Virus record (IMG/VR): IMGVR_UViG_3300008267_000004
Coordinates: 1-64,000 of that record
Length of the DNA: 64,000 nt
Direction: 5' to 3' (one strand)
DNA from: a virus
Under the pieces are notes generated by a model, which ran no database searches, was not told the DNA's origin, and saw only the letters and a list, made by a program, of their open reading frames with translations. This document shows, in pieces, positions 1 to 64,000 of the stretch (positions are counted from its first letter, which is position 1; every line of letters begins with the position of its first letter). Made by a program: the position numbers and the translations under genes.

Positions 1-518
1 TGTTGTCCAAGTTTAATGTGAACATTTGGAACTTCTGTCCATTGACGTAATTCATAACTTGCTGAATCTTGCCAAACAATTCCTCTATCTTGCGTTGGAG
101 CAGTTGTAAGAGGAACAAAATCAACATAATCAAGATTTGCTCCAGAGCCGGTATAATAAGAGGCGGTTACTGTTGTAAATGTTACATCATCTTTTGTATT
201 TAATGGATCGCCAGATGTTCCACTACCTGTTATATTTCCAGTAGTATATATTGTACCAGCACCACCTGAAGAACTTATAGCATATTGATCTCCAATTTGA
301 TTTATGGTAATGTTTGTGCCAGCTAAAAATACCGATCCTACATCTTGATTAAAATTATCTATATTAGAAGCTGTTAAACTATTTATTAAGCGACCACTAC
401 CGCTAAAAGAGCCAGTAATTCCCAAAGACGAACTAATGCTTCCGGTAACATTTGCGCTACCAGAAACATTAATTGATCCAGATATATCTAAATTATTTAA
501 AGTTCTAACATTTCTCAT
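1..518 (-). CDS. Tail-fibre-like / virion structural protein (partial, runs off left edge)
   Basis: Not in ORF track. ATG at 518, 5 nt after the stop of 524..949. Reads MRNVRTLNNLDISGSINVSGSANVTGSISSSLGITGSFSGSG... and ...SYELRQWTEVPNVHIKLGQ at the edge. Only the two ends were translated. Gly/Ser/Thr-rich beta-repeat composition typical of fibre shafts. Confidence 0.6.
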   Translation of the reverse strand, partial: MRNVRTLNNLDISGSINVSGSANVTGSISSSLGITGSFSGSGRLINSLTASNIDNFNQDVGSVFLAGTNITINQIGDQYAISSSGGAGTIYTTGNITGSGTSGDPLNTKDDVTFTTVTASYYTGSGANLDYVDFVPLTTAPTQDRGIVWQDSASYELRQWTEVPNVHIKLGQ

Positions 519-523
519 TAAAT

Positions 524-949
524 TTATCCGATTCCAGCACTACCAGAGTAAGAATCTGTTAATTTATAACCAGATATACCAGTTAATTCTGCAGCAACAT
601 ATGATCCACTGCAAACATTAGTAGCGTCGTGACTTAATAGAAAAATTCTGTCAGTTCTAACTCTTAATTCAACATAGTCGTTGTTTTTTCCAGAATTTGT
701 ATGAGGTTCAACTAACCAATAATTACTTCCTTTTACTCCGTTGGCACTAAAACCTACTCTTAATCCATAATTTGAATCGTTGTTATGAACTTTAATCATT
801 TGAGTTACGGAAGGAAAAATTAATTCTAAAGGAACTGCGCCTGCTGATGCACTAGGTGCAGACATTGAAGCAGTAACATATGGGATGCCACTTATTGTAT
901 AATTTCCAACGTTATGTAACCCCGCATTTAAAGTATTATATCCACTCAT
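524..949 (-). CDS. Hypothetical, probably virion-associated protein
   Basis: 141-aa ORF tightly coupled to the prohead protease. Ser/Gly-rich, beta-strand character. Confidence 0.55.
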   Translation of the reverse strand: MSGYNTLNAGLHNVGNYTISGIPYVTASMSAPSASAGAVPLELIFPSVTQMIKVHNNDSNYGLRVGFSANGVKGSNYWLVEPHTNSGKNNDYVELRVRTDRIFLLSHDATNVCSGSYVAAELTGISGYKLTDSYSGSAGIG

Positions 950-952
950 TTA

Positions 953-1558
953 TTATTTCTCCACTATATCATTTAATAATCTGTTTAACCTATCTGCTTT
1001 GCTAAATATTTCATTTATGTTACGTTTTTTATTCTCACTCATCATAAATGCACCGGGAGTACTTGGTTCTTGAACGAAATCAAAGCATATTAATTGAAAA
1101 TCATCTTCTACTATTGTTTTACCATTATCTTTTCTAGTAGATCCCAAACCGCGAGAACTGATTCCTAATTTAATTCCACCCTTTACAAGAGATTTAAGAA
1201 TATTACCAGATGGCGTATCTAGTACCTTTACTTTTCCCATAACAGAATTTCCTTCCCACCAGCACTTTGTTACAACATGAGAAACATTTTTTAAATTAAT
1301 TATAGAATCATCAGGGTGATCTAACTCTCCTAACGCTCTATGATCTTCAACCATTTTTTGATAATTATCTATTTCTCTTTTTAGGATTTTTTCTGGATAT
1401 ATTCTTCCATTTCCATTCTGCTGATCGCATTTTTGCATAATGCCAGTAAGCATAACACCACCAGATTTAACAAATATTTTTTCTTCTTCTGTTAAAAGAT
1501 CGGGACAGTATCCACCTTCACATAATTCATAAAATTCTCTTAATAGCTCTTTTGACAT
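953..1558 (-). CDS. gp21: Prohead core protease (T4 gp21-like)
   Basis: Motifs NGNGRIYP, ALGELDHP (catalytic His), GISSRGLGS (catalytic Ser) and FDFVQEPSTPGA. Confidence 0.92.
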   Translation of the reverse strand: MSKELLREFYELCEGGYCPDLLTEEEKIFVKSGGVMLTGIMQKCDQQNGNGRIYPEKILKREIDNYQKMVEDHRALGELDHPDDSIINLKNVSHVVTKCWWEGNSVMGKVKVLDTPSGNILKSLVKGGIKLGISSRGLGSTRKDNGKTIVEDDFQLICFDFVQEPSTPGAFMMSENKKRNINEIFSKADRLNRLLNDIVEK

Positions 1559-1559
1559 T

Positions 1560-1835
1560 TTATTTTACCTTGACTCCCAAAGATTGTAACCATGGTTTTA
1601 GAGCCGCATATTGAGGGTGTTTTGAAGTAAATAACATATCAGCGAAAGATTGGACCACTGGTAAACCTGCTGCTGGTAATCCACCTGCAGTTGGTTGAGC
1701 GCCAACTGGTGCTGCAGCTGTTGCCGGAGCAGCTGCAGGAGCAGCAGGAGCGGCAGGAGCAGCAGGGGCAACCTCATTCATCTCTTCTTTTACCTCTTTT
1801 ATTAGTTTTAAAATTTCAGATTTAGAAATATTCAT
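1560..1835 (-). CDS. Small Ala/Pro-rich protein with N-terminal ISKSEILKLIKE motif; putative internal head/core protein
   Basis: 91-aa ORF directly upstream of the protease, with an APA repeat tract. N-terminus resembles those of 14111..14353 and 14367..14903. Confidence 0.5.
   Translation of the reverse strand: MNISKSEILKLIKEVKEEMNEVAPAAPAAPAAPAAAPATAAAPVGAQPTAGGLPAAGLPVVQSFADMLFTSKHPQYAALKPWLQSLGVKVK
1721..1772 (-). repeat. Imperfect 9-bp coding repeat (GCAGGAGCA-like) encoding (APA)n
   Basis: Plus strand reads ggagcagctgcaggagcagcaggagcggcaggagcagcaggggca; translates as APAAPAAPAAPAA. Confidence 0.8.
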
Positions 1836-1856
1836 TTTTTTACCTCGATTAGTTAC

Positions 1857-1885
1857 AGCCCTCTAGATTTTTTCTCTAGAGGGCT
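1857..1885. other. Perfect 11-bp inverted repeat (stem-loop)
   Basis: AGCCCTCTAGA-ttttttc-TCTAGAGGGCT, between the 25-aa ORF and 1560..1835. No U-tract follows it on the minus strand. Confidence 0.8.
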
Positions 1886-1889
1886 ATAT

Positions 1890-1967
1890 CTAGCTACCTG
1901 CACAACATCTACGAACTGGTTGTAACATATATCTACGTACAAATGTTACTTCTTCTGTAAGACGCAT
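1890..1967 (-). CDS. 25-aa micro-protein MRLTEEVTFVRRYMLQPVRRCCAGS
   Basis: Not in ORF track. ATG at 1967 with a strong Shine-Dalgarno (AAAGGAGAAAATC-ATG), TAG stop at 1890-1892, and an ACTATTTA motif 22 nt upstream. Confidence 0.7.
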   Translation of the reverse strand: MRLTEEVTFVRRYMLQPVRRCCAGS

Positions 1968-1989
1968 GATTTTCTCCTTTGCTAAATTA

Positions 1990-1997
1990 TAAATAGT
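1990..1997 (-). promoter_or_regulatory. ACTATTTA upstream motif (putative phage late promoter)
   Basis: 22 nt upstream of the ATG at 1967; same motif recurs 18-27 nt upstream of four other starts. Confidence 0.6.
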
Positions 1998-2002
1998 GTT
2001 CA

Positions 2003-2293
2003 TTATTCATTTTTTCTTACTATTCTGAATCCTTCATCTAAAACTATTTTACTTAAAAAGTAAGAAGTACCAGATGAGACACAACCAGCTAAAAAACTGC
2101 CAATAATTATACTATCAAATATATTTTTATTTAATAAATACATTAAAAAATTTACAACTACTCCAACCCAAAAACCAGTACACATAGTACAGTGAAAAAA
2201 ATGATGTTTTGGTCTTATTTTTTCAAATATCTTGCCATATACAAGGGTCATTGTCATTCCGTAACAAGCTAGAATAAAAATTAATAAATTCAT
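2003..2293 (-). CDS. Small membrane protein, DUF1360-like
   Basis: Three hydrophobic segments and the FFHCTMCTGFWVG (CxxC-x-x-x-W) motif. Confidence 0.55.
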   Translation of the reverse strand: MNLLIFILACYGMTMTLVYGKIFEKIRPKHHFFHCTMCTGFWVGVVVNFLMYLLNKNIFDSIIIGSFLAGCVSSGTSYFLSKIVLDEGFRIVRKNE

Positions 2294-2301
2294 GTATCCT
2301 C

Positions 2302-2826
2302 TTAGTAATTGTAACGATAAATTCCGCGAGTTGGAAAACCGTATTTTGGAATAGATCCTTTAAATGGTTCTTGAGGAATTTCTCCAAGTTCAGTTGATTC
2401 TTCTGTATCTGGATCTAGCAAAGATTTTTCCATTTCTTCTTCATAGGCTTTTTCATAGGCAATAGTAGGACGTTGTTGTTCAATATAATCAGCTAAGTTA
2501 TATATAACAACCTGTAATGGATCTTCTCCACCAGCTGCCTGCGCTGGATATGTTGCCTGAAGTGATCCAAAAACATTTCCACCAGAAATCGCATCAGCAG
2601 AAATAACACCCTTTGATGCTAGTTGTTTAAAAATTTCTTCTTGTGTATGATAGACATAATCATTTTGCTGTTCTTTTGGTAAAAGAAGAATTTTTTGTTT
2701 TTGTGGCATTACAACAATATCCACTTCTGGGTGTTCCCTCATAATATAATCGCCAGAGAGAGTTTTTGCGATTTGCATTTCTTTCTGAATACCAGTTTGT
2801 TTATCTTTAATTTTAATTGTCAACAT
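2302..2826 (-). CDS. Hypothetical protein (head module)
   Basis: 174-aa ORF coupled by a 1-nt overlap to 2826..3629. Confidence 0.6.
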   Translation of the reverse strand: MLTIKIKDKQTGIQKEMQIAKTLSGDYIMREHPEVDIVVMPQKQKILLLPKEQQNDYVYHTQEEIFKQLASKGVISADAISGGNVFGSLQATYPAQAAGGEDPLQVVIYNLADYIEQQRPTIAYEKAYEEEMEKSLLDPDTEESTELGEIPQEPFKGSIPKYGFPTRGIYRYNY

Positions 2827-3629
2827 TAGTTATTTACCTCATGCACAAGTTGTTGGACTTTTAAAATCTTCTCTAGCATATCTTTTGTTATTTCTCTGGC
2901 GTCTTTAAAATCATTTAGGAATTTATTGACTTCTTTAGCTTTAAATTCCATATTTTTATCACTTTTAATCTCTTCGGAATTTAATGCTTTCCTTATTCCC
3001 TCTTTTAGTCTCTCTAGTTCTTCATTTAGAAAAATTTTAAGTTCTAGTCCGTTATCTGAAAAAGAAGAGACATATCTTGTAAGTAGTTCCTTTTGTTCTA
3101 TTAATAAGTCAGAATATTTTTCATTAAATTTTCCAACAAAAGACTTATAAACAATATTATCTACCGGTCTTAGATCTTCTTTGATATTGGAAGTTTTAAT
3201 TTCATTGACTATCGTTTGTTCTAGAAGAATTTTTTCTTTTATAGGTGTGCTTGGGTTAAAAATTTGTGCTATCGTAGCTATATTTTTATAATTTGGAACG
3301 AAATGATTATAAACAGAATGACCTATCTTTTTATTTATTTTATTTATAAGAGTGGATTGTTCATTAAATATATTTTTCTTATCTAATTTATCGTGTCTGT
3401 TTTTTACTTCTTGTAAATATCTATCAGCCAATTTCTCTTCTATTTTTTTCTCTAAAGCTTTATATAGTTTTAGTTCTTTACCCATTTCGGTTTGTGGATT
3501 AAAATATTCAAAGATAACAGCTTTAACGTACTCTGCATGTTTTAAATTTTCGTTTAAAATTGCTACTGTTGCTTCTCTAGAGAGTACCTCAAAAAGAAAA
3601 GCGGTATTTCTTTTCTTATTATGTGCCAT
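2826..3629 (-). CDS. Hypothetical helical protein immediately downstream of portal (possible head assembly protein)
   Basis: 267 aa, starts HNKKRNTAFLFEVL, charged and helical. Function inferred from position only. Confidence 0.55.
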   Translation of the reverse strand: MAHNKKRNTAFLFEVLSREATVAILNENLKHAEYVKAVIFEYFNPQTEMGKELKLYKALEKKIEEKLADRYLQEVKNRHDKLDKKNIFNEQSTLINKINKKIGHSVYNHFVPNYKNIATIAQIFNPSTPIKEKILLEQTIVNEIKTSNIKEDLRPVDNIVYKSFVGKFNEKYSDLLIEQKELLTRYVSSFSDNGLELKIFLNEELERLKEGIRKALNSEEIKSDKNMEFKAKEVNKFLNDFKDAREITKDMLEKILKVQQLVHEVNN

Positions 3630-3631
3630 TT

Positions 3632-5602
3632 TTATTCCTCGCTTTTAGCTTTTTTAAATAAAGCTGTTTCTAAAGATCTTAGTTTCTGATCTACTTCTAA
3701 TAACATTTTTTCATCTCTATCATAAATATTAGTAACTTCTTCTCTTATACCTATAGAAAATGTGTCTAAGTCGCTTTTTCCTGCAAAAATACTTCTTTCG
3801 GTAGCGCCGGATACTGATTCTGGAGTATGAGTAGTTTTTGTGTGTCTAGTAAAAGCTCCTCTACCTCTCATATCGCTAACTACTGGCTTATACCATTTTC
3901 CTTTTGAGCCGGGCGTTAAATGTGATCCATCTTTTCTTTTAGCAGGTGCTGCTAGTAGCGTAGATTCTTCGCCACCCCCTTCAGGAGCGGCTTCTGGGGC
4001 GGCTTCTGGAGCTGCCCCGCCTTCTGGCGGCATTCCTTCAGCTGGTGGCGCTCCTTCTGCTGGTGCTGCACCTAAGTCACCCATTCCACCTCCACCACCC
4101 GCTGCTGGCGCTGCTGCTGCATCTGGTTGAACAGATTCAAGATTTTTTGCAAATTGAGTATCATACAATAAATCTCTTTGAATTCTAACAAGCTCTCTTT
4201 TATTAATTTTAAATACATTATCAAAAATCCATCTCTTACTAAATCCTTGCTCTTTTGCAGTACCAGCAATCTCTAATTGAGCCTTAAAGTGTTCAATTTC
4301 TTGAAGTTCTGCGATTCTTGAAGGATTGTTTAAAGATAATTTAAATTTTACAAGATCTTCGTTTCTAAATCCTAGAGTATATAAGTGAATCATACCAATT
4401 TTTTCTAATTCACTAATAATGGTTCTCTGTAATCTTTGGATTGTGCGAGCAAAACGAATATCTTTTTGTGCAAGAGTGCTTTTATCTTCTGTTGCACCTT
4501 CGCCACGGGCAAGGTATGCTTGAGGGATTTTAATAGCAGAAAATAGCTTGTCTCTTAGATATTTAATATCGTCAATTGCGCTAGTGAATTGACCACCTGG
4601 TAAATTTTCTATCTTTGTACCAGTCTGTTGACCGCGAACAGGGATATAAAAGTCTTCATCAATACTCATCGGATTATAACGAAGATCAACACGCCCAGTT
4701 GAAGGATCAACTATTTGATTACGCTTCATTTGCGTAATAATTTTTTGCATATACTGCTCTATTTCTTGAGGAGGAATATTTCCAGTATCAATATAAAATA
4801 CACGGCGTTCTGGACTTCTTACAACACGATATGCCATCATCGCATCTTCCATAAGAGTTAATTGACGCCAAATACGACGTGCTGGCTCTAAGATAGAAGT
4901 TCCATATGGACTATATTTATCTTGCCCTAAAATTCTAAAGTGAGCAATTTGCCAGTTTTCAAAAGTCATACCAGCACTATTCCATTGAAATTGAACATAA
5001 TTTGCGTTTGTTTCATCTTGTCCTTCCAATCTTTCTACCTCTGGGGAAGGTAATCCTAAGACGCTTTTAACACCAAGTTGTTCATCTATATCAAGATAAA
5101 GGAAAAAATCTCCAAATTTAACCATAGTCCTGCACCAACCAAATAAGTTTGATTCAAGATTTAGAGTGCTGTAATATAGTGTATTTAATATTTGTTTTAT
5201 TTCGTCATTTTGACAATCAATGTTAATAACTTTTCTAAAATGATTACTTGTTGTCATTTCATCAGCATAAATATCAAGTGCAGATGCTAATTCTGGCATA
5301 AATTCCATTTGATCAAAGTCGGAATACCTTTCTGCGCGACTTTGATTTGCCATAATATTACTTTGTATGGCTTCAAAGGGATTATAACTTTTCTTTTTAA
5401 AACTTTGTCCGCTGGCAGATGTAAATTTAAAACGGTCTAGATCTCTTCTTTTAAATCTTAATTGTGAAGTAGATCTAAAATTAGATAAAGGACCGGAAAA
5501 AAGCCTAGTTAATCCCAAATATAGAGGTGATTCACTATTTCTAGGATTTTTTTCTGTTTCTGTTTTTTGAATTTTATTTCTATTACCGTTATCTGCTGCC
5601 AT
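3632..5602 (-). CDS. gp20: Portal protein (T4 gp20-like) with long Ala/Pro/Gly/Glu-rich C-terminal extension
   Basis: Motifs ALDIYADE, YGTSILEPARRIWRQLTLMEDAMMAYRVVRSPERRVFYIDTGNIPP, EDFYIPVRG, IENLPGG, DIKYLRDKLFSAIKIP and DIRFARTIQRLQ. Confidence 0.95.
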   Translation of the reverse strand: MAADNGNRNKIQKTETEKNPRNSESPLYLGLTRLFSGPLSNFRSTSQLRFKRRDLDRFKFTSASGQSFKKKSYNPFEAIQSNIMANQSRAERYSDFDQMEFMPELASALDIYADEMTTSNHFRKVINIDCQNDEIKQILNTLYYSTLNLESNLFGWCRTMVKFGDFFLYLDIDEQLGVKSVLGLPSPEVERLEGQDETNANYVQFQWNSAGMTFENWQIAHFRILGQDKYSPYGTSILEPARRIWRQLTLMEDAMMAYRVVRSPERRVFYIDTGNIPPQEIEQYMQKIITQMKRNQIVDPSTGRVDLRYNPMSIDEDFYIPVRGQQTGTKIENLPGGQFTSAIDDIKYLRDKLFSAIKIPQAYLARGEGATEDKSTLAQKDIRFARTIQRLQRTIISELEKIGMIHLYTLGFRNEDLVKFKLSLNNPSRIAELQEIEHFKAQLEIAGTAKEQGFSKRWIFDNVFKINKRELVRIQRDLLYDTQFAKNLESVQPDAAAAPAAGGGGGMGDLGAAPAEGAPPAEGMPPEGGAAPEAAPEAAPEGGGEESTLLAAPAKRKDGSHLTPGSKGKWYKPVVSDMRGRGAFTRHTKTTHTPESVSGATERSIFAGKSDLDTFSIGIREEVTNIYDRDEKMLLEVDQKLRSLETALFKKAKSEE

Positions 5603-5606
5603 TTAT

Positions 5607-7184
5607 TTATCCTTTTATTACCCATGAATAATTTTTATAGACTTCTGCTTGTTTTGACATATCCTGAGACTTTTCATATCCTCTCATACCCTGTATGGAA
5701 GAATTAAAAGTGTTTCTGCTAGTAAAAATTGAATTCAAGAATACCTTAGAATACTCTAAATTTCTGTCGTTGTTAATTAAAGCAGTATCTCTTACCCAAC
5801 AAGCTATTGCCATTGCCATAACTAAATCATCATTATACCCTTTTTGTGCCTCTGGTTTTCCATTGTGCCAAATAAAAGTATCTAATTCATTAATTAGTCT
5901 TTGAGAATTGATTTTTAGTAACTTGTTTCTTACAAATTCTTCCAATTTAGCAATTATTAAAGGTCTAGATTTCATGGTCGTAGAAAACCCAGGTACAGAA
6001 TTACTAGTGTAGGAAGCTTCTGTAGAATCTAGAAAATCACCACTACCTTTTGTTGAATAATATATATTTGGGTATGACATTTCTATTAATTTAGTTAATA
6101 CAGCAAATCCAACGTTATTATTTTCCACTACTATCATACAGTTACCGTATTCTCTTCCTGTGTCAAATAATAATTTAGAAAAACTATCAATATCTATTTT
6201 TCCTTGGTATTCCGCAACTTGTTCCATTGTCCTAGTGTTGATAACGTGGAATACAGAAAAATCGCGCCCGTCACCCCTAGCAACGTCAGCAGAGAGTACA
6301 TAAGAGCCTCCATTATTAAACTCCTCCCAAACGTAATAATTTCTATCAACCCAAGTTTTATATTTTGCTTCCTTAACTAATTTTTTAAGAGACTCCAGAT
6401 CATGAGGAGCTATTACTGTCTCTCCAGATGCATTAAAATTACATTCATATTCTTGCGCTATGTCTCTAGAAGACATATTTTTAGTCATGTTTTTAAACCA
6501 TGCATCGTCATATTCTGGATGTACGTTCCATGGTAATTTAGAACATTTAAAATTATTTGCGTGACTTTCAGCTTCGACGTAAGTTTTATGAAACCAATTT
6601 CCTACACCATTTGGTGTAGATAAAGCAATACACCTACCTCCAGTGGATACTGTTGGATATAAACCAGTCCAAAGTTCGTCCATATCATCAACGTGTGCAG
6701 CTTCGTCTATTACAAGCAAAGACAATGCTTGACCACGACCAGCATCTTTTGATGTTGGAGTTCCTTGTATTTTTGAACCATTACTTAATTCAAATTTAGT
6801 TTTATTATTTGTTTTAACGGTTGCAATTTTTAACCAATCAGGAACAGATTGAATAATATCTCTAACTTTATCAACTATTTCTATGGCAGTATGTAGTTTT
6901 GTTGCCATAACAAGAATATTTTTCTCTTTATAAAACAACATCATCCAAGAGATATAACCAGAAACAATGGTAGAAATACCAAGTTGGCGTCCCTTAAGGA
7001 TGATGTTGTATCTATAATCGTGAAAATCTTTTAAAAGAGTTTTTTGAAAGTTATATGTCTTAAAAGGTATTATTCCTCTTTCTTGATGAACAATTCTTGC
7101 ATAGTTATCTAAGAAGTAAGCTGGATCTTTTCCACACTTTACTATCTCTCTTGTAATCTCCTGTTTAGATAACTCATAAGACAT
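5607..7184 (-). CDS. terL: Terminase large subunit (T4 gp17-like)
   Basis: ATPase motifs KGRQLGIST, LLVIDEAAHV and STPNG; nuclease motifs SADVARGDGRDFS and DDLVMAMA. Confidence 0.95.
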   Translation of the reverse strand: MSYELSKQEITREIVKCGKDPAYFLDNYARIVHQERGIIPFKTYNFQKTLLKDFHDYRYNIILKGRQLGISTIVSGYISWMMLFYKEKNILVMATKLHTAIEIVDKVRDIIQSVPDWLKIATVKTNNKTKFELSNGSKIQGTPTSKDAGRGQALSLLVIDEAAHVDDMDELWTGLYPTVSTGGRCIALSTPNGVGNWFHKTYVEAESHANNFKCSKLPWNVHPEYDDAWFKNMTKNMSSRDIAQEYECNFNASGETVIAPHDLESLKKLVKEAKYKTWVDRNYYVWEEFNNGGSYVLSADVARGDGRDFSVFHVINTRTMEQVAEYQGKIDIDSFSKLLFDTGREYGNCMIVVENNNVGFAVLTKLIEMSYPNIYYSTKGSGDFLDSTEASYTSNSVPGFSTTMKSRPLIIAKLEEFVRNKLLKINSQRLINELDTFIWHNGKPEAQKGYNDDLVMAMAIACWVRDTALINNDRNLEYSKVFLNSIFTSRNTFNSSIQGMRGYEKSQDMSKQAEVYKNYSWVIKG

Positions 7185-7192
7185 TTAACCAC

Positions 7193-7690
7193 CTATTTTT
7201 TAATATTCATTAGCCAACGTTTTGCTACGTCTTCAAAAGAAGCATTGTCTGCTTCAATCTTTTTTTGAATTTTTAAATCTTTTAGATTACCAATTTCATA
7301 AGCTTGATTTGCCGTTACAACAGCTGTTCTACGATTTACTGTCTGAACAAGAATATTAACATCTCCATACTCTGTTAAGGATAGAGAACCTTTTGTAACT
7401 TTTTTATATTCTGTCTTGATAAAATTTGAAATTTCTTTCATAATATGACGAATATCTGTTTCAAAATTTTTATCATGAATATCGCAAAGAGGAACTTCGC
7501 TATTGTATTTAACGATTAATTTATCGTTCATAAATTGAATTCCAAAACCATCCATAACTCTTCCGTCGTAAAGAGAAACACCCTGTACAAGATCTTCCAT
7601 TTCTCTTCTTAGGCCAATTTTTGCTCCACCATGATGTTTAGCGTGGACAGCTTGAGAAATTCCATTTACTACTTCCATGACTGTTGCCAT
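7193..7690 (-). CDS. Hypothetical protein
   Basis: 165-aa ORF in the head operon; no motif recognised. Confidence 0.6.
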   Translation of the reverse strand: MATVMEVVNGISQAVHAKHHGGAKIGLRREMEDLVQGVSLYDGRVMDGFGIQFMNDKLIVKYNSEVPLCDIHDKNFETDIRHIMKEISNFIKTEYKKVTKGSLSLTEYGDVNILVQTVNRRTAVVTANQAYEIGNLKDLKIQKKIEADNASFEDVAKRWLMNIKK

Positions 7691-8026
7691 TTATTTATCC
7701 TCTATTTTACATAAGTAACACTTATAACAAGCATTAAATTTTTTTATGTAAATATCATCTCTTCTATCGAATGAATATTTTTTACAGATTTTACAATTTC
7801 TATCTTCTTTGTTCATTAAAACATTTTTTGATACCATTATTCCGTCTACTTCTATTCTTTCTTTAGAGTCTTGAGATACATATTCTTTTTTTATTACTGC
7901 TTTTGTATCTTCTATATAAGTTTTTTCTTTTTCTTCATCCCAAAAATGCTTAGGATTCATAGTGGCAACTTCGCCATATTTTTCTTTTATAGCTTTTTCT
8001 AAAGCTTGAATATATTTTATATCCAT
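7691..8026 (-). CDS. Hypothetical protein with C-terminal CxxC...CxxC (possible Zn finger)
   Basis: NCKICK...ACYKCYLC. Confidence 0.55.
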   Translation of the reverse strand: MDIKYIQALEKAIKEKYGEVATMNPKHFWDEEKEKTYIEDTKAVIKKEYVSQDSKERIEVDGIMVSKNVLMNKEDRNCKICKKYSFDRRDDIYIKKFNACYKCYLCKIEDK

Positions 8027-8772
8027 TATCTACGATAACCATAAGGTAATAGCGAAGGATGACGAATAATTTTTTGTTGTCTTCTAGGGTTTATATATTT
8101 TTTAGATTCCTGTAATTCTTCATCTCTGGAATCATTTCTGGCGTATGGATTTCTGTCTTCATCATCGTCAGAATATGCTGGTTGTTTTGGAGCAGCAGAA
8201 GGTTCTTCGCCTAAATCATCTAAACCTGTTAATAGTTTAGACATATCCATTTGTATATTTTTGGAAGAAGCCCAAGAAGCAACTTTTTGTGCTAATGCTT
8301 CTACCTGTTCCCTAGATTTTAGACCAGATGCTTTTGCAAATCCAACAAAATTACTTAAATCTACTTCTTCTTCCTCTTTTGGTTCTTCTGTAGCTGGGGC
8401 GGTTGGAGCGGTTGGTTCAGCTTTTGGGGCTTCCTCTTCATCGTCTTCTATTGTTCCACCTAGTGAAGCAGAACTTGGTCTTCTTTGCGGGGCTGCACCT
8501 TGAGCAGCATCTGCTTCTGGCTCTGAATATTGTGGTTGAGCCATAGATGCGCCCGGTGCCGCAGGAGCAGCAGGAGCGGCAGAAGATGTTGGGGCTGCAG
8601 CCGCTGGTTTTCCTCCTCTTCTTTGTGCATCTAAACCAGCTTCCGTATTTTTAATATCGTCTGCTACGTCTTGTAATTCACCTTCTTCAACATGTTTGCT
8701 TTTTTTGACAGATCCATATCCTTCTGTCATAACAAATTTTCCATTTACGAATTTAAAAATATTATTTGGCAT
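8026..8772 (-). CDS. Acidic Ala/Pro-rich low-complexity protein; putative internal head/scaffold protein
   Basis: Start moved to ATG 8772 (MPNNIFKF), 1 nt after the upstream stop. Long disordered A/P/E/D tracts and a basic tail after LQES. Confidence 0.55.
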   Translation of the reverse strand: MPNNIFKFVNGKFVMTEGYGSVKKSKHVEEGELQDVADDIKNTEAGLDAQRRGGKPAAAAPTSSAAPAAPAAPGASMAQPQYSEPEADAAQGAAPQRRPSSASLGGTIEDDEEEAPKAEPTAPTAPATEEPKEEEEVDLSNFVGFAKASGLKSREQVEALAQKVASWASSKNIQMDMSKLLTGLDDLGEEPSAAPKQPAYSDDDEDRNPYARNDSRDEELQESKKYINPRRQQKIIRHPSLLPYGYRR

Positions 8773-8773
8773 T

Positions 8774-9790
8774 TTATTTTTTCCCAATTCTTCTGCGGTT
8801 AGTAAATTTTTTGCTTTCAGAAACACCAGTAACAGATCTTAATTTATCACTTCTTACGTCTGTTGCTTTTTCATCAGCAGAGCCAGCAATAATACTAGCA
8901 AATTTAAACCAATTTCCATCTTTATCAAATAAGTCTTTTAATTCTGGTAGTTGTGCATATAAACTTCCAGATCCTTCTTTGCTTGCAATAATTGACATCA
9001 TATCAATATTTTTAATTCCATCAACAACACTAGACATTTCTGCTAGATGTGTTTCTAAAGCTTCTGCAAATTTAGGACTTCTTTCTACCTCTTCTGCATG
9101 AGTTTCTCTAATGCTAGCGTAGGCATCTATAATAGCTTGTAACTTATCTGCAATAATTTCTGAAGGTTTTGGATCCATTGCAGCTGCGGCTTCTGGGTCT
9201 TTTACTTTTTCAGTTAGATCAGATACAACTCTTCTAAATTCATTTCTAGCCTCTGAAACGTCTTCTAAATATTTTTCAAAATCATCTTCTGAGATTTCTA
9301 AAGGAGGATCGCCTTCAAGAACTAAAGAAGTACCGGGTACAGCTTCCGCTTCTCCAGCTGGTGTACCAGATTCGTCGCCACTACCAGATAAATCACCATC
9401 AAGTTCTCCACTAACTTCACCATCTGCCGCTGGGCCGTCTTCTCTACCAGCTAGAGCAGCTGCGGGATCTCCAACTTCTGGTTCTCCTTCAGAACCGGCG
9501 TCTGGGGTGGCTCCATCAGCACCGGCAGGTGCTGCGGCTGCTGGGGTGGCAGGTGCTTCGGTAACGCCAGCAGCGGCGCGTAGACCTTCATCAGCTCTTT
9601 CAAAAACTTCACTAGTCATTCCAAGCCATTCTCTTAATTTTGGGAATAATTTCAACAGAACACCCATAATTAGAGCGCCAATACCAACAGAAAGAGGATC
9701 TAAAAATTCTCTAAGTGGCTTTAAATGTTTTTTCTTAATTGGGGAATTTTTTCTTTCCTGTAAAACTCTACGTCTGATTATAACTCTCAT
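8774..9790 (-). CDS. Acidic low-complexity protein with N-terminal hydrophobic helix; putative internal virion/ejection protein
   Basis: Basic N-terminus, then LREFLDPLSVGIGALIMGVLLKLFP, an A/P/G/D/E-rich linker, a helical domain and a basic tail after VSES. Strong SD (AGGAG) and an ACTATTTA motif upstream. Confidence 0.55.
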   Translation of the reverse strand: MRVIIRRRVLQERKNSPIKKKHLKPLREFLDPLSVGIGALIMGVLLKLFPKLREWLGMTSEVFERADEGLRAAAGVTEAPATPAAAAPAGADGATPDAGSEGEPEVGDPAAALAGREDGPAADGEVSGELDGDLSGSGDESGTPAGEAEAVPGTSLVLEGDPPLEISEDDFEKYLEDVSEARNEFRRVVSDLTEKVKDPEAAAAMDPKPSEIIADKLQAIIDAYASIRETHAEEVERSPKFAEALETHLAEMSSVVDGIKNIDMMSIIASKEGSGSLYAQLPELKDLFDKDGNWFKFASIIAGSADEKATDVRSDKLRSVTGVSESKKFTNRRRIGKK

Positions 9791-9816
9791 AAAATTTCTC
9801 CTAGGTATTTATTTTA

Positions 9817-9824
9817 TAAATAGT
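9817..9824 (-). promoter_or_regulatory. ACTATTTA upstream motif (putative phage late promoter)
   Basis: In the 9791-9846 intergenic gap, 26 nt upstream of the ATG at 9790. Confidence 0.6.
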
Positions 9825-9846
9825 CTTTTGCTAATTCAATGGCATA

Positions 9847-10284
9847 TTATTTATTAGCAATAATAAATCCAAAAATTATTCCGGCTCCAACACCAGCAGC
9901 TACATATCCAACTGTTTTGATATTATTCCAAAAAGCCTCTGATTTATAAGAATCAATGACTCTTTGTTTAGCTAATAACTGTTCTTCAAACATTTCTCTT
10001 TGTATTTTTAATTCTATTTGTTTTGACTCGTTACACTTTTGAAGATCTAATTTTATTATAGAAAGTTCTCTTTGTTTATCTAATATAGCTAATTTAATTT
10101 TTTCATCTATGGCAAGGTATAAATTTGCCATACCAGGTTCAGAGAAGAAAAAACCATCAGTTTTTACGCACTCACCTGCTGGTAGGTATTCGTAATCAGA
10201 TGGTTTATCTTCTGCATAAGCTTTATTGGTTGATACAAAAGTAAAAATCAACAATATAAGTACTGATAATATTTTATTTTTCAT
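9847..10284 (-). CDS. Exported coiled-coil protein with signal peptide and C-terminal hydrophobic helix (spanin-like?)
   Basis: Probable start MKNKILSVLILLIFTFVSTNKAYA (signal peptidase I-type AYA site, no lipobox), central coiled coil, C-terminal VGYVAAGVGAGIIFGFIIA. Confidence 0.5.
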   Translation of the reverse strand: MKNKILSVLILLIFTFVSTNKAYAEDKPSDYEYLPAGECVKTDGFFFSEPGMANLYLAIDEKIKLAILDKQRELSIIKLDLQKCNESKQIELKIQREMFEEQLLAKQRVIDSYKSEAFWNNIKTVGYVAAGVGAGIIFGFIIANK

Positions 10285-10642
10285 TTGATTTTCCTTTAGT
10301 GCCAACTAAGGCATCAAATTCTTTAATAAATGCTCTAACATCTTTTTTTATTTGTTCTGTTACTTTAGTTTGTTTCTGTATTTTATCTATCAATATCTTA
10401 CTTTTTTCTAATTCTATCTCTAAATCTACTATTCTTTTTTTTAATTCCGTTTCTTGATCTAATTTTTCTGTTTCACACTTTAATTGTATTTCTGCTACAG
10501 TTTTTGCATTTCTTTCGTAAACTTCTTGCATTTTTTTTGATGTTTGATTATTTATATACTTTTGAACAGATGTAATTAATATTACACATAGTAAAAATAC
10601 CCCAGAAGCTTTTAAGAATAGTTTCCAATTAATAGTAATCAT
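10274..10642 (-). CDS. N-terminal TM plus coiled coil (inner-membrane spanin-like)
   Basis: Probable start at ATG 10642 (ATGA overlap with the holin-like gene). TM segment LFLKASGVFLLCVILITSV followed by a heptad coiled coil. Confidence 0.55.
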   Translation of the reverse strand: MITINWKLFLKASGVFLLCVILITSVQKYINNQTSKKMQEVYERNAKTVAEIQLKCETEKLDQETELKKRIVDLEIELEKSKILIDKIQKQTKVTEQIKKDVRAFIKEFDALVGTKGKSNEK

Positions 10643-10887
10643 TTTCCTGCGCCTCTCCATTTAATAGCTATGTCGGCAAAACCTTCTATACCAACATATC
10701 CAAGAGTTATTGCTACCCATTCATCTGGTCCAATTTTTCCCAAAAACAAAAGGGTGCTAGAAACCACCCAAACGAGAAATTTGCGACTAATCGCTTTCTC
10801 GGTGATGATATCCAGCACCCCTTTATCATTATTGCGTTCTTTTATTTCTTCTTTTACTTCTTTTTTTACGTCTTCAATTATTCCCAC
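10639..10887 (-). CDS. Holin-like small membrane protein (2 TM)
   Basis: 82 aa: charged N-terminus, SRKFLVWVVSSTLLFLG, WVAITLGYVGIEGFADIAI, basic C-terminus. Confidence 0.55.
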   Translation of the reverse strand: MGIIEDVKKEVKEEIKERNNDKGVLDIITEKAISRKFLVWVVSSTLLFLGKIGPDEWVAITLGYVGIEGFADIAIKWRGAGK

Positions 10888-10899
10888 CCATTTTTCCTC

Positions 10900-13800
10900 C
10901 TACTGATTTACATATGCATAATCGTCCTTTCTTTCGATACTGATTTGCATATCCACACAGTCTTTTAGGCTGTCTAAGTGAGAGATAAGTAAGACAGTCT
11001 TGAAGTATGACTTAATTAGTTCCAAGATACGCACAAAACCATCAAGATTTTCTTCATCAAGTGCCGTTCCTGGTTCATCCATGATGAAAATATCGCCTCT
11101 TGGTAGTGTTGTAACATTTAAAAGTGCCAATCTAATTGCTGTTGAGGCTAGTGTTTTTTCAGCACCACTTCCCATTTCAAGCGGTCTTGCATCATATTTT
11201 GGATGTTTAATCATGATATCTAATTTATCATCATCATTTACTAAATAAATAGAGAAGTCAACAACATTTGAAAGAATTTTTGCAATTTCTTGGTTAATTA
11301 TTGGTAGTTTTTTCTTAATAATCTCATAAGAGATACCGTTTGAATGCATACACACTTGATATAGATCATATGCTGCATATTCTTTCTGGGTATTAGAAAG
11401 ATCTTCCTTTAATTTCTTCAAGTTTTCAATTTTTTCTGAGTATGATCCTTGATACTTGTAAAGGTTGATTAACTCTCTATTATGATTATCAATATTTGAA
11501 CAAGTAAGACTAATTGTGCTCTCTAATTGCTCCTTTTTAAGTAATTTTTGCGTGTAATTTTCAATTACTTCACGATTTTGATCATAAATTGAGATACTTC
11601 TTTCTAAATCAGAGATAATTTTGATCGCTTTTTCAATTTGCACCTTATTTTTCTCTATTTCAATCTCATAACCCATCTTTTTAGAGACAGCATCGTTCTT
11701 TTTACGAGTTGCTTCAGACATTTTATTGTGTAAATCAGCTGTTTTAGCATCAAGCTCATTATAGCGAGCGTCAATGCCGCTATAATAGCTCTTACGATCC
11801 AACAATATTCCTTCATCTGTAGCCATTTTTTCTTTAGCTTGGAAGGCGTCCTTAATGAACTTGCAACTGGTGAATTGATTGCCACAGGGAATATCCTCTA
11901 GGAGTTTTAGTTTTGTTTTATATCCACTAATATTTGTTTGAAGATGAGTTATCTCTTTTTCTAGAGAGATCATTTGCTCATTTAGCAGCTCTGATTCCTT
12001 TTCATCCAACTTTAATTTATCTTTATCAATTAAAGATAGAAATTTTTCTACTTTAGAAATAAGTTCGGATAATTTCTTACAATCTTCTTCAAGAGATACG
12101 TTTTTTTTCTGCAAAGCATCTTTATTACCTATTAATATATTTAGATTCTTTACGGTTTTATCATAGTCAATAATTTCTGCGGGCATGTTTTTTAATGCCT
12201 CTTTGACTTTTTCTAATTCTTCCTTGGAGTCTTCAACATATTTTTTGCAATACTCTAGTTCATTTTTTGTATTCTCTATCTGAATAGAATTATTTTTTTC
12301 CTGTAGTTCAACAACCGCAATCTCTCTATCATAATCAGATCCTTCTAATTTCTTTAGAAGTGCCTTTAACTGTGCGCTTTCTTCTTTCGCCATCTTAAAT
12401 TTCTTCTCAAACATTTCAAGATCTAGAAATTTTGCAAGAATAGATTTACGATTAGTAGAACCTTCACCAATAAATGAAAGATAACCAAATTGACTTGCCA
12501 TAGAAGTCAAAAAGAAATCGTCTACAGTCCCAAAATATTTACGGATACTTTTATCCGTATCATTTCTAGCTAAACCATTAAGAGAATCACCAGAAGATTT
12601 GAATTCTACATCCGTTTTAGCCTCTATGGAAGTTACTCCTTTTAATTTTTTAGTATATTTCTCGGAAGTTCTGGCTATCTCATATGTCTCTCCGTCGATT
12701 TCGACAGAAATTCTCCCCGTGCCAGCCGCCTTATTTTGGTTAATTACATTAAGGTTTTTGCGATTGTTCTTAGATGTCGTATTATATACTGTGTATAACA
12801 TAGAATCCACAACAGAACTTTTACCACTATAGTTTTTACCAAAGATTCCAATGATTCCTTCTAGTTTTTCAAAGTCAATTTTGTTACCTTCGCCATAGTT
12901 AAATAGATTATCCCACTCAAGACTCTTTAATTTCCAATTAATACCTCGGTATACCTCTTCTCCTTCTTCCAATTGAGAGGAATAACGTTTATTTAATGAT
13001 AAAACCTTATCCATAACATCATCTTCAACTTTAAAATCTTTTAAATAATCACGAATAAGTTTTTCTTGTACAGATAAATCACGAAGATTTTGATCTTCTG
13101 ATACGATATCAGATACAATTTCTTCATCAGACCCTCTTAAATTTGCTTTATTTAAAAATGTAACTGATTCTGGTTCATATTTTGTTTTTACAAACTCAGT
13201 AGCTTTCTTGATTTTATCTAGTGTGATATTACTATCTGCTACAATCCTGACCCTTGAACCTTTTTTCAGATCTAATTTTGGTAGATTACCGTCAAAATCA
13301 AGAGAGATAGTAACAAAAGGATTAGGATTTGGAATAGAAATATGTTGACAAGTAAAATTATCCTTGTCTTGGATATTCCATATCAAAAATCCCTTATCAT
13401 CAGTTTCTCCAAAATTTTGTTGAACTGTAGAACCGGGGTATCTTACTCGTCCTTTTGAGTCTAGTGATTGATTAGTCTTGTGAATATCGCCAAGAAAAGC
13501 AAAATCATGCCCACTAAAGATATCAACACTATAGTCGCCGTGGTCCATAATATAACCAGTATCAGTAGCAACACCTGCAACGGAACCGTGAAACAGTGCA
13601 ATATTAATTTTGTCAGGATTTGAAGGCTTTTTCCAATTAGTTTCATCGAATATACTCATAACATTAAAAGAAAAATTTTCTCCGACATTTACTTCGCCGG
13701 ATTCTTTCAATAAGAAAAGATTATCTAAATTTAGAGCATTGATGATAGGGGTAATTGCATCTTGACGACTGCCGTTTCGTAGATTACCATCATGATTTCC

Positions 13801-14031
13801 TAAAATAACAAAAGTTGGAGCAATTGAAGCAAGATTTCTAAAAAAGTTACTTGCCATTTCTACAAATTCAGGACTAATTTGAGTTTTTGTATGTGCAATA
13901 TCACCACAATGTACAATACAATCTACTTGTTCCTGCTGTAAAACCTGATAGATTTTATCAAAAATTTCATTGTATTCGTCATGATATTTTAAATTTTTAA
14001 TATGTGTGTCTGCTAAGTGTGCAAATTTCAT
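10900..14031 (-). CDS. Fused Mre11/SbcD-type nuclease plus Rad50/SbcC-type ABC ATPase (T4 gp47-gp46-like)
   Basis: Phosphoesterase motifs ADTH, GDIAH, GNHD, FHG and GDIH; Walker A GKNYSGKSS; long coiled coil with PCGNQFTSC; signature MGSGAEK; Walker B FIMDEPGTALD; switch LISH. Confidence 0.9.
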   Translation of the reverse strand: MKFAHLADTHIKNLKYHDEYNEIFDKIYQVLQQEQVDCIVHCGDIAHTKTQISPEFVEMASNFFRNLASIAPTFVILGNHDGNLRNGSRQDAITPIINALNLDNLFLLKESGEVNVGENFSFNVMSIFDETNWKKPSNPDKINIALFHGSVAGVATDTGYIMDHGDYSVDIFSGHDFAFLGDIHKTNQSLDSKGRVRYPGSTVQQNFGETDDKGFLIWNIQDKDNFTCQHISIPNPNPFVTISLDFDGNLPKLDLKKGSRVRIVADSNITLDKIKKATEFVKTKYEPESVTFLNKANLRGSDEEIVSDIVSEDQNLRDLSVQEKLIRDYLKDFKVEDDVMDKVLSLNKRYSSQLEEGEEVYRGINWKLKSLEWDNLFNYGEGNKIDFEKLEGIIGIFGKNYSGKSSVVDSMLYTVYNTTSKNNRKNLNVINQNKAAGTGRISVEIDGETYEIARTSEKYTKKLKGVTSIEAKTDVEFKSSGDSLNGLARNDTDKSIRKYFGTVDDFFLTSMASQFGYLSFIGEGSTNRKSILAKFLDLEMFEKKFKMAKEESAQLKALLKKLEGSDYDREIAVVELQEKNNSIQIENTKNELEYCKKYVEDSKEELEKVKEALKNMPAEIIDYDKTVKNLNILIGNKDALQKKNVSLEEDCKKLSELISKVEKFLSLIDKDKLKLDEKESELLNEQMISLEKEITHLQTNISGYKTKLKLLEDIPCGNQFTSCKFIKDAFQAKEKMATDEGILLDRKSYYSGIDARYNELDAKTADLHNKMSEATRKKNDAVSKKMGYEIEIEKNKVQIEKAIKIISDLERSISIYDQNREVIENYTQKLLKKEQLESTISLTCSNIDNHNRELINLYKYQGSYSEKIENLKKLKEDLSNTQKEYAAYDLYQVCMHSNGISYEIIKKKLPIINQEIAKILSNVVDFSIYLVNDDDKLDIMIKHPKYDARPLEMGSGAEKTLASTAIRLALLNVTTLPRGDIFIMDEPGTALDEENLDGFVRILELIKSYFKTVLLISHLDSLKDCVDMQISIERKDDYAYVNQ

Positions 14032-14046
14032 TTATTCTCCAATAAA

Positions 14047-14078
14047 TTAATCCTGCCGATTTTTGTCAGCAGGATTAA
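14047..14078 (-). terminator. Intrinsic terminator-like hairpin
   Basis: Minus strand TTAATCCTGCTGA-caaaaa-TCGGCAGGATTAA (13 bp including one G:U pair that works only on this strand), followed by TTTATT. Confidence 0.7.
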
Positions 14079-14106
14079 TCATACTACACTAAATTTTTTG
14101 TGTCTA
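14078..14106 (-). promoter_or_regulatory. Sigma70-type promoter for the gp47-gp46 fusion
   Basis: Minus strand TAGACA (14106-14101), 17-nt spacer, TATGAT (14083-14078); one mismatch each to TTGACA and TATAAT. Confidence 0.7.
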
Positions 14107-14110
14107 GTGT

Positions 14111-14353
14111 TTATTTAGCTCTTTTAATACTTAAAATAGAGTCGCGGTCCATCGGTACTACAACAAAATCATGAGTATCATAATCAGAATTTTCCATAAA
14201 ACTTTTTACTTCTTCTCTGCTAGTAAGAATTTTTGGTGGAAACATCATTCCGGAATCATCATATACTAAATAAAATTCAACATCAGAGTTTTTTGATTCA
14301 TCATCTAATTGCTCTTTGATTACTTTTCTTAAGTAATTTTTTGTTATTTTCAT
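14111..14353 (-). CDS. Small protein with N-terminal MKITKNYLRKVIKEQ motif; putative internal head protein
   Basis: 80 aa, SD AGGAGAG upstream; N-terminal motif shared with two other ORFs. Confidence 0.55.
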   Translation of the reverse strand: MKITKNYLRKVIKEQLDDESKNSDVEFYLVYDDSGMMFPPKILTSREEVKSFMENSDYDTHDFVVVPMDRDSILSIKRAK

Positions 14354-14366
14354 AATACTGTCTCTC

Positions 14367-14903
14367 CTATGACTGTGTTAGTGTTTTTCTATCGCGACGA
14401 AGATCTTCTTGGTCGTCTATAGCATTATCAGTTTTTGGAACTCTCATAAATCCCGGATCTGGATCTTTTTTTATAGCTGGTTGGTATTTTTCCTCTTCTG
14501 GGGTTATAGAGTGGTCGTAGGAATCTAGTTTATCTAGATAATTTTTAAACCTTCTATCTCCTCTAGCTATTGTTCTAATAAACGTAACTAGCTGCGGATC
14601 AGCTTTGCCATTTAAAATATGTATACAGAATACAAAAAATTTAGGATAATTTAGATTATCTAATCCAAACTTTTCTCTAATTGATGATAAATCTTTCTCT
14701 AAGTTATCTCTTACTTGCTCTTTAGACGTTACAGACATACTAGTAACAGAGTGTCTGTAATTTATAAACAAATCAATTAATTCTTTTCTTAAGACTTCTA
14801 ATTTAGAAGATTTTGAACTCTTTTTTAATTTTTTAGTCATATTCAAAGCGTTTGCTATCTCTTCTTTTATTATTTTTTTAATATATGATTTATCTAATAC
14901 CAT
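14367..14903 (-). CDS. Protein with N-terminal MVLDKSYIKKIIKEE motif; putative internal head protein
   Basis: 178 aa; N-terminal motif shared with 14111..14353 and 1560..1835. Confidence 0.55.
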   Translation of the reverse strand: MVLDKSYIKKIIKEEIANALNMTKKLKKSSKSSKLEVLRKELIDLFINYRHSVTSMSVTSKEQVRDNLEKDLSSIREKFGLDNLNYPKFFVFCIHILNGKADPQLVTFIRTIARGDRRFKNYLDKLDSYDHSITPEEEKYQPAIKKDPDPGFMRVPKTDNAIDDQEDLRRDRKTLTQS

Positions 14904-14904
14904 T

Positions 14905-15849
14905 TTATATACTCATTATTTTATTGATAAGAAAATAATCTGTATTTTTAATTAGTTTGGCTTTCTTTTTACACTCCAAAAATTGTTCATGAGACATCTC
15001 TCCAACATCAATATTTTCTGGGATTGGAATTTTATAAACCTCTGCATCATAATGTAGAAGATCTTTGATTAATCTGTCAGCTTTTTTCTCTGCATCGGGA
15101 TCAAGGGCAATGAATACTGCTGAATCGTTTTTAATGAGTTCACGAAAAGTACGGGAACCTTCGCGCAAGGTGCTACCAAGAATAGGGATAGCATTTTTAG
15201 CTTTGATTGCGTCAAAAACTCCTTCAACGATTGTAACATCCTGACTCCAATCTACATATAGTTCGTTAAAAATAAGATCTTTTCTGACATCTGGATTAAT
15301 GTATTTCTTCCAGTTATCTTCGTATGTTCTTCCAATATAGTAATTTACTTTACCATCCATATTAAAGGATGGAATAATTACACGACCAGCATATTCACCG
15401 GACACGGCATATCCTATTTTCCAATATAGAATATCTTCTTTTGTCAGGCCACGCTCTCTTAAATACCTACGAGCAGGTAAAGAAGATAAACTATGATCTT
15501 TATTGCAAAGAGATTGAAATTCTGGTGGTAGATCTAAAATTATTTCTGTTTCTTCTTGAACTTCTGTTTGTTCTGCAAATATTTTTTCATAATCAGAAAT
15601 TTCTATTATACCGCAAAGCTCATTCCACAACTGAACTTGACTATAATTTCCTAGCCTTTTTACAATTCTAGATAAATTAGGCGTAGACCAATCACAAACC
15701 CAGCATTTAGCTGCTCCTTTTGCGATATTAACACTTAATTTTTTCTTGTGATGACTACAAAAAGGACATTTAAAAAGGAGTTCATTACCAGAATGATAAT
15801 AATCTCCTAAAATATCTGTTAGGATTTGGATTTTTTTTGCTTCTGACAC
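14905..15849 (-). CDS. DNA primase (DnaG-type, T4 gp61-like)
   Basis: Zn-binding CPFC...HH...CWVC, YLRERG, GRVIIP, toprim IVEGVFDAI, and IALDPDA (DxD). Confidence 0.9.
   Translation of the reverse strand: MSEAKKIQILTDILGDYYHSGNELLFKCPFCSHHKKKLSVNIAKGAAKCWVCDWSTPNLSRIVKRLGNYSQVQLWNELCGIIEISDYEKIFAEQTEVQEETEIILDLPPEFQSLCNKDHSLSSLPARRYLRERGLTKEDILYWKIGYAVSGEYAGRVIIPSFNMDGKVNYYIGRTYEDNWKKYINPDVRKDLIFNELYVDWSQDVTIVEGVFDAIKAKNAIPILGSTLREGSRTFRELIKNDSAVFIALDPDAEKKADRLIKDLLHYDAEVYKIPIPENIDVGEMSHEQFLECKKKAKLIKNTDYFLINKIMSI
14949..14956 (-). promoter_or_regulatory. ACTAATTA motif inside the primase 3' end (possible late promoter for the two IKE-motif genes)
   Basis: 45 nt upstream of the ATG at 14903, further away than the other copies; could be chance. 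Confidence 0.35.
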
Positions 15850-16358
15850 AACAAGTACCCTGCTTTCGCTATTACATACGAATCTGCTCTATCGTATGTT
15901 CCCTTTTTTGGGTTGTTGTGAGCAGTATACTCGACTTTAAACGTCGGCTCAAGCCCTAAAATATGCGCTAAAACAATTTCTTTTGCGTTGGCACCCTTCT
16001 CAATTTTAATGCCTAAAGCTTTTCTTGCTGTCGAAGCGCCGATATATTCTGGCTCAAATCCAAAAACTTCGCAACAAATCCAAGACACTATACCATTAAA
16101 TTTTCCGAGTGTCAAGATAACTTGCGCGCTAGATAATCCTGGTCGGAAGGCGTTGAGACTTTGCTCAATATAAACATTTGTTATGTAAAATAAGTGTTTT
16201 AGTTCTGTTAATTTCTGTTTTACTTGCGCTGCTTTTTTAAAAAGTGTATCATTTTTTTTACTAGTAAGGTCTAGCATTTCGTTGTATATAACAATGCCTT
16301 CATCAGTAAGTACGGTAAGCCCGGTTATTGAAGTGCTTATATCTAATCCAAGTATCAT
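15819..16358 (-). CDS. RuvC-like Holliday junction resolvase
   Basis: RNase H-fold acidic triad: ILGLDISTSITG, YIEQ, DRADSYVIA. Confidence 0.8.
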   Translation of the reverse strand: MILGLDISTSITGLTVLTDEGIVIYNEMLDLTSKKNDTLFKKAAQVKQKLTELKHLFYITNVYIEQSLNAFRPGLSSAQVILTLGKFNGIVSWICCEVFGFEPEYIGASTARKALGIKIEKGANAKEIVLAHILGLEPTFKVEYTAHNNPKKGTYDRADSYVIAKAGYLLCQKQKKSKS

Positions 16359-16651
16359 TAAACAATACTACCTGAAGTTTCTGTGTTTGTTAAGCTGGAG
16401 CTGAGTTGTGGTTTTATTGCCTCTAACATATTAACTTCTTCTTCTAATATAGAACCCCAAAGTGCTTTAGCTATATTTTTTACCTTTTCATCTTGAGAGA
16501 TAAAATTACTACCAGAAGTCAAAACATATCTAGATAAAGTTCTAGCTATTTCTTTTCCATCTTTTTTAATAATATTACTCTCTCTTACCTGAATATTGTT
16601 ATAGTTTACAATTTCAATTAAATCTATTATTTTTTCTTCAGTTAAACTCAT
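16358..16651 (-). CDS. Tail-fibre-associated small protein (assembly chaperone-like)
   Basis: IQVRESNIIKKDGKEIARTLSRYVL...KVKNIAKALW, a pattern often found directly after fibre genes; abuts the fibre gene 16652..17671. Confidence 0.6.
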   Translation of the reverse strand: MSLTEEKIIDLIEIVNYNNIQVRESNIIKKDGKEIARTLSRYVLTSGSNFISQDEKVKNIAKALWGSILEEEVNMLEAIKPQLSSSLTNTETSGSIV

Positions 16652-17671
16652 TTAAACCTCATATGTTATTGTAAAAGCTAATCTTGACTCATCATTGAGA
16701 GTACTACTTAGCTCGGAAGCTGGTACGTTAGAGCCAAAGTCATATAAAATATCTACAGAAGTTGCGTTCTCGGCCATCAAAAGAGTATAAGGGCCACGTC
16801 CTGCTGGTCCTATAAAACCATAATAACCAACAAGTCCGGTATAAAATATTACTTCAGTAGCGGCTCTTGACGTAAAAGGAAATCCTCCTATTCGCAAATT
16901 TCCTGTTGGTTTAGTACCCCAACTCCAAATTCTTATAGAACCATGACAAGTAACAGTACGACCAATTTTAGTGTAACTTCCTAATGCGTAACCTGTATCA
17001 GTATAGGTTACACTACCAGAAACTGTAGAACCCCAAAAACCAGGCGTCCATTTTCCTTCTTCATAGTCATCTAAAACTTCTGATGTCTTGCCGGTAGCAT
17101 TTGAGAAATTTGAAAAATCAATTCCTCCTCCGTCAGAAACTACAAAATATTTTCCATATATATTTCTCCATCTTATAGTAGAATCAAATGGATCATTCAT
17201 TCCCAAATCACGCGTATGGTCTCCATCTGGTAATAAACTACTTCTAACCGTATAGGCAACTTGTAAAAACTCAGTTGTAACTAGTCCCTGATTAGTAACT
17301 TTTAAAGGCGTTGATTCAATTGTACCATCTTGATTATAACATGCTACATTATACTCCCCAGCGCCAACATAATCAAAGGAAGGAATTCCAGTATTTAATG
17401 CAGCTGGCTCCATAAACAGACCCCAGGTGCCAACACCTTGTTTATCCCCTGAATCAATTGGATTCCAATTTCTAGTTATAAGGGGACCATCATATGCGTT
17501 TAATTTTATTCCAGTACTGCTAGTTAAAATTAAATTAGAATTACTGCCGGTAATAAGTAAATTACCACTTACATACGTATCGCCATACCCAGAATTAATA
17601 TTTTGAGTTTTTTTTTCGGTTGTAAGAGTTTTGTTTCTTATCCTAGCAAACTCTGATTCTTCAACTGCCAT
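16652..17671 (-). CDS. Tail fibre protein
   Basis: C-terminal module LDDYEEGKWTP...GSYTKIGRTVTCHG...IGGFPFT, typical of fibre tips, plus a PDGDHTRDLG...WRNIY shaft motif. Confidence 0.75.
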   Translation of the reverse strand: MAVEESEFARIRNKTLTTEKKTQNINSGYGDTYVSGNLLITGSNSNLILTSSTGIKLNAYDGPLITRNWNPIDSGDKQGVGTWGLFMEPAALNTGIPSFDYVGAGEYNVACYNQDGTIESTPLKVTNQGLVTTEFLQVAYTVRSSLLPDGDHTRDLGMNDPFDSTIRWRNIYGKYFVVSDGGGIDFSNFSNATGKTSEVLDDYEEGKWTPGFWGSTVSGSVTYTDTGYALGSYTKIGRTVTCHGSIRIWSWGTKPTGNLRIGGFPFTSRAATEVIFYTGLVGYYGFIGPAGRGPYTLLMAENATSVDILYDFGSNVPASELSSTLNDESRLAFTITYEV

Positions 17672-17681
17672 AAAAAATTCC

Positions 17682-18665
17682 TTATACTAATTGATAAGAA
17701 GCTGTGTTGTAGTTTTCTGCTAATAGTTTATATTTATCAGAAGTTCCCATTGCTGGTGCGTCTAGTACAACGTGTAATTCATCATTTACAGCCCCAGATA
17801 CTTTTAATTGAACAGATAATAAATCGTTAACCCACACCCCTGACTCTAATACTGATACATCAACCATAACGTAATCTATGTCTGTAGCCGGGAATGCATT
17901 TTGAGAAAGTTTTGTCTTAGGTAATACAACAATTGCGCTTCCATTCGCGTCAAAAGAACCAGTTATTTGATGACGTAATCTACTATATCCATTAATAATT
18001 ACTTGATTATTAATACCAGCACCTAACGCGTGATCAATTGCATGAAATGCTTCATCTAAGTTAAATCTTTCTCCTACTATCTGTAAACTAGTTAAATTAG
18101 TAAAACTTGCTGAAGTATGTAGTGATGCTGTTTTATCTAAAATAATATCAGAAGAAACAGTAACTCCACCAGACCCAGAGATATTATTAATTTTTGCTTT
18201 ATTAAATTGTAGGTCTGCGAAAGTGCTTGAAGCACCATTTGCAGTTGTGTATTTAAACTGATAATCGTTGCTTGCACTATTCCATAAAAAGGAAGCTGTT
18301 TCAAAATTTCCACGGTTAATATAGAGACCGGCTTCTACTGAACTATAAGGTAATTCAGATCCACTTAATTTGTTTATAACTACAATATTATCTTTTACTT
18401 CAATAACATCTGTATTTATAATTGCTAAAGCACCACTGACTAGTAAATTACCCTTTACTTCTAGACTACCATTGATATAGCCGGAACCTGCTGACAGATG
18501 GCCGCTTCCTGAAATTGTGCTATTAGAAACAAGCGCAGATGCTGTTAATGGTAAAGATGAGCTAATGTTTGAATCACTAACTTCAAATACAATATTTGAT
18601 CCTACTTTTTTTTGTAGTAACTTTTGCGCTGATAAGTCTGTTAGCGATTTTATTTGACGGGCCAT
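17682..18665 (-). CDS. Fibre-like virion protein, paralogue of 18682..19272
   Basis: Shaft motif INGSLEVKGNLLVSG...IEVKDNIVVIN and AGLYINRG; C-terminal domain shared with the neighbouring gene. Confidence 0.65.
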   Translation of the reverse strand: MARQIKSLTDLSAQKLLQKKVGSNIVFEVSDSNISSSLPLTASALVSNSTISGSGHLSAGSGYINGSLEVKGNLLVSGALAIINTDVIEVKDNIVVINKLSGSELPYSSVEAGLYINRGNFETASFLWNSASNDYQFKYTTANGASSTFADLQFNKAKINNISGSGGVTVSSDIILDKTASLHTSASFTNLTSLQIVGERFNLDEAFHAIDHALGAGINNQVIINGYSRLRHQITGSFDANGSAIVVLPKTKLSQNAFPATDIDYVMVDVSVLESGVWVNDLLSVQLKVSGAVNDELHVVLDAPAMGTSDKYKLLAENYNTASYQLV

Positions 18666-18681
18666 TTATTTTTCTCCAATT

Positions 18682-19272
18682 TTATACTATATTAAATAGT
18701 TCTCCATTTTCATTTACTGCTACTAATTTATACTTATAAGAGGAATTAAGTTCTGGTGCCTCTAAAATCACACAAAGCTCATCATTTCCAGAACCAGTAA
18801 TTTTTAATTCATATGCTATAATTTCGTTAACCCAAGAACTCCCAGAGAGTACTAATACATCTACTGATATATCGTTAAAGTATGGAATTGTAAAAGCACT
18901 AGATCCTAGAGAAGAAGTTGGTAAAGTAATTATTGCATTTCCATTATTATCAAAATTACCAGTAGTCTTATATCTTAATCGCTTATAAGCATTAATTAAT
19001 TTTGTATTTAATGATTGCTCTAGGCTTGAAGCTGTATAAGCAAAAGTTGCTGTTAAGGCAGTTTCTACTGAGCCTTGTAAATATGAAGCTGTAAGAGCAA
19101 AATTTGCATAAGAAGCTGTACCTAAAAAGACGCCCTTATAAGGAACAGAAGAACTTACATGACCATTAACACCGCTTGTTACTTCGAATATTAAATTATT
19201 TGTATCGTCGTATTTTAATACACTACCGTTTACTATAAGATTAGGTAATATTTTAAACGGTGCTGTTGGCAT
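18682..19272 (-). CDS. Short fibre-like virion protein, paralogue of 17682..18665
   Basis: GTASYANFALTAS repeats; C-terminal YKRLRYKTTGNFDNNGNAIITLP...ELCVILEAP matches the neighbour. Confidence 0.65.
   Translation of the reverse strand: MPTAPFKILPNLIVNGSVLKYDDTNNLIFEVTSGVNGHVSSSVPYKGVFLGTASYANFALTASYLQGSVETALTATFAYTASSLEQSLNTKLINAYKRLRYKTTGNFDNNGNAIITLPTSSLGSSAFTIPYFNDISVDVLVLSGSSWVNEIIAYELKITGSGNDELCVILEAPELNSSYKYKLVAVNENGELFNIV
18693..18700 (-). promoter_or_regulatory. ACTATTTA upstream motif (putative phage late promoter)
   Basis: 27 nt upstream of the ATG at 18665, inside the last codons of the preceding gene. Confidence 0.55.
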
Positions 19273-19489
19273 CTAATTTCCTCTTTAGATCTTTATAATT
19301 TTCTAAAAATTTTTTCTGAATTCCGATAAGTCTTGTTTTTTTATTTATAATATCTATTGTTTTTAGAAGTATTTCTTTTTGTTTAAGAAGCTCTTTGACT
19401 GTGTTATCATCATCTTTAATATTTTCTAATTTCTCTTTTAATAGATAGATCCAATTAGAAATTTGAATAAAGTTAATGTTGTATTTCAT
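19253..19489 (-). CDS. Hypothetical small Lys-rich helical protein
   Basis: 78-aa ORF overlapping both neighbours by 17-20 nt. Confidence 0.45.
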   Translation of the reverse strand: MKYNINFIQISNWIYLLKEKLENIKDDDNTVKELLKQKEILLKTIDIINKKTRLIGIQKKFLENYKDLKRKLDANSTV

Positions 19490-19643
19490 TTATATACTCT
19501 TCGTATTTTTTACTAATATGAATAATTTTATCTATTAATATATTCTTATTTTTCCATAAAAATCTAATTTTTTCCTTATCAGCAGACATTAATTCATTTA
19601 ACAAATCGTTGTACAATTTTAATATTTCTTCTTTTTTAGTCAT
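19473..19643 (-). CDS. Hypothetical 56-aa helical protein
   Basis: Not in ORF track. ATG at 19643, 1 nt after the upstream stop. MTKKEEILKLYNDLLNELMSADKEKIRFLWKNKNILIDKIIHISKKYEEYINEIQH, TAA at 19473. Fills the apparent gap exactly. Confidence 0.55.
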   Translation of the reverse strand: MTKKEEILKLYNDLLNELMSADKEKIRFLWKNKNILIDKIIHISKKYEEYINEIQH

Positions 19644-19644
19644 A

Positions 19645-20730
19645 TTAAGAAATTATTGTTACCAAATGAGAATTTACACCTATAGAAGAACCGAAGTTAA
19701 TACTTATACTGTTTAAACTAACAAAACTAACACCAGCAAAAACCATATTATAATCACCAGCAGTTTCTCTAACATTTACATACATGTCTCGACTGTTTAA
19801 ATCGTGTGTTACTGTATACGTAGAATTTATTCCATCCCCTATTAAAAATGTCTTTTTAATTACATTTCCAACCGAAACCAATTCTGGACCTAGACTTCCT
19901 GGGTTAGATACCGTTTTTCTCTTCTTTTTTGATTCATCCTCTATTATAAGATTTGATTCTTTTGGAAATTTAAATTCTACTATATTTTCTGCTGAAGTTG
20001 ACGTTGGAATATCTTGGTTTACATCATCGCCAATTAATTGACCTAAGACTTTAACTAAAATGGTTGTTTTATATTTTCTCTCTTCCTCGGCACTTATCTC
20101 AGATTCTTGGTTAAAATCTTGCTGTATAAAACATTCATATCTAAAAGATTCATGTGTAATAACGAAGTAGTTAGTGCCAGCTGTATTTGTTATGAATGGC
20201 TGTATTATTTCATTCATCTGCTGTAGGTAATTTGTTAAAACATTTATCTCATAATCTATCATCACATACACAGGTAAAAGAACTGATTTGTATGTAAAAA
20301 CCTTTTTTTTATTTTTTTTAGAAGTTATAAAACTAAGCTGTCCTACTTTTTTTTGAGTATCAGAATTTGCAAAGTTAGATGTTTTTTCTTGATTTATTTC
20401 CTGTGTGTAAACAATTCTATTATCTTTAGGTGCTAAATTTGCCTGATAAGTTCCTTTTTTGCTTGGATCTTTTGATATATTCTTTCTATCAATTGAAATA
20501 ATGGGTGGTATCAAAGATCCATAAGAATCTCTAATTTTAACATTATTTTTTATCTGGAATGCTCTTTCGGAATTTGCCCAAATTACTGGTACTTTTTTAA
20601 ATCCATCGGATGTGGTGCAAGATATATTTAATTTTTCATCAATATATCTAAAAAAAGCTTCGTCTATCGTTTCTATACTAGAACGAGGTAGTGCTTTAAT
20701 CTCTTGTTTGGATTCGTTATTATTTTCCAT
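19645..20730 (-). CDS. Tail completion / sheath terminator (T4 gp15-like) with extra C-terminal beta domain
   Basis: SIETIDEAF, VPVIWANSER, PIISIDR and PVYVMIDYEINVLTNYLQQMNEIIQPF; C-terminal GDGINSTYTVTHDLNSRDMYVNV domain. Confidence 0.65.
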   Translation of the reverse strand: MENNNESKQEIKALPRSSIETIDEAFFRYIDEKLNISCTTSDGFKKVPVIWANSERAFQIKNNVKIRDSYGSLIPPIISIDRKNISKDPSKKGTYQANLAPKDNRIVYTQEINQEKTSNFANSDTQKKVGQLSFITSKKNKKKVFTYKSVLLPVYVMIDYEINVLTNYLQQMNEIIQPFITNTAGTNYFVITHESFRYECFIQQDFNQESEISAEEERKYKTTILVKVLGQLIGDDVNQDIPTSTSAENIVEFKFPKESNLIIEDESKKKRKTVSNPGSLGPELVSVGNVIKKTFLIGDGINSTYTVTHDLNSRDMYVNVRETAGDYNMVFAGVSFVSLNSISINFGSSIGVNSHLVTIIS

Positions 20731-20740
20731 AGCATATTAA

Positions 20741-21949
20741 TTAGATATCAAGTTTAACTTTAAACGTATATTCTCTATCAGAATTTTTCTTTATTGGTGT
20801 AGCAAATTTTACAACGCCTAATAATTTTTTATTCTCATCAAATATAGCCATTTTTGATATAAAAGATTGTCTAGTGTAAGATCCACTAACAGAAGAAAAA
20901 GGTGTTTTAACTGTATTTTTGTATAATATAGATTTATCTTCAATATAACTATCAGAACTTGTAGTTATATATTTATCTAAACTCTCTATTCTTTGAACTG
21001 CAGTCTTATTTATACTTGTATTAAATTCATTTTTTTTGGCCGTTGCAAACATTGTTATATTTGAAATATAGTTAGTTCCCTTAAAATTTAGTCTATAACT
21101 AGAGCTTTGTATTAAAGAACCAGTTAAAAGCGATTTACCCCAGTGTACCCATCTAGGAGAATCAAGAGATATTATTTCACCAGCACTTCTGGAAATATAG
21201 GAATATCTATCAACACAAGAAGAAGAAATATTCCAACTTCCACTTAACAATATAAGACCCTCGTCATAAAGAACAACACCAGCAGAAGAACCACTAACAG
21301 TTTCATCCGTTCCAGAAGGAAATGTTTGTATCAATTCCCCGTTGTATCTTAAATCCTCTAATCTTCCTACTAAATTACCAGTTATATAAAAATCTAAACT
21401 AACACTTCCTCTTTTTATTGTCGAAGAATAAAAAACAGATGGGATATTTATAATTGTAACATCCTTGTTTTCATAATTTGAGTAATCATAAAATGGAGAA
21501 ACTGATTCATACCAATTTAATGAATTTCTTAAGGAATTTAAATAAAAACTAGAAGCTTTACCGGTTTTAGATGTTAGATCATTGTAATATAAATCATTGC
21601 TAGATGTAATACAAATTACATTTATTGAAGAGGTAAGAAGACCAGAAGAATTTTTTGTTGTAACCGTATTTACTCCGTATCTCTCTAAACTTGATAAATT
21701 CTTAGGAACAAGAGGAGAAACAGAATCATTAACGGGGCTAAATTCATATATTCTTCTATATGAACTAGCCCCACTTAAATTAAAATTTGTAGAAGCAACT
21801 AAGTTAGAATTATTAGAATTATTTGGATCTATTTGTGCTATATTTTGAATATAAACAGTACCAGAAGAATTAATAAATAATAAATTCTCTGGATATGCTT
21901 TTATTGTATTCCTTAATATTTCACCTGGTCCAAATTTTTTATAATTCAT
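20741..21949 (-). CDS. Virion structural (tail/baseplate) protein, paralogue of 21951..23102
   Basis: Shared C-terminus FISKMAIFDENKKLLGVVKFATPIKK...FKVKLDI and internal GVVLYDEGLILL. Confidence 0.6.
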   Translation of the reverse strand: MNYKKFGPGEILRNTIKAYPENLLFINSSGTVYIQNIAQIDPNNSNNSNLVASTNFNLSGASSYRRIYEFSPVNDSVSPLVPKNLSSLERYGVNTVTTKNSSGLLTSSINVICITSSNDLYYNDLTSKTGKASSFYLNSLRNSLNWYESVSPFYDYSNYENKDVTIINIPSVFYSSTIKRGSVSLDFYITGNLVGRLEDLRYNGELIQTFPSGTDETVSGSSAGVVLYDEGLILLSGSWNISSSCVDRYSYISRSAGEIISLDSPRWVHWGKSLLTGSLIQSSSYRLNFKGTNYISNITMFATAKKNEFNTSINKTAVQRIESLDKYITTSSDSYIEDKSILYKNTVKTPFSSVSGSYTRQSFISKMAIFDENKKLLGVVKFATPIKKNSDREYTFKVKLDI

Positions 21950-21950
21950 A

Positions 21951-23102
21951 TTAATAATCCAATCTAACTCTCAATATCATAGATTGTTCTTCAGTCTTCT
22001 TCAAAGGTTGAGATAATTTTGCTACTGCCATAAGTTCATTTTCAGGAGAATATAATCCAACAGAAGTTATATAACTTACTGGAGGGTTACTTGCCACTCC
22101 TCCCTTCACCAAAATACTGCTTCCCGAGGTATAAGTTGGATTTGTGCTGTAATTAAATTCATTATTATTTATTCTTGCAAAATATATCGTTGAGTTTAAC
22201 TCAGTTGTATTTTGAAACTGAATATTATGAATTCTTCTTCTGAGTGCTTGCGACATTTCATCTAAAGATCCTGTACCAGCTAATGTTTGAATGTTTGTAT
22301 AACTTGTTCCATTTGCAACCATAGTAGTTGCAGTAGTTAATTGTCCATTTGTGTTGCCTGACATATTCATGTTTGAAGTATTAGAAGTTAAATAAGCTGC
22401 AAAAATATCACTATTCAAGTAAACAACGCCTGCTTGATAAAATATCAAACCAACTTTAGGATCCAGCTGGCTATTATTATAGGCGACTCTTCCACCAGCA
22501 GCGGATTCAGATAGGAAAAGTATTCCATAATCACCGGCTGGTGAGTTCGTTAGATATCCAGGCGGATTAAATGCACCGCTGATATCAGTAATAGTACCAG
22601 TTAAGCTTTGTCTAGAGGCATCAGATGAACTTAACATAAGCGTCATTCTAAAGCTACCTTTTTTAATCTCATCTTTAACTAAGAGTCTAGAAAAGGTTAA
22701 AAAGTAACCATTGTGTGTTCTAGCAGCCCCAGATTCAGAAATGCCTTCTTCATCAAAATAATTGATAGAACCAGTTATATCGTATCCTACAAGTACTTTA
22801 GCCATCTGATTATATATACTTAATTTTTTAGATCTTTGATTCGTTGTAGAATAGCGGTTTAAAAAAGATCCACTAGAAATTCCGAATGTTATATCAAATA
22901 ATTGATTTGCAGAGGAGCTTAAATAAGGATAATCATAGACAGTGGAAAACATTCCGTGGGAATAATATTGCACGTTTCCTTCGCCAGCACTAGAAGAATA
23001 AGTGCCGGATAATATTGTTCCGGTTAAAGGAATTTGTTCATATAGTAAGGTTCTACTATTTGCTATATCTTCCGGTGTTAGAGTTTTAAAAGTTGTCGCC
23101 AT
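21951..23102 (-). CDS. Virion structural (tail/baseplate) protein, paralogue of 20741..21949
   Basis: C-terminus YITSVGLYSPENELMAVAKLSQPLKK...LRVRLDY and internal GLIFYQAGVVYL. Confidence 0.6.
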   Translation of the reverse strand: MATTFKTLTPEDIANSRTLLYEQIPLTGTILSGTYSSSAGEGNVQYYSHGMFSTVYDYPYLSSSANQLFDITFGISSGSFLNRYSTTNQRSKKLSIYNQMAKVLVGYDITGSINYFDEEGISESGAARTHNGYFLTFSRLLVKDEIKKGSFRMTLMLSSSDASRQSLTGTITDISGAFNPPGYLTNSPAGDYGILFLSESAAGGRVAYNNSQLDPKVGLIFYQAGVVYLNSDIFAAYLTSNTSNMNMSGNTNGQLTTATTMVANGTSYTNIQTLAGTGSLDEMSQALRRRIHNIQFQNTTELNSTIYFARINNNEFNYSTNPTYTSGSSILVKGGVASNPPVSYITSVGLYSPENELMAVAKLSQPLKKTEEQSMILRVRLDY

Positions 23103-23118
23103 TTTTTAGTCCTTTAAA

Positions 23119-24051
23119 TTAGGTTGTATATTTAACAAAAGCAATAGGAATTACAACAGAATATCCGGTTGTAGCACCAGTGATTGTAACTTGTGAAGGA
23201 ATATAACGTAAAGTACCAGTAGAAGGTGATCTTGTTCCTGTATATAATCTTCCTAGCGAATCAAAAAAATATGTGCTAGCTTTTGTTGATGTGCTTGCTT
23301 CGATTCCAAAATGAAGCATAGTCCCTCTAGGTCCGTTTATAACTTCACCAGTAGAAGAATTTGATGTATTTAAAAAGCTGTTTGGATTATCAGAAACCAT
23401 TGAAGGATCAGTTCCAAGAGAAACAAAATAACTAGCAATATCATCATCATCTATATAAGAAGGAGAAATTGCTTTATTGTTTGAATCAGTTATAGTTCCA
23501 AATCTATTATCAATTTCAATAATATATTGAGTTTCCTTAAGTTCAGGAGGCAAAACATTTACAGCGTTAGTATCTAATCCTTGATCTACTCTAATAATTG
23601 GACTCCCAGCTGTGGTAAATCCTCTAAGGACGCCAGTTAATCTAGCACTTGCAAATGTTGTAGTAGTTGCGGTAAGATAAGTTTCAGTAGCTGAATCGAC
23701 AGCCACTAAATAACCATTTACAATCATTTTATTTGTATAATCTCTATTATTTTTATTATTTACTTTTACAGTTGGAAGATATAAAAGATTTTTTAAGTTA
23801 ATAGAAACTAATTTGCTTTTCATAGAAGATGCATTATTTGTAAATGCTTCTAAAACAGGTGTTTGTAAAATTTGTAAATCAGTGTAAGCACTACCTGTAT
23901 TAGAAACATATAATCCATAATCTATTTCATCGTCTGCTAAAGCAAATTTTGAGATCTTAAAAGATCCATCTCCTCTAGCTAACTTCATTCTACCTGTGTC
24001 GGTAAGAACAGCATCTAAAATAATATCACCTGAATTGTTTAAAAAGCCCAT
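23119..24051 (-). CDS. Virion structural (tail/baseplate) protein
   Basis: N-terminal LDAVLTDTGRMKLARG...KFALADDEIDY, echoed in 28688..29581. Confidence 0.6.
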   Translation of the reverse strand: MGFLNNSGDIILDAVLTDTGRMKLARGDGSFKISKFALADDEIDYGLYVSNTGSAYTDLQILQTPVLEAFTNNASSMKSKLVSINLKNLLYLPTVKVNNKNNRDYTNKMIVNGYLVAVDSATETYLTATTTTFASARLTGVLRGFTTAGSPIIRVDQGLDTNAVNVLPPELKETQYIIEIDNRFGTITDSNNKAISPSYIDDDDIASYFVSLGTDPSMVSDNPNSFLNTSNSSTGEVINGPRGTMLHFGIEASTSTKASTYFFDSLGRLYTGTRSPSTGTLRYIPSQVTITGATTGYSVVIPIAFVKYTT

Positions 24052-24069
24052 TTGTGTCTCCCTGAAATG

Positions 24070-24077
24070 TAATTAGT
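24070..24077 (-). promoter_or_regulatory. ACTAATTA upstream motif (putative phage late promoter); paired with an inverted copy at 24085-24092
   Basis: 18 nt upstream of the ATG at 24051, followed by SD-like AGGAG. Confidence 0.55.
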
Positions 24078-24109
24078 TTCATAGACTAATTATATCTTAT
24101 TTTTAAAAT

Positions 24110-26272
24110 TTACTTTTGCTTTAAAAGATTATTAATTCTTAATCTATACTTAACGTTGATATCTATCATTTTTCCTGATTGTTTTGAGATTAATCTAATT
24201 TTAAACTTAGGGTTTAACTGATATATACTTTGTAGACCAGGATATCTTTCAGAATCAATTTCTATACTTGCATTTTTATATGTATCTTCTAAGTCATCTG
24301 ATATAGCCTTAAAAACTAATTGTTTCCAAGCTGGACTAAGTGATATTGTCTGTTTAAAACTCTTTGAACTCATCAAAAACTTATTCTCTTCTTTTATTCT
24401 ATCTGGAAAGCTAAAAGTCTTTATTATTGGCGTAATAACCCCTTCTTCGTTTTTAATCTCAACCTCCATTATATTACTAGGGTTAGAAAAGAAACTTCCA
24501 TTAAATGATCTAACCATATAATAGTATTTTTTATTATATTCAATTATATCATAAAATTCTCTACTAGGCAAATCCAAAGAGTTTATTTTAGCATTTTCAT
24601 CTACAAAATTTGTAAATGTGACTGGTGCTTCTTTTTCAATTCTGTAAATAAAATATTGTTTAAAGTCTTCGCTTAAAAAATTTGCATTTCCGTTTTCAAG
24701 ATTATCCTCTGAATTTAATACTCTTCTTTCTTCCTGACCAGATAAAAATATTGGTCTTTCTGAAGATCTTCTATTGCTTAAAAATACTTTTAAAAGATTT
24801 GGTTCTTTTTCATTAGAGTATATATTGATTTCTGGTATTGCTGGGAAGGTTCTTCTTTCAGACGCTATGGTTTTTTCTATAAATGGAATTTCTATAACAA
24901 TTGGCTGTGAAAAACACTTTTCAGGATCTAAAACAAAATCTTGAAATACTGTTGGTTGAGTAGATTGCATAGAAAACACACAATTTATGCCTAAGCTAAC
25001 GCCCACTAGAGATACTGAATATTCAAATTTTTCACTTGGTAAGACCTGGTTATCAATAAAGTTCATACCAGACCCAGCTTTATATGGAATAAAAAATATT
25101 TGTGAAGGAGAAGTAAAGTTATTATAGTATTTTTGAACTTTATAATATAAAGGTATAAAATCAGTATCTTTCTTTTTTTTCAAAATATCAAATTTCTTTT
25201 CAGTACTCATATTAAATAAATCAAGAAACATTTCTTTGGTTGGAAAAAAATTATTTGAATAATTTTCTGTATTTATATAATTTGTTTCTTCTTCTTTAAC
25301 TGATGTGTAGTCAAAATAAGAAATTGTATGATCTAAAAGTAGTGGTAGTGGATAAAACTTAACAACCTGTCTTTTGTTATTATAATAGTGTTCAAAATCA
25401 TTTACTAGTTTATTTGAATTATAAAGATAATTTATAAAAGAAATTATATAAAGATCATGGTTAGGAATAATTCCTATTTTTGTTTCCGAAAAAAATAAGT
25501 AATTAACAGTGCTAGAATAATCCTCAGTGTCTTTTGATACTCCTTGAATAGAAGGCATTCTTAAATTAACGTATTGTGGTAGATAACTAATGTGATTATT
25601 AGACTTATCTATATCGGTTATCTGTTGGTGAGCAAATAAATAAGTTCTATAGTTATCCCATGTTTCTGCGGTGGTAGGAGATAAGATTCCATTATAGTAT
25701 TCTTCCACTTCTGGAGTTTTGCTGACATAATTTGTTTGAGTAACATCAGATTTTTTCTTTTTATCCAACAGATAGTAGTTTTTTATTTTTTTAAAATCTG
25801 TTATCTTTTCTGCTTCAACCTTATTAGAAAACTCTCTAAAAGAACCCTTTTTATAAAAAGCTCCTCTTTTGCTATCATAACTTTCTTGCGTTGACTCATT
25901 ATAGTGCATGATACAATCATATGAGTAATTTGAATTTATTGAATTCTGAGGGGAATTATAAGAGAACTTGTGATAGTCAATACTAAATTTTTCTCTATAA
26001 ACCGAATTTATTCTAGAAATATTATTTTTTTGTTTTTTTACATCAAATCTAAAAATGATCTTTTTTTCTTTATTATCTATAATTTTTTTTATTCCATCAG
26101 ATAAACTAATCTCTATTGGAGTAGATTCATTATCAAGATTATTGGCGTCTAAAAAATCGTTATCTATGTAGTCTCTAACGATACCCATAAAAATATTTTT
26201 AGTTTGTTTATCTGATTCGTTTTTTGACATTTCTCTAGAAACGAACATTTGTTTTTTAATTGTATTTGACAC
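24110..26272 (-). CDS. Large hypothetical virion protein with two FN3/Ig-like segments
   Basis: GTG start. FIDNQVLPSEKFEYSVSLV and FYDIIEYNKKYYYMVRSFNGSFFSNPSN resemble FN3 strand motifs. Confidence 0.5.
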   Translation of the reverse strand: MSNTIKKQMFVSREMSKNESDKQTKNIFMGIVRDYIDNDFLDANNLDNESTPIEISLSDGIKKIIDNKEKKIIFRFDVKKQKNNISRINSVYREKFSIDYHKFSYNSPQNSINSNYSYDCIMHYNESTQESYDSKRGAFYKKGSFREFSNKVEAEKITDFKKIKNYYLLDKKKKSDVTQTNYVSKTPEVEEYYNGILSPTTAETWDNYRTYLFAHQQITDIDKSNNHISYLPQYVNLRMPSIQGVSKDTEDYSSTVNYLFFSETKIGIIPNHDLYIISFINYLYNSNKLVNDFEHYYNNKRQVVKFYPLPLLLDHTISYFDYTSVKEEETNYINTENYSNNFFPTKEMFLDLFNMSTEKKFDILKKKKDTDFIPLYYKVQKYYNNFTSPSQIFFIPYKAGSGMNFIDNQVLPSEKFEYSVSLVGVSLGINCVFSMQSTQPTVFQDFVLDPEKCFSQPIVIEIPFIEKTIASERRTFPAIPEINIYSNEKEPNLLKVFLSNRRSSERPIFLSGQEERRVLNSEDNLENGNANFLSEDFKQYFIYRIEKEAPVTFTNFVDENAKINSLDLPSREFYDIIEYNKKYYYMVRSFNGSFFSNPSNIMEVEIKNEEGVITPIIKTFSFPDRIKEENKFLMSSKSFKQTISLSPAWKQLVFKAISDDLEDTYKNASIEIDSERYPGLQSIYQLNPKFKIRLISKQSGKMIDINVKYRLRINNLLKQK

Positions 26273-26276
26273 CTTT

Positions 26277-28688
26277 TTACCTCACAACAATATTTTGATA
26301 ACTTATTACTTTATATTGATTACTGATAGGAAGATTCGTAAATTCTTTTAAATTAGCACCTAAAATATCTGATGAAATTGGTATACATCTAATTAATATT
26401 TTTTTTCCAACCTTAAGGGAGTTTTTAATTTCTTGATTACTTATATCAAATATTTCCCATGTAAGTTTTTTCATTTTTTTAACACTAGAACCATCTAATA
26501 CTTCATCTTCTGCATTTTTTAAATATTCTATCCTTACAATTCTTTGAGATAAAATTGAATAAAGTAAAAAACTATCTAAGTCTTTTACAATATTATTTTT
26601 TCTTGCATCTGTACTTGCAGCGATTTCATAGATAAACAATTTATTTTTTGACATTAATGCCATAATTGTATCTACATATTCCTCTTTTGTTTGATTTGTA
26701 TTTTCTAAAGTTTCGTCTACTGAAACTTTAAATACCTGACTTAGTATAGATTTAATCTGTTGCATATCAATACTGAGTAAAAATGTTCTGTAATCATTAA
26801 GAGTAGAAAATTTAAAATCCCCAGTGTCAATAAAAGACATTTCTGGATAATTTTCTGCTAGCATTTTATATAAATATTGTGTTTCATCAAAACAGTTTTC
26901 GTTGATCCCTTTTTTTACGGCATTTTTAAAAATAGAACTTTTAAAATTTTGATTGTTTTGCGAAAAAATATTGTTTAAAGCTGGAAAACTCTCCTTATAT
27001 ATTGCACTATTAATTTTAGAAATTAAAAATTTGGGAGATGAAAAACTTTTACCTTGGTTCTCATTGAGTCTATCAAAAAGATATCCTTCATCATTAAAGT
27101 AACTAAAACTAAAATCATTATCTATAGTTTGCTGTGTATCATTTAAGAGTCTATATTTATCTTGTAAGTGATCATTTTTTTGAAGTTCTAATATTTTAGA
27201 AGCTTTAAACAATAAATCTTTATAAAAATCTAAGAAAGCACCAATGGATTCTAAATTACCATTTTCTGGTGATATCAAATTTAAAATTTCTGTTTCTTTC
27301 ATCAGTAAATCATATTCAGAAATAGCGTTATATAGTTCTACGTATGTATTTGCAGATTTTTTAGAGAGATCCCAAGCGGATCTTTTAGAATTCTGCAATA
27401 AAATAAATTCATCTGTAAAATAATCAGAAGAGAAATCATAATAGATATTTCTTCCAAGACTATCTTTTTTACTACTCATGCTTTGACATAAACTATAATA
27501 TTGTTTTAAATAAGCAAAATCAGAGTTACAACTTGTTATTAAATTGCTTAAAACAACTTTATAACCGTCTGAGATCAATATAGATAAATCATAGTTAAAT
27601 TTTTTATTTACAATAAATGATGGACGAACTTCATATCCTTTTATAAGAGAATTAGAGTTAGAATTAGACAAAAAATTAAATTCATTTGTAGAATGCATAT
27701 AGGAATTATTATCTTCTCCACGTATTTCTGTGTTTATTACATTGGAGAACCTTTTAATGGTTTCTATATTATTTTCTATAAATTTTGTTTTTAAAAATGG
27801 AAAAATAGAAGATCTATTCCTTAAGAAGTTTAATATGTCAATTGCAAAATGCACAATTAAACTACCACTGTCGTTACGAGAAGTATAAAAATTTGTAAAA
27901 GCACTTCCTAAATCTTTATTTTGTTTAAGAGGCTGCTTAATATTAATTTGTCGTAATCTGTTCTCTGGTCTTAAAATATTTCTATATCTAACAAAAATTT
28001 CTTGTGATAAATTTTCTAATTTTATCTCTTTTTGATTTACAAAAGCATAGGCATCGCCATTTTTTAGTGAATACTCAGAACACCATAACTCTTTTACGCT
28101 ATCATTATTTATAAACCATCTAGAAATATTTTTATTTATTAATCCATCTTTAAATATAATATGCTTATCTAAAATAAATTTTAGATTTGAAGAGGATTGT
28201 TTTATTTGTATCGAATAATCTTTAGAATATTGCTGATAATCAAAATAAACATATGCAATCATGCCTATGAATTTTTTTTGTTCTAGTTGGATTTCATATC
28301 TACAATCATACATTAATTTATATATCGTAGATTCATCATCTGAATATTCTATAAATTGCTTTTCAAGTTCTTTACTATCAGAAGAGATATTTAGTATTGG
28401 GATTGTTTTTTTTTCAACTTGACCAGCTTCTATTAAACTAATATAGTTATTTTTATTAACAGAATTGAATAAATTTTCGTCATAAACTACTGCTAATTTT
28501 ATACTACAATACTTATTCAAATTATTGTTATAAAACCAGCCATCCTCACCAGAAGATTTTATAAAATCTCTGGTACATAATTTTGTGTTAATAATCAATT
28601 CATCATTTATTTTTGAAACACTGAAACTTTCAAAAAAAACATTAGGAAATCCACTATCCAATATTGATTGTATATTTATATTTGACAC
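26277..28688 (-). CDS. Large hypothetical protein (tail/baseplate region)
   Basis: About 803 aa. Probable GTG start at 28688 in a TAGTG overlap with the upstream stop. Confidence 0.55.
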   Translation of the reverse strand: MSNINIQSILDSGFPNVFFESFSVSKINDELIINTKLCTRDFIKSSGEDGWFYNNNLNKYCSIKLAVVYDENLFNSVNKNNYISLIEAGQVEKKTIPILNISSDSKELEKQFIEYSDDESTIYKLMYDCRYEIQLEQKKFIGMIAYVYFDYQQYSKDYSIQIKQSSSNLKFILDKHIIFKDGLINKNISRWFINNDSVKELWCSEYSLKNGDAYAFVNQKEIKLENLSQEIFVRYRNILRPENRLRQINIKQPLKQNKDLGSAFTNFYTSRNDSGSLIVHFAIDILNFLRNRSSIFPFLKTKFIENNIETIKRFSNVINTEIRGEDNNSYMHSTNEFNFLSNSNSNSLIKGYEVRPSFIVNKKFNYDLSILISDGYKVVLSNLITSCNSDFAYLKQYYSLCQSMSSKKDSLGRNIYYDFSSDYFTDEFILLQNSKRSAWDLSKKSANTYVELYNAISEYDLLMKETEILNLISPENGNLESIGAFLDFYKDLLFKASKILELQKNDHLQDKYRLLNDTQQTIDNDFSFSYFNDEGYLFDRLNENQGKSFSSPKFLISKINSAIYKESFPALNNIFSQNNQNFKSSIFKNAVKKGINENCFDETQYLYKMLAENYPEMSFIDTGDFKFSTLNDYRTFLLSIDMQQIKSILSQVFKVSVDETLENTNQTKEEYVDTIMALMSKNKLFIYEIAASTDARKNNIVKDLDSFLLYSILSQRIVRIEYLKNAEDEVLDGSSVKKMKKLTWEIFDISNQEIKNSLKVGKKILIRCIPISSDILGANLKEFTNLPISNQYKVISYQNIVVR

Positions 28689-29581
28689 TAGCAATCATCT
28701 CCAGAAGGTACAATTTTAGAAGATCCATAGATATAAATTCTATCAGGTTCTTCCAAACTTTCTTGTTCAATATCAAATTGTACATCAAAATAAGAACTAA
28801 CTAATTTTATTTTTTCTTCAGACCAATCCTCAGCTTCTGCGTCTGGATCGGAAATATCTATATCATATGTAGAACCTGCACCACCTAGCATATCATCTAC
28901 AACTTTTAATAATCTTGGATTATTTGTATCTTCAAAAGACAACAACTCTCCCTTATCATTTTCTATTTTATAGATTTCTATATCAAAATTTTTATTGAAA
29001 AAATCAGTATTTTCTTCAAATATGTTGATAAAGATACTGTCAGCTTTCATTTTTATATAAGTATTGTCTAAATTTGGTTCAAATATTAATATTTCATTTT
29101 GTAAAATTTCTTTATTAGAAAATTCGCTATCTATTGTAATGTCTACATATGATTCTTTTAAATTTATTTGAGTTATTTTATCAGAAGAAAATTTATCATA
29201 TTCATAACTACTTGTTAAAACTACCGATTCTAGTTGAACATTTTTAAATGATATATTAAAAGAAGCTACTTCTTGACCAACATCCTCTGAACTGACTAAT
29301 GGCACTCCTAAATATCTAGAATAATCTAATTGCTCTTGAAGCATATTTGTAGATGCACTTGTAAATCTTGGAATTGGCTTTAAATACGGTGTTTCTGTCA
29401 ATATTCTTGTTTGTGTATTATTTTGTGTTTCTGTGAATCCTATTTTTTCCGAATCATAGATTATATCATCGTCATAAAATGCATAATAATAAGGGTTAAA
29501 TAGTCCATTAAAATATTTCTGTCTACCATATGGAGTTAACTCAACAGACATTACCTCCTCTTTACTGTTGAAAAAAGACAT
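28688..29581 (-). CDS. Virion structural (baseplate-region) protein
   Basis: N-terminal VELTPYGRQKYFNG...YAFYDDDIIYD, related to the N-terminus of 23119..24051. Confidence 0.55.
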   Translation of the reverse strand: MSFFNSKEEVMSVELTPYGRQKYFNGLFNPYYYAFYDDDIIYDSEKIGFTETQNNTQTRILTETPYLKPIPRFTSASTNMLQEQLDYSRYLGVPLVSSEDVGQEVASFNISFKNVQLESVVLTSSYEYDKFSSDKITQINLKESYVDITIDSEFSNKEILQNEILIFEPNLDNTYIKMKADSIFINIFEENTDFFNKNFDIEIYKIENDKGELLSFEDTNNPRLLKVVDDMLGGAGSTYDIDISDPDAEAEDWSEEKIKLVSSYFDVQFDIEQESLEEPDRIYIYGSSKIVPSGDDC

Positions 29582-29614
29582 TTTATTTTCCTTTTACATA
29601 AATATAATCAATAT

Positions 29615-32600
29615 TTATTTTTTTCTAGTTTTCTTTCTTAGAACAGTAGATGCTACATCTCCTACATTACCAGTTCTATTCATTCTATCAGATAACGTAG
29701 TACCACTTCCAACCCCCGTTAATGCATTACCACTAACTCCACTAACAACATTAGTTCCATATCCAGGTTTTGATGTATCTACTACAGTAGTTACTTCAAC
29801 TTTTTCTTTATTTCTTAAGTCAGTTAATCTTCTCTGATCTTCTTCTCTTCTTTTACGCTCTTCTTCTTCTATTCTTTTTCTATTCTCTTCTTCTATTCTT
29901 CGTCTTTCTAGTTCTTCATAATAAGCAGTTTTTTGCGCCTCACGTTCATCGACTTTCCACCATTTATCTTGTGGAATTAATCTAGTAGGTTCAGGAGTTT
30001 CATCAGAAATTTTTAATGATGCATCAATATTAATCATTTCGACTAATGAGAAATAATCATAAGGCCAATTATATGAATATTCAGGTCTCCTATCCCCAGA
30101 AATAAATGAGAATTTAAATCTTTGATCATCCTTAGAATCTGCTGTTAATTTATAATAATTCGTATTAGCTCTTTTCTTTACTTTAAATACTTTCCATCTT
30201 ATATCTTTTGGTAAAGTTTTTCCATGAAAAAATTCATTTTCTGTTAAATCATGAGATAAAGTAACAGAGTCTTTTTCTGCAATTCTAGAAATTTTTGGCA
30301 TCAGACCTTGCCACATATCTAATAAATCTTCTTTATCTAATATATGATTAAATTCAATAATATACATAACAAATGGATCTATATTTTTATTTGATATCCA
30401 ATCCAAATTTGGAGGTAGATTATAATTAAACATATTTTTCATTGTTTTAACTATAGAGTTATTTTGCTCTACGGTAATATCATTTAATCTATTATTTAAT
30501 TGTTCTAATGTTAATTTAGAAGATTTTATGTCTAAACCGATAATAGAATTAATTTTATTGGTATCTACATAAAAATAACTTGGTTTATTTTGTGTATCTG
30601 CTGATTTTCTATCGCTACCATAAAATCCAAACTCTCCGCTTAAAGGAAGTATTGTTCTCGCTGTAGATTTATCTCCTACATGATTTTTTTCTAATGTATA
30701 TGGGATCATAACTATAGCTTCTGATATATTTTTTTCTTCCGCAATAGTTCCTATGTTTTTTACTTCCTGATTAAAACCACATAAATCTATTAAAGAGTCT
30801 GAATAAATATCAGTTTTAATGCCTGATCTCTCTTTTATCTCTAAACGTAATTTTTCTTTTTCACTTGGAATGTTTCCATAAGCCATCCAATAATCATTAG
30901 TGTCAGTAGTTGAAACAACAGGACACTCAAACTTTGTTTGAATTACCCATCTATCAAGACTATTATCGGGATTATCTGAAATATTTAATGGATTTCCTGC
31001 CTGATCAAATTGAACTATCCTTTCACTAGATTTTTGTAAATAATTTAAACTGGATGTTAGGGACATTATTTCTGTGTTAGCAGGTAGTCCTAAACCATAG
31101 TAATTAACCATAGTTGATATTGTATAATTTTCTTTCCAGAAGTTACTTCTTTTTTGCAAAATATTATTCACAATATTGCTTGCACTTACATACGAATAAG
31201 TGGCAGAAGGAGTTCCAGCGGAATAAACAACTAAATTACTTAAAATTTCATCTAAAGAATATTTTCTTGTATCAGTAGGAGTAAATGCTAAAGTCATATA
31301 ACTTTCTCCATAGTGATATGGTGGACTATAAGCTCCATGTGTCCACGAATTTACAGCTGAGTCTATCATTCCTTCTATATAAACAGTATTACCTGGTAAG
31401 GTTGATGCATAACTGCAAAATCCAGGTCCATAGTGATTTCTACTTCCACTCGCTGAATAATCTTTATTAAGGTTTTCTTCTTTAGATAGCACTATGTCTA
31501 AAGTATAGGCAACTCCAGATACAGCAACTTTAAAATCTTTCTGAGGTGAAGATACAAATGATGTAAGTCCTTTATTTTTTAAAAAAAAGTTAGGAATCTC
31601 GGATAAGAAATTGTGCATAGCCATTTTATATCTATTATCTTTAAAATTAAATGTATTGTTTGCAACGCCAGTGAGATTAGTGCTTAAGTTATAAAAAGGA
31701 ACAATATAGTTAGACCTATCTTCCGATTCTGGAGTTGATGCTGATATCATACTATAACTATAATATGCTGGATTTATGTAGTAGAGAGATGCGCTTTGAG
31801 CTATGTTAGCTGGTATAATTGTATCAAACTCTAATAAAGATTCAAATGGCATTCTATAGTTAGCTCTACTTCTAAGTTGAAATTCTCTTTCTACAGCGCC
31901 AGTAATAACTGTAAGATATGGCGACCCAAACGGTCCACCAGTTCGTTCCCAGCCTCTAACTAAGGCACCGGTTGTATAAAAATGAGGTAATCTTCTATAA
32001 TTATTATTTATCTCACTATCCCCAAAAGATCCAGTATTTATATAAGCAGGCCAATCACAGGCTATACCAGCTTTAATACTATTAAATAATATACCAGGTG
32101 AAAATAAAGGTTGAGTTAAGGAAAGCATCTGTTGATTATATGTTGGACCGAGATAATCAGTTGCTCCATATGATACAGTATGTCTTCCCCTTTCTGTTGA
32201 ATCCCCAACCCATGAATTACAAAAATGGTAAAATAATTGTACAGATCTCTCTGAAGGATAAAATCCTTTATATGGCAACAGCTTTTTGATACCATCAATA
32301 GTTATTTCTAATTTCTTATTACCTATTTCTTCAAAAATATCAGAATGGAAGTTGTTGGTTAAATTTAGATTGCCTGTAACATTTATAAATTCTTCGTCTG
32401 CTCCATCTAAAGATAAATAAGAAGAAGTATATATAGCATTAAAATCACCATTGTTATCTTTTATATAAAAGTCAGAAACATCATGAAATTTATATTCTGG
32501 TACGTAAGAATATTCATATGCTGAATATTTAATATCTTCATAAAAATCTTGATAAGAATCAAAAAATGGTTTTTTACCACTAGAAGTCATTGTATATGTT

Positions 32601-35600
32601 GTTCCTGTATTAAATGAAACAAACTCAACCCCTCCAGTAACAAACTTTGGGCCTGGATTCATAAAGAACAATTGTGGTCTTGGGATAAATTCACTATTTG
32701 ACATTGATAATACAGAAAATAATGTCTCATATTCCGTATATGGAACCAACTCTCCATATATATAATTACTTCCAGTCATAATATGACTTAATCTTGATCC
32801 TATCGTAACACTTCTTGTAATTAATGGACTAAATGATTTATCTAATTCAAAAATACTAGAAGTGTGGAAAGTATCAAAAGAAGAAGTTAGAGGGTGTACT
32901 AAGTATAAATGGTTAGGATGTGCTAACCAATTATCATTATAATGACAAGCTGTAATTATATCTGATCTTACAGTTTTTCCTCTTAGAGTGTTAGATCCTG
33001 AAAAATAAGATGAATAAGAACTTGATTCAAGAGCACCAAAAGAACTGGTTGAAATATGTGTTGATCTTATTCTATTTAATATATTATCTTTCCAAAAAGT
33101 TCTCACATTAGCAATATTTCCATTTCTTCCATTTGATCCCGTAGTTCCATCTGATTCATAGTTTGGTTTACTTCTTATTCTACTAAGAGTTGAATATAAT
33201 TTAGAAGGGAATATTTTTTTCTTATGTTCCGCTCTTTTTAGCTCAAACGAAGAATTGTTCTCATATAAAAATCTATATTTAGAATAGTCTAGTTTATTTA
33301 TTTCCACATCTTTAATGTCTAGTTTTAATTGAAGACCTTCATTTGCGAATGAAGAAGAAATATTATCATATTCATTTAGCATGTATGGCTCATAAAATAT
33401 TTTATTTTCTTCTAATTTATATTGATTTGTTAAAATAGAGTTTTTTGTTTTATCTAGGATCACTTGCTTAATAGGATAGTTATACTGCACAGGCGGTTCT
33501 TTGTACGAGCTAAATGTATTCAAAAACCCACTTGATTGTCTATCCTGTGTAGATATTTCATTATCTTGAACTGTTATAATATTTTCTTTTTTGTTTAATC
33601 TAACTAAATTGTTATCGTTATTTCTTATCTGTTTCCAAGAAGGATATCTATAAACTGAGTTATTATTTAACAAAAATTCTCTATATGGATTTCTATTAGG
33701 TCCGCTTAAATCAGTTAATGCTTCATTATTTAAATATACAAGATTAGATGATCTATCATATGTTTTAGTATTTCCCATAAAGATATTGCTTACTGATACT
33801 GGTTCTACTTTTTTGATTACATTATAAATGTTCGGCGGAGAATTAAGGAAATCATATACATAGAAACTGATATTTTCTAATGTACCGCTTGTATCTCTAA
33901 CATATAAACCAGCTGCTGTCATATCATAATTAGTGAAGCTGGAATATTGAATTATTCTATTTGTAAGTCTTGCGGATGATATATCCCAAGCAGTTGAAAG
34001 AGTAAATTCATATAATCCGTCTGGTAACAACAATGGATCGTCGTCTTGAACGTCAGAACTGACATATAATTTTGTTCCATCAGAAGAAAATCTAATTGAG
34101 TCAGGATTTCCCATTAAAACAGCACATCCAGTAAGACTTGTTGCAAAACTACTAGATGTATGAATTTCTGCGCTATCGCGAGTAACACCAGCATTAATTG
34201 TAAACGGAGTAGCTAAAGAAAATTGATATATTTTTTTATCTACATTGTTAGCTATGTACATCTTTGTACCATCTGGTTTAAACTCTAATCCCTTACCCAT
34301 GTTAGAACCAGTAACTAGCGTTTGTGCTGCAACTGTAGATAATTTTAAAAAGTTCCAAGCATCTGCAGCTGCTAAAGTAGAAGATTTTGTTATTCTTGAG
34401 TTGTATTCATCTAGTATAAAAATTTCTCTTCCATTGGGATTAATCCAAATTCCTTGAGGATATATACCAGCAGCACTTCCACCTAAAAGAGTTCCAATGT
34501 TAATAGACCCAGTAGATATAATACTTGTTATATCCCAAGCATATTGAAGATCATATTGCCATAATGTAGAATTTGCAGCCACACCGCCAGCAGTAGCATA
34601 AAGTCTTTTTCCATCTGGTTTAAAATATATCTCTAGGCCATATTGAACTATTGAATCTCTATTTTTTACATAAATAGACTCTATTGTTTCATTGACACCT
34701 GTTAAGAAAGTTATATAGTTGGCTAAACTAGATGATGCTTGGCTGTTTATATAACCACCAATCCCTAAATTACCAGTTACAGAAGCTGTAATCCAGCTAT
34801 AATTTCTATCAGATCTAGGAATTTGGTGCTGGACAAATTGATTATCGTATTCTACTCCTTGAGTGGTTATGGTTGTTGAAGTACCTGATAAAACTGCTTG
34901 ATAAAGAGCATTTTTATTTACCTTGTGTAAAGAAGGAAAATTTGAATCAATACTAGAAGTATTTGAATGCCAAGCATTTAAATATTTTCTTACTTTTTGG
35001 TTTCTATTATTTATTGAGTTATATACACTATACTCTTCACTATCTTCGTCTAATGCTCCTCTTGCATTTGTTTCTGCACCAGGGGTTGAGAATCTATTAA
35101 CTATAACTGTTGAATTTGCTTTTCTTTCTCTTAATTGTTTTTCTCTAAATATACTATTAGAACTTGCAGTAGAAGAATAGTTCATGGCTCCACTGTTAAT
35201 CAATTCAGTGTTTGTATCATATCTGCTATTTAAAGATAATACTTCATATCCTTTACTATAATTACCAAGTTCTTCTTTAGAAATATTATGTTGAATATTT
35301 CTTATATTCACCGGACTTTTAATTCTTGTATTTCTGTATAACAATCCATTAATCGATGCAGCTGGTGCTACAGAAGAAGATCCATCTGTCAGATATAATT
35401 CTTTTCTATCTAAAGTTTGATTAATAGAATTATGTCTATGAGAGTTCCCGCCTACATGTGCATCGGTAAATGGTCCTTGTAAACCAATTTCTCTTGTTTC
35501 TGTATAGGCATCAGAAAAGTTATTAGTAATATAATTTGTATTATTTGATGTATTTTTAAATACACTGAAAGGTAAAATGCCTTCAGAGTTTAAAGAAAAT

Positions 35601-38600
35601 AGATCATCCAGATTCCCACTTATTGAAGTATACAATTTTTGCTTCAATAGCGATAAATCTTCAGTTGATTCATTGACACTGGCTGAGAAGATTATATTAA
35701 AATTATTTCCCTGTGCATATAGACTCTTTATAAATTTATACTTATTCATTGGTTTTAAGTCATGAACACTTGAAACCACTGATAATGCATTTGAAAATAA
35801 TCTAACTTTATCTTCATAATTGTTATAAGCTATATTTAAATTTTTATCAAATGCGTTATAAATTGTATTTATATTCTTATGATATGAAGCCTTTCTGATC
35901 TGTTCTCTATCTGCATCAACTTCTAAAACTCCACTCGAAGAGGAAACATCGGTCACTCTATTCGCTCTTTGTTTTGCCCATGTTTTTCCAGAAGGAGAAG
36001 AAGGTGGTTTAATATCGCTATAATTAATATTTGTTGTTGTGATAGATGTTGGACTAGAAATAAATATGCTTTTTTGTGGAGGATTGCTTATCATAGAAAA
36101 AGCTCTAGATTGACGGATTTTATTTCTTTCCATCACATGGCTTTCTATTGTATTTGATATAAAGTTATTAGATTGTGCTGAAGCTGGAACTAGTCTTGAT
36201 AGCATTTCTATTATAGAAGAATCTATCCATTTATAGAATTCTATATATTTTTCTAGATCTGGTGTAGAACCTAGTTTGTTAAAATATAGAGTTCTAAAAT
36301 ATTCTAATTGTTTATAGTTATCTGAATAGTTATTTATTTTGTGACCAATTATTGTATTTAAATCATTTACAGAAGAGAATAATTTTATAGCATCTTCTGA
36401 AATTGTTTGATACATGCTTTTTTCAAAAATCATCTGATAATCAGTTGTCTTAACATCTTTATTTGTTCTAATAGTTTCATTGCTTACTATTTGAATCATA
36501 TCATCACCAGAAATTATTTCTGGTAGCTTACTTTTATTTGATGAAAGATAATATGATTTACCGACTTCTGAATTACTAGATGGGAATCCGTATCCCCTCG
36601 CACTATGTTTTTTAAATAAGTTTTGACTATAATCACCATATCTTCTATCGTTTAAACTACCAGAAGATAAATCGTATGAGTAGAAATTACCACCAGAATT
36701 AGATCCTGTAATATTATCAAAATTCCAATGAAGAACTAATGTATCCAAATTAGTAATATTCAATGTTCTTAGGGAATTGATTCCTTTATAAGCTATGGCA
36801 TCAGGATCTTTTATTCCATAAAGATCAGGGTTTAATGCATGGTTATTTATCTGTGTGTTATCTAAGTAATTTAGCCAATACTTAACAGAAAACACTCCAA
36901 CATCAGAATAATTTATAACTGATCCTGTAAAGTTTTGTCTATTTGCTCCAACATATAACCTTCTAAAGTTTTTTAATGCAGAAACTGCTGTCGCGTTAGT
37001 TATTGTTGTGGAGCTAGAGAAAGAATTTACTATATCGCCGGCAACCGTATTTACGCCATAAAATTCTAATCTATAATCTTCACTGGCTGAAGCAAAAGAA
37101 ATGTCAGCTAATTCATATTTTGGATGCAATATTCTAACAGCTAAATTCCATCTTTCATCATTATAGGCATTATATATGATTGGCGATTCTAAGTATTTTC
37201 CTCCAAAAGCAGAAGAACTTAAAACAAATCTTATATGAGGACTCTCATATGAAGTTTTTACAGCATAGACTTGAAAATTAAAATTGTCTGGGGATTGAAA
37301 TGAAAGATCTCTTTCATCTGAAGCTGCTTGATACACACCATATATAGAAGATGTTAGGTATCCAAACTCAAAATATTGAGGTGAGTCATCTTCAAATTTT
37401 TTAGGAAGAAATATTTCTGCTTCTATTGTATTTGGCACTAATTCAAAATTATTTAAAGAAGAAGAAATTCTTAGATATCCTCTTTCATCTGATTGTCCAA
37501 ACACAGAAGCTGATTGAAATACAGTAGCTGAGAAACTTGAAGTATTATTAAAATTAACATATCTTCTTGTATATGTTTCTTGCTCCAAATTATCTTCTAT
37601 CAAATACTCTGAATTATTTGCATATATATTAGGTTTTACTATTTTTTCATCGATTCCAAAAGTTCTTAGAAGATTTCTTATTGATTTTGATGTTCCCTTA
37701 GATTTATATAAATAAATTAAATTATTGTATATATTTCTTAGTATTTGATTTTTTACTTCATGTACTTTTTCATCAAAATTTAAGTTTTTATTTTTTGAAT
37801 CCAATAATTCATATAAAGAGGTGTCTGAAAGAATATCCGACACATCGAAATCATATGAAGTTAAAATTTTATCGTAGAAAGGTAGTGCTTTTTCACTTCC
37901 AAATGAAGGATATTCTGAATATCCAAGAGTTTTTAATTTATCTATTTGTACATGCAAATTATCAAAATAACTTCCAATAATTTGCATCAAATTTTTAATT
38001 TCATCTCGTCCTTCTCTTTGCTCTTCTTCAACAATCCAAGAAGGAATTGTATTTATAAGCATATTTGGATTATTTTCATCATACTCACTACCAGTGGTTT
38101 CATATAGAGAGTATAAGTTTACAACATCAGAGTGATTTGCATAAATAATTGGATCTTTTGGTTCAGTAATGCTTGGATTAGCTAATTCCATAGCTGAACC
38201 AGTTGATCTATCAGAAGAATTAAAATAATTTACTATTGTTCCATTGCAGATATGTCCTGAGTAATCCAAACATATTGAATCTATACTAGAAGTTCCTGTA
38301 GTGCCTTCATTAAATTTATAGTAAACTCCTAAGTTTTGATTATTTTCATCATTGTTAACACCGCCTCCGACATGAGAATACATGTTTAATCTAATGTCAG
38401 ATTCATCTCTTTCCTCATTCCAGAATCTAAATTCATCAAATGAGCCATATACAGAATATAAAGTTGGACCCTGTGTTAGTCCAAGTGTAGATAACATACC
38501 ACTTCCCAGAACACCTGTAATATTATAAGAAGATGATAAAAATCCATTTGTAGTTTGTCCTGCTGAAGCACTTGTTGATACTAATACTCCATCTAAGTAA

Positions 38601-39367
38601 ACTTTTGTAACTAAGTTGGATCCGCTATTTATAACTGAAATAGCGTAATGATGCCAACTATCTATCTGTGTAGTTACGGAAGAAATTGTTTTAACACTAT
38701 TAACATATCCATATGAACCAGATCTATAAGTAAGAACTAAATTACTGTCCTGAAAGTAGCCAGCAAATCTTCCATAATCACTACTAGAAGCGGTTACATT
38801 ATTCCAAAAATCAAATACTCTTTGAATATTGCTTGGGGATCCATTTCTTTTAAACCAAAATTCAATAGTATTGCCTCTTCTACCATCTAAATTAAGATTA
38901 TAATTAATGTCTGATTCCGTTTTATCGGCTTTTGTAAAAATAGAACTAGAGTTATAGTTTCCATAAAATATTATATATTGAGGTCTTGATGTTGTGGTGG
39001 AAGAAACATAGTAAGAATTCCAAGATGAAGAACCTAAATTAATAAAGCCAGTTGTTTTTGGATAAGAATTGTCTAAAATATGCAAATCTAGATCAGTTGC
39101 ATTATTTCTCCACTCTTGTCTTTCTTTTTTAGATCCATCATATGGATAAGTTAAATAAATATTATTAATAGAATCTGTATAATATTTTTCTGCAGATCCA
39201 TACCTTGCAAAATAACTAGCAGTTGAGTAGTCTACTGGATAGTAGGTTCTTTCCCTCTCAGTAACTGCTTGCTCCATGTATTCCTTAGAGCCGAGTTTTT
39301 CATTTATACTATCTAATGATTCTTTTTGAGTGCTGTTATTTAATTCTAATAAGTCTTTTAGATTCAT
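29615..39367 (-). CDS. Giant (3250 aa) baseplate wedge / receptor-binding protein with LamG domain and beta-propeller repeats
   Basis: LamG/concanavalin-like motifs (TIEFWFK, WHHYAIS, VYLDG, FDEFRFW); wedge-type YKSKGTSKSIRNLLRTFGI; four FKPDG/NPNG/FSSDG propeller blades; E/R-rich tail; adjacent to gp6. Confidence 0.7.
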   Translation of the reverse strand: MNLKDLLELNNSTQKESLDSINEKLGSKEYMEQAVTERERTYYPVDYSTASYFARYGSAEKYYTDSINNIYLTYPYDGSKKERQEWRNNATDLDLHILDNSYPKTTGFINLGSSSWNSYYVSSTTTSRPQYIIFYGNYNSSSIFTKADKTESDINYNLNLDGRRGNTIEFWFKRNGSPSNIQRVFDFWNNVTASSSDYGRFAGYFQDSNLVLTYRSGSYGYVNSVKTISSVTTQIDSWHHYAISVINSGSNLVTKVYLDGVLVSTSASAGQTTNGFLSSSYNITGVLGSGMLSTLGLTQGPTLYSVYGSFDEFRFWNEERDESDIRLNMYSHVGGGVNNDENNQNLGVYYKFNEGTTGTSSIDSICLDYSGHICNGTIVNYFNSSDRSTGSAMELANPSITEPKDPIIYANHSDVVNLYSLYETTGSEYDENNPNMLINTIPSWIVEEEQREGRDEIKNLMQIIGSYFDNLHVQIDKLKTLGYSEYPSFGSEKALPFYDKILTSYDFDVSDILSDTSLYELLDSKNKNLNFDEKVHEVKNQILRNIYNNLIYLYKSKGTSKSIRNLLRTFGIDEKIVKPNIYANNSEYLIEDNLEQETYTRRYVNFNNTSSFSATVFQSASVFGQSDERGYLRISSSLNNFELVPNTIEAEIFLPKKFEDDSPQYFEFGYLTSSIYGVYQAASDERDLSFQSPDNFNFQVYAVKTSYESPHIRFVLSSSAFGGKYLESPIIYNAYNDERWNLAVRILHPKYELADISFASASEDYRLEFYGVNTVAGDIVNSFSSSTTITNATAVSALKNFRRLYVGANRQNFTGSVINYSDVGVFSVKYWLNYLDNTQINNHALNPDLYGIKDPDAIAYKGINSLRTLNITNLDTLVLHWNFDNITGSNSGGNFYSYDLSSGSLNDRRYGDYSQNLFKKHSARGYGFPSSNSEVGKSYYLSSNKSKLPEIISGDDMIQIVSNETIRTNKDVKTTDYQMIFEKSMYQTISEDAIKLFSSVNDLNTIIGHKINNYSDNYKQLEYFRTLYFNKLGSTPDLEKYIEFYKWIDSSIIEMLSRLVPASAQSNNFISNTIESHVMERNKIRQSRAFSMISNPPQKSIFISSPTSITTTNINYSDIKPPSSPSGKTWAKQRANRVTDVSSSSGVLEVDADREQIRKASYHKNINTIYNAFDKNLNIAYNNYEDKVRLFSNALSVVSSVHDLKPMNKYKFIKSLYAQGNNFNIIFSASVNESTEDLSLLKQKLYTSISGNLDDLFSLNSEGILPFSVFKNTSNNTNYITNNFSDAYTETREIGLQGPFTDAHVGGNSHRHNSINQTLDRKELYLTDGSSSVAPAASINGLLYRNTRIKSPVNIRNIQHNISKEELGNYSKGYEVLSLNSRYDTNTELINSGAMNYSSTASSNSIFREKQLRERKANSTVIVNRFSTPGAETNARGALDEDSEEYSVYNSINNRNQKVRKYLNAWHSNTSSIDSNFPSLHKVNKNALYQAVLSGTSTTITTQGVEYDNQFVQHQIPRSDRNYSWITASVTGNLGIGGYINSQASSSLANYITFLTGVNETIESIYVKNRDSIVQYGLEIYFKPDGKRLYATAGGVAANSTLWQYDLQYAWDITSIISTGSINIGTLLGGSAAGIYPQGIWINPNGREIFILDEYNSRITKSSTLAAADAWNFLKLSTVAAQTLVTGSNMGKGLEFKPDGTKMYIANNVDKKIYQFSLATPFTINAGVTRDSAEIHTSSSFATSLTGCAVLMGNPDSIRFSSDGTKLYVSSDVQDDDPLLLPDGLYEFTLSTAWDISSARLTNRIIQYSSFTNYDMTAAGLYVRDTSGTLENISFYVYDFLNSPPNIYNVIKKVEPVSVSNIFMGNTKTYDRSSNLVYLNNEALTDLSGPNRNPYREFLLNNNSVYRYPSWKQIRNNDNNLVRLNKKENIITVQDNEISTQDRQSSGFLNTFSSYKEPPVQYNYPIKQVILDKTKNSILTNQYKLEENKIFYEPYMLNEYDNISSSFANEGLQLKLDIKDVEINKLDYSKYRFLYENNSSFELKRAEHKKKIFPSKLYSTLSRIRSKPNYESDGTTGSNGRNGNIANVRTFWKDNILNRIRSTHISTSSFGALESSSYSSYFSGSNTLRGKTVRSDIITACHYNDNWLAHPNHLYLVHPLTSSFDTFHTSSIFELDKSFSPLITRSVTIGSRLSHIMTGSNYIYGELVPYTEYETLFSVLSMSNSEFIPRPQLFFMNPGPKFVTGGVEFVSFNTGTTYTMTSSGKKPFFDSYQDFYEDIKYSAYEYSYVPEYKFHDVSDFYIKDNNGDFNAIYTSSYLSLDGADEEFINVTGNLNLTNNFHSDIFEEIGNKKLEITIDGIKKLLPYKGFYPSERSVQLFYHFCNSWVGDSTERGRHTVSYGATDYLGPTYNQQMLSLTQPLFSPGILFNSIKAGIACDWPAYINTGSFGDSEINNNYRRLPHFYTTGALVRGWERTGGPFGSPYLTVITGAVEREFQLRSRANYRMPFESLLEFDTIIPANIAQSASLYYINPAYYSYSMISASTPESEDRSNYIVPFYNLSTNLTGVANNTFNFKDNRYKMAMHNFLSEIPNFFLKNKGLTSFVSSPQKDFKVAVSGVAYTLDIVLSKEENLNKDYSASGSRNHYGPGFCSYASTLPGNTVYIEGMIDSAVNSWTHGAYSPPYHYGESYMTLAFTPTDTRKYSLDEILSNLVVYSAGTPSATYSYVSASNIVNNILQKRSNFWKENYTISTMVNYYGLGLPANTEIMSLTSSLNYLQKSSERIVQFDQAGNPLNISDNPDNSLDRWVIQTKFECPVVSTTDTNDYWMAYGNIPSEKEKLRLEIKERSGIKTDIYSDSLIDLCGFNQEVKNIGTIAEEKNISEAIVMIPYTLEKNHVGDKSTARTILPLSGEFGFYGSDRKSADTQNKPSYFYVDTNKINSIIGLDIKSSKLTLEQLNNRLNDITVEQNNSIVKTMKNMFNYNLPPNLDWISNKNIDPFVMYIIEFNHILDKEDLLDMWQGLMPKISRIAEKDSVTLSHDLTENEFFHGKTLPKDIRWKVFKVKKRANTNYYKLTADSKDDQRFKFSFISGDRRPEYSYNWPYDYFSLVEMINIDASLKISDETPEPTRLIPQDKWWKVDEREAQKTAYYEELERRRIEEENRKRIEEEERKRREEDQRRLTDLRNKEKVEVTTVVDTSKPGYGTNVVSGVSGNALTGVGSGTTLSDRMNRTGNVGDVASTVLRKKTRKK

Positions 39368-39369
39368 TT

Positions 39370-40794
39370 TTATTCAACCCTAAATTTATATACTTGCTTA
39401 TATTCTTCTAAAACGTTTCCATCCCACCTAGCTAATTGTAAACCATAAGAATAATCAGGCTCTAAAATATTCATGTCAAAATTAAAATAATTTCCATTTG
39501 TGTCATATGAGGTTTTTGTATATTCTAATGAGCCAGTTGAGTATGGTACTATTTCAAGTCCATCATCTATTCTATATATTCTATAGAATAGATTTTTAAC
39601 AACAGAATTTTCTATATTTCTTGTTGAGACACTATAGACGTTTGGATCCCAATCTTTCAGTCTACTAAATATTCTAAATATAACATTTTCTCCACTTGAG
39701 TATTTAGTTTTCATATTGGTAATTGAAAAAACATATTGTTCATTTGAATAAAAATCTTGTGCATTATATTGATTAACATCAAAAGAACTAGAAAAGTATA
39801 TTACTGATTGGTTACCAGATAAATGCCATTTATCATATAAAGCACTTGCAGTAGTAGACACTCTAATACTTGCTTTATAAACCCCAATAGAAGGATTACT
39901 TACAGAAGAAGAAACAACAGATACTTGATTTGTATAATTACTGTCTGAATATAATTTAATTTGTAGATTAGGATTGGAATTTATATTTTTTAATTTTCCA
40001 TTAAATCTATTGTAAAAATATAAATTATATGTATTATCAGAATCACTTAAAAGACTGCTTGTAGAATAAAAGGATCCCCTATCGTCTTTAACTACATCTT
40101 CCCATCTACATTCTATTATTGGTTTTTTAAAGAAATATTGAGTTCCTCTTGAGAAGAATTTTTTTGTATAATAACTATTTCGCTTACTTCCATCTTCGTA
40201 AGAACCAGATAATTTTACTAAAAATCCATTATTATTTAATGTACCACTTATCCAATTTTCTACTAAGTTTGTTACATCTACTTCTAAATCTTCATTTCCT
40301 TTTAAAAAGTGTTGTTTTATATCATAACTTTGGGTTATAAAAGAACTACCAGTTCCTTCCCATGCAGATCCAGATTTTGCATATATCCAGTTAGTCCCGT
40401 ACCCATTATAAACTCCAAACCCTGGATCTGAATAATTTTCCATATCTAATCCATATCCTTCATCCCACGATTGAGATAGCGGATAAACAGAAAGATAATA
40501 ATCTTTTGGAAGGCTGAATGGATGTTGTGCGTTATATAATTTAAAAAAGAAACTTACGCTACCAGAGGCTGGAATTTTTCCAGAAGCTCTATCGGATATA
40601 ATATCTGATACTGGGAATCTTACTAGTGCTCTTGATAATTCTAAAGAAGAGGTTGTAACTTGAGCATATAAAGAAAATACCTCCATAGAATCAGAAGCCC
40701 CCATATTTGAGCCAGTTGCCCTATAGACAAGATTTTCTTTATAAGCATTTGTTATGGTAGTATCTGCTTCCGCATTATATCTTTTGATAGACAT
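39370..40794 (-). CDS. Baseplate-associated protein with DNRLRE/CBM-like N-terminal domain
   Basis: ADTTIT...SRALVRFPV...LSVYPLSQSWDEGYG...DLEVDVTNLVENWISG...NNGFLVKL. Confidence 0.6.
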   Translation of the reverse strand: MSIKRYNAEADTTITNAYKENLVYRATGSNMGASDSMEVFSLYAQVTTSSLELSRALVRFPVSDIISDRASGKIPASGSVSFFFKLYNAQHPFSLPKDYYLSVYPLSQSWDEGYGLDMENYSDPGFGVYNGYGTNWIYAKSGSAWEGTGSSFITQSYDIKQHFLKGNEDLEVDVTNLVENWISGTLNNNGFLVKLSGSYEDGSKRNSYYTKKFFSRGTQYFFKKPIIECRWEDVVKDDRGSFYSTSSLLSDSDNTYNLYFYNRFNGKLKNINSNPNLQIKLYSDSNYTNQVSVVSSSVSNPSIGVYKASIRVSTTASALYDKWHLSGNQSVIYFSSSFDVNQYNAQDFYSNEQYVFSITNMKTKYSSGENVIFRIFSRLKDWDPNVYSVSTRNIENSVVKNLFYRIYRIDDGLEIVPYSTGSLEYTKTSYDTNGNYFNFDMNILEPDYSYGLQLARWDGNVLEEYKQVYKFRVE

Positions 40795-42599
40795 TAAATT
40801 ATTCTTCCTTCAACGTCAGATGTTGGGTATTTTAATTCCATTACAACATTTTTTGGAACTCTAATAAATGTACCGTCTTTAGTCATATTTTCATCAAAAT
40901 TAAATGAATAGTTTGAATAAGATACGGTTGATGAATCTAATTTATTTGTGATCATTACAGATCTTACGTCTATTAATCCATCAACCTTTCTTAATGCATT
41001 GTACACTCTAGCAATATGTAAATGTTCTCCTATGTCCATTTTTATAGAAAATTCATTTATAACAGCTTGAATTCCATTAGCTAAAACATCGTATTTATTA
41101 TAATTTCTGTCTATCATAGCAGTAAAATATATTCCAAAGTTAACTACATATGGATCTAAAATTTCTATATTATCATTTATCATTTTACTCTTATTTAGCC
41201 AATTCTTTAAATTATTTTTTGTAGAATTATTAGCAGACACTAAATTTCCATCATCATCCTCTGAAAGAACATAGAGGTTAATTTTCTTTTGTCCAGCGTG
41301 ATAACCCTGCATTGCTCTTACTCTTCTTATTGCACCATATTTTCCAGGCATATTATAACATAAAGCTTCATAATCACTTGTTGTTACTGCTCTGTTTTGT
41401 GCTGAAAAAGTACCATAGATTTTATTTTTTATTTCTTCGGATGTAAATTCATCTTGAAATCCAACTATAGGGAACTCATTTGTAACTCTTATTCCATTTC
41501 TTACTATAGCTAACATTCCTATATCTAGATTTTGCTGGTCTTGAAATTCCAGTACTGGATTTGCAACTCTTGTTATAGAATTTGATGGGGTTGCCATCAT
41601 AATTGTTTCGTCTGCTCGATATTTAATGGTAATTATTGTATTCGATGGTGCTATTCCTAGTTTATCATTTGATACTAAAATAGAAGGATCAAAACTTTCA
41701 TCCGTTATGTAGTCTTTTCCATAAGAATTAATTACAACATTGGATGGATCTAATTTTTTATTATTATTAAATATTGTAGAGGAATCACTAGCACCTCCAA
41801 ATTGTATATAAACACCATCATCTTCTCGTACAACAATAAACCTTCTTGCAACTCCATAAGGTTTTAAAAGAGAAGGAGTCTGAGATCTTTGCGAAGCGTC
41901 TGGATTTAAAGTAGATCTATAAATTACATTTTGCGTTAGATAATCGACTTCATAATACTCATTTCCGTTTGTATCTACTACTGATAATATCTCACTTATA
42001 TTATTAAAGCCTACTTTTACTTTTTTAAATTTTTCAAAATCTCCTATTGAAATAGTAGTTTCTTCCTCTAGACCAGAAATTACTTTTCCATATGTTTTAG
42101 CAACAAATTGAAAAGGGCTATTTTCATTAATTTTTGATTTTCTAATTTCTGTATTAGATGTTGTCATCACAACATCATCTATTAATGTATAATTATTTCC
42201 GTTATTGGAAGAAAAAGAAGTACCTTTTTTTATAACTGGGAGATAGTTGCTATCATAAGAAGTACCGAAAGAGTTGGCTGGAATTGGAACATAAATTGTT
42301 ACAATTCCAGATGCTGCAGTTGCTAATTTTGGCCTGTATCCTAATGCTTTTCCTAGTTTTAAAATATTTCCATACTCTATCGCTGTTGCCAAAAATGATT
42401 CATTTGCCTGGTAATCTAGGTAGTACGATAAAACATCTCCAACATAAGCAACCATATCAGTAACAAGAGATCCAAAAGATCCCTCATTAAAATCTTGATG
42501 AACATCTGGATAATATTTCTTGGCGTAATTAACTAAATCAGTTTTTATACTATCAAAATCCCTTGATGTATACCTAATAATTGGCGTTCTTTTAGACAT
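40794..42599 (-). CDS. gp6: Baseplate wedge subunit (T4 gp6-like)
   Basis: IRYTSRDFDSIKTDLVNY, DFNEGSFG, YYLDYQANESFLATA, LGYRPK and QNRAVTTSDYE. Confidence 0.9.
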   Translation of the reverse strand: MSKRTPIIRYTSRDFDSIKTDLVNYAKKYYPDVHQDFNEGSFGSLVTDMVAYVGDVLSYYLDYQANESFLATAIEYGNILKLGKALGYRPKLATAASGIVTIYVPIPANSFGTSYDSNYLPVIKKGTSFSSNNGNNYTLIDDVVMTTSNTEIRKSKINENSPFQFVAKTYGKVISGLEEETTISIGDFEKFKKVKVGFNNISEILSVVDTNGNEYYEVDYLTQNVIYRSTLNPDASQRSQTPSLLKPYGVARRFIVVREDDGVYIQFGGASDSSTIFNNNKKLDPSNVVINSYGKDYITDESFDPSILVSNDKLGIAPSNTIITIKYRADETIMMATPSNSITRVANPVLEFQDQQNLDIGMLAIVRNGIRVTNEFPIVGFQDEFTSEEIKNKIYGTFSAQNRAVTTSDYEALCYNMPGKYGAIRRVRAMQGYHAGQKKINLYVLSEDDDGNLVSANNSTKNNLKNWLNKSKMINDNIEILDPYVVNFGIYFTAMIDRNYNKYDVLANGIQAVINEFSIKMDIGEHLHIARVYNALRKVDGLIDVRSVMITNKLDSSTVSYSNYSFNFDENMTKDGTFIRVPKNVVMELKYPTSDVEGRII

Positions 42600-42619
42600 T
42601 TTTTTCCCTCTCAGAAATA

Positions 42620-42627
42620 TAATTAGT
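42620..42627 (-). promoter_or_regulatory. ACTAATTA upstream motif (putative phage late promoter)
   Basis: 20 nt upstream of the gp6 ATG, overlapping the gp25 stop. Confidence 0.55.
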
Positions 42628-43009
42628 CTGGGTTAAGAATTAATTCGATACTATCTCTTTCTTTTAGAGAAGGAACAGAATAAGAAATTGAAATAAAAAC
42701 AGCATTTTGTTCTTGTGGCAAAATATCCGTTATATCTATATCTTGAATTATAATATATGGCATATATTTTTGTATTTGATTCCTTATTATTCTTTCCATA
42801 TCTATTTCAGATACTGATTCTTTTCTGTTAAAAAATAGCAATCTTTTAGCACCGACTCCATAATCAGTATTCATAATTCTCTCACCGGGATTAGTTAAGA
42901 TAAGCATTTTTAAATTTTGCTTTATAACCTCTCGTAGATCTTTATTCATCTTATAAAAACCATCACCAGCATCATATTTTAATGGAACTTGAACGGAATA
43001 CCCTTTCAT
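42623..43009 (-). CDS. gp25: Baseplate wedge protein (T4 gp25-like)
   Basis: IKQNLKMLILTNPGERIMNTDYGVG...LLF...IQKYMPYI. Confidence 0.9.
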   Translation of the reverse strand: MKGYSVQVPLKYDAGDGFYKMNKDLREVIKQNLKMLILTNPGERIMNTDYGVGAKRLLFFNRKESVSEIDMERIIRNQIQKYMPYIIIQDIDITDILPQEQNAVFISISYSVPSLKERDSIELILNPD

Positions 43010-43025
43010 CTATTTTCCTCATATT

Positions 43026-46000
43026 TTAAGAATATTGTAGATCTATCATTTGTTCTTCTGTCAATTCGATCTTTGGTTTTAGTGCTTTTTTTGCCATTCT
43101 AGCAATATTACAAGAATCTGCTTTGTAGTTAGATTTTACATTTAAAAAGTTAATTGCATTAGTTGTATTTACTGTTTCATTATTTGATGTATCATCAATA
43201 AAATCGTCATACCAACATCCTAATAAATAATACGCTAAACCAAAAGGAGTTGGAGGAATAAAACAGAATGTTAATGCAAGACCCGCAGCTGGTGTTGCGT
43301 AAAATAAACCGTGAGACATGTTAAAACCTATTCTTCTCATGACATCTTCCGCATAAGGTAATCCTTTTAATGCACCTTCTTCATAAATTCTTGGAGGAGG
43401 AGGCTTTAAATCATCAGGACCATATGTTTTTTCTGGTAACATGGGGATCTGATTCATTATAGCAAGAGTGATAGGTCTTGCTATATTATACGGTAGTGAT
43501 GCTAAAAATACGTTAGGATCACCTACTTCACACAAACCTTTTAACATCTGCCATGGTGTTTGTACAGCAAGCCTTAAAATAAGAGGTAGAAGAGATTGCC
43601 ATCCGGCTTCTTGATCTCCAGAATTAGCTGTAGAATTTCCTCCATTTGCTGGAGCGCCACCAAGATCATTATTATTTTTATAGCCATTTCCAGCCATTAA
43701 AGAGTTGTGTCTAGCCTTTAGAGCTGCTTTTGTACTAAAAAATGTTTTCATGCTTTGTAATCTTGCATTGTTAGCCATTATGGCTTGCATTGTAACTACG
43801 CTTATATATTTTCTAATTGGAAAACAGAACTCAAACAAGAATTTAAATGTTATAGATTTTTTAAATTTGCTCTTAGTTACCAATATCTTCTTTGATTTAA
43901 AATATAACTCTAAAGTTTCTCCTTTTGTATCAATCACTCTCCCGCCTGCAACAGGTACTTTGGTTTGAGAGCTGTTTTTTACAACTGTAAATATTTTTTC
44001 AGATGGATCTCTATTTTCAAAAAACTTCAATATATGACCTTGGATATTGTCATAGTTTTCAAATTGTTGTAATTCATATTGTGACTCATATTTTTTTGTT
44101 TCATCTCCATATACAAAAAGTCTTTGCCAAGGAGCTGCATTCTTTTCATTTATTACATTGTTGATTTTTTTTGTTACTCTAGTAGAAATATAAAGTATTT
44201 GCGATTTTATAACTTTTTTAAAAATTTCTTTTTTGGTTCTCGCTGATAGTGTATCGTATCTCTCTCCTGTTTTAATTTCTATTTTTTTAGATTCAGTGGG
44301 ATTTTTCTTATAGAAGTAAGAAACACATTGATCTAAAAATCTTTGATAGTAAATAGGTTCAAAAGATTTCATTTCTATCTCAAAACATCTAGATAAAAAT
44401 TCCAACATTGGATCAGTAGCTACAATACCAATAGGATATTTATCAAATAAGAAAATTCCTTTTAAGAAATAATCATATATATAGACTCTTAAGGTTGCTA
44501 GTAAAAATGCATCAGACATAGCTCTTTCTGTAGGATGCATATTTTCTCTTTTACCTCCAGTTGGATTAGGAGGCTCATTGTTACATGCTTCCTCTCTAAA
44601 ATCGTTAATCACATCTTCGATTATTTCGTCTAAATCCAGGGAATTATTATTAATTCCACAAAATTGATCACTATTTGTTCCTGGTGGCTCTCTTAAAGTT
44701 GCTTGAAACTTTTTAAGATTTGACATATTTTTATAAGGTGTATTTCCAATATTATCAGGCTTCTTATAAAAGAAACTTTGTTTTAAATCATTATATATAT
44801 CAGACATAAATTCACTCTCTATGTCAGAATAATTTATTTCTTTTGGATCTATTTTTCTAATTTGCGTCATATATTTTTCAAAAGCATATTGTTGTATACT
44901 AGAGCTTCCATTATAACCAGCTAGAAGATTATTATTTTTTATATACATCGCAATGTCTGGGCTTATTTCTTCCAAATAAGATGAAGAAATAAATGGATTT
45001 AAATTTTTTGTAATGTTAATGTTGCTTACTTGGGATAAAAATTCACTAGTTCTTGCTCTCTCGGGTGAGATCACAGATCCAAAAGTATATTTTATATCAT
45101 AATTTGGAAAAGCAATATCTGCTGATGCTAATTGCTTTCTAGCGTCTTCTAATTGTGCATCTAAAGTACTAACCTCTGATTGCAAACCACTTATTGCATC
45201 TAAAATTGTTGTCCAAATACCAGAAATAGCTTTAAATGCAAATGATTCTTCAAATAATTTAATATCCCTACTTATACCCTCCGCCAAACTATCTATCCCA
45301 GCAAATAATTCGGTTGTTCCCAGTTTATTTTCAGGAATCAAAAATTCATCTTGTCTTTGAGCATTATCTAAATTTGCTGTAGCTGTTTTTTCTGCCTGTT
45401 TGGCTGCATCTAATCCCTGTTGAGTAGTTTCTGTAATTCCAAATCTCTCGGCAGCACTTTTCGCATTTGGATCACTAGGGTTATTTAAATAATTTTCATA
45501 TGCCGCTCTTTTGTCTATTGCCGCTTTTTTTTCATTTTCAAGAACCACAACTTCTGCTGAGGTTTTTCCTTTTGATTGAATTGTAGATGCGTAAGAGGAA
45601 TCATATGTAGCAACAATTGTATCACCAGAAGTAACAGTATACACAGAATCAGCTCTTTTTGCTACAGCAACACGAGTTCCAGCTGGAGCCGCTCTTGCGG
45701 CTTCTGTTCTAATACTTCTATTTACGGTAGATATCTGTGATACATCTCCTATGCCTACTCTTTGCGCTCCTTGTGTTCTCACAGCACCGGTAATATCAGC
45801 AATAAACACATCTAATAATTCATATATTGCCCATAATCCAGCTAGAAGCGTACTCCACCATCCATCCCAGCCGCCCTTATAACGTTTTTCTAGATCCTGT
45901 AAACCAATCCAAAATCCTGCATCTTCTTCAATAGTGCCAGCGGCCCATTGTTCTAGTAGTGTTATACCTCCGTTTACAAGTTCGGTTGTTATTTGATAAT

Positions 46001-49000
46001 AAATTGTACCCATCTTTTCGGCGGCTATTCTTTTAATTTCATCTTGTATGCCTGTATTTAACTGTGCTTCTGCTAATATTTTAAATTTTTCTCTCTCTAT
46101 GTCTGAATTAACTCTTGTGTTTATAATTATTTCAGATAAATTTTTAGTAATCTCTAGAAAATCCACTCTTTCTAGCGTTTGTGTTAATATTGGAGAAATT
46201 ACCATATTTGAGGTATCTACATTATTTTTATTTTCATTACTTTCAGATTGTTGAGATTGATCATTGGATTTTGGTTTTGGAAATGCATCATCTGACAATT
46301 TCCATTGTTTTACTCCGTTTATTTCTTTTTGTTTCGCCCCAGTTTTCTTTTCATAATCTTCATACTTAATACCACCATTTTCGTCTAATACATAATCTGC
46401 TACTAATATGCCTTTTGCAATTAACATTGCTAAAAGTTTTTCTCTATTTTCTTCTGCAGCTTTAGTATTTGAAGCGTTAGAGCCGCCCAAAGGAGATGTT
46501 GAAGCAGCTGAAAGAGTTTTTATCTCTTCTGGAGTCAGACTTATTTTAGGATTTTCAATCATATTAGCTGACCACTCTTTTAAGTCGCTATTAAACATTT
46601 CATAATATGGCTGTAAAGATCCTTGTAGTGTACCTTGGAACATATCAAGATAGTTAGTATCAACTTTTGCAGGATTTATAATTCCTGGCTTTCCATTTCT
46701 ACACAACATAGGTAATTGTTCCGGGGTTCTTGTCACACCGTCCAATAAATCGGAAAGTCTTTTATTTTTTTCATCCTCTGCATCAGCAATTAAACCCTCA
46801 ATTTGTTCTGGTGTTAGGCCGTTTTGTGCTAGAGCATCTTTTAATGCTTTTGTAGCAGATTCCGTAGAACAAATATTGGTATTTTCTTGAGCTATTTGAT
46901 CTCCTAATTTTTTGCACACGTCTGAAATATTTAAAATCTGTCCTAATTTTTGAAATAAGTATTCCACTTCAGATCTGGTTTTTAGTACTGATGATATATT
47001 TGGATACTTAGCTTCTATTATAGCTCTGACCAAAGATAAAATATCATCTGTTGCTGTACCTTCTGCAATCAATCTACAAATCTCTGTAGGATTCATAAGA
47101 CATGCAATATCTGCAATTAAATTTTTTAAGTCTTCTTTTGCTCTCTCTCTTTCTTGTATGTCTTCATCAGAATTTCCTGTAGGAAGCCCCATTGCTCCAT
47201 ATATGTCCGCAATAGAACTATTAGAAAAAGGATTATCTTGATTATCTAAAATTGCATCTAGTGCTGCAGAAAGACCTAGTTCTTGATCTGAAGTAAAAGG
47301 AGAATTTTTGCCTTGTCCTTGTTTTGAACAATTAGCCATAAGTTTTATAAGCTCTTTTATAGCAATATTGAAAGTTTCAATTATAGCTTGTGATAATGCA
47401 GTAACATACGCATCTCTTAAGGCTTTTGACATATCAGAAGGATTAAATTTTGGAACTTTGTAAGCAGCTAAAGCTTTAATTAACATATCCATGAAAGGAG
47501 TGCAGAAAAATTTAGTTAAAGCTTCTTGTATCCTTTTTTTTAAATCACTATTAAATTGTGAATCTAAATTAGCCAATGCTTGTTGATTATTTGCATCCCT
47601 TATCCAACAAATAATTTGTTGTAATAAAGCTCTCTGAAAGTTTGTCTCTCTTAGAGTTTTTTTGAGAAGATGCAAAGCAGCAGGACCAGGTTTACTCCAA
47701 TCTCCATAACCAGCATTTTTAATTGCACTAAGGGTATCATCACCAAAGGTAGGAGGTTCAGGATCTGTTGTTGGTAAAGTAGCTGCTGGAGTTGATGCTG
47801 CCTGTTTGTCTGCTTCTGCATCAAAATCTATCCATCTTCTTTTGCCGCCTCTAGCATAAGCTAGTTGTTTTTTAAAGTTAGCTTCTGCAACAGGTGCTAC
47901 GGCTTTTATTGAATTATAACCTTTTATAATTCCATCTTCCCAAAGTTTTTTCATGTTATTTTTTGCACAATCAAAATCTCTTTTAGGGATATCTATTTCT
48001 TTTGGCTGTGGAATAACAAATTTTTCTATATACTTATCGATATCTAAATTATTTCTAAGCTCTTTATTCCATTCTCCTTCATATGTTGCTAAATCGGTAA
48101 TAATTTTATATGTACAGTAGTTATATAAAAAGAAGCCGCTTCTATTTGATATAACCCCATAACTTCCAAATTCATTTTCAAATATATACCCATCAATTAC
48201 AAAAGTTTGTGCTATACCATCTCTAACGATATCTATATATGCTATATTAAATTGATCTGTCAATCCAAAAGCTATATTATTTTTTGTAGCATCTGTATAT
48301 AAAACATCATGTTCTATGGTATTTATTTCTAATAATTTTTTAATAGTTATTAAAAAGTTTCCTACATTATCTTTATCATAGAATTTTTTAGCTTCTTTTC
48401 TTAAATCTAATTCTATCAACTCTAAATAATTGTCAGCCGTTAAAGCACCCATGTACTGATCAGCTGCTTTTAAGGCAAAATTAAATTGCTCCTCTCCTCT
48501 ACTAGCTAAAATTTTAGATATATCTTTTATAGTTTCAGCAAAGCTATTATAGTTTAAAAAACTATAAGTTACTATGTATTTAATATCTTCTGGATTTACT
48601 GAGGGATCTAATAGGCCACCAGTAACTCCATCTTTAGCAGCTTGTAGTGGATCTGCTCTATAATCAATTAAATCAGTAGAAGATAGATATTTTTTAGGAA
48701 ACACTACAAGTGTATAAAAATTTGAACAAGGTCTAAGTTTTATAGCCCAATCTCTAGCATATCCGAATAGATAAAATCTATCAGACATTTGTTTTATATA
48801 ATCTTCAGAGTTTTTCTTAGCGTTAGATTTAAAAATTAATCTTAAGCCGGTGAAATAAGCATCTTCAACATATTTTTGTATTTTTTCATCAGTAAGTTCA
48901 AGGCCATCATATTCCGCTTCTACTGAACAGTAATACAATTCACTCCTTTCATCATAATAAACAATAAATGGTTTTTTATCAGACCATCCAATTATATCTG

Positions 49001-49706
49001 TTTCCTGTAAATAACCAATCCTAGGTATTTCTACTGGCTTTAAAAAGCTATATTCTAATCCTTCAATTGGAGTAAGCTGGTTTCTTCTTACAAAAAATTC
49101 AATAGGGCCAGAATCTAACATTAAAGACACTTTACTAAACAATCCAAGAATGCCGATAAAATCTTCTACTATGGTAACTGAATATTCAACCTCGGTTTGC
49201 TCTGCTTCTCTAGGTGGTCCCAAAGTTTCATTAAAGAAAGTTTGAGATATTAAATCTGTTGTTGTGGGTATTGCACCATATAAACCTTCAGATTCTCTTC
49301 TATCAATTACTGTATTTGCAACAGTTTTTGGAAATGAAAATTCTTGTGTTTCTGTAGATGATAAATTATTATCAATCCCCAAATCAGCAGCATAAGGCTC
49401 TTGTGGTTGAGCGTCTGGGAATGTAAGACCTTTTAATTCTTCGTCTGTAAGTTCGTCAAAAATTATCTCTTCTTCTTCCATATTTGATACTGGTGTTTCA
49501 GTATTAAAATCTGGCAACACTGAAAATTTAGTGTCTGAATTAGAAAATCTTTCAACAACTGGCTGTGTTAAATCTTGGTTAACTATACTATCAAAATCAT
49601 AGTATACAATCGATCCAACTGATAAAATATGAGTTGGCTTTTCTTCTCTATATGGTAATCTATTATTTTTATTTAATCTAGCGTATCTATCTGGGCTGTT
49701 AGACAT
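43026..49706 (-). CDS. Giant (2226 aa) mostly helical protein; baseplate hub / tape-measure candidate
   Basis: Lies between the spike-like gene and gp25. Ala-rich coiled-coil centre and several hydrophobic segments. No enzyme motif recognised. Confidence 0.45.
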   Translation of the reverse strand: MSNSPDRYARLNKNNRLPYREEKPTHILSVGSIVYYDFDSIVNQDLTQPVVERFSNSDTKFSVLPDFNTETPVSNMEEEEIIFDELTDEELKGLTFPDAQPQEPYAADLGIDNNLSSTETQEFSFPKTVANTVIDRRESEGLYGAIPTTTDLISQTFFNETLGPPREAEQTEVEYSVTIVEDFIGILGLFSKVSLMLDSGPIEFFVRRNQLTPIEGLEYSFLKPVEIPRIGYLQETDIIGWSDKKPFIVYYDERSELYYCSVEAEYDGLELTDEKIQKYVEDAYFTGLRLIFKSNAKKNSEDYIKQMSDRFYLFGYARDWAIKLRPCSNFYTLVVFPKKYLSSTDLIDYRADPLQAAKDGVTGGLLDPSVNPEDIKYIVTYSFLNYNSFAETIKDISKILASRGEEQFNFALKAADQYMGALTADNYLELIELDLRKEAKKFYDKDNVGNFLITIKKLLEINTIEHDVLYTDATKNNIAFGLTDQFNIAYIDIVRDGIAQTFVIDGYIFENEFGSYGVISNRSGFFLYNYCTYKIITDLATYEGEWNKELRNNLDIDKYIEKFVIPQPKEIDIPKRDFDCAKNNMKKLWEDGIIKGYNSIKAVAPVAEANFKKQLAYARGGKRRWIDFDAEADKQAASTPAATLPTTDPEPPTFGDDTLSAIKNAGYGDWSKPGPAALHLLKKTLRETNFQRALLQQIICWIRDANNQQALANLDSQFNSDLKKRIQEALTKFFCTPFMDMLIKALAAYKVPKFNPSDMSKALRDAYVTALSQAIIETFNIAIKELIKLMANCSKQGQGKNSPFTSDQELGLSAALDAILDNQDNPFSNSSIADIYGAMGLPTGNSDEDIQERERAKEDLKNLIADIACLMNPTEICRLIAEGTATDDILSLVRAIIEAKYPNISSVLKTRSEVEYLFQKLGQILNISDVCKKLGDQIAQENTNICSTESATKALKDALAQNGLTPEQIEGLIADAEDEKNKRLSDLLDGVTRTPEQLPMLCRNGKPGIINPAKVDTNYLDMFQGTLQGSLQPYYEMFNSDLKEWSANMIENPKISLTPEEIKTLSAASTSPLGGSNASNTKAAEENREKLLAMLIAKGILVADYVLDENGGIKYEDYEKKTGAKQKEINGVKQWKLSDDAFPKPKSNDQSQQSESNENKNNVDTSNMVISPILTQTLERVDFLEITKNLSEIIINTRVNSDIEREKFKILAEAQLNTGIQDEIKRIAAEKMGTIYYQITTELVNGGITLLEQWAAGTIEEDAGFWIGLQDLEKRYKGGWDGWWSTLLAGLWAIYELLDVFIADITGAVRTQGAQRVGIGDVSQISTVNRSIRTEAARAAPAGTRVAVAKRADSVYTVTSGDTIVATYDSSYASTIQSKGKTSAEVVVLENEKKAAIDKRAAYENYLNNPSDPNAKSAAERFGITETTQQGLDAAKQAEKTATANLDNAQRQDEFLIPENKLGTTELFAGIDSLAEGISRDIKLFEESFAFKAISGIWTTILDAISGLQSEVSTLDAQLEDARKQLASADIAFPNYDIKYTFGSVISPERARTSEFLSQVSNINITKNLNPFISSSYLEEISPDIAMYIKNNNLLAGYNGSSSIQQYAFEKYMTQIRKIDPKEINYSDIESEFMSDIYNDLKQSFFYKKPDNIGNTPYKNMSNLKKFQATLREPPGTNSDQFCGINNNSLDLDEIIEDVINDFREEACNNEPPNPTGGKRENMHPTERAMSDAFLLATLRVYIYDYFLKGIFLFDKYPIGIVATDPMLEFLSRCFEIEMKSFEPIYYQRFLDQCVSYFYKKNPTESKKIEIKTGERYDTLSARTKKEIFKKVIKSQILYISTRVTKKINNVINEKNAAPWQRLFVYGDETKKYESQYELQQFENYDNIQGHILKFFENRDPSEKIFTVVKNSSQTKVPVAGGRVIDTKGETLELYFKSKKILVTKSKFKKSITFKFLFEFCFPIRKYISVVTMQAIMANNARLQSMKTFFSTKAALKARHNSLMAGNGYKNNNDLGGAPANGGNSTANSGDQEAGWQSLLPLILRLAVQTPWQMLKGLCEVGDPNVFLASLPYNIARPITLAIMNQIPMLPEKTYGPDDLKPPPPRIYEEGALKGLPYAEDVMRRIGFNMSHGLFYATPAAGLALTFCFIPPTPFGLAYYLLGCWYDDFIDDTSNNETVNTTNAINFLNVKSNYKADSCNIARMAKKALKPKIELTEEQMIDLQYS

Positions 49707-49717
49707 ATTTATTCCCT

Positions 49718-50722
49718 TTAATTACAAAATACATAACTGCTTAGTATATTTGCTGAATTTTCCATTCCATCGTCTGGCACTAAGATGTATCTAGCTTTAG
49801 AGGCTTCAATAAATCCAGTTAATTCCATAGTCGATGCTTTAACATCTGTTAAAAGTCTTATTGCTTGATTATATCCATTAAATATCAATGACTGAGAAGG
49901 CAATCCTACATTTCCATAGAAAGAATCTCTATGTGTATGATTTAATACTAACATATTTAAAGCATTTTGGCTAATAACAAAAGACTCTAGAGTGGATATA
50001 ATATGATGCATTGCATCTGTAATTTCTACTAAAAATCCTTGTAAATTTTCTCCTTTTACCAAAGGCTGTAGAAGATCATCTCTATTATCTCCTATTAAAC
50101 ATATTCTGTGTCCAATAGGATAATCTACGCCAACTGCATTACCATGTGAGTCATAAAAATCAGTTCCAGAGACTATTTTTATATCTTTTCTGCCAATGAT
50201 TCTAACTGAATCAGCTTTTATTCCTATACCGGAACAATTTTCAGACGGTGCGGCTAAACTACTTCTTATTCTAAAATTATGATCTAAATTTGTTCTTTGG
50301 CTTATAACTATTCTTGCTGCATCCATAGTATAGTTATTTTCAGTAAATATTGGATTATTTGTAGAATCGGTAGATTTTGGATTTGGACCCATTCTTCCTA
50401 CGACTATATCTATCGCTGCAGATCTTTTTACCGCAGCACCTCCATATCCAGATAATCTATCTGATGGTCTGTCTCTACCAAAAACTATTGAACAATTTAA
50501 ATTGTGATAGGATAAAACATTTTCACAGTCTGCTTTATTAAAAATAGGTATAGCTTCAATTAATTCAGTATTTCCTATTCCAAGTTTTGAAGTTATATTT
50601 TCTGAATTTCTTTGTGACAAAATTACGCTAGCTGGTACATCACCTATTTTCATAGAATTAGGTGATGTTATTTCTCTGGCGTCTTCACTTTCTATTATTA
50701 CTTTTTTAAAGGATTCAAACAT
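49718..50722 (-). CDS. Baseplate central spike-like protein (gp5/gpV C-terminal type)
   Basis: Beta-rich IGIKADSVRIIGRKDIKIVSG, then LVKGENLQGFL...NHTH (HxH tip-like motif); position in the hub module. Confidence 0.5.
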   Translation of the reverse strand: MFESFKKVIIESEDAREITSPNSMKIGDVPASVILSQRNSENITSKLGIGNTELIEAIPIFNKADCENVLSYHNLNCSIVFGRDRPSDRLSGYGGAAVKRSAAIDIVVGRMGPNPKSTDSTNNPIFTENNYTMDAARIVISQRTNLDHNFRIRSSLAAPSENCSGIGIKADSVRIIGRKDIKIVSGTDFYDSHGNAVGVDYPIGHRICLIGDNRDDLLQPLVKGENLQGFLVEITDAMHHIISTLESFVISQNALNMLVLNHTHRDSFYGNVGLPSQSLIFNGYNQAIRLLTDVKASTMELTGFIEASKARYILVPDDGMENSANILSSYVFCN

Positions 50723-50731
50723 ATTTTTTCT

Positions 50732-52426
50732 CTATACAGTACGTGATTTAGATGCTGTTATTGCTTTACCACCACCAGCGATAGCTGGTGTTCCAGACAT
50801 CGGATTTGCCGAGCCTTTTCTTCTTCCACTTCTTTGATGAAGATTGTTTGCTAATAACCAAACTCTTCTTTCTTTTGCTATATCTGGAGCTTTTATTACA
50901 GCTGGTGGATGGACAGAAACGGATGCAGGATATTTATATTGATTCGCATAATTTTTAGGAAAATTACCACTTTTCTCTAAAGCCCCAGATGTTGATAAAA
51001 GTTCTTTTCTAGCAAATTGAGGTTTTACTCGATAATATCCAGCAAAAGCTTTCCACCAATCTCCATATTGTGGTTTAAACCATACATCATGATTGTATTC
51101 TTTACTTTTTGCACACCAAGATTTAGCTCCTGGGGTATCTACTCCTATTCCAGAATCTGCCATATCTGCATCACAAGGCGCTCCAGGTCCATTTGCTCCC
51201 CAAACTATAGAATGATTACCATGTGAAGGATCAGGATATGATACAACCATCATAATGTGAGCACCACCAGCGTATATAACTACATCTCCAGGAACTTGTT
51301 GTCCAATTGGTACTCTGTTACAAAATAGTTGAAAAAACCCTTTTGCGTTATTTTGACCAATTCCATATGCAACAGTACTGTAACCAGGTGGCCCTGGTGC
51401 TTTTGGATCTAAAGCTCCTATTTTTATTAGGCAATATCTGCAATATCCAATACAGTCAAGTCCTACATACATAGCTTCCCATGGTCCACTTGGATACCAA
51501 TTTGCATTAGGATACTTGGCACTATAATTTTTCCATCCTTCATGTGTTAAACATTCGTCTGGTGGGCTTCTATTGCCTTTGCCATTTAATGCACCAGAAA
51601 ATTTTCCTGGTTCATAAAAATTTGGATACCATCCATATCTATATAGACATCCTTTTGAATTTATCATGGTATCAATAATTTCACTATAATCAACTATCCA
51701 TCTTCCATTATATCCAGGTGGCATAGATGGATCACCTTTATTACCATCGGGAGCAACAGAGCCGCCAGTAAATGCAGCACCAACGATTCCAGAGCCAGCT
51801 GGGCCTCCAGCAGCTGAACCATATGCTCCATTTGGACCAGACATGTTTGGTTCAGATACTATTTTAGATATTAAAAAGCCATTCTCTCTAGTTCTAGCAT
51901 TTTGGAACATAATCCAAACGCCATCACCCGGCTGGATGTTCTCATTTTTACCTGGATTAAATTCTGCTACTTGCGTATAACTTGCCATTTTTTGTTCTGT
52001 TCTGGCAAATTTTTCTTTATCTTCTTTAGAGGCTTCTAGGCCATTTTGTAATTCTGGTAGCGTTTCCGGTGCTGGCAATCCAGCATGAACTTCTGGGATA
52101 TATACAATAAATTTTCGTATAACCAATGAAGTATCTGCAACTGGTGCTTGTTCGGAAGTAACAGATTCGCCTTCTGGCGGTGTGCCGGTTGAAGGTCTAG
52201 GTGGAATATTCATAAATGCCAAGGAGAAAGTTTCTTCACCTGGGTCTGCTGATTCTATTTGTTTTAGAACTGTTCCTGCGTAAAATACAGTTCCACCTAG
52301 AGCATCCGGCGTATATTTTTCTCTTAGGACTTCTTTTAGTGCGCTTTGCACGGTAGAAGTTTGAGCATTTAATTCGCTCCTAAATAAATCAGCAGAAACG
52401 AAATTTAAACCTCTAACTTGACTCAT
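50732..52426 (-). CDS. Baseplate hub protein with N-terminal OB-like region and NlpC/P60 cell-wall peptidase domain
   Basis: FIVYIPE...IQPGDGVWIMFQN (gp5-N-like), GLDCIGYCRYCL (catalytic Cys), PGDVVIYAGGAHIMMV (catalytic His). Confidence 0.7.
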   Translation of the reverse strand: MSQVRGLNFVSADLFRSELNAQTSTVQSALKEVLREKYTPDALGGTVFYAGTVLKQIESADPGEETFSLAFMNIPPRPSTGTPPEGESVTSEQAPVADTSLVIRKFIVYIPEVHAGLPAPETLPELQNGLEASKEDKEKFARTEQKMASYTQVAEFNPGKNENIQPGDGVWIMFQNARTRENGFLISKIVSEPNMSGPNGAYGSAAGGPAGSGIVGAAFTGGSVAPDGNKGDPSMPPGYNGRWIVDYSEIIDTMINSKGCLYRYGWYPNFYEPGKFSGALNGKGNRSPPDECLTHEGWKNYSAKYPNANWYPSGPWEAMYVGLDCIGYCRYCLIKIGALDPKAPGPPGYSTVAYGIGQNNAKGFFQLFCNRVPIGQQVPGDVVIYAGGAHIMMVVSYPDPSHGNHSIVWGANGPGAPCDADMADSGIGVDTPGAKSWCAKSKEYNHDVWFKPQYGDWWKAFAGYYRVKPQFARKELLSTSGALEKSGNFPKNYANQYKYPASVSVHPPAVIKAPDIAKERRVWLLANNLHQRSGRRKGSANPMSGTPAIAGGGKAITASKSRTV

Positions 52427-52430
52427 TTTT

Positions 52431-52715
52431 TTAGTTCTCCTTTATCATGTCAAAGAGACCATCAATTTCTCTTTCGGAAAGCTTTTCTTTATTTCCTTCT
52501 TTCTTTTGAACGATTGCAGTTAATTTAACCATCTGTTCATTTGATCTTTGAAGAGTTTCTAAATATTGTGCTGCAATATGACCTAAGTTTTGGTGTGAAG
52601 ATGCATCATCTTTCATTTTATCTACTAAACGAGTTAAAAGATAGGAAGCAACTGCTCTATCTTGCTCTATATTTTGTACAGATTTTTCTATAAAATCTTG
52701 TAATGATTTACTCAT
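52431..52715 (-). CDS. Hypothetical helical protein
   Basis: 94-aa ORF coupled to the sigma factor gene. Confidence 0.55.
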   Translation of the reverse strand: MSKSLQDFIEKSVQNIEQDRAVASYLLTRLVDKMKDDASSHQNLGHIAAQYLETLQRSNEQMVKLTAIVQKKEGNKEKLSEREIDGLFDMIKEN

Positions 52716-53427
52716 CTTCTTCGCTCCATAGATGTGTTATCTTTCCTTCATCCCAATCATTTTTAAAGTGTGTATATCTACCTCTAAATTTTTTTAAGTT
52801 GTTTACAACTTGTTTTGTACTTAAACCAGTCATCTCTCTTATGTAAAGATAAATAGCTTTTTTATTAAAAATTTGTATACTTTCGGGACTTTCTAGTAAA
52901 ACTTTTATAGCCTTAAAGACTTTTAATTCATTTTGCTTCATTTTTTCAGGTTGCCATGAATCTATTTCTTTCCATAGAGCTGTCCAAAATTCTGTTTCTT
53001 CTCTTTTTTGATCGTATGTATTATAAGATATAAAATTTTCATCCTCGGCTAAATTTCCTATATCATCTATACACACTTCTTTACTGTTTTGTATTTTTTT
53101 TACCTTATGGATGAACCAATTTTTTGTAATAACCGAAAAATAAGAAAAGGCTTTAGACCCTTTGGATACATCGTATTTATCCAATATGGTCGTAAGCCAA
53201 ATTTTACATTCATCTTTTAAGTCTTGAATATTAGGAAGCGTATTAAATTTATACGTATATACAATTTTATCAACCATTTCATTAAACGCTGGTTGTATTA
53301 GAGTTATATATAATTCTGTTCTTCTTTTATGATCTATTATAGTTGCGTATTCTAAAATCGCATCTTCATGCGTCTTAGAAAAATAGATCTTATTTTCTTT
53401 GTTATCATTCTCTGTTCTTTTCTTCAA
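52708..53427 (-). CDS. Phage RNA polymerase sigma factor (T4 gp55-like, putative late sigma)
   Basis: YFSKTHEDAILEY; region-2-like QDLKDECKIWL...KYDVSKGSKAFSYFSVITKNWFI; C-terminal FNKKAIYLYIREMTGLSTKQV. Confidence 0.75.
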   Translation of the reverse strand: MKKRTENDNKENKIYFSKTHEDAILEYATIIDHKRRTELYITLIQPAFNEMVDKIVYTYKFNTLPNIQDLKDECKIWLTTILDKYDVSKGSKAFSYFSVITKNWFIHKVKKIQNSKEVCIDDIGNLAEDENFISYNTYDQKREETEFWTALWKEIDSWQPEKMKQNELKVFKAIKVLLESPESIQIFNKKAIYLYIREMTGLSTKQVVNNLKKFRGRYTHFKNDWDEGKITHLWSEEDE

Positions 53428-53707
53428 CTTTTTTTTCTTCCTGTTTTTGAATTATAGTTTCTTTATATACACGACATGCTTCAACGATTAATTTTGTATT
53501 CTCTATAGCAATTTTAATTGTTTCATCACCATAGAATTCTTCTAATTCATAAACAGACTGTAAAGAATTTGAATATTCATTTAATAGTTTCTGAAGTTCA
53601 TCTACATTAGATATACCATACCATAGATTTTTTACTAACTTTCTACAATACCAAATTAATACAATATTTATAAGTGCCGATAAAAAAAGGATTGTTAAAA
53701 GTATCAT
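53405..53707 (-). CDS. Hypothetical protein with N-terminal TM helix and coiled coil
   Basis: MILLTILFLSALINIVLIWY followed by a helical region. Confidence 0.55.
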   Translation of the reverse strand: MILLTILFLSALINIVLIWYCRKLVKNLWYGISNVDELQKLLNEYSNSLQSVYELEEFYGDETIKIAIENTKLIVEACRVYKETIIQKQEEKKVEEKNRE

Positions 53708-53958
53708 TTATATTCTCTTCCTTTAAGTTCTTGTTTAGAATCCAATAATAACTTTCTGGAATCCTCTATAAATTTTTCGACTCTTTCACCAGCCATGTCT
53801 CTTTCGGATTTTTGTTTAGAATAGGAAGTTAATAGTTGTGGGATTCTTTCCAAAGTTTCTTTTCCGCACTTTTCACATAGTTTTAAACTTTCATTCATGC
53901 TGTGAAAAGAATCAAATTTATATTCACACTGTTTACATTCGTATGTATATAATGGCAT
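53704..53958 (-). CDS. FmdB-family zinc-ribbon protein
   Basis: MPLYTYECKQC...LKLCEKCG...LERI. Confidence 0.85.
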   Translation of the reverse strand: MPLYTYECKQCEYKFDSFHSMNESLKLCEKCGKETLERIPQLLTSYSKQKSERDMAGERVEKFIEDSRKLLLDSKQELKGREYK

Positions 53959-53960
53959 GA

Positions 53961-54140
53961 TCATTCTCCCGCTTGGTCTTCCGATAGTTTCATAGCAACA
54001 GGTGGATTTACAACAACTAACTCTCCATCTTCTAATTCTAGATCAAAACTTTTCATAAGTGGAACAATATCAGTTTGTTCCATTAGACTTTTTTGTAAAG
54101 CTACCATAACACATGTTAAAGCTTGGTCAGATAATTTCAT
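53961..54140 (-). CDS. Hypothetical 59-aa protein
   Basis: Not in ORF track. SD GAGGAG, ATG at 54140. MKLSDQALTCVMVALQKSLMEQTDIVPLMKSFDLELEDGELVVVNPPVAMKLSEDQAGE, TGA at 53961. Fills the gap exactly. Confidence 0.75.
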   Translation of the reverse strand: MKLSDQALTCVMVALQKSLMEQTDIVPLMKSFDLELEDGELVVVNPPVAMKLSEDQAGE

Positions 54141-54141
54141 T

Positions 54142-55086
54142 TTATACTCCTCTTATATTTGGATAATTTTTTTTAAACCAGTCACAAGTCTTCTTTATCC
54201 CTACTTCTAAACTTGTATACGTTTCTTCTTTCCATCCTAAATCTAGAAATTTTTTATTAGAAGTTGGTTTACGAATTTGTCCTTTTGGTTTTTTATTATC
54301 ATACGTTATATCACCATTATATTCTAATTCTTTAGAAATTAAAGTAATAACATCTTTTAATTTGTATTCTTTAGTAGATCCAATATTTACTGGATCTCCG
54401 GTATAATTATTATCTAATAAGAATTTTATCGCTTTAGCAATATCTTCAGCATAAGTAAACTCACGATAAACTTCACCATCACCCCAAACTTCAAACGATG
54501 GTTTATTATTAATTTTTGCCTCCCAGATTTTACGGATTAAAGATGGGATAACATGACCATTCTCAAGATCAAAATTATCATGTTCTCCATACATGTTGTT
54601 TGGAATAACTGATATATATTCTGTACTGTATTGTTGATTTGCTGCTTTTAATTGAACATCAACCATACGTTTTGCATAAGCATATCCAAAATTTGAATCA
54701 TGTGGAGGGCCATTATGAAGCTGATCTTCAGTTAGTGGATAATTTACATATTTTTCGTCTGGGTATATACACGTTGATAGACAACAAATTAACTTTGGGA
54801 CATCTGTAAATATACAAGATTGAATAATGTTGTTATTTATCTCAGAGTTTGTGTTATAAAAATCAGAAATATAGCGAGTATTTGCTTTTACTCCTCCAAC
54901 CTTTCCTGCTAAATGTATTACTGCTTTTATTTTTGATTCGGAGAATTCATTAAAATTATCAAAATATCGATGAGTATCATCATAGTTTTCTAAGTTTAAT
55001 TCTTTATGTGTTGGATAGAGAGCATCCGGTAATATTTTTTTAAATGCACTTCCAAGTAATCCAGAGCCGCCAGTTATAATAATCAT
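54142..55086 (-). CDS. fcl: GDP-L-fucose synthase-like epimerase/reductase (extended SDR)
   Basis: ITGGSGLLG, HLAGKVGG, CLSTCIYP, YAYAKR (YxxxK), PNNMYG, HVIPSLIRK and WGDGEVYREFTY. Confidence 0.9.
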   Translation of the reverse strand: MIIITGGSGLLGSAFKKILPDALYPTHKELNLENYDDTHRYFDNFNEFSESKIKAVIHLAGKVGGVKANTRYISDFYNTNSEINNNIIQSCIFTDVPKLICCLSTCIYPDEKYVNYPLTEDQLHNGPPHDSNFGYAYAKRMVDVQLKAANQQYSTEYISVIPNNMYGEHDNFDLENGHVIPSLIRKIWEAKINNKPSFEVWGDGEVYREFTYAEDIAKAIKFLLDNNYTGDPVNIGSTKEYKLKDVITLISKELEYNGDITYDNKKPKGQIRKPTSNKKFLDLGWKEETYTSLEVGIKKTCDWFKKNYPNIRGV

Positions 55087-55095
55087 ATAATTCCT

Positions 55096-55509
55096 CTAAT
55101 ATAATTCAGGAAAATCGGTACATACCCCTAATATATTTTTAGGTAGGTTTTTGTTGTGTCCAAATTCTACCGTAATCCCATCTTGTATATAAACACCAGG
55201 AAAACACCATAAATAATTTTTACTAGTTAAAGTAATTTTATCATTTTCATGCCAAAACCAATTTAACTCAGTATTTTTCAGTCTGATACAAGCATCAAAA
55301 TTTTTAGCATGTAGCCACATTTTATTGCTAAAGAAAAAATTTGTTACTTCGTATGTTGGTAAATCGTGTCCTAAAAACCATTTATTATTTACATACCAAA
55401 CATCTACTTCAACTTCAAATTTTTTTATTACTTCTAAGATCCTATCTGGATTGTTTTCCAGATTTCTTTCTATGCCATTTAAATTTCCTCTATGTGATAT
55501 AATTTTCAT
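55096..55509 (-). CDS. PI-PLC/GDPD-like phosphodiesterase-fold protein
   Basis: ISHRGN, ENNP, VEVDVWY, LGHD, WLHAKN and GVCTDF. Confidence 0.7.
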   Translation of the reverse strand: MKIISHRGNLNGIERNLENNPDRILEVIKKFEVEVDVWYVNNKWFLGHDLPTYEVTNFFFSNKMWLHAKNFDACIRLKNTELNWFWHENDKITLTSKNYLWCFPGVYIQDGITVEFGHNKNLPKNILGVCTDFPELY

Positions 55510-56275
55510 CAGAAATTCTTTCTTTGTATTGTTCTTCTGTTAAATAACATGATAAATATTCTGGTTGATTAATCCATTTTCCAATATTTATAATACCTGC
55601 AGTGCTTTTTGTATCTATAACCTTATAGTTGTTTAATATATATTTCCACGAATCTCTTGTCAGAGTTATGTAGTCTTCTAGGGTTAAATCCTTGTAGATA
55701 TATTTTTTTATCAGATTAAAAGATAATATATGTTCAGTTCCAAAAAAAGAATTAGAAAAGTCTGTTTTCTCTAAGTCATCATATACATCACAAATTTTTT
55801 TAATATCTTCTTTCATGCCTAAATAAAACCAATCAGAAATTCTAAACCAAGGTTTTGGTTCTGATGTGGAGTCTGGGTTTATGGTCATCATATTACTGAC
55901 CACTACTTTACTATCAAAGATTTTATATTCTCCAAATGCTTTTTCAAAATTAAAATAACTAAAAATATTTTTAGTTACCAAACAATCATTTCTTATCTTG
56001 AATATAAGATCATTTGAACTTTCTTCTAGTGCTTTTTTAAGCCCATATAACTGTCTTTTTAGATTGCAATGTTGTTGTACAGGCAATAAACCATTAAAAG
56101 GCCCAGGTCCGGGATCTTTACAAAATAATATTTTATCATATCCGCTTAAATTATTATTTTGTCCTTCCCAAGTTGATATTATTAATTCTCCATCAAACCA
56201 TTCCCTTATTTGGTTTATGGATCTCTGCACCATATTATTTTGTATTTCGCCTTGAATTATTACTGTTTTTTCCAT
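55490..56275 (-). CDS. WavE-like LPS/glycan synthesis protein
   Basis: Probable start MEKTVIIQGEI; ELIISTW, DPGP, NLKRQLYGLKKAL, KIRND and FRISDWFYLG. Confidence 0.7.
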   Translation of the reverse strand: MEKTVIIQGEIQNNMVQRSINQIREWFDGELIISTWEGQNNNLSGYDKILFCKDPGPGPFNGLLPVQQHCNLKRQLYGLKKALEESSNDLIFKIRNDCLVTKNIFSYFNFEKAFGEYKIFDSKVVVSNMMTINPDSTSEPKPWFRISDWFYLGMKEDIKKICDVYDDLEKTDFSNSFFGTEHILSFNLIKKYIYKDLTLEDYITLTRDSWKYILNNYKVIDTKSTAGIINIGKWINQPEYLSCYLTEEQYKERISDENYIT

Positions 56276-56868
56276 ACAAAAGAAATTCCATGATCTGTTA
56301 AACATTCTTTCTGAACTACCCAATCAAAATTTAAATTTTGGACAAACAGTTTTGGTCCTGGATGGTTGTTCGTATCGTGAAATCCAACAATTCCATATTC
56401 GGATAATAAGTTTGTAAATTCCCACTCTGCATATACTTGATTTATACTATGCCAACCATCTATAAAAATAAAATCTATTTCCTCAACTCCTTTAGATTTT
56501 ATGAATTCTAATATTTCAGAATAATTTTCAGATTTTGTTTGAAGAGTATAAACATTATTCTCTTCGTCATTCAAAAATGAACAATCTCTGATATCTACTC
56601 CAATATATACACAGTCTTTGTTTTTGTTTTTTACAAGTGTATATGAACTACCAAATTCACTTCTAGCAATTCCTATCTCTAAAATAGCTCTACATCTATC
56701 TTTAACTGTTAAAAAATATTTTTTTAAGCTTTCATGATTGCATGGAGTAAATTCACCATTTTGTCCATCATAATATACATCAGTTGTTTCACTTAGAGGA
56801 AGATCTGAATCATCTCTTGAATCATTAAATCTTATGTCTCTTAATAAATCAGATTGCCATTTTTTCAT
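56260..56868 (-). CDS. Class I SAM-dependent methyltransferase (Methyltransf_24-like)
   Basis: ILEIGI, YIGVDI, IDFIFIDGWHS and GIVGFHDT. Probable ATG at 56868 overlaps the RLP stop (TAATG). Confidence 0.8.
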   Translation of the reverse strand: MKKWQSDLLRDIRFNDSRDDSDLPLSETTDVYYDGQNGEFTPCNHESLKKYFLTVKDRCRAILEIGIARSEFGSSYTLVKNKNKDCVYIGVDIRDCSFLNDEENNVYTLQTKSENYSEILEFIKSKGVEEIDFIFIDGWHSINQVYAEWEFTNLLSEYGIVGFHDTNNHPGPKLFVQNLNFDWVVQKECLTDHGISFVWKKQ

Positions 56869-58061
56869 TATTTTACCAATCCCCATTTTTCTATAGCTAT
56901 ATTATATTCAGATTTATAATTTTTATCAATTGACTGTCTCATTGCCATAGCACCAGAAATTGTACCATTAGGATGACCATGGACAGCACCACCCGCATTT
57001 GCTAGATAGTCAATACCAACTTTTGAAGTTACATACTCCACTAACCCTGGGTGCATACCACAACTTAATGCTGGGAGTGTGTTTCCATTTCTTAAAGTTG
57101 AGATACATTCTAAAATTTCTTCTGGATCGTCATTACTATATCCACCAATCATACCAGTTTGGATGGTATCAACGCCCATTAAAGTAGCTAAATAACACAT
57201 AACCTTCCAAGAAATACTGTATTTATGATCTTTCTCTGTAAAAACTTTTGCGCCGCTACTCTGATAGTGTAAAAATAAAGGTAGATTTAATTTTCTTATG
57301 CTATTATAAGAACCTAAGCCGCTAAACACGTTAATATGTACACCATTTCCTCCTAATTCATATACTCTTTTTACTCTATCTACAAGAATATGTGGATCAC
57401 AATTTATGGTGTGACAGAAAACAACTTTACGGTTTTGGCTTGCTAGATAATTTGAAACAATCTCTACTCTTTTTTCAAGAGGAGCCACCACTGGGTTGCT
57501 CATGATTTCATCTTCTTTGATAAAGTCGGCACCACCATCAACCATTTGTTTTACCATTTCTAGTAAAATATATGGAGTTACTCCAATTTTTGGCTTAACA
57601 ATACTTCCGAACAGGGGTTTATTATATTGTCCTGTAAAATTCCTAAATCCACTGATTCCAAATTTTGGACCTAAAAAATTGTCTGTAACAGATTTAGGTA
57701 ATTTTAAATCAATTAATCTACATCTTTCAACTATATCTATATCAACATGACCACCCATTAATTGGCATATCATGTGAGAAATTCCATCAGATTGCCAGTC
57801 ATTGTTTGCAACAGGAAATGCAATATTTACTTCACCTTCAGTTTTTTCGCTCAATTCTGATTCTGAATGTAAAATAAGGCAAGAATGATTTTGAAACAAT
57901 TCTTCAGTTTCCCATTCGTTTCTAACATTTGGATTGCCAACGCTTTGTCCGATTGCTAAATTCCAAGCAGCATCCTTTAAATTAGTTTTTGACTTAATTT
58001 TATATTTTGCTATATAATATTTCTCGTAATCCAACTCACTAGTAAAAATATTAAATTTCAT
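56868..58061 (-). CDS. RuBisCO-like protein (form IV RLP)
   Basis: LAIGQSVG, GPKFGISGFR, PLFGSIVKPKIG, GGADFIKEDE (carbamylation/Mg motif), LHYQSSG, GVDTIQTG, PALSCGMHPG and AGGAVHGHPNG. Confidence 0.92.
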   Translation of the reverse strand: MKFNIFTSELDYEKYYIAKYKIKSKTNLKDAAWNLAIGQSVGNPNVRNEWETEELFQNHSCLILHSESELSEKTEGEVNIAFPVANNDWQSDGISHMICQLMGGHVDIDIVERCRLIDLKLPKSVTDNFLGPKFGISGFRNFTGQYNKPLFGSIVKPKIGVTPYILLEMVKQMVDGGADFIKEDEIMSNPVVAPLEKRVEIVSNYLASQNRKVVFCHTINCDPHILVDRVKRVYELGGNGVHINVFSGLGSYNSIRKLNLPLFLHYQSSGAKVFTEKDHKYSISWKVMCYLATLMGVDTIQTGMIGGYSNDDPEEILECISTLRNGNTLPALSCGMHPGLVEYVTSKVGIDYLANAGGAVHGHPNGTISGAMAMRQSIDKNYKSEYNIAIEKWGLVK

Positions 58062-58068
58062 ATTTTCC

Positions 58069-58959
58069 TCATAATTGTAAAATATTTTTTACAATTTCAT
58101 AATATTTTTCGAAGCATTTTTCGGGAGTGTGAAACTTTGTGTAAGATTCATACGCAGCTTCTCCATAGTCAATATATCTCTTATTTTCCATTGTGTAAAG
58201 TATTTTTTCTTTTAAATCCTGAAAATCATCTCTTATTTCTATATAACTATCGAATAGTATACCATCTTTTGATGTAGATTTTAGTTTTAATTTTGGCATT
58301 ATTATAGCGCATTTTGTACTTGCCAATTCCCAAGTTCTTTTAGAGTCATAAGAATTACCAAAATAATTTAGTCCTATTTTTGAAGAATTTATAACTTCTG
58401 TATATTTTTTAGTAATTTTATCAGCTACACCTACATGATCATCAACATCAATATGCCAGTTCATATTTTTTAACTCATTCACTGATAGTTGCTTAATGTG
58501 CTCAACAAACGGTTTCCTTCTTCCAGAAGTCATTCTTCCTATAAAAGATAAATCGATCTCTTTTAATTGAAATCTTTGATCATATTTTGTAGCAACAGGA
58601 AAATGAAATCCATATACAGGGCTTTTCCATGGATTTTTTGAATTATCTGTCAACTCTCTATGCATTATTAAGTCTGGTTTTCTATTGCTCCAAATTTGTA
58701 TATCTTCAAAGTCGGTATCATCGTGTTGAATAAGATTAGAGAATCTATAATATGTATCTATTATTTTATTAGTTATTGGTATAGTATTCCACTCATGAAG
58801 ATATAAAACAATATTTTGATAATCATGTACTGGCTTAAAATCTGCTAGGTTTGTTTCATATACATAATCACACTTATAGCCTAATTCTTCAAATTTTTTG
58901 AAATAAAAATTTGCATTATCAACCCAAGAATAAGAAAAAAATAAAAAATCTTTAGTCAT
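58069..58959 (-). CDS. GT-B glycosyltransferase-like protein (CgeB / Glyco_trans_1_2 type)
   Basis: IDLSFIGRMTSGRR, YTEVINSSKIGLN and RTWELASTKCAII. Confidence 0.7.
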   Translation of the reverse strand: MTKDFLFFSYSWVDNANFYFKKFEELGYKCDYVYETNLADFKPVHDYQNIVLYLHEWNTIPITNKIIDTYYRFSNLIQHDDTDFEDIQIWSNRKPDLIMHRELTDNSKNPWKSPVYGFHFPVATKYDQRFQLKEIDLSFIGRMTSGRRKPFVEHIKQLSVNELKNMNWHIDVDDHVGVADKITKKYTEVINSSKIGLNYFGNSYDSKRTWELASTKCAIIMPKLKLKSTSKDGILFDSYIEIRDDFQDLKEKILYTMENKRYIDYGEAAYESYTKFHTPEKCFEKYYEIVKNILQL

Positions 58960-59280
58960 TTATACCTCATATTTATCATTTGGAACAGAAGCTGTTTTTA
59001 CAACAACTATTTTGCAATCTTCTAAAAATTCAGGATCTGCTATTTCTAGCGGTTCAAGAATAAAAATATCACCTGGGTTGATTTCTTTTCCGCATATTAC
59101 CATCTTACCAGAAATTAAGCAGTTAATTTCTGTAGCAATTTTATGATAATGTTTAGGCCACTTTTCACCTTTTTTATGAATAAGTATTCCAACTTCAAAG
59201 AGGTCAGTTTTATAAACGCTCGGATTGAAATTTCCTACCATCCAACCTCTCCACATATTATTTATATTATCTATTTTCAT
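58960..59280 (-). CDS. Cupin-fold protein (possible sugar isomerase/epimerase)
   Basis: RGWMVGNF, KHYHKIATEINCLISGKM (HxH...E metal motif), and GDIFILEP. Confidence 0.75.
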   Translation of the reverse strand: MKIDNINNMWRGWMVGNFNPSVYKTDLFEVGILIHKKGEKWPKHYHKIATEINCLISGKMVICGKEINPGDIFILEPLEIADPEFLEDCKIVVVKTASVPNDKYEV

Positions 59281-60017
59281 CTCTTAAGCCTATATTCTAA
59301 ATCATATCTTAAATTATTATCTATTGTTAAAGGTATTTTTAGATCATTATTTTTTAAAGTATATTCAAGCATGGTTTCTGCAGAAAAATTATTATATTTT
59401 TTAAAATTTTCAATACTCAAAGCATAGATATTTTTCATAATATCAAAAGCTTCAGGTTTTATATATACGATATAGTCTCTTATATTGTAATAATTTTCTA
59501 CTCCATAAGAATCTCCAACGACAATTTTTTCATCCACAAAATTAAATGGCTTTAATAAATCAATATCAAATCGACTTCTGATAAGAAAATCATATTTTTC
59601 ATAGTTTTTTATAGATTTAAAACCCTCAGACACAGCATACCATTGCGAAGTTAATCTATTTACTGCCTCTTCTGGTACATTTCCACCTTGATATGTTTTG
59701 TATTGACTATTTTCCGTATTCCAAGTTCCATATTTGGTAGGATGTATTTCTATATTTTTTTTATTGTATTCAAAAAAACCCCTAGATTCATTTATTACTA
59801 TCACCTTAGTCCAAGGAGAATAAACAGATAATAATTTTTTCATAGACTCTTCAGAGTGATAAAAATCAGTAAGATGATCCGTATTATTCCAGGTGGAGAT
59901 GTATATATCACAATCATATAAATCTAATAAATTTTTCTTTAAATTAAGAAATGTATCCATATATGTTCTTAAATGACCGCTTAGTACTAATGCTATTTTT
60001 TTATTTTCTGTTTTCAT
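59277..60017 (-). CDS. Putative glycosyltransferase-like protein (WavE-related N-terminal pattern)
   Basis: KIALVLSGHLRT, DIYISTW, QWYAV and YDFLIRSRFD. Confidence 0.55.
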   Translation of the reverse strand: MKTENKKIALVLSGHLRTYMDTFLNLKKNLLDLYDCDIYISTWNNTDHLTDFYHSEESMKKLLSVYSPWTKVIVINESRGFFEYNKKNIEIHPTKYGTWNTENSQYKTYQGGNVPEEAVNRLTSQWYAVSEGFKSIKNYEKYDFLIRSRFDIDLLKPFNFVDEKIVVGDSYGVENYYNIRDYIVYIKPEAFDIMKNIYALSIENFKKYNNFSAETMLEYTLKNNDLKIPLTIDNNLRYDLEYRLKR

Positions 60018-60729
60018 AAATTTTTATGTCCTCCGGCGTTCCTAAAGAATAAAATTCACCCTTATTGAGAGAGTGATAACCTATGTTCATACCTTTTTTT
60101 ATTAAATAATTATATGTTTTAGATACATAAAATTCATTATTAACTCTATCATTGTTTTTTAACAATTCCACCGCAGAGTTTACAAAATAGCTTCCTTTTC
60201 TCCAATAATGAATACCGCATAAAGCCAAATTAGAAATAGCAGTTTTTTCATCTAACAGTAGACCTAAATTATTTTCATCTGTTTTTATAAAACTATAAGG
60301 ACTCTTTTCTCCCACTATTATATTATCATAAGGATAAGTAGCAACACAGCCATCGAGATTTTTTCTTCGACATGAATTTAAAAATAAGTTACTATCCCAG
60401 ATAGTTCTTTGATCACAATTTGTAGTGATAAGTTCTGTATCATTATCTATAAATTCTTTTGCTAATAATATAGAGCTTACTGTACCATCAGTTAAATAAT
60501 CAATTTCAATAATTATAGAGTCGGGCTTAGTATTATATAATACATCTTTTAGCTTATCAGAAAAGTTACTTTTTCTAATTACAAATATATATTGTCCTTC
60601 TATTCCTAGACTATCTATAGCGTGTTGAACTATTGTTTTTTCCTCTATTTTAATTAATGGTTTTGGATCTAAATATCCCGCATCAAAAAATCTCTTCCCA
60701 AGACCAACCATCGGTATAACTATATTCAT
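60001..60729 (-). CDS. Sugar-phosphate nucleotidyltransferase (GT-A/NTP-transferase fold)
   Basis: IVIPMVGLGKRF...PKPLI, TDGTVSS, NCDQ, YSFIK, EKTAIS-like LDEKTAISNLALCGIHYW, and NEFYVSKTYN...LGTPED. Confidence 0.85.
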   Translation of the reverse strand: MNIVIPMVGLGKRFFDAGYLDPKPLIKIEEKTIVQHAIDSLGIEGQYIFVIRKSNFSDKLKDVLYNTKPDSIIIEIDYLTDGTVSSILLAKEFIDNDTELITTNCDQRTIWDSNLFLNSCRRKNLDGCVATYPYDNIIVGEKSPYSFIKTDENNLGLLLDEKTAISNLALCGIHYWRKGSYFVNSAVELLKNNDRVNNEFYVSKTYNYLIKKGMNIGYHSLNKGEFYSLGTPEDIKIYENRK

Positions 60730-61334
60730 ATGTATTCCTTCATAAGGTCTATATTAACCTGTTTAGCATTATCGACTTTTATTATAAAAGCGCCGGCACC
60801 AGAAGCTGCTTCAATTCCTTTTGGAGAATCTTCCACTATTATAGTTTCGTTTGGAGAGACATTAAAAAAATTAATACAATTTATATAACCTTCTGGGTTT
60901 GGTTTTGGAGAATTAACGTCTTGATTTGTGATCAGTTTATCTAACGAGGATAAAACACCTGCTTTTTTCAGGATCAATTCGGCAGTTTTTCTTATGCTAT
61001 TAGTATAGCAAGCAATTTTAATATTTTTATCTTTTAAGTATTTTAATAGTTCTACTTTAGAAGAATCATACGCGCAAAGATCATTTATTAATTTTATAGT
61101 ATTTTCTTGTTTTAGTGATTCTATGGTATCAAATAAATTTTCTGTGACCATCCCTTTATCTTTTAATTTTTTTAATTTTATTTTTGTCGGTAAACCATTA
61201 TATTCTTTATAGTGTTCTTCCAGGGATAGCTCATAATTACAAACATTCTTAAGTGCTAAATTAAAAGCTATTCTATGCCAATCACATGCGTCTACTAAAA
61301 CGCCGTCCATATCAAAGATAACTAATTTAATCAC
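60726..61334 (-). CDS. HAD-superfamily phosphatase (beta-PGM-like)
   Basis: Motif I FDMDGVLVD, motif II CYTNS, KPNPEGY, motif IV IVEDSPKG. Confidence 0.88.
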   Translation of the reverse strand: MIKLVIFDMDGVLVDACDWHRIAFNLALKNVCNYELSLEEHYKEYNGLPTKIKLKKLKDKGMVTENLFDTIESLKQENTIKLINDLCAYDSSKVELLKYLKDKNIKIACYTNSIRKTAELILKKAGVLSSLDKLITNQDVNSPKPNPEGYINCINFFNVSPNETIIVEDSPKGIEAASGAGAFIIKVDNAKQVNIDLMKEYI

Positions 61335-61686
61335 CTTTTTCTATCCTTATGCTATCCTCATCAAAATGTTGAGTAGAAAATTCAAATAGTTCTGTATCTT
61401 GTAAAGCAACCATTTGATGTCTTAGGCCCGTTTTTACATGAAAACTATCGCCTTTTTCTAAAATAATAGTATTTGCATTTAAAATATTGTCATCATCCCC
61501 ATAAAAAACTTTTAATTTTCCACTTTGAATATAAAAAACTTCATCTTTTACTTTATGATAATGCCAAGAGCATTTTTTTCCTTTTATAAAATAAAGTAAC
61601 TTACCGCAATATTTGTTATTATTTGTAATCCATTTTTCAAATCCCCATCCTTTGGGAACAAAAATTTGCTCAGAAGAAGTCAACAT
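61327..61686 (-). CDS. Cupin-fold protein (sugar isomerase-like)
   Basis: VPKGWGFEKWI, YCGKLL, CSWHYHKVKDEVFYIQSG, GLRHQM and EFSTQHFDEDSIR. Probable start at ATG 61686. Confidence 0.8.
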   Translation of the reverse strand: MLTSSEQIFVPKGWGFEKWITNNNKYCGKLLYFIKGKKCSWHYHKVKDEVFYIQSGKLKVFYGDDDNILNANTIILEKGDSFHVKTGLRHQMVALQDTELFEFSTQHFDEDSIRIEKGD

Positions 61687-61984
61687 CTTTAAACCCCTTA
61701 TCATCTACGTAGAAATCGGCGGCTGGCTTACCTAGCTTTAGGTAGCTAAATTTCAAACCCCAACTTTTCAATTGTTCAAGAGTAAAATAAAAAAATCTTT
61801 CATTAGCCCTATCAACATCTCCATTATATCTATCCATTCCTCTAGCTGTATACATCACTATCCTATGACCCTCATCGTAAAGTTTGTTAATTTTTTCAAT
61901 CCTATCTACAAAGGGTTTTGCGTCTTCGTACTTTCCATTTGTTAAAGTACATATTGTTCCATCTATATCAAAAACGTAAGTCAT
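61670..61984 (-). CDS. Small HAD-family (capless) phosphatase
   Basis: YVFDIDGTIC, YTARG, LGKP and YVDDK. Probable start at ATG 61984. Confidence 0.8.
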   Translation of the reverse strand: MTYVFDIDGTICTLTNGKYEDAKPFVDRIEKINKLYDEGHRIVMYTARGMDRYNGDVDRANERFFYFTLEQLKSWGLKFSYLKLGKPAADFYVDDKGFKDVDFF

Positions 61985-62741
61985 TTTTAACATCCTCAAA
62001 GTTTATAATTGCAGTCCCAGATTTACTAACAACACTGGAGGCGCATAGATTGGCAAATATTATAGCCTCTGATATAGAATTAGTTAATAAATATTGCACA
62101 CAAAGAGCTGCTATAAAAGTATCCCCAGCTCCACTAACATCAAATACGTCTACCTTTTTACTAGGATATATATTCCCATTATATAAAGCGCCTTTTTCTC
62201 CCATGGTAACTATTAATCTATTTTTTTGAGGAAGGGATTTAGATCTATTGTATTCATCTTGATTTATTTTTACAAATACATTTTCACGATCAAAAATTTG
62301 TAAATCCGGCTTTTTTGAATCAACGAAAATGGGACCACTAAAGTTGAATAAGGATCTTATATTGTTTTCATTTATAGATCCTTTATTATAGTCAGATACT
62401 ATAATTGCATGATATTTATCTAATTTTTCTTTAGGAATTTTAATTTCTTCAGATTGTTTTTCATAGTCTACTCTTAATAGGTGCTGCTTTGACTTGCTAT
62501 CAATATATCTTTCTTTAATCGTATCCATGTTAGAAACAATTAAATGCGCCTGTACATTTAACGCTAACAAGTTTTTATAAACGTTTCCAGACATACCTTC
62601 TGTTTTTATCTCTCTCTCAAAACAAAACACTGGGACAGGTGCTTCCGGGCTTAGTCTTTCACATTTTCCATACTTAAATACATCTTGACAATAATCACCT
62701 ATTACCAATATTTTTAATAATGTTAGTTGTTGAATATCCAT
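61968..62741 (-). CDS. rfaE1: D-glycero-manno-heptose-7-phosphate kinase (HldE/RfaE kinase domain, PfkB fold)
   Basis: ILVIGD...RLSPEAPVPV, GMSGNV, VSDYNKG, VDSK, VTMGEKGA and DVSGAGDTF. Confidence 0.88.
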   Translation of the reverse strand: MDIQQLTLLKILVIGDYCQDVFKYGKCERLSPEAPVPVFCFEREIKTEGMSGNVYKNLLALNVQAHLIVSNMDTIKERYIDSKSKQHLLRVDYEKQSEEIKIPKEKLDKYHAIIVSDYNKGSINENNIRSLFNFSGPIFVDSKKPDLQIFDRENVFVKINQDEYNRSKSLPQKNRLIVTMGEKGALYNGNIYPSKKVDVFDVSGAGDTFIAALCVQYLLTNSISEAIIFANLCASSVVSKSGTAIINFEDVKNDLRF

Positions 62742-63090
62742 TTATATATTTAAAAATTACAACTTCAGCTAGGTCATTTCCTACAACCTCTTCTTTAGTG
62801 TAATCTCCACCTTTCACTATAATATGTGGTTTTATTTTTTGTAAAAGTTTATACGGTGTATCTTCTTCAAAAATTATAACCTGGTCTACAAATCTAATAC
62901 ATTCTAAAATATATTTTCTATCTTTTTCTTTATTTATGGGTCTAGTCTCACCCTTTAATCTTTTAATACTATCATCGCTATTTAGGCCGACTATTAGATA
63001 ATCTCCTAAGCTTTTAGCGTATTCTAATAATCTTATATGCCCAGTATGTATTATATCAAAACATCCATTTGTAAAGATAATTTTACTCAT
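62695..63090 (-). CDS. rfaE2: D-glycero-manno-heptose-1-phosphate adenylyltransferase (HldE/RfaE domain II)
   Basis: FTNGCFDIIHTGH, VGLNSDDSIKRLKGETRP, KGGDY and YSTTNII. Confidence 0.92.
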   Translation of the reverse strand: MSKIIFTNGCFDIIHTGHIRLLEYAKSLGDYLIVGLNSDDSIKRLKGETRPINKEKDRKYILECIRFVDQVIIFEEDTPYKLLQKIKPHIIVKGGDYTKEEVVGNDLAEVVIFKYINGYSTTNIIKNIGNR

Positions 63091-63766
63091 TTAATATTAC
63101 CCAATTATTTTTATAATATGGATTTGCATTATTTTTTCTTATATATCTATGTATAAACTTTGGCTTATCTTTTAATTCTGGGATATGATCAATCATGGCC
63201 GCAAAAGAACTATCCATACAATGTATTTCTTCGCTATCCTCTATCAATTTAATATAATCAAAAATACTATTTTGTGAATCTTTTCCGAGTATATGATTTG
63301 GCCGGTATATTTTATGTTTAAAATTATTTTTTATAACAAGACCTCTGCTGATATCATCGTGAACAAATATATATTTATGCCCTATTTCAGATCTAAGTAA
63401 GTTTTCTTTTTCTTTATCTCTATTAATATAAAAACTTTCCCATCTTTTTTCATAATCAATATTACTTTGTCTATAAAATGCTTTACAAAAATCCTCATTT
63501 CGTAATATAAAATTAGGCTGTTCAAAACATCCAATTTTTATTGGTAGGAATACTCTCTGATATTTTTTTATCATATCATTATCATCGTCTACTGGGAGGA
63601 TAGTTATATCCTCTAGATCTTTGAACATTGCCTTGACGTTTAACAAATTATGTTTTTTAACGGGATACACGATAGTATCATATGTTTTTAATAATTCTCT
63701 TGTCATACCATTACAAATTATGTGATCACCTAATCCAAGGTGATGAAATAAATAACCATTTTTCAT
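63083..63766 (-). CDS. Putative GT-B glycosyltransferase with GT9 (heptosyltransferase)-like motifs
   Basis: HHLGLGDHII near the N-terminus and IEDSEEIHCMDSSF near the C-terminus. Confidence 0.5.
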   Translation of the reverse strand: MKNGYLFHHLGLGDHIICNGMTRELLKTYDTIVYPVKKHNLLNVKAMFKDLEDITILPVDDDNDMIKKYQRVFLPIKIGCFEQPNFILRNEDFCKAFYRQSNIDYEKRWESFYINRDKEKENLLRSEIGHKYIFVHDDISRGLVIKNNFKHKIYRPNHILGKDSQNSIFDYIKLIEDSEEIHCMDSSFAAMIDHIPELKDKPKFIHRYIRKNNANPYYKNNWVILNE

Positions 63767-64000
63767 TTAATAGCCGCCTTTAAAATTTCTCTATGGGATG
63801 GATCACATACAGTATCGTCATGATTAAAAGGTTCTCCAACAAAATTATATTCTTCTCTTTTGCTTGGAAATGGATTTTTTACAAAAAATTCATCGTGTAT
63901 TACGCAATTATTCTTAAAAATATTCCATATATATTTTTGTAAAAAAATTTGATCATAGTGATATTGCTCTGGGACGTTCTTAGCTAAATTAAGTAAATTT
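63763..64000 (-). CDS. Hypothetical glycan-related protein (C-terminal part, runs off right edge)
   Basis: Not in ORF track. Open frame ...YDQIFLQKYIWNIFKNNCVIHDEFFVKNPFPSKREEYNFVGEPF..., TGA in an ATGA overlap with 63083..63766. Confidence 0.6.
   Translation of the reverse strand, partial: NLLNLAKNVPEQYHYDQIFLQKYIWNIFKNNCVIHDEFFVKNPFPSKREEYNFVGEPFNHDDTVCDPSHREILKAAIK

Follow-up and report, generated by a model that had tools for sequence, protein, structure and literature searches.

A RuBisCO-like protein of a freshwater myophage in a conserved glycan-locus cassette where a HAD phosphatase usually takes its place

The RuBisCO-like gene and its glycan island

The window analysed here, a stretch of 64,000 nucleotides from an IMG/VR virus record of 187,450 bp (CheckV 100%), harbours on its minus strand a gene for a RuBisCO-like protein (RLP; 56868-58061), which starts with ATG and codes for 397 aa with 0 internal stops. 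PHROGs matches to a head protease, portal, TerL and baseplate wedge were found in the window, confirming the phage genes named in an earlier note on this DNA, and the phage genome carries 26 tRNAs. The island bearing the RLP is part of the 187 kb genome of a freshwater myophage. A host/phage chimera at the RLP, an objection that the same note had raised, was ruled out: the identical locus occurs in four assemblies from different samples; an independent 33-kb contig matches 46868-64970 at 100% and runs from the island into large phage genes; contig depth, obtained with runs from two other studies, is about 5x in island and flank alike; and GC content ranges from 27 to 36% over the window with no step.

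The island genes described here all lie on the minus strand. A 7-nt gap separates the RLP from the stop, at 58069, of an upstream gene for a GT-B-like glycosyltransferase (58069-58959), part of the island's cargo, and a TAATG overlap at 56866-56870 couples it to the downstream gene for a probable SAM methyltransferase of 202 aa (56260-56868). Both junctions are as first described; of the functional calls made for these neighbours, that of glycosyltransferase proved marginal (PF13524, 25.3 bits against a cut-off of 25) and that of methyltransferase stayed below cut-off (PF13578, E 5e-4).

Three other genes constitute core partners of the RLP. The first codes for a sugar-phosphate nucleotidyltransferase-like protein of 242 aa (60001-60729; PF00483), whose nearest structure is 4EVW from Vibrio cholerae (profile E 2e-37, TM 0.83), followed by RmlA/GlmU/LicC, and which keeps the RmlA-type GxGxR, K23, D106 and EK residues, being closer to sugar-phosphate transferases than to KdsB. 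The 4EVW protein is itself uncharacterised. The second is a small cupin of 106 aa (58960-59280), recognised by its profile match to cupin structures. The third is a miniature phosphodiesterase of 137 aa (55096-55509; profile match to GDPD structures, E 9e-9), a shortened version of the GDPD fold that retains the ExD metal motif and the two catalytic histidines, and in which H6, R7, E34, D36, H48 and D49 are invariant.

Candidate transferases are a WavE-family protein (55490-56275; PF07507, E 7e-22) and a DUF7796-like protein of 246 aa (59277-60017; Atlas feature score 0.98); DUF7796 is found on 12-31% of Atlas cluster members, and a PRK domain marks one DUF7796-like Atlas cluster. A HAD-IA phosphatase of the beta-phosphoglucomutase-like kind (60726-61334; PF13419, with TIGR02009 below cut-off) abuts the nucleotidyltransferase, and an NDP-sugar epimerase/reductase (54142-55086; PF01370, E 8e-45) occupies the distal end of the island. 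A separate block (61327-63090), consisting of a second cupin, a short EcbF-like HAD-III, and a PfkB kinase and cytidylyltransferase-like gene that resemble a split HldE, is not conserved with the RLP. No GmhA/SIS, PRK, MtnA, MtnB-family or class II aldolase gene was found in the phage genome.

Fold, clade and active site of the RuBisCO-like protein

The RLP matches the Pfam families RuBisCO_large (PF00016; E 1.9e-33, 116 bits against a cut-off of 30) and, also above cut-off, RuBisCO_large_N (PF02788), and contains the motifs KPK (156-158), DFIKEDE (179-185), SCG (333-335) and GGAVHGHP (357-364). Its AlphaFold model (pLDDT 86, pTM 0.86) superposes on RLP and RuBisCO structures along its whole length, 2oem_A giving Z 40.8 and rmsd 2.7 over 366 aligned residues. 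The intact reading frame, both domains, the four motifs and the full-length alignment together bear out the proposal of a complete RuBisCO fold, with its N-terminal domain and beta/alpha barrel. Nearest solved relatives are about 25-28% identical, and all NCBIfam functional models score far below their cut-offs: 159, 158 and 97 bits for forms I-III (cut-offs 497, 438 and 489), 164 and 138 bits for the MtnW models (409 and 514), and 141 bits for OiaX (700).

Homologues of the RLP were found in 53 viral loci (55-76% identity) and, on scanning GTDB genomes, in about 48 cellular loci (roughly 34-58% identity), the latter coming from an alignment-based scan after a single-sequence scan had returned nothing; the next RLPs in the GTDB scan drop to about 32% identity or less. 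Cellular members belong to SAR11, Patescibacteria (CPR) including Beckwithbacteria, DPANN, Legionella, Nonomuraea, Turneriella and others, some of these metagenome-assembled contigs (e.g. L064, L095 and L096) being possibly phage contamination. Nonomuraea rosea and Azospirillum oleiclasticum are environmental carriers available in culture. At E<=0.001 the RLP matches 2,711 clusters (90% identity), the best 120 of which all show 72% or more. In 50,697 deposited phage records no RLP match was found, and there is therefore no isolate or host; among the plasmid matches listed, all RLP hits are remote, most of them of the OiaX type and none much above 30% identity.

A quick, midpoint-rooted tree, with form I, OiaX-type, MtnW-like and Firmicute RLPs included and the R. 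rubrum RLP left out, gathered the viral and cellular sequences in a single clade of 48 rows (SH-aLRT 100), apart from all of these. Within it falls the RLP of the Beckwithbacteria locus L069 (49% identity). The phylogenetic placement proposed in the earlier note consequently assigns the RLP, almost certainly, to the 'form IV-like' phage/Beckwithbacteria clade of Jaffe et al. 2019 (PMC6389311), an assignment made through the grouping with L069 and the myophage-type genome rather than by comparison with the sequences of that paper. The divergent sequences related to form IV that PMC6389311 reports from contigs of phages number about 80 and group with Beckwithbacteria; in its accessible part the paper leaves their function unclear ('possible functionality unclear') and describes no cassette. 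Both sets comprise divergent RLPs on large myophage-type genomes with a Beckwithbacteria relative, the clade recovered here being wider, with SAR11, DPANN, Legionella, Nonomuraea and a giant virus. Since the RLP belongs to that published clade, a phage RLP as such is not new, and the suggestion of an undescribed system does not hold as far as the viral RLP is concerned. What the window encodes is a genuine and complete representative of a clade that is known but has no explained function, within a conserved cassette.

Residues of the RLP were mapped on C. necator CbbL and are given in RuBisCO numbering. K175 (K156 in the RLP), K177 (K158), S379 (S333), G381, G403 and G404 are kept, and the carbamylation/Mg site K201/D203/E204, corresponding to K182, D184 and E185, is invariant. 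Clade-wide, E60 is replaced by Gly (G38), H294 by Gln (Q267), K334 by Tyr (Y308) and N123 by Gly or His (G104/H105 in the window's RLP); His265 of the RLP corresponds to H292, not H294, and R295 and H327 have become S268 and Q301. The full carboxylase catalytic set (E60, N123, H294, R295, H327, K334) is thus lacking. According to this map, the RLP keeps the predicted Mg/carbamate site of an enolising metal and the first phosphate site, without the residues for CO2 addition and cleavage. The second phosphate pocket divides the clade: most cellular members have Lys295 and His327, Pelagibacter L061 being one that keeps the site, and the viral subtype of the window's RLP has Ser at 295 and Gln at 327 (109 of its closest database hits). 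In that subtype the second phosphate site is lost, to judge from the aligned residues, and a monophosphate should be bound, because the residues of the pocket are replaced. Position 105, aligned to the base K98 of MtnW, is H or Q in the clade, with no obvious invariant second base.

MtnW, the DK-MTP-1-P enolase (form IV-YkrW), is the closest structure (Z 40.8, 28% identity); both proteins have Gly at E60 and keep the first phosphate site. The RLP differs in its KEDE rather than KDDE, in H/Q at the K98 base, in retaining K177 and S379, in a score far below the MtnW cut-off and in the lack of Mtn genes nearby.

A conserved cassette and the interchange with HAD phosphatases

Gene neighbourhoods were surveyed across the 53 viral loci, the 48 cellular loci and 31 loci of outgroup RLPs, and the nucleotidyltransferase (46/53, 43/48 and 0/31, respectively), the mini-phosphodiesterase (36/53, 26/48 and 0/31) and the 106-aa cupin (36/53, 12/48 and 0/31) emerged as recurrent partners. 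The nucleotidyltransferase is nearly always less than 400 bp from the RLP; in the window it lies about 2 kb upstream. When viral loci were collapsed at 90% identity into 29 clusters, the transferase was present in 26, the cupin in 22, the phosphodiesterase in 21 and the methyltransferase in 17. The two adjoining genes that had been singled out as telling are weak partners: the glycosyltransferase accompanies 4 of the 53 viral loci, and the methyltransferase about 30 of them and 1/48 cellular loci, frequent and optional. The DUF7796-like family is found in 20/53 viral loci, EcbF-like genes in 3/53, and PfkB and cytidylyltransferase-like genes in 0/53; with 0-6/53 loci each, the flanking glycosyltransferase, PfkB, cytidylyltransferase and second cupin were discarded as core partners.

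Fusions of RLP, transferase and cupin occur in two proteins (P0121 and P0122), one of them on a giant-virus contig. Cellular copies sit amid LPS/capsule genes (GT9, heptose genes, WavE, ABC exporters, O-antigen ligase), as in the complete chromosome of Pelagibacter Uisw_094, where heptose and GT9 genes surround the cassette; many cellular loci have two transferase paralogues, and the Legionella copies stand beside a LicD phosphotransferase with no phosphodiesterase nearby. RLP, nucleotidyltransferase and mini-phosphodiesterase, often with the small cupin and at least one candidate transferase, form a mobile cassette of glycan loci. Neither of the two findings named as refuting the earlier note applies: the clade has no methionine-salvage neighbours, and the contig is no chimera. 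The link between the RLP and glycan biosynthesis made in that note is borne out. Its view of the system as a viral one is not, the cassette being also present in SAR11, DPANN, CPR, Legionella, an actinomycete and a giant virus. The literature searched yielded no published description of an RLP/nucleotidyltransferase cassette.

Cassettes that lack an RLP are found in cyanophages and on plasmids of bacteria. They usually include a HAD phosphatase together with WavE or DUF7796-like proteins, WavE recurring in the bacterial ones. Among 80 viral loci picked by the transferase only, 1 has both RLP and any HAD, 12 have the RLP only, 62 a HAD only and 5 neither; for the cupin against RLP-or-HAD-III the counts are 32/5/4/39. 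Three types can be distinguished: a HAD-IA-transferase fusion mostly without cupin (HAD-IA is fused in 50/80), a transferase-HAD-III fusion with cupin, and a transferase with RLP, mostly with cupin. Fisher p-values for the exclusivity (1e-9 and 8e-13) overstate the evidence, because in the transferase tree, where the types are largely clades, fused HAD-IA and fused HAD-III are each essentially one clade. The exclusivity hence reflects a handful of switches, few independent events and not 80. The RLP pairs with transferases of both the cupin branch and the cupin-less branch.

Closely related phages document such switches. L213 and L155 share their flanking genes, a HAD-transferase (81% identical), the cupin (80%) and the phosphodiesterase (73%), and between cupin and phosphodiesterase L213 carries RLP and methyltransferase where L155 carries a transferase-HAD-III fusion. 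The same kind of swap separates L156 from L160, and L168/L201 share eight genes with the island of the window and have a transferase-HAD-III fusion and no RLP. Related phages therefore exchange RLP and HAD at the same position. The window, whose transferase belongs to the cupin/RLP branch of the transferase tree, is a mixed case, with its HAD-IA next to the transferase and its EcbF-like HAD-III in the separate block; L213, L043/L044 and L036 are further exceptions. The HAD-IA family usually stands in the place of the RLP, and in the window both are present. Near-exclusivity and same-position swaps are what is new here, and they offer a directly testable clue: RLP and HAD must both feed the same small transferase, and the product of the HAD would name that of the RLP.

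Proposed chemistry and alternative readings

The RLP is in all likelihood a member of a glycan-donor pathway, and very probably makes the phosphorylated substrate of the nucleotidyltransferase, the task that falls to a HAD elsewhere. The reading that we favour, with a probability of roughly 0.45, is that of a non-carboxylating isomerase giving a ketose-1-phosphate for nucleotide activation. Such a product could be supplied by a phosphatase and by an RLP alike. Acting as an enediolate isomerase that relies on Mg2+/carbamate and neither adds nor removes CO2 overall, the RLP would take a pentulose-5-phosphate (or hexulose-6-phosphate) of the host and move its carbonyl to yield the ketose-1-phosphate, much as if the 1,3-isomerisation of the R. 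rubrum RLP ran backwards on a sulfur-free sugar; the HAD would reach the same compound either as a mutase or by taking a phosphate off a ketose bisphosphate. Setting the epimer would fall to the cupin, and the transferase would produce an NDP-ketose linked via its primary phosphate. GDPD-fold enzymes act via five-membered cyclic phosphates, and the GDPD-like enzyme could cleave the NDP-ketose via a 1,2-cyclic phosphate, leaving phosphate on the anomeric C2, before a WavE- or DUF7796-type protein added the ketofuranose (or a ketose/polyol phosphate) to the glycan. The two transferase paralogues of many cellular loci would fit a second activation. As acceptor in the phage, a glycan of the virion or of the host surface is most likely.

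Several precedents fit individual steps. An RLP is reported to interconvert a ribulose-1-phosphate and xylulose/ribulose-5-phosphates by 1,3-isomerisation (PMC6302742), a phosphatase acting on RuBP gives ribulose-1-phosphate (PMC9700705), and CDP-6-fructose is made from fructose-6-phosphate, a ketose nucleotidylated via its primary phosphate (PMC10918830). The R. rubrum RLP (MTRu-1-P 1,3-isomerase) resembles the proposed enzyme in being non-carboxylating, in its monophosphate ketose and in its cupin partner, and differs in its MTA-salvage context, absent at the phage locus, where a biosynthetic direction is inferred. Other partners of the transferase family also act on pentulose or ketose phosphates: an RpiB fusion and a class II aldolase in phage Bellamy, a fused DHBP synthase in S-SKS1, and, on an E. 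coli plasmid, a PRK-family kinase with a HAD, a class II aldolase and an annotated PLC/GDPD gene. Against a monophosphate isomerase stand the basic second phosphate site (K295, H327, S379) kept by most cellular members and the lack of an obvious invariant second base at position 105. The Legionella copies, beside LicD and with no phosphodiesterase nearby, also speak against the scheme, since they fit transfer of a phosphodiester rather than of a glycoside. A KdsB-like activator of a free ketose was rejected as the main model because the RLP cannot easily replace a phosphatase yielding free sugar; the transferase fold is moreover closer to RmlA/GlmU.

BcbE and BcbG, which a fructose side chain requires (PMC13552107), come from a locus whose third gene, bcbF, gave its name to the EcbF-BcbF phosphatase family. 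An EcbF/BcbF-family HAD, WavE and a 4EVW-like transferase recur in the cassette family, and no RLP is known in the BcbE/F/G-type module, the donor chemistry of which is absent from PMC13552107; the cassette transferase is a homolog of 4EVW and may be related to the Pasteurella BcbE/BcbG. Literature on WavE/WavG, KfoD/BcbE donors and xylulofuranose biosynthesis offered nothing useful, and a blastn search of E. coli genomes for K4/O97-type relatives gave no match.

RLP functions named in the cited literature are all salvage or catabolic, and a biosynthetic RLP feeding glycan assembly would extend the chemistry of the RuBisCO superfamily and provide a function for an abundant clade left unexplained since 2019. 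In its broadest form, which we advance only tentatively and hold to be rather unlikely as a whole, the proposal would make this whole branch, which phages have spread and which reaches SAR11, CPR, DPANN and giant viruses, anabolic. Its enzymes would isomerise central ketose phosphates to ketose-1-phosphates, taking turns with HAD phosphatases, and so feed a nucleotide/cyclic-phosphate route, not described before, that leads to ketofuranosyl donors. Were this true, the activation of fructose, xylulose and similar ketoses for glycans of bacteria and viruses would find its explanation in the cassette family. The RLP/HAD interchange may also reveal the donor of ketose side chains in capsules and LPS.

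An unlikely alternative is that the RLP eliminates phosphate or water via the enediolate, by beta-elimination or in the manner of an enolase, the cupin processing a deoxy-diketone or enediol, so that a short deoxy-ketose or acid would be activated instead of an intact ketose. Methionine salvage provides the precedent of an RLP in place of a HAD, with MtnW/MtnX against the HAD enolase-phosphatase MtnC followed by a cupin; a cupin accompanies RLP or HAD-III here, and many clade members keep the second phosphate site. The DHBP synthase path passes through a deoxy-diketone, and one transferase is fused to that enzyme. MtnW, however, needs a HAD (MtnX) that most RLP cassettes lack, its base K98 is H or Q in the clade, and the cupin tracks the transferase subtype rather than the RLP, cupin-less RLP cassettes being known.

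The isomerase reading also accords with part of the earlier proposal that the RLP builds an unusual activated sugar, of which the ketose/polyol option fits best and the branched or carboxylated options are disfavoured by the replacement of the E60, H294 and K334 equivalents. Carboxylation or transcarboxylation, the chemistry of apiose or hamamelose catabolism reversed, is accordingly improbable. OiaX and related catabolic sugar-acid RLPs do perform such chemistry on sugar phosphates, and in retaining K175, K177, the KxDE site and S379 the phage protein stays closer to RuBisCO than is usual among RLPs. OiaX-type enzymes (about 30% identity), however, have H294/R295/K334 in place and are encoded in catabolic operons together with four-carbon acid sugar kinases; in the clade, H294, K334 and R295/H327, largely kept in these RLPs, are replaced, no such kinase or dehydrogenase accompanies it, the OiaX score is low (141 against 700), and a phosphatase could not substitute for a C-C rearranging enzyme.

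It is less probable still that the cassette donor modifies phage DNA and not a surface or virion glycan, a question of end use that leaves the chemistry of the RLP unaffected. Phages do put nucleotide sugars on DNA, and some cassettes lie among replication genes, but the cellular copies stand amid LPS/capsule genes and no base-modifying gene recurs among the neighbours.

That the RLP serves methionine salvage, recycling MTA/SAM by-products as an MtnW or MTRu-1-P isomerase, and stands among glycan genes by accident is very improbable: MtnW gives the best PDB and NCBIfam scores (28% identity) and a methyltransferase adjoins the RLP, yet the score of 164 compares with a cut-off of 409, the MtnW-like sequence falls outside the clade, no MtnA/MtnB-family gene is present in the genome or recurrent in about 100 clade loci, and in some viruses the RLP is fused to the transferase.

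A true RuBP carboxylase raising host carbon fixation, for which K175, K177, K201, D203 and E204 would speak, is barely credible given the replacement of E60, H294, R295, H327 and K334, scores far below the form I-III cut-offs and the lack of PRK in the phage genome. Homologues are nonetheless named 'RuBisCO large chain' by automatic annotation in databases, at the risk of being miscounted as viral carbon-fixation genes.

A variable glycan island

Comparison of a second locus (L233:1-1635) with the whole phage record beyond position 64970 showed that the left end of the glycan island differs between the two strains, the remainder being 100% identical. Small ORFs and a 242-aa GT2 are found in L233 at the place where the phage record carries a 653-aa glycosyltransferase, and the island is variable from strain to strain. 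The island is bracketed by an NDP-sugar epimerase/reductase (window 54142-55086) and a GDP-mannose-dehydratase-like gene (67619-68617 of the whole record), which may constitute a GDP-fucose pair. Within it, PfkB kinase and cytidylyltransferase-like genes, accompanied by a short HAD and a cupin (window 61327-63090), resemble a split HldE; a search of the phage genome for a GmhA/SIS gene found none.

Transferase fusions and operons in other replicons

Members of the sugar-phosphate nucleotidyltransferase-like family (transferase) that partners the RuBisCO-like protein (RLP) were found fused to different enzymes in other phages. In Synechococcus phage S-SKS1 (L056:6001-7428), a full DHBP synthase (RibB) domain is fused to the transferase in a glycan island, where genes for a transaldolase-like protein and an EcbF-like HAD are its neighbours. 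Phage Bellamy encodes a transferase-RpiB fusion annotated as 'phosphatase' (L144:4835-5992), and a class II aldolase is found at that locus along with a double transferase. A single operon of an E. coli plasmid (L145:6022-13224) comprises transferase, GtrA, GT2, a PLC/GDPD-like protein, a PRK-family kinase, a HAD and a class II aldolase, and is a candidate module for O-antigen modification whose host is experimentally tractable.

Around cassettes of the HAD-III type, GT61-family genes were grouped at 13 loci (among them L153, L154, L156, L160 and L199). Pentosyltransferases belong to the GT61 family.

Other RLPs and the remaining phage genome

In one protein of 724 aa (P0123), an RLP of the phage/Beckwithbacteria clade is fused to an unrecognised C-terminal region. 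Firmicute and Chloroflexi outgroup RLPs (L107-L136) have a separate recurring set of neighbours (clusters k0, k1 and k5).

Elsewhere in the phage, two very large ORFs of 3250 and 2226 aa (window 29615-39367 and 43026-49706) lie among baseplate genes. The whole record carries 26 tRNA genes (74030-74736 and 106556-110963), 24 of which form one cluster within a small-ORF region of raised GC (39-40%).
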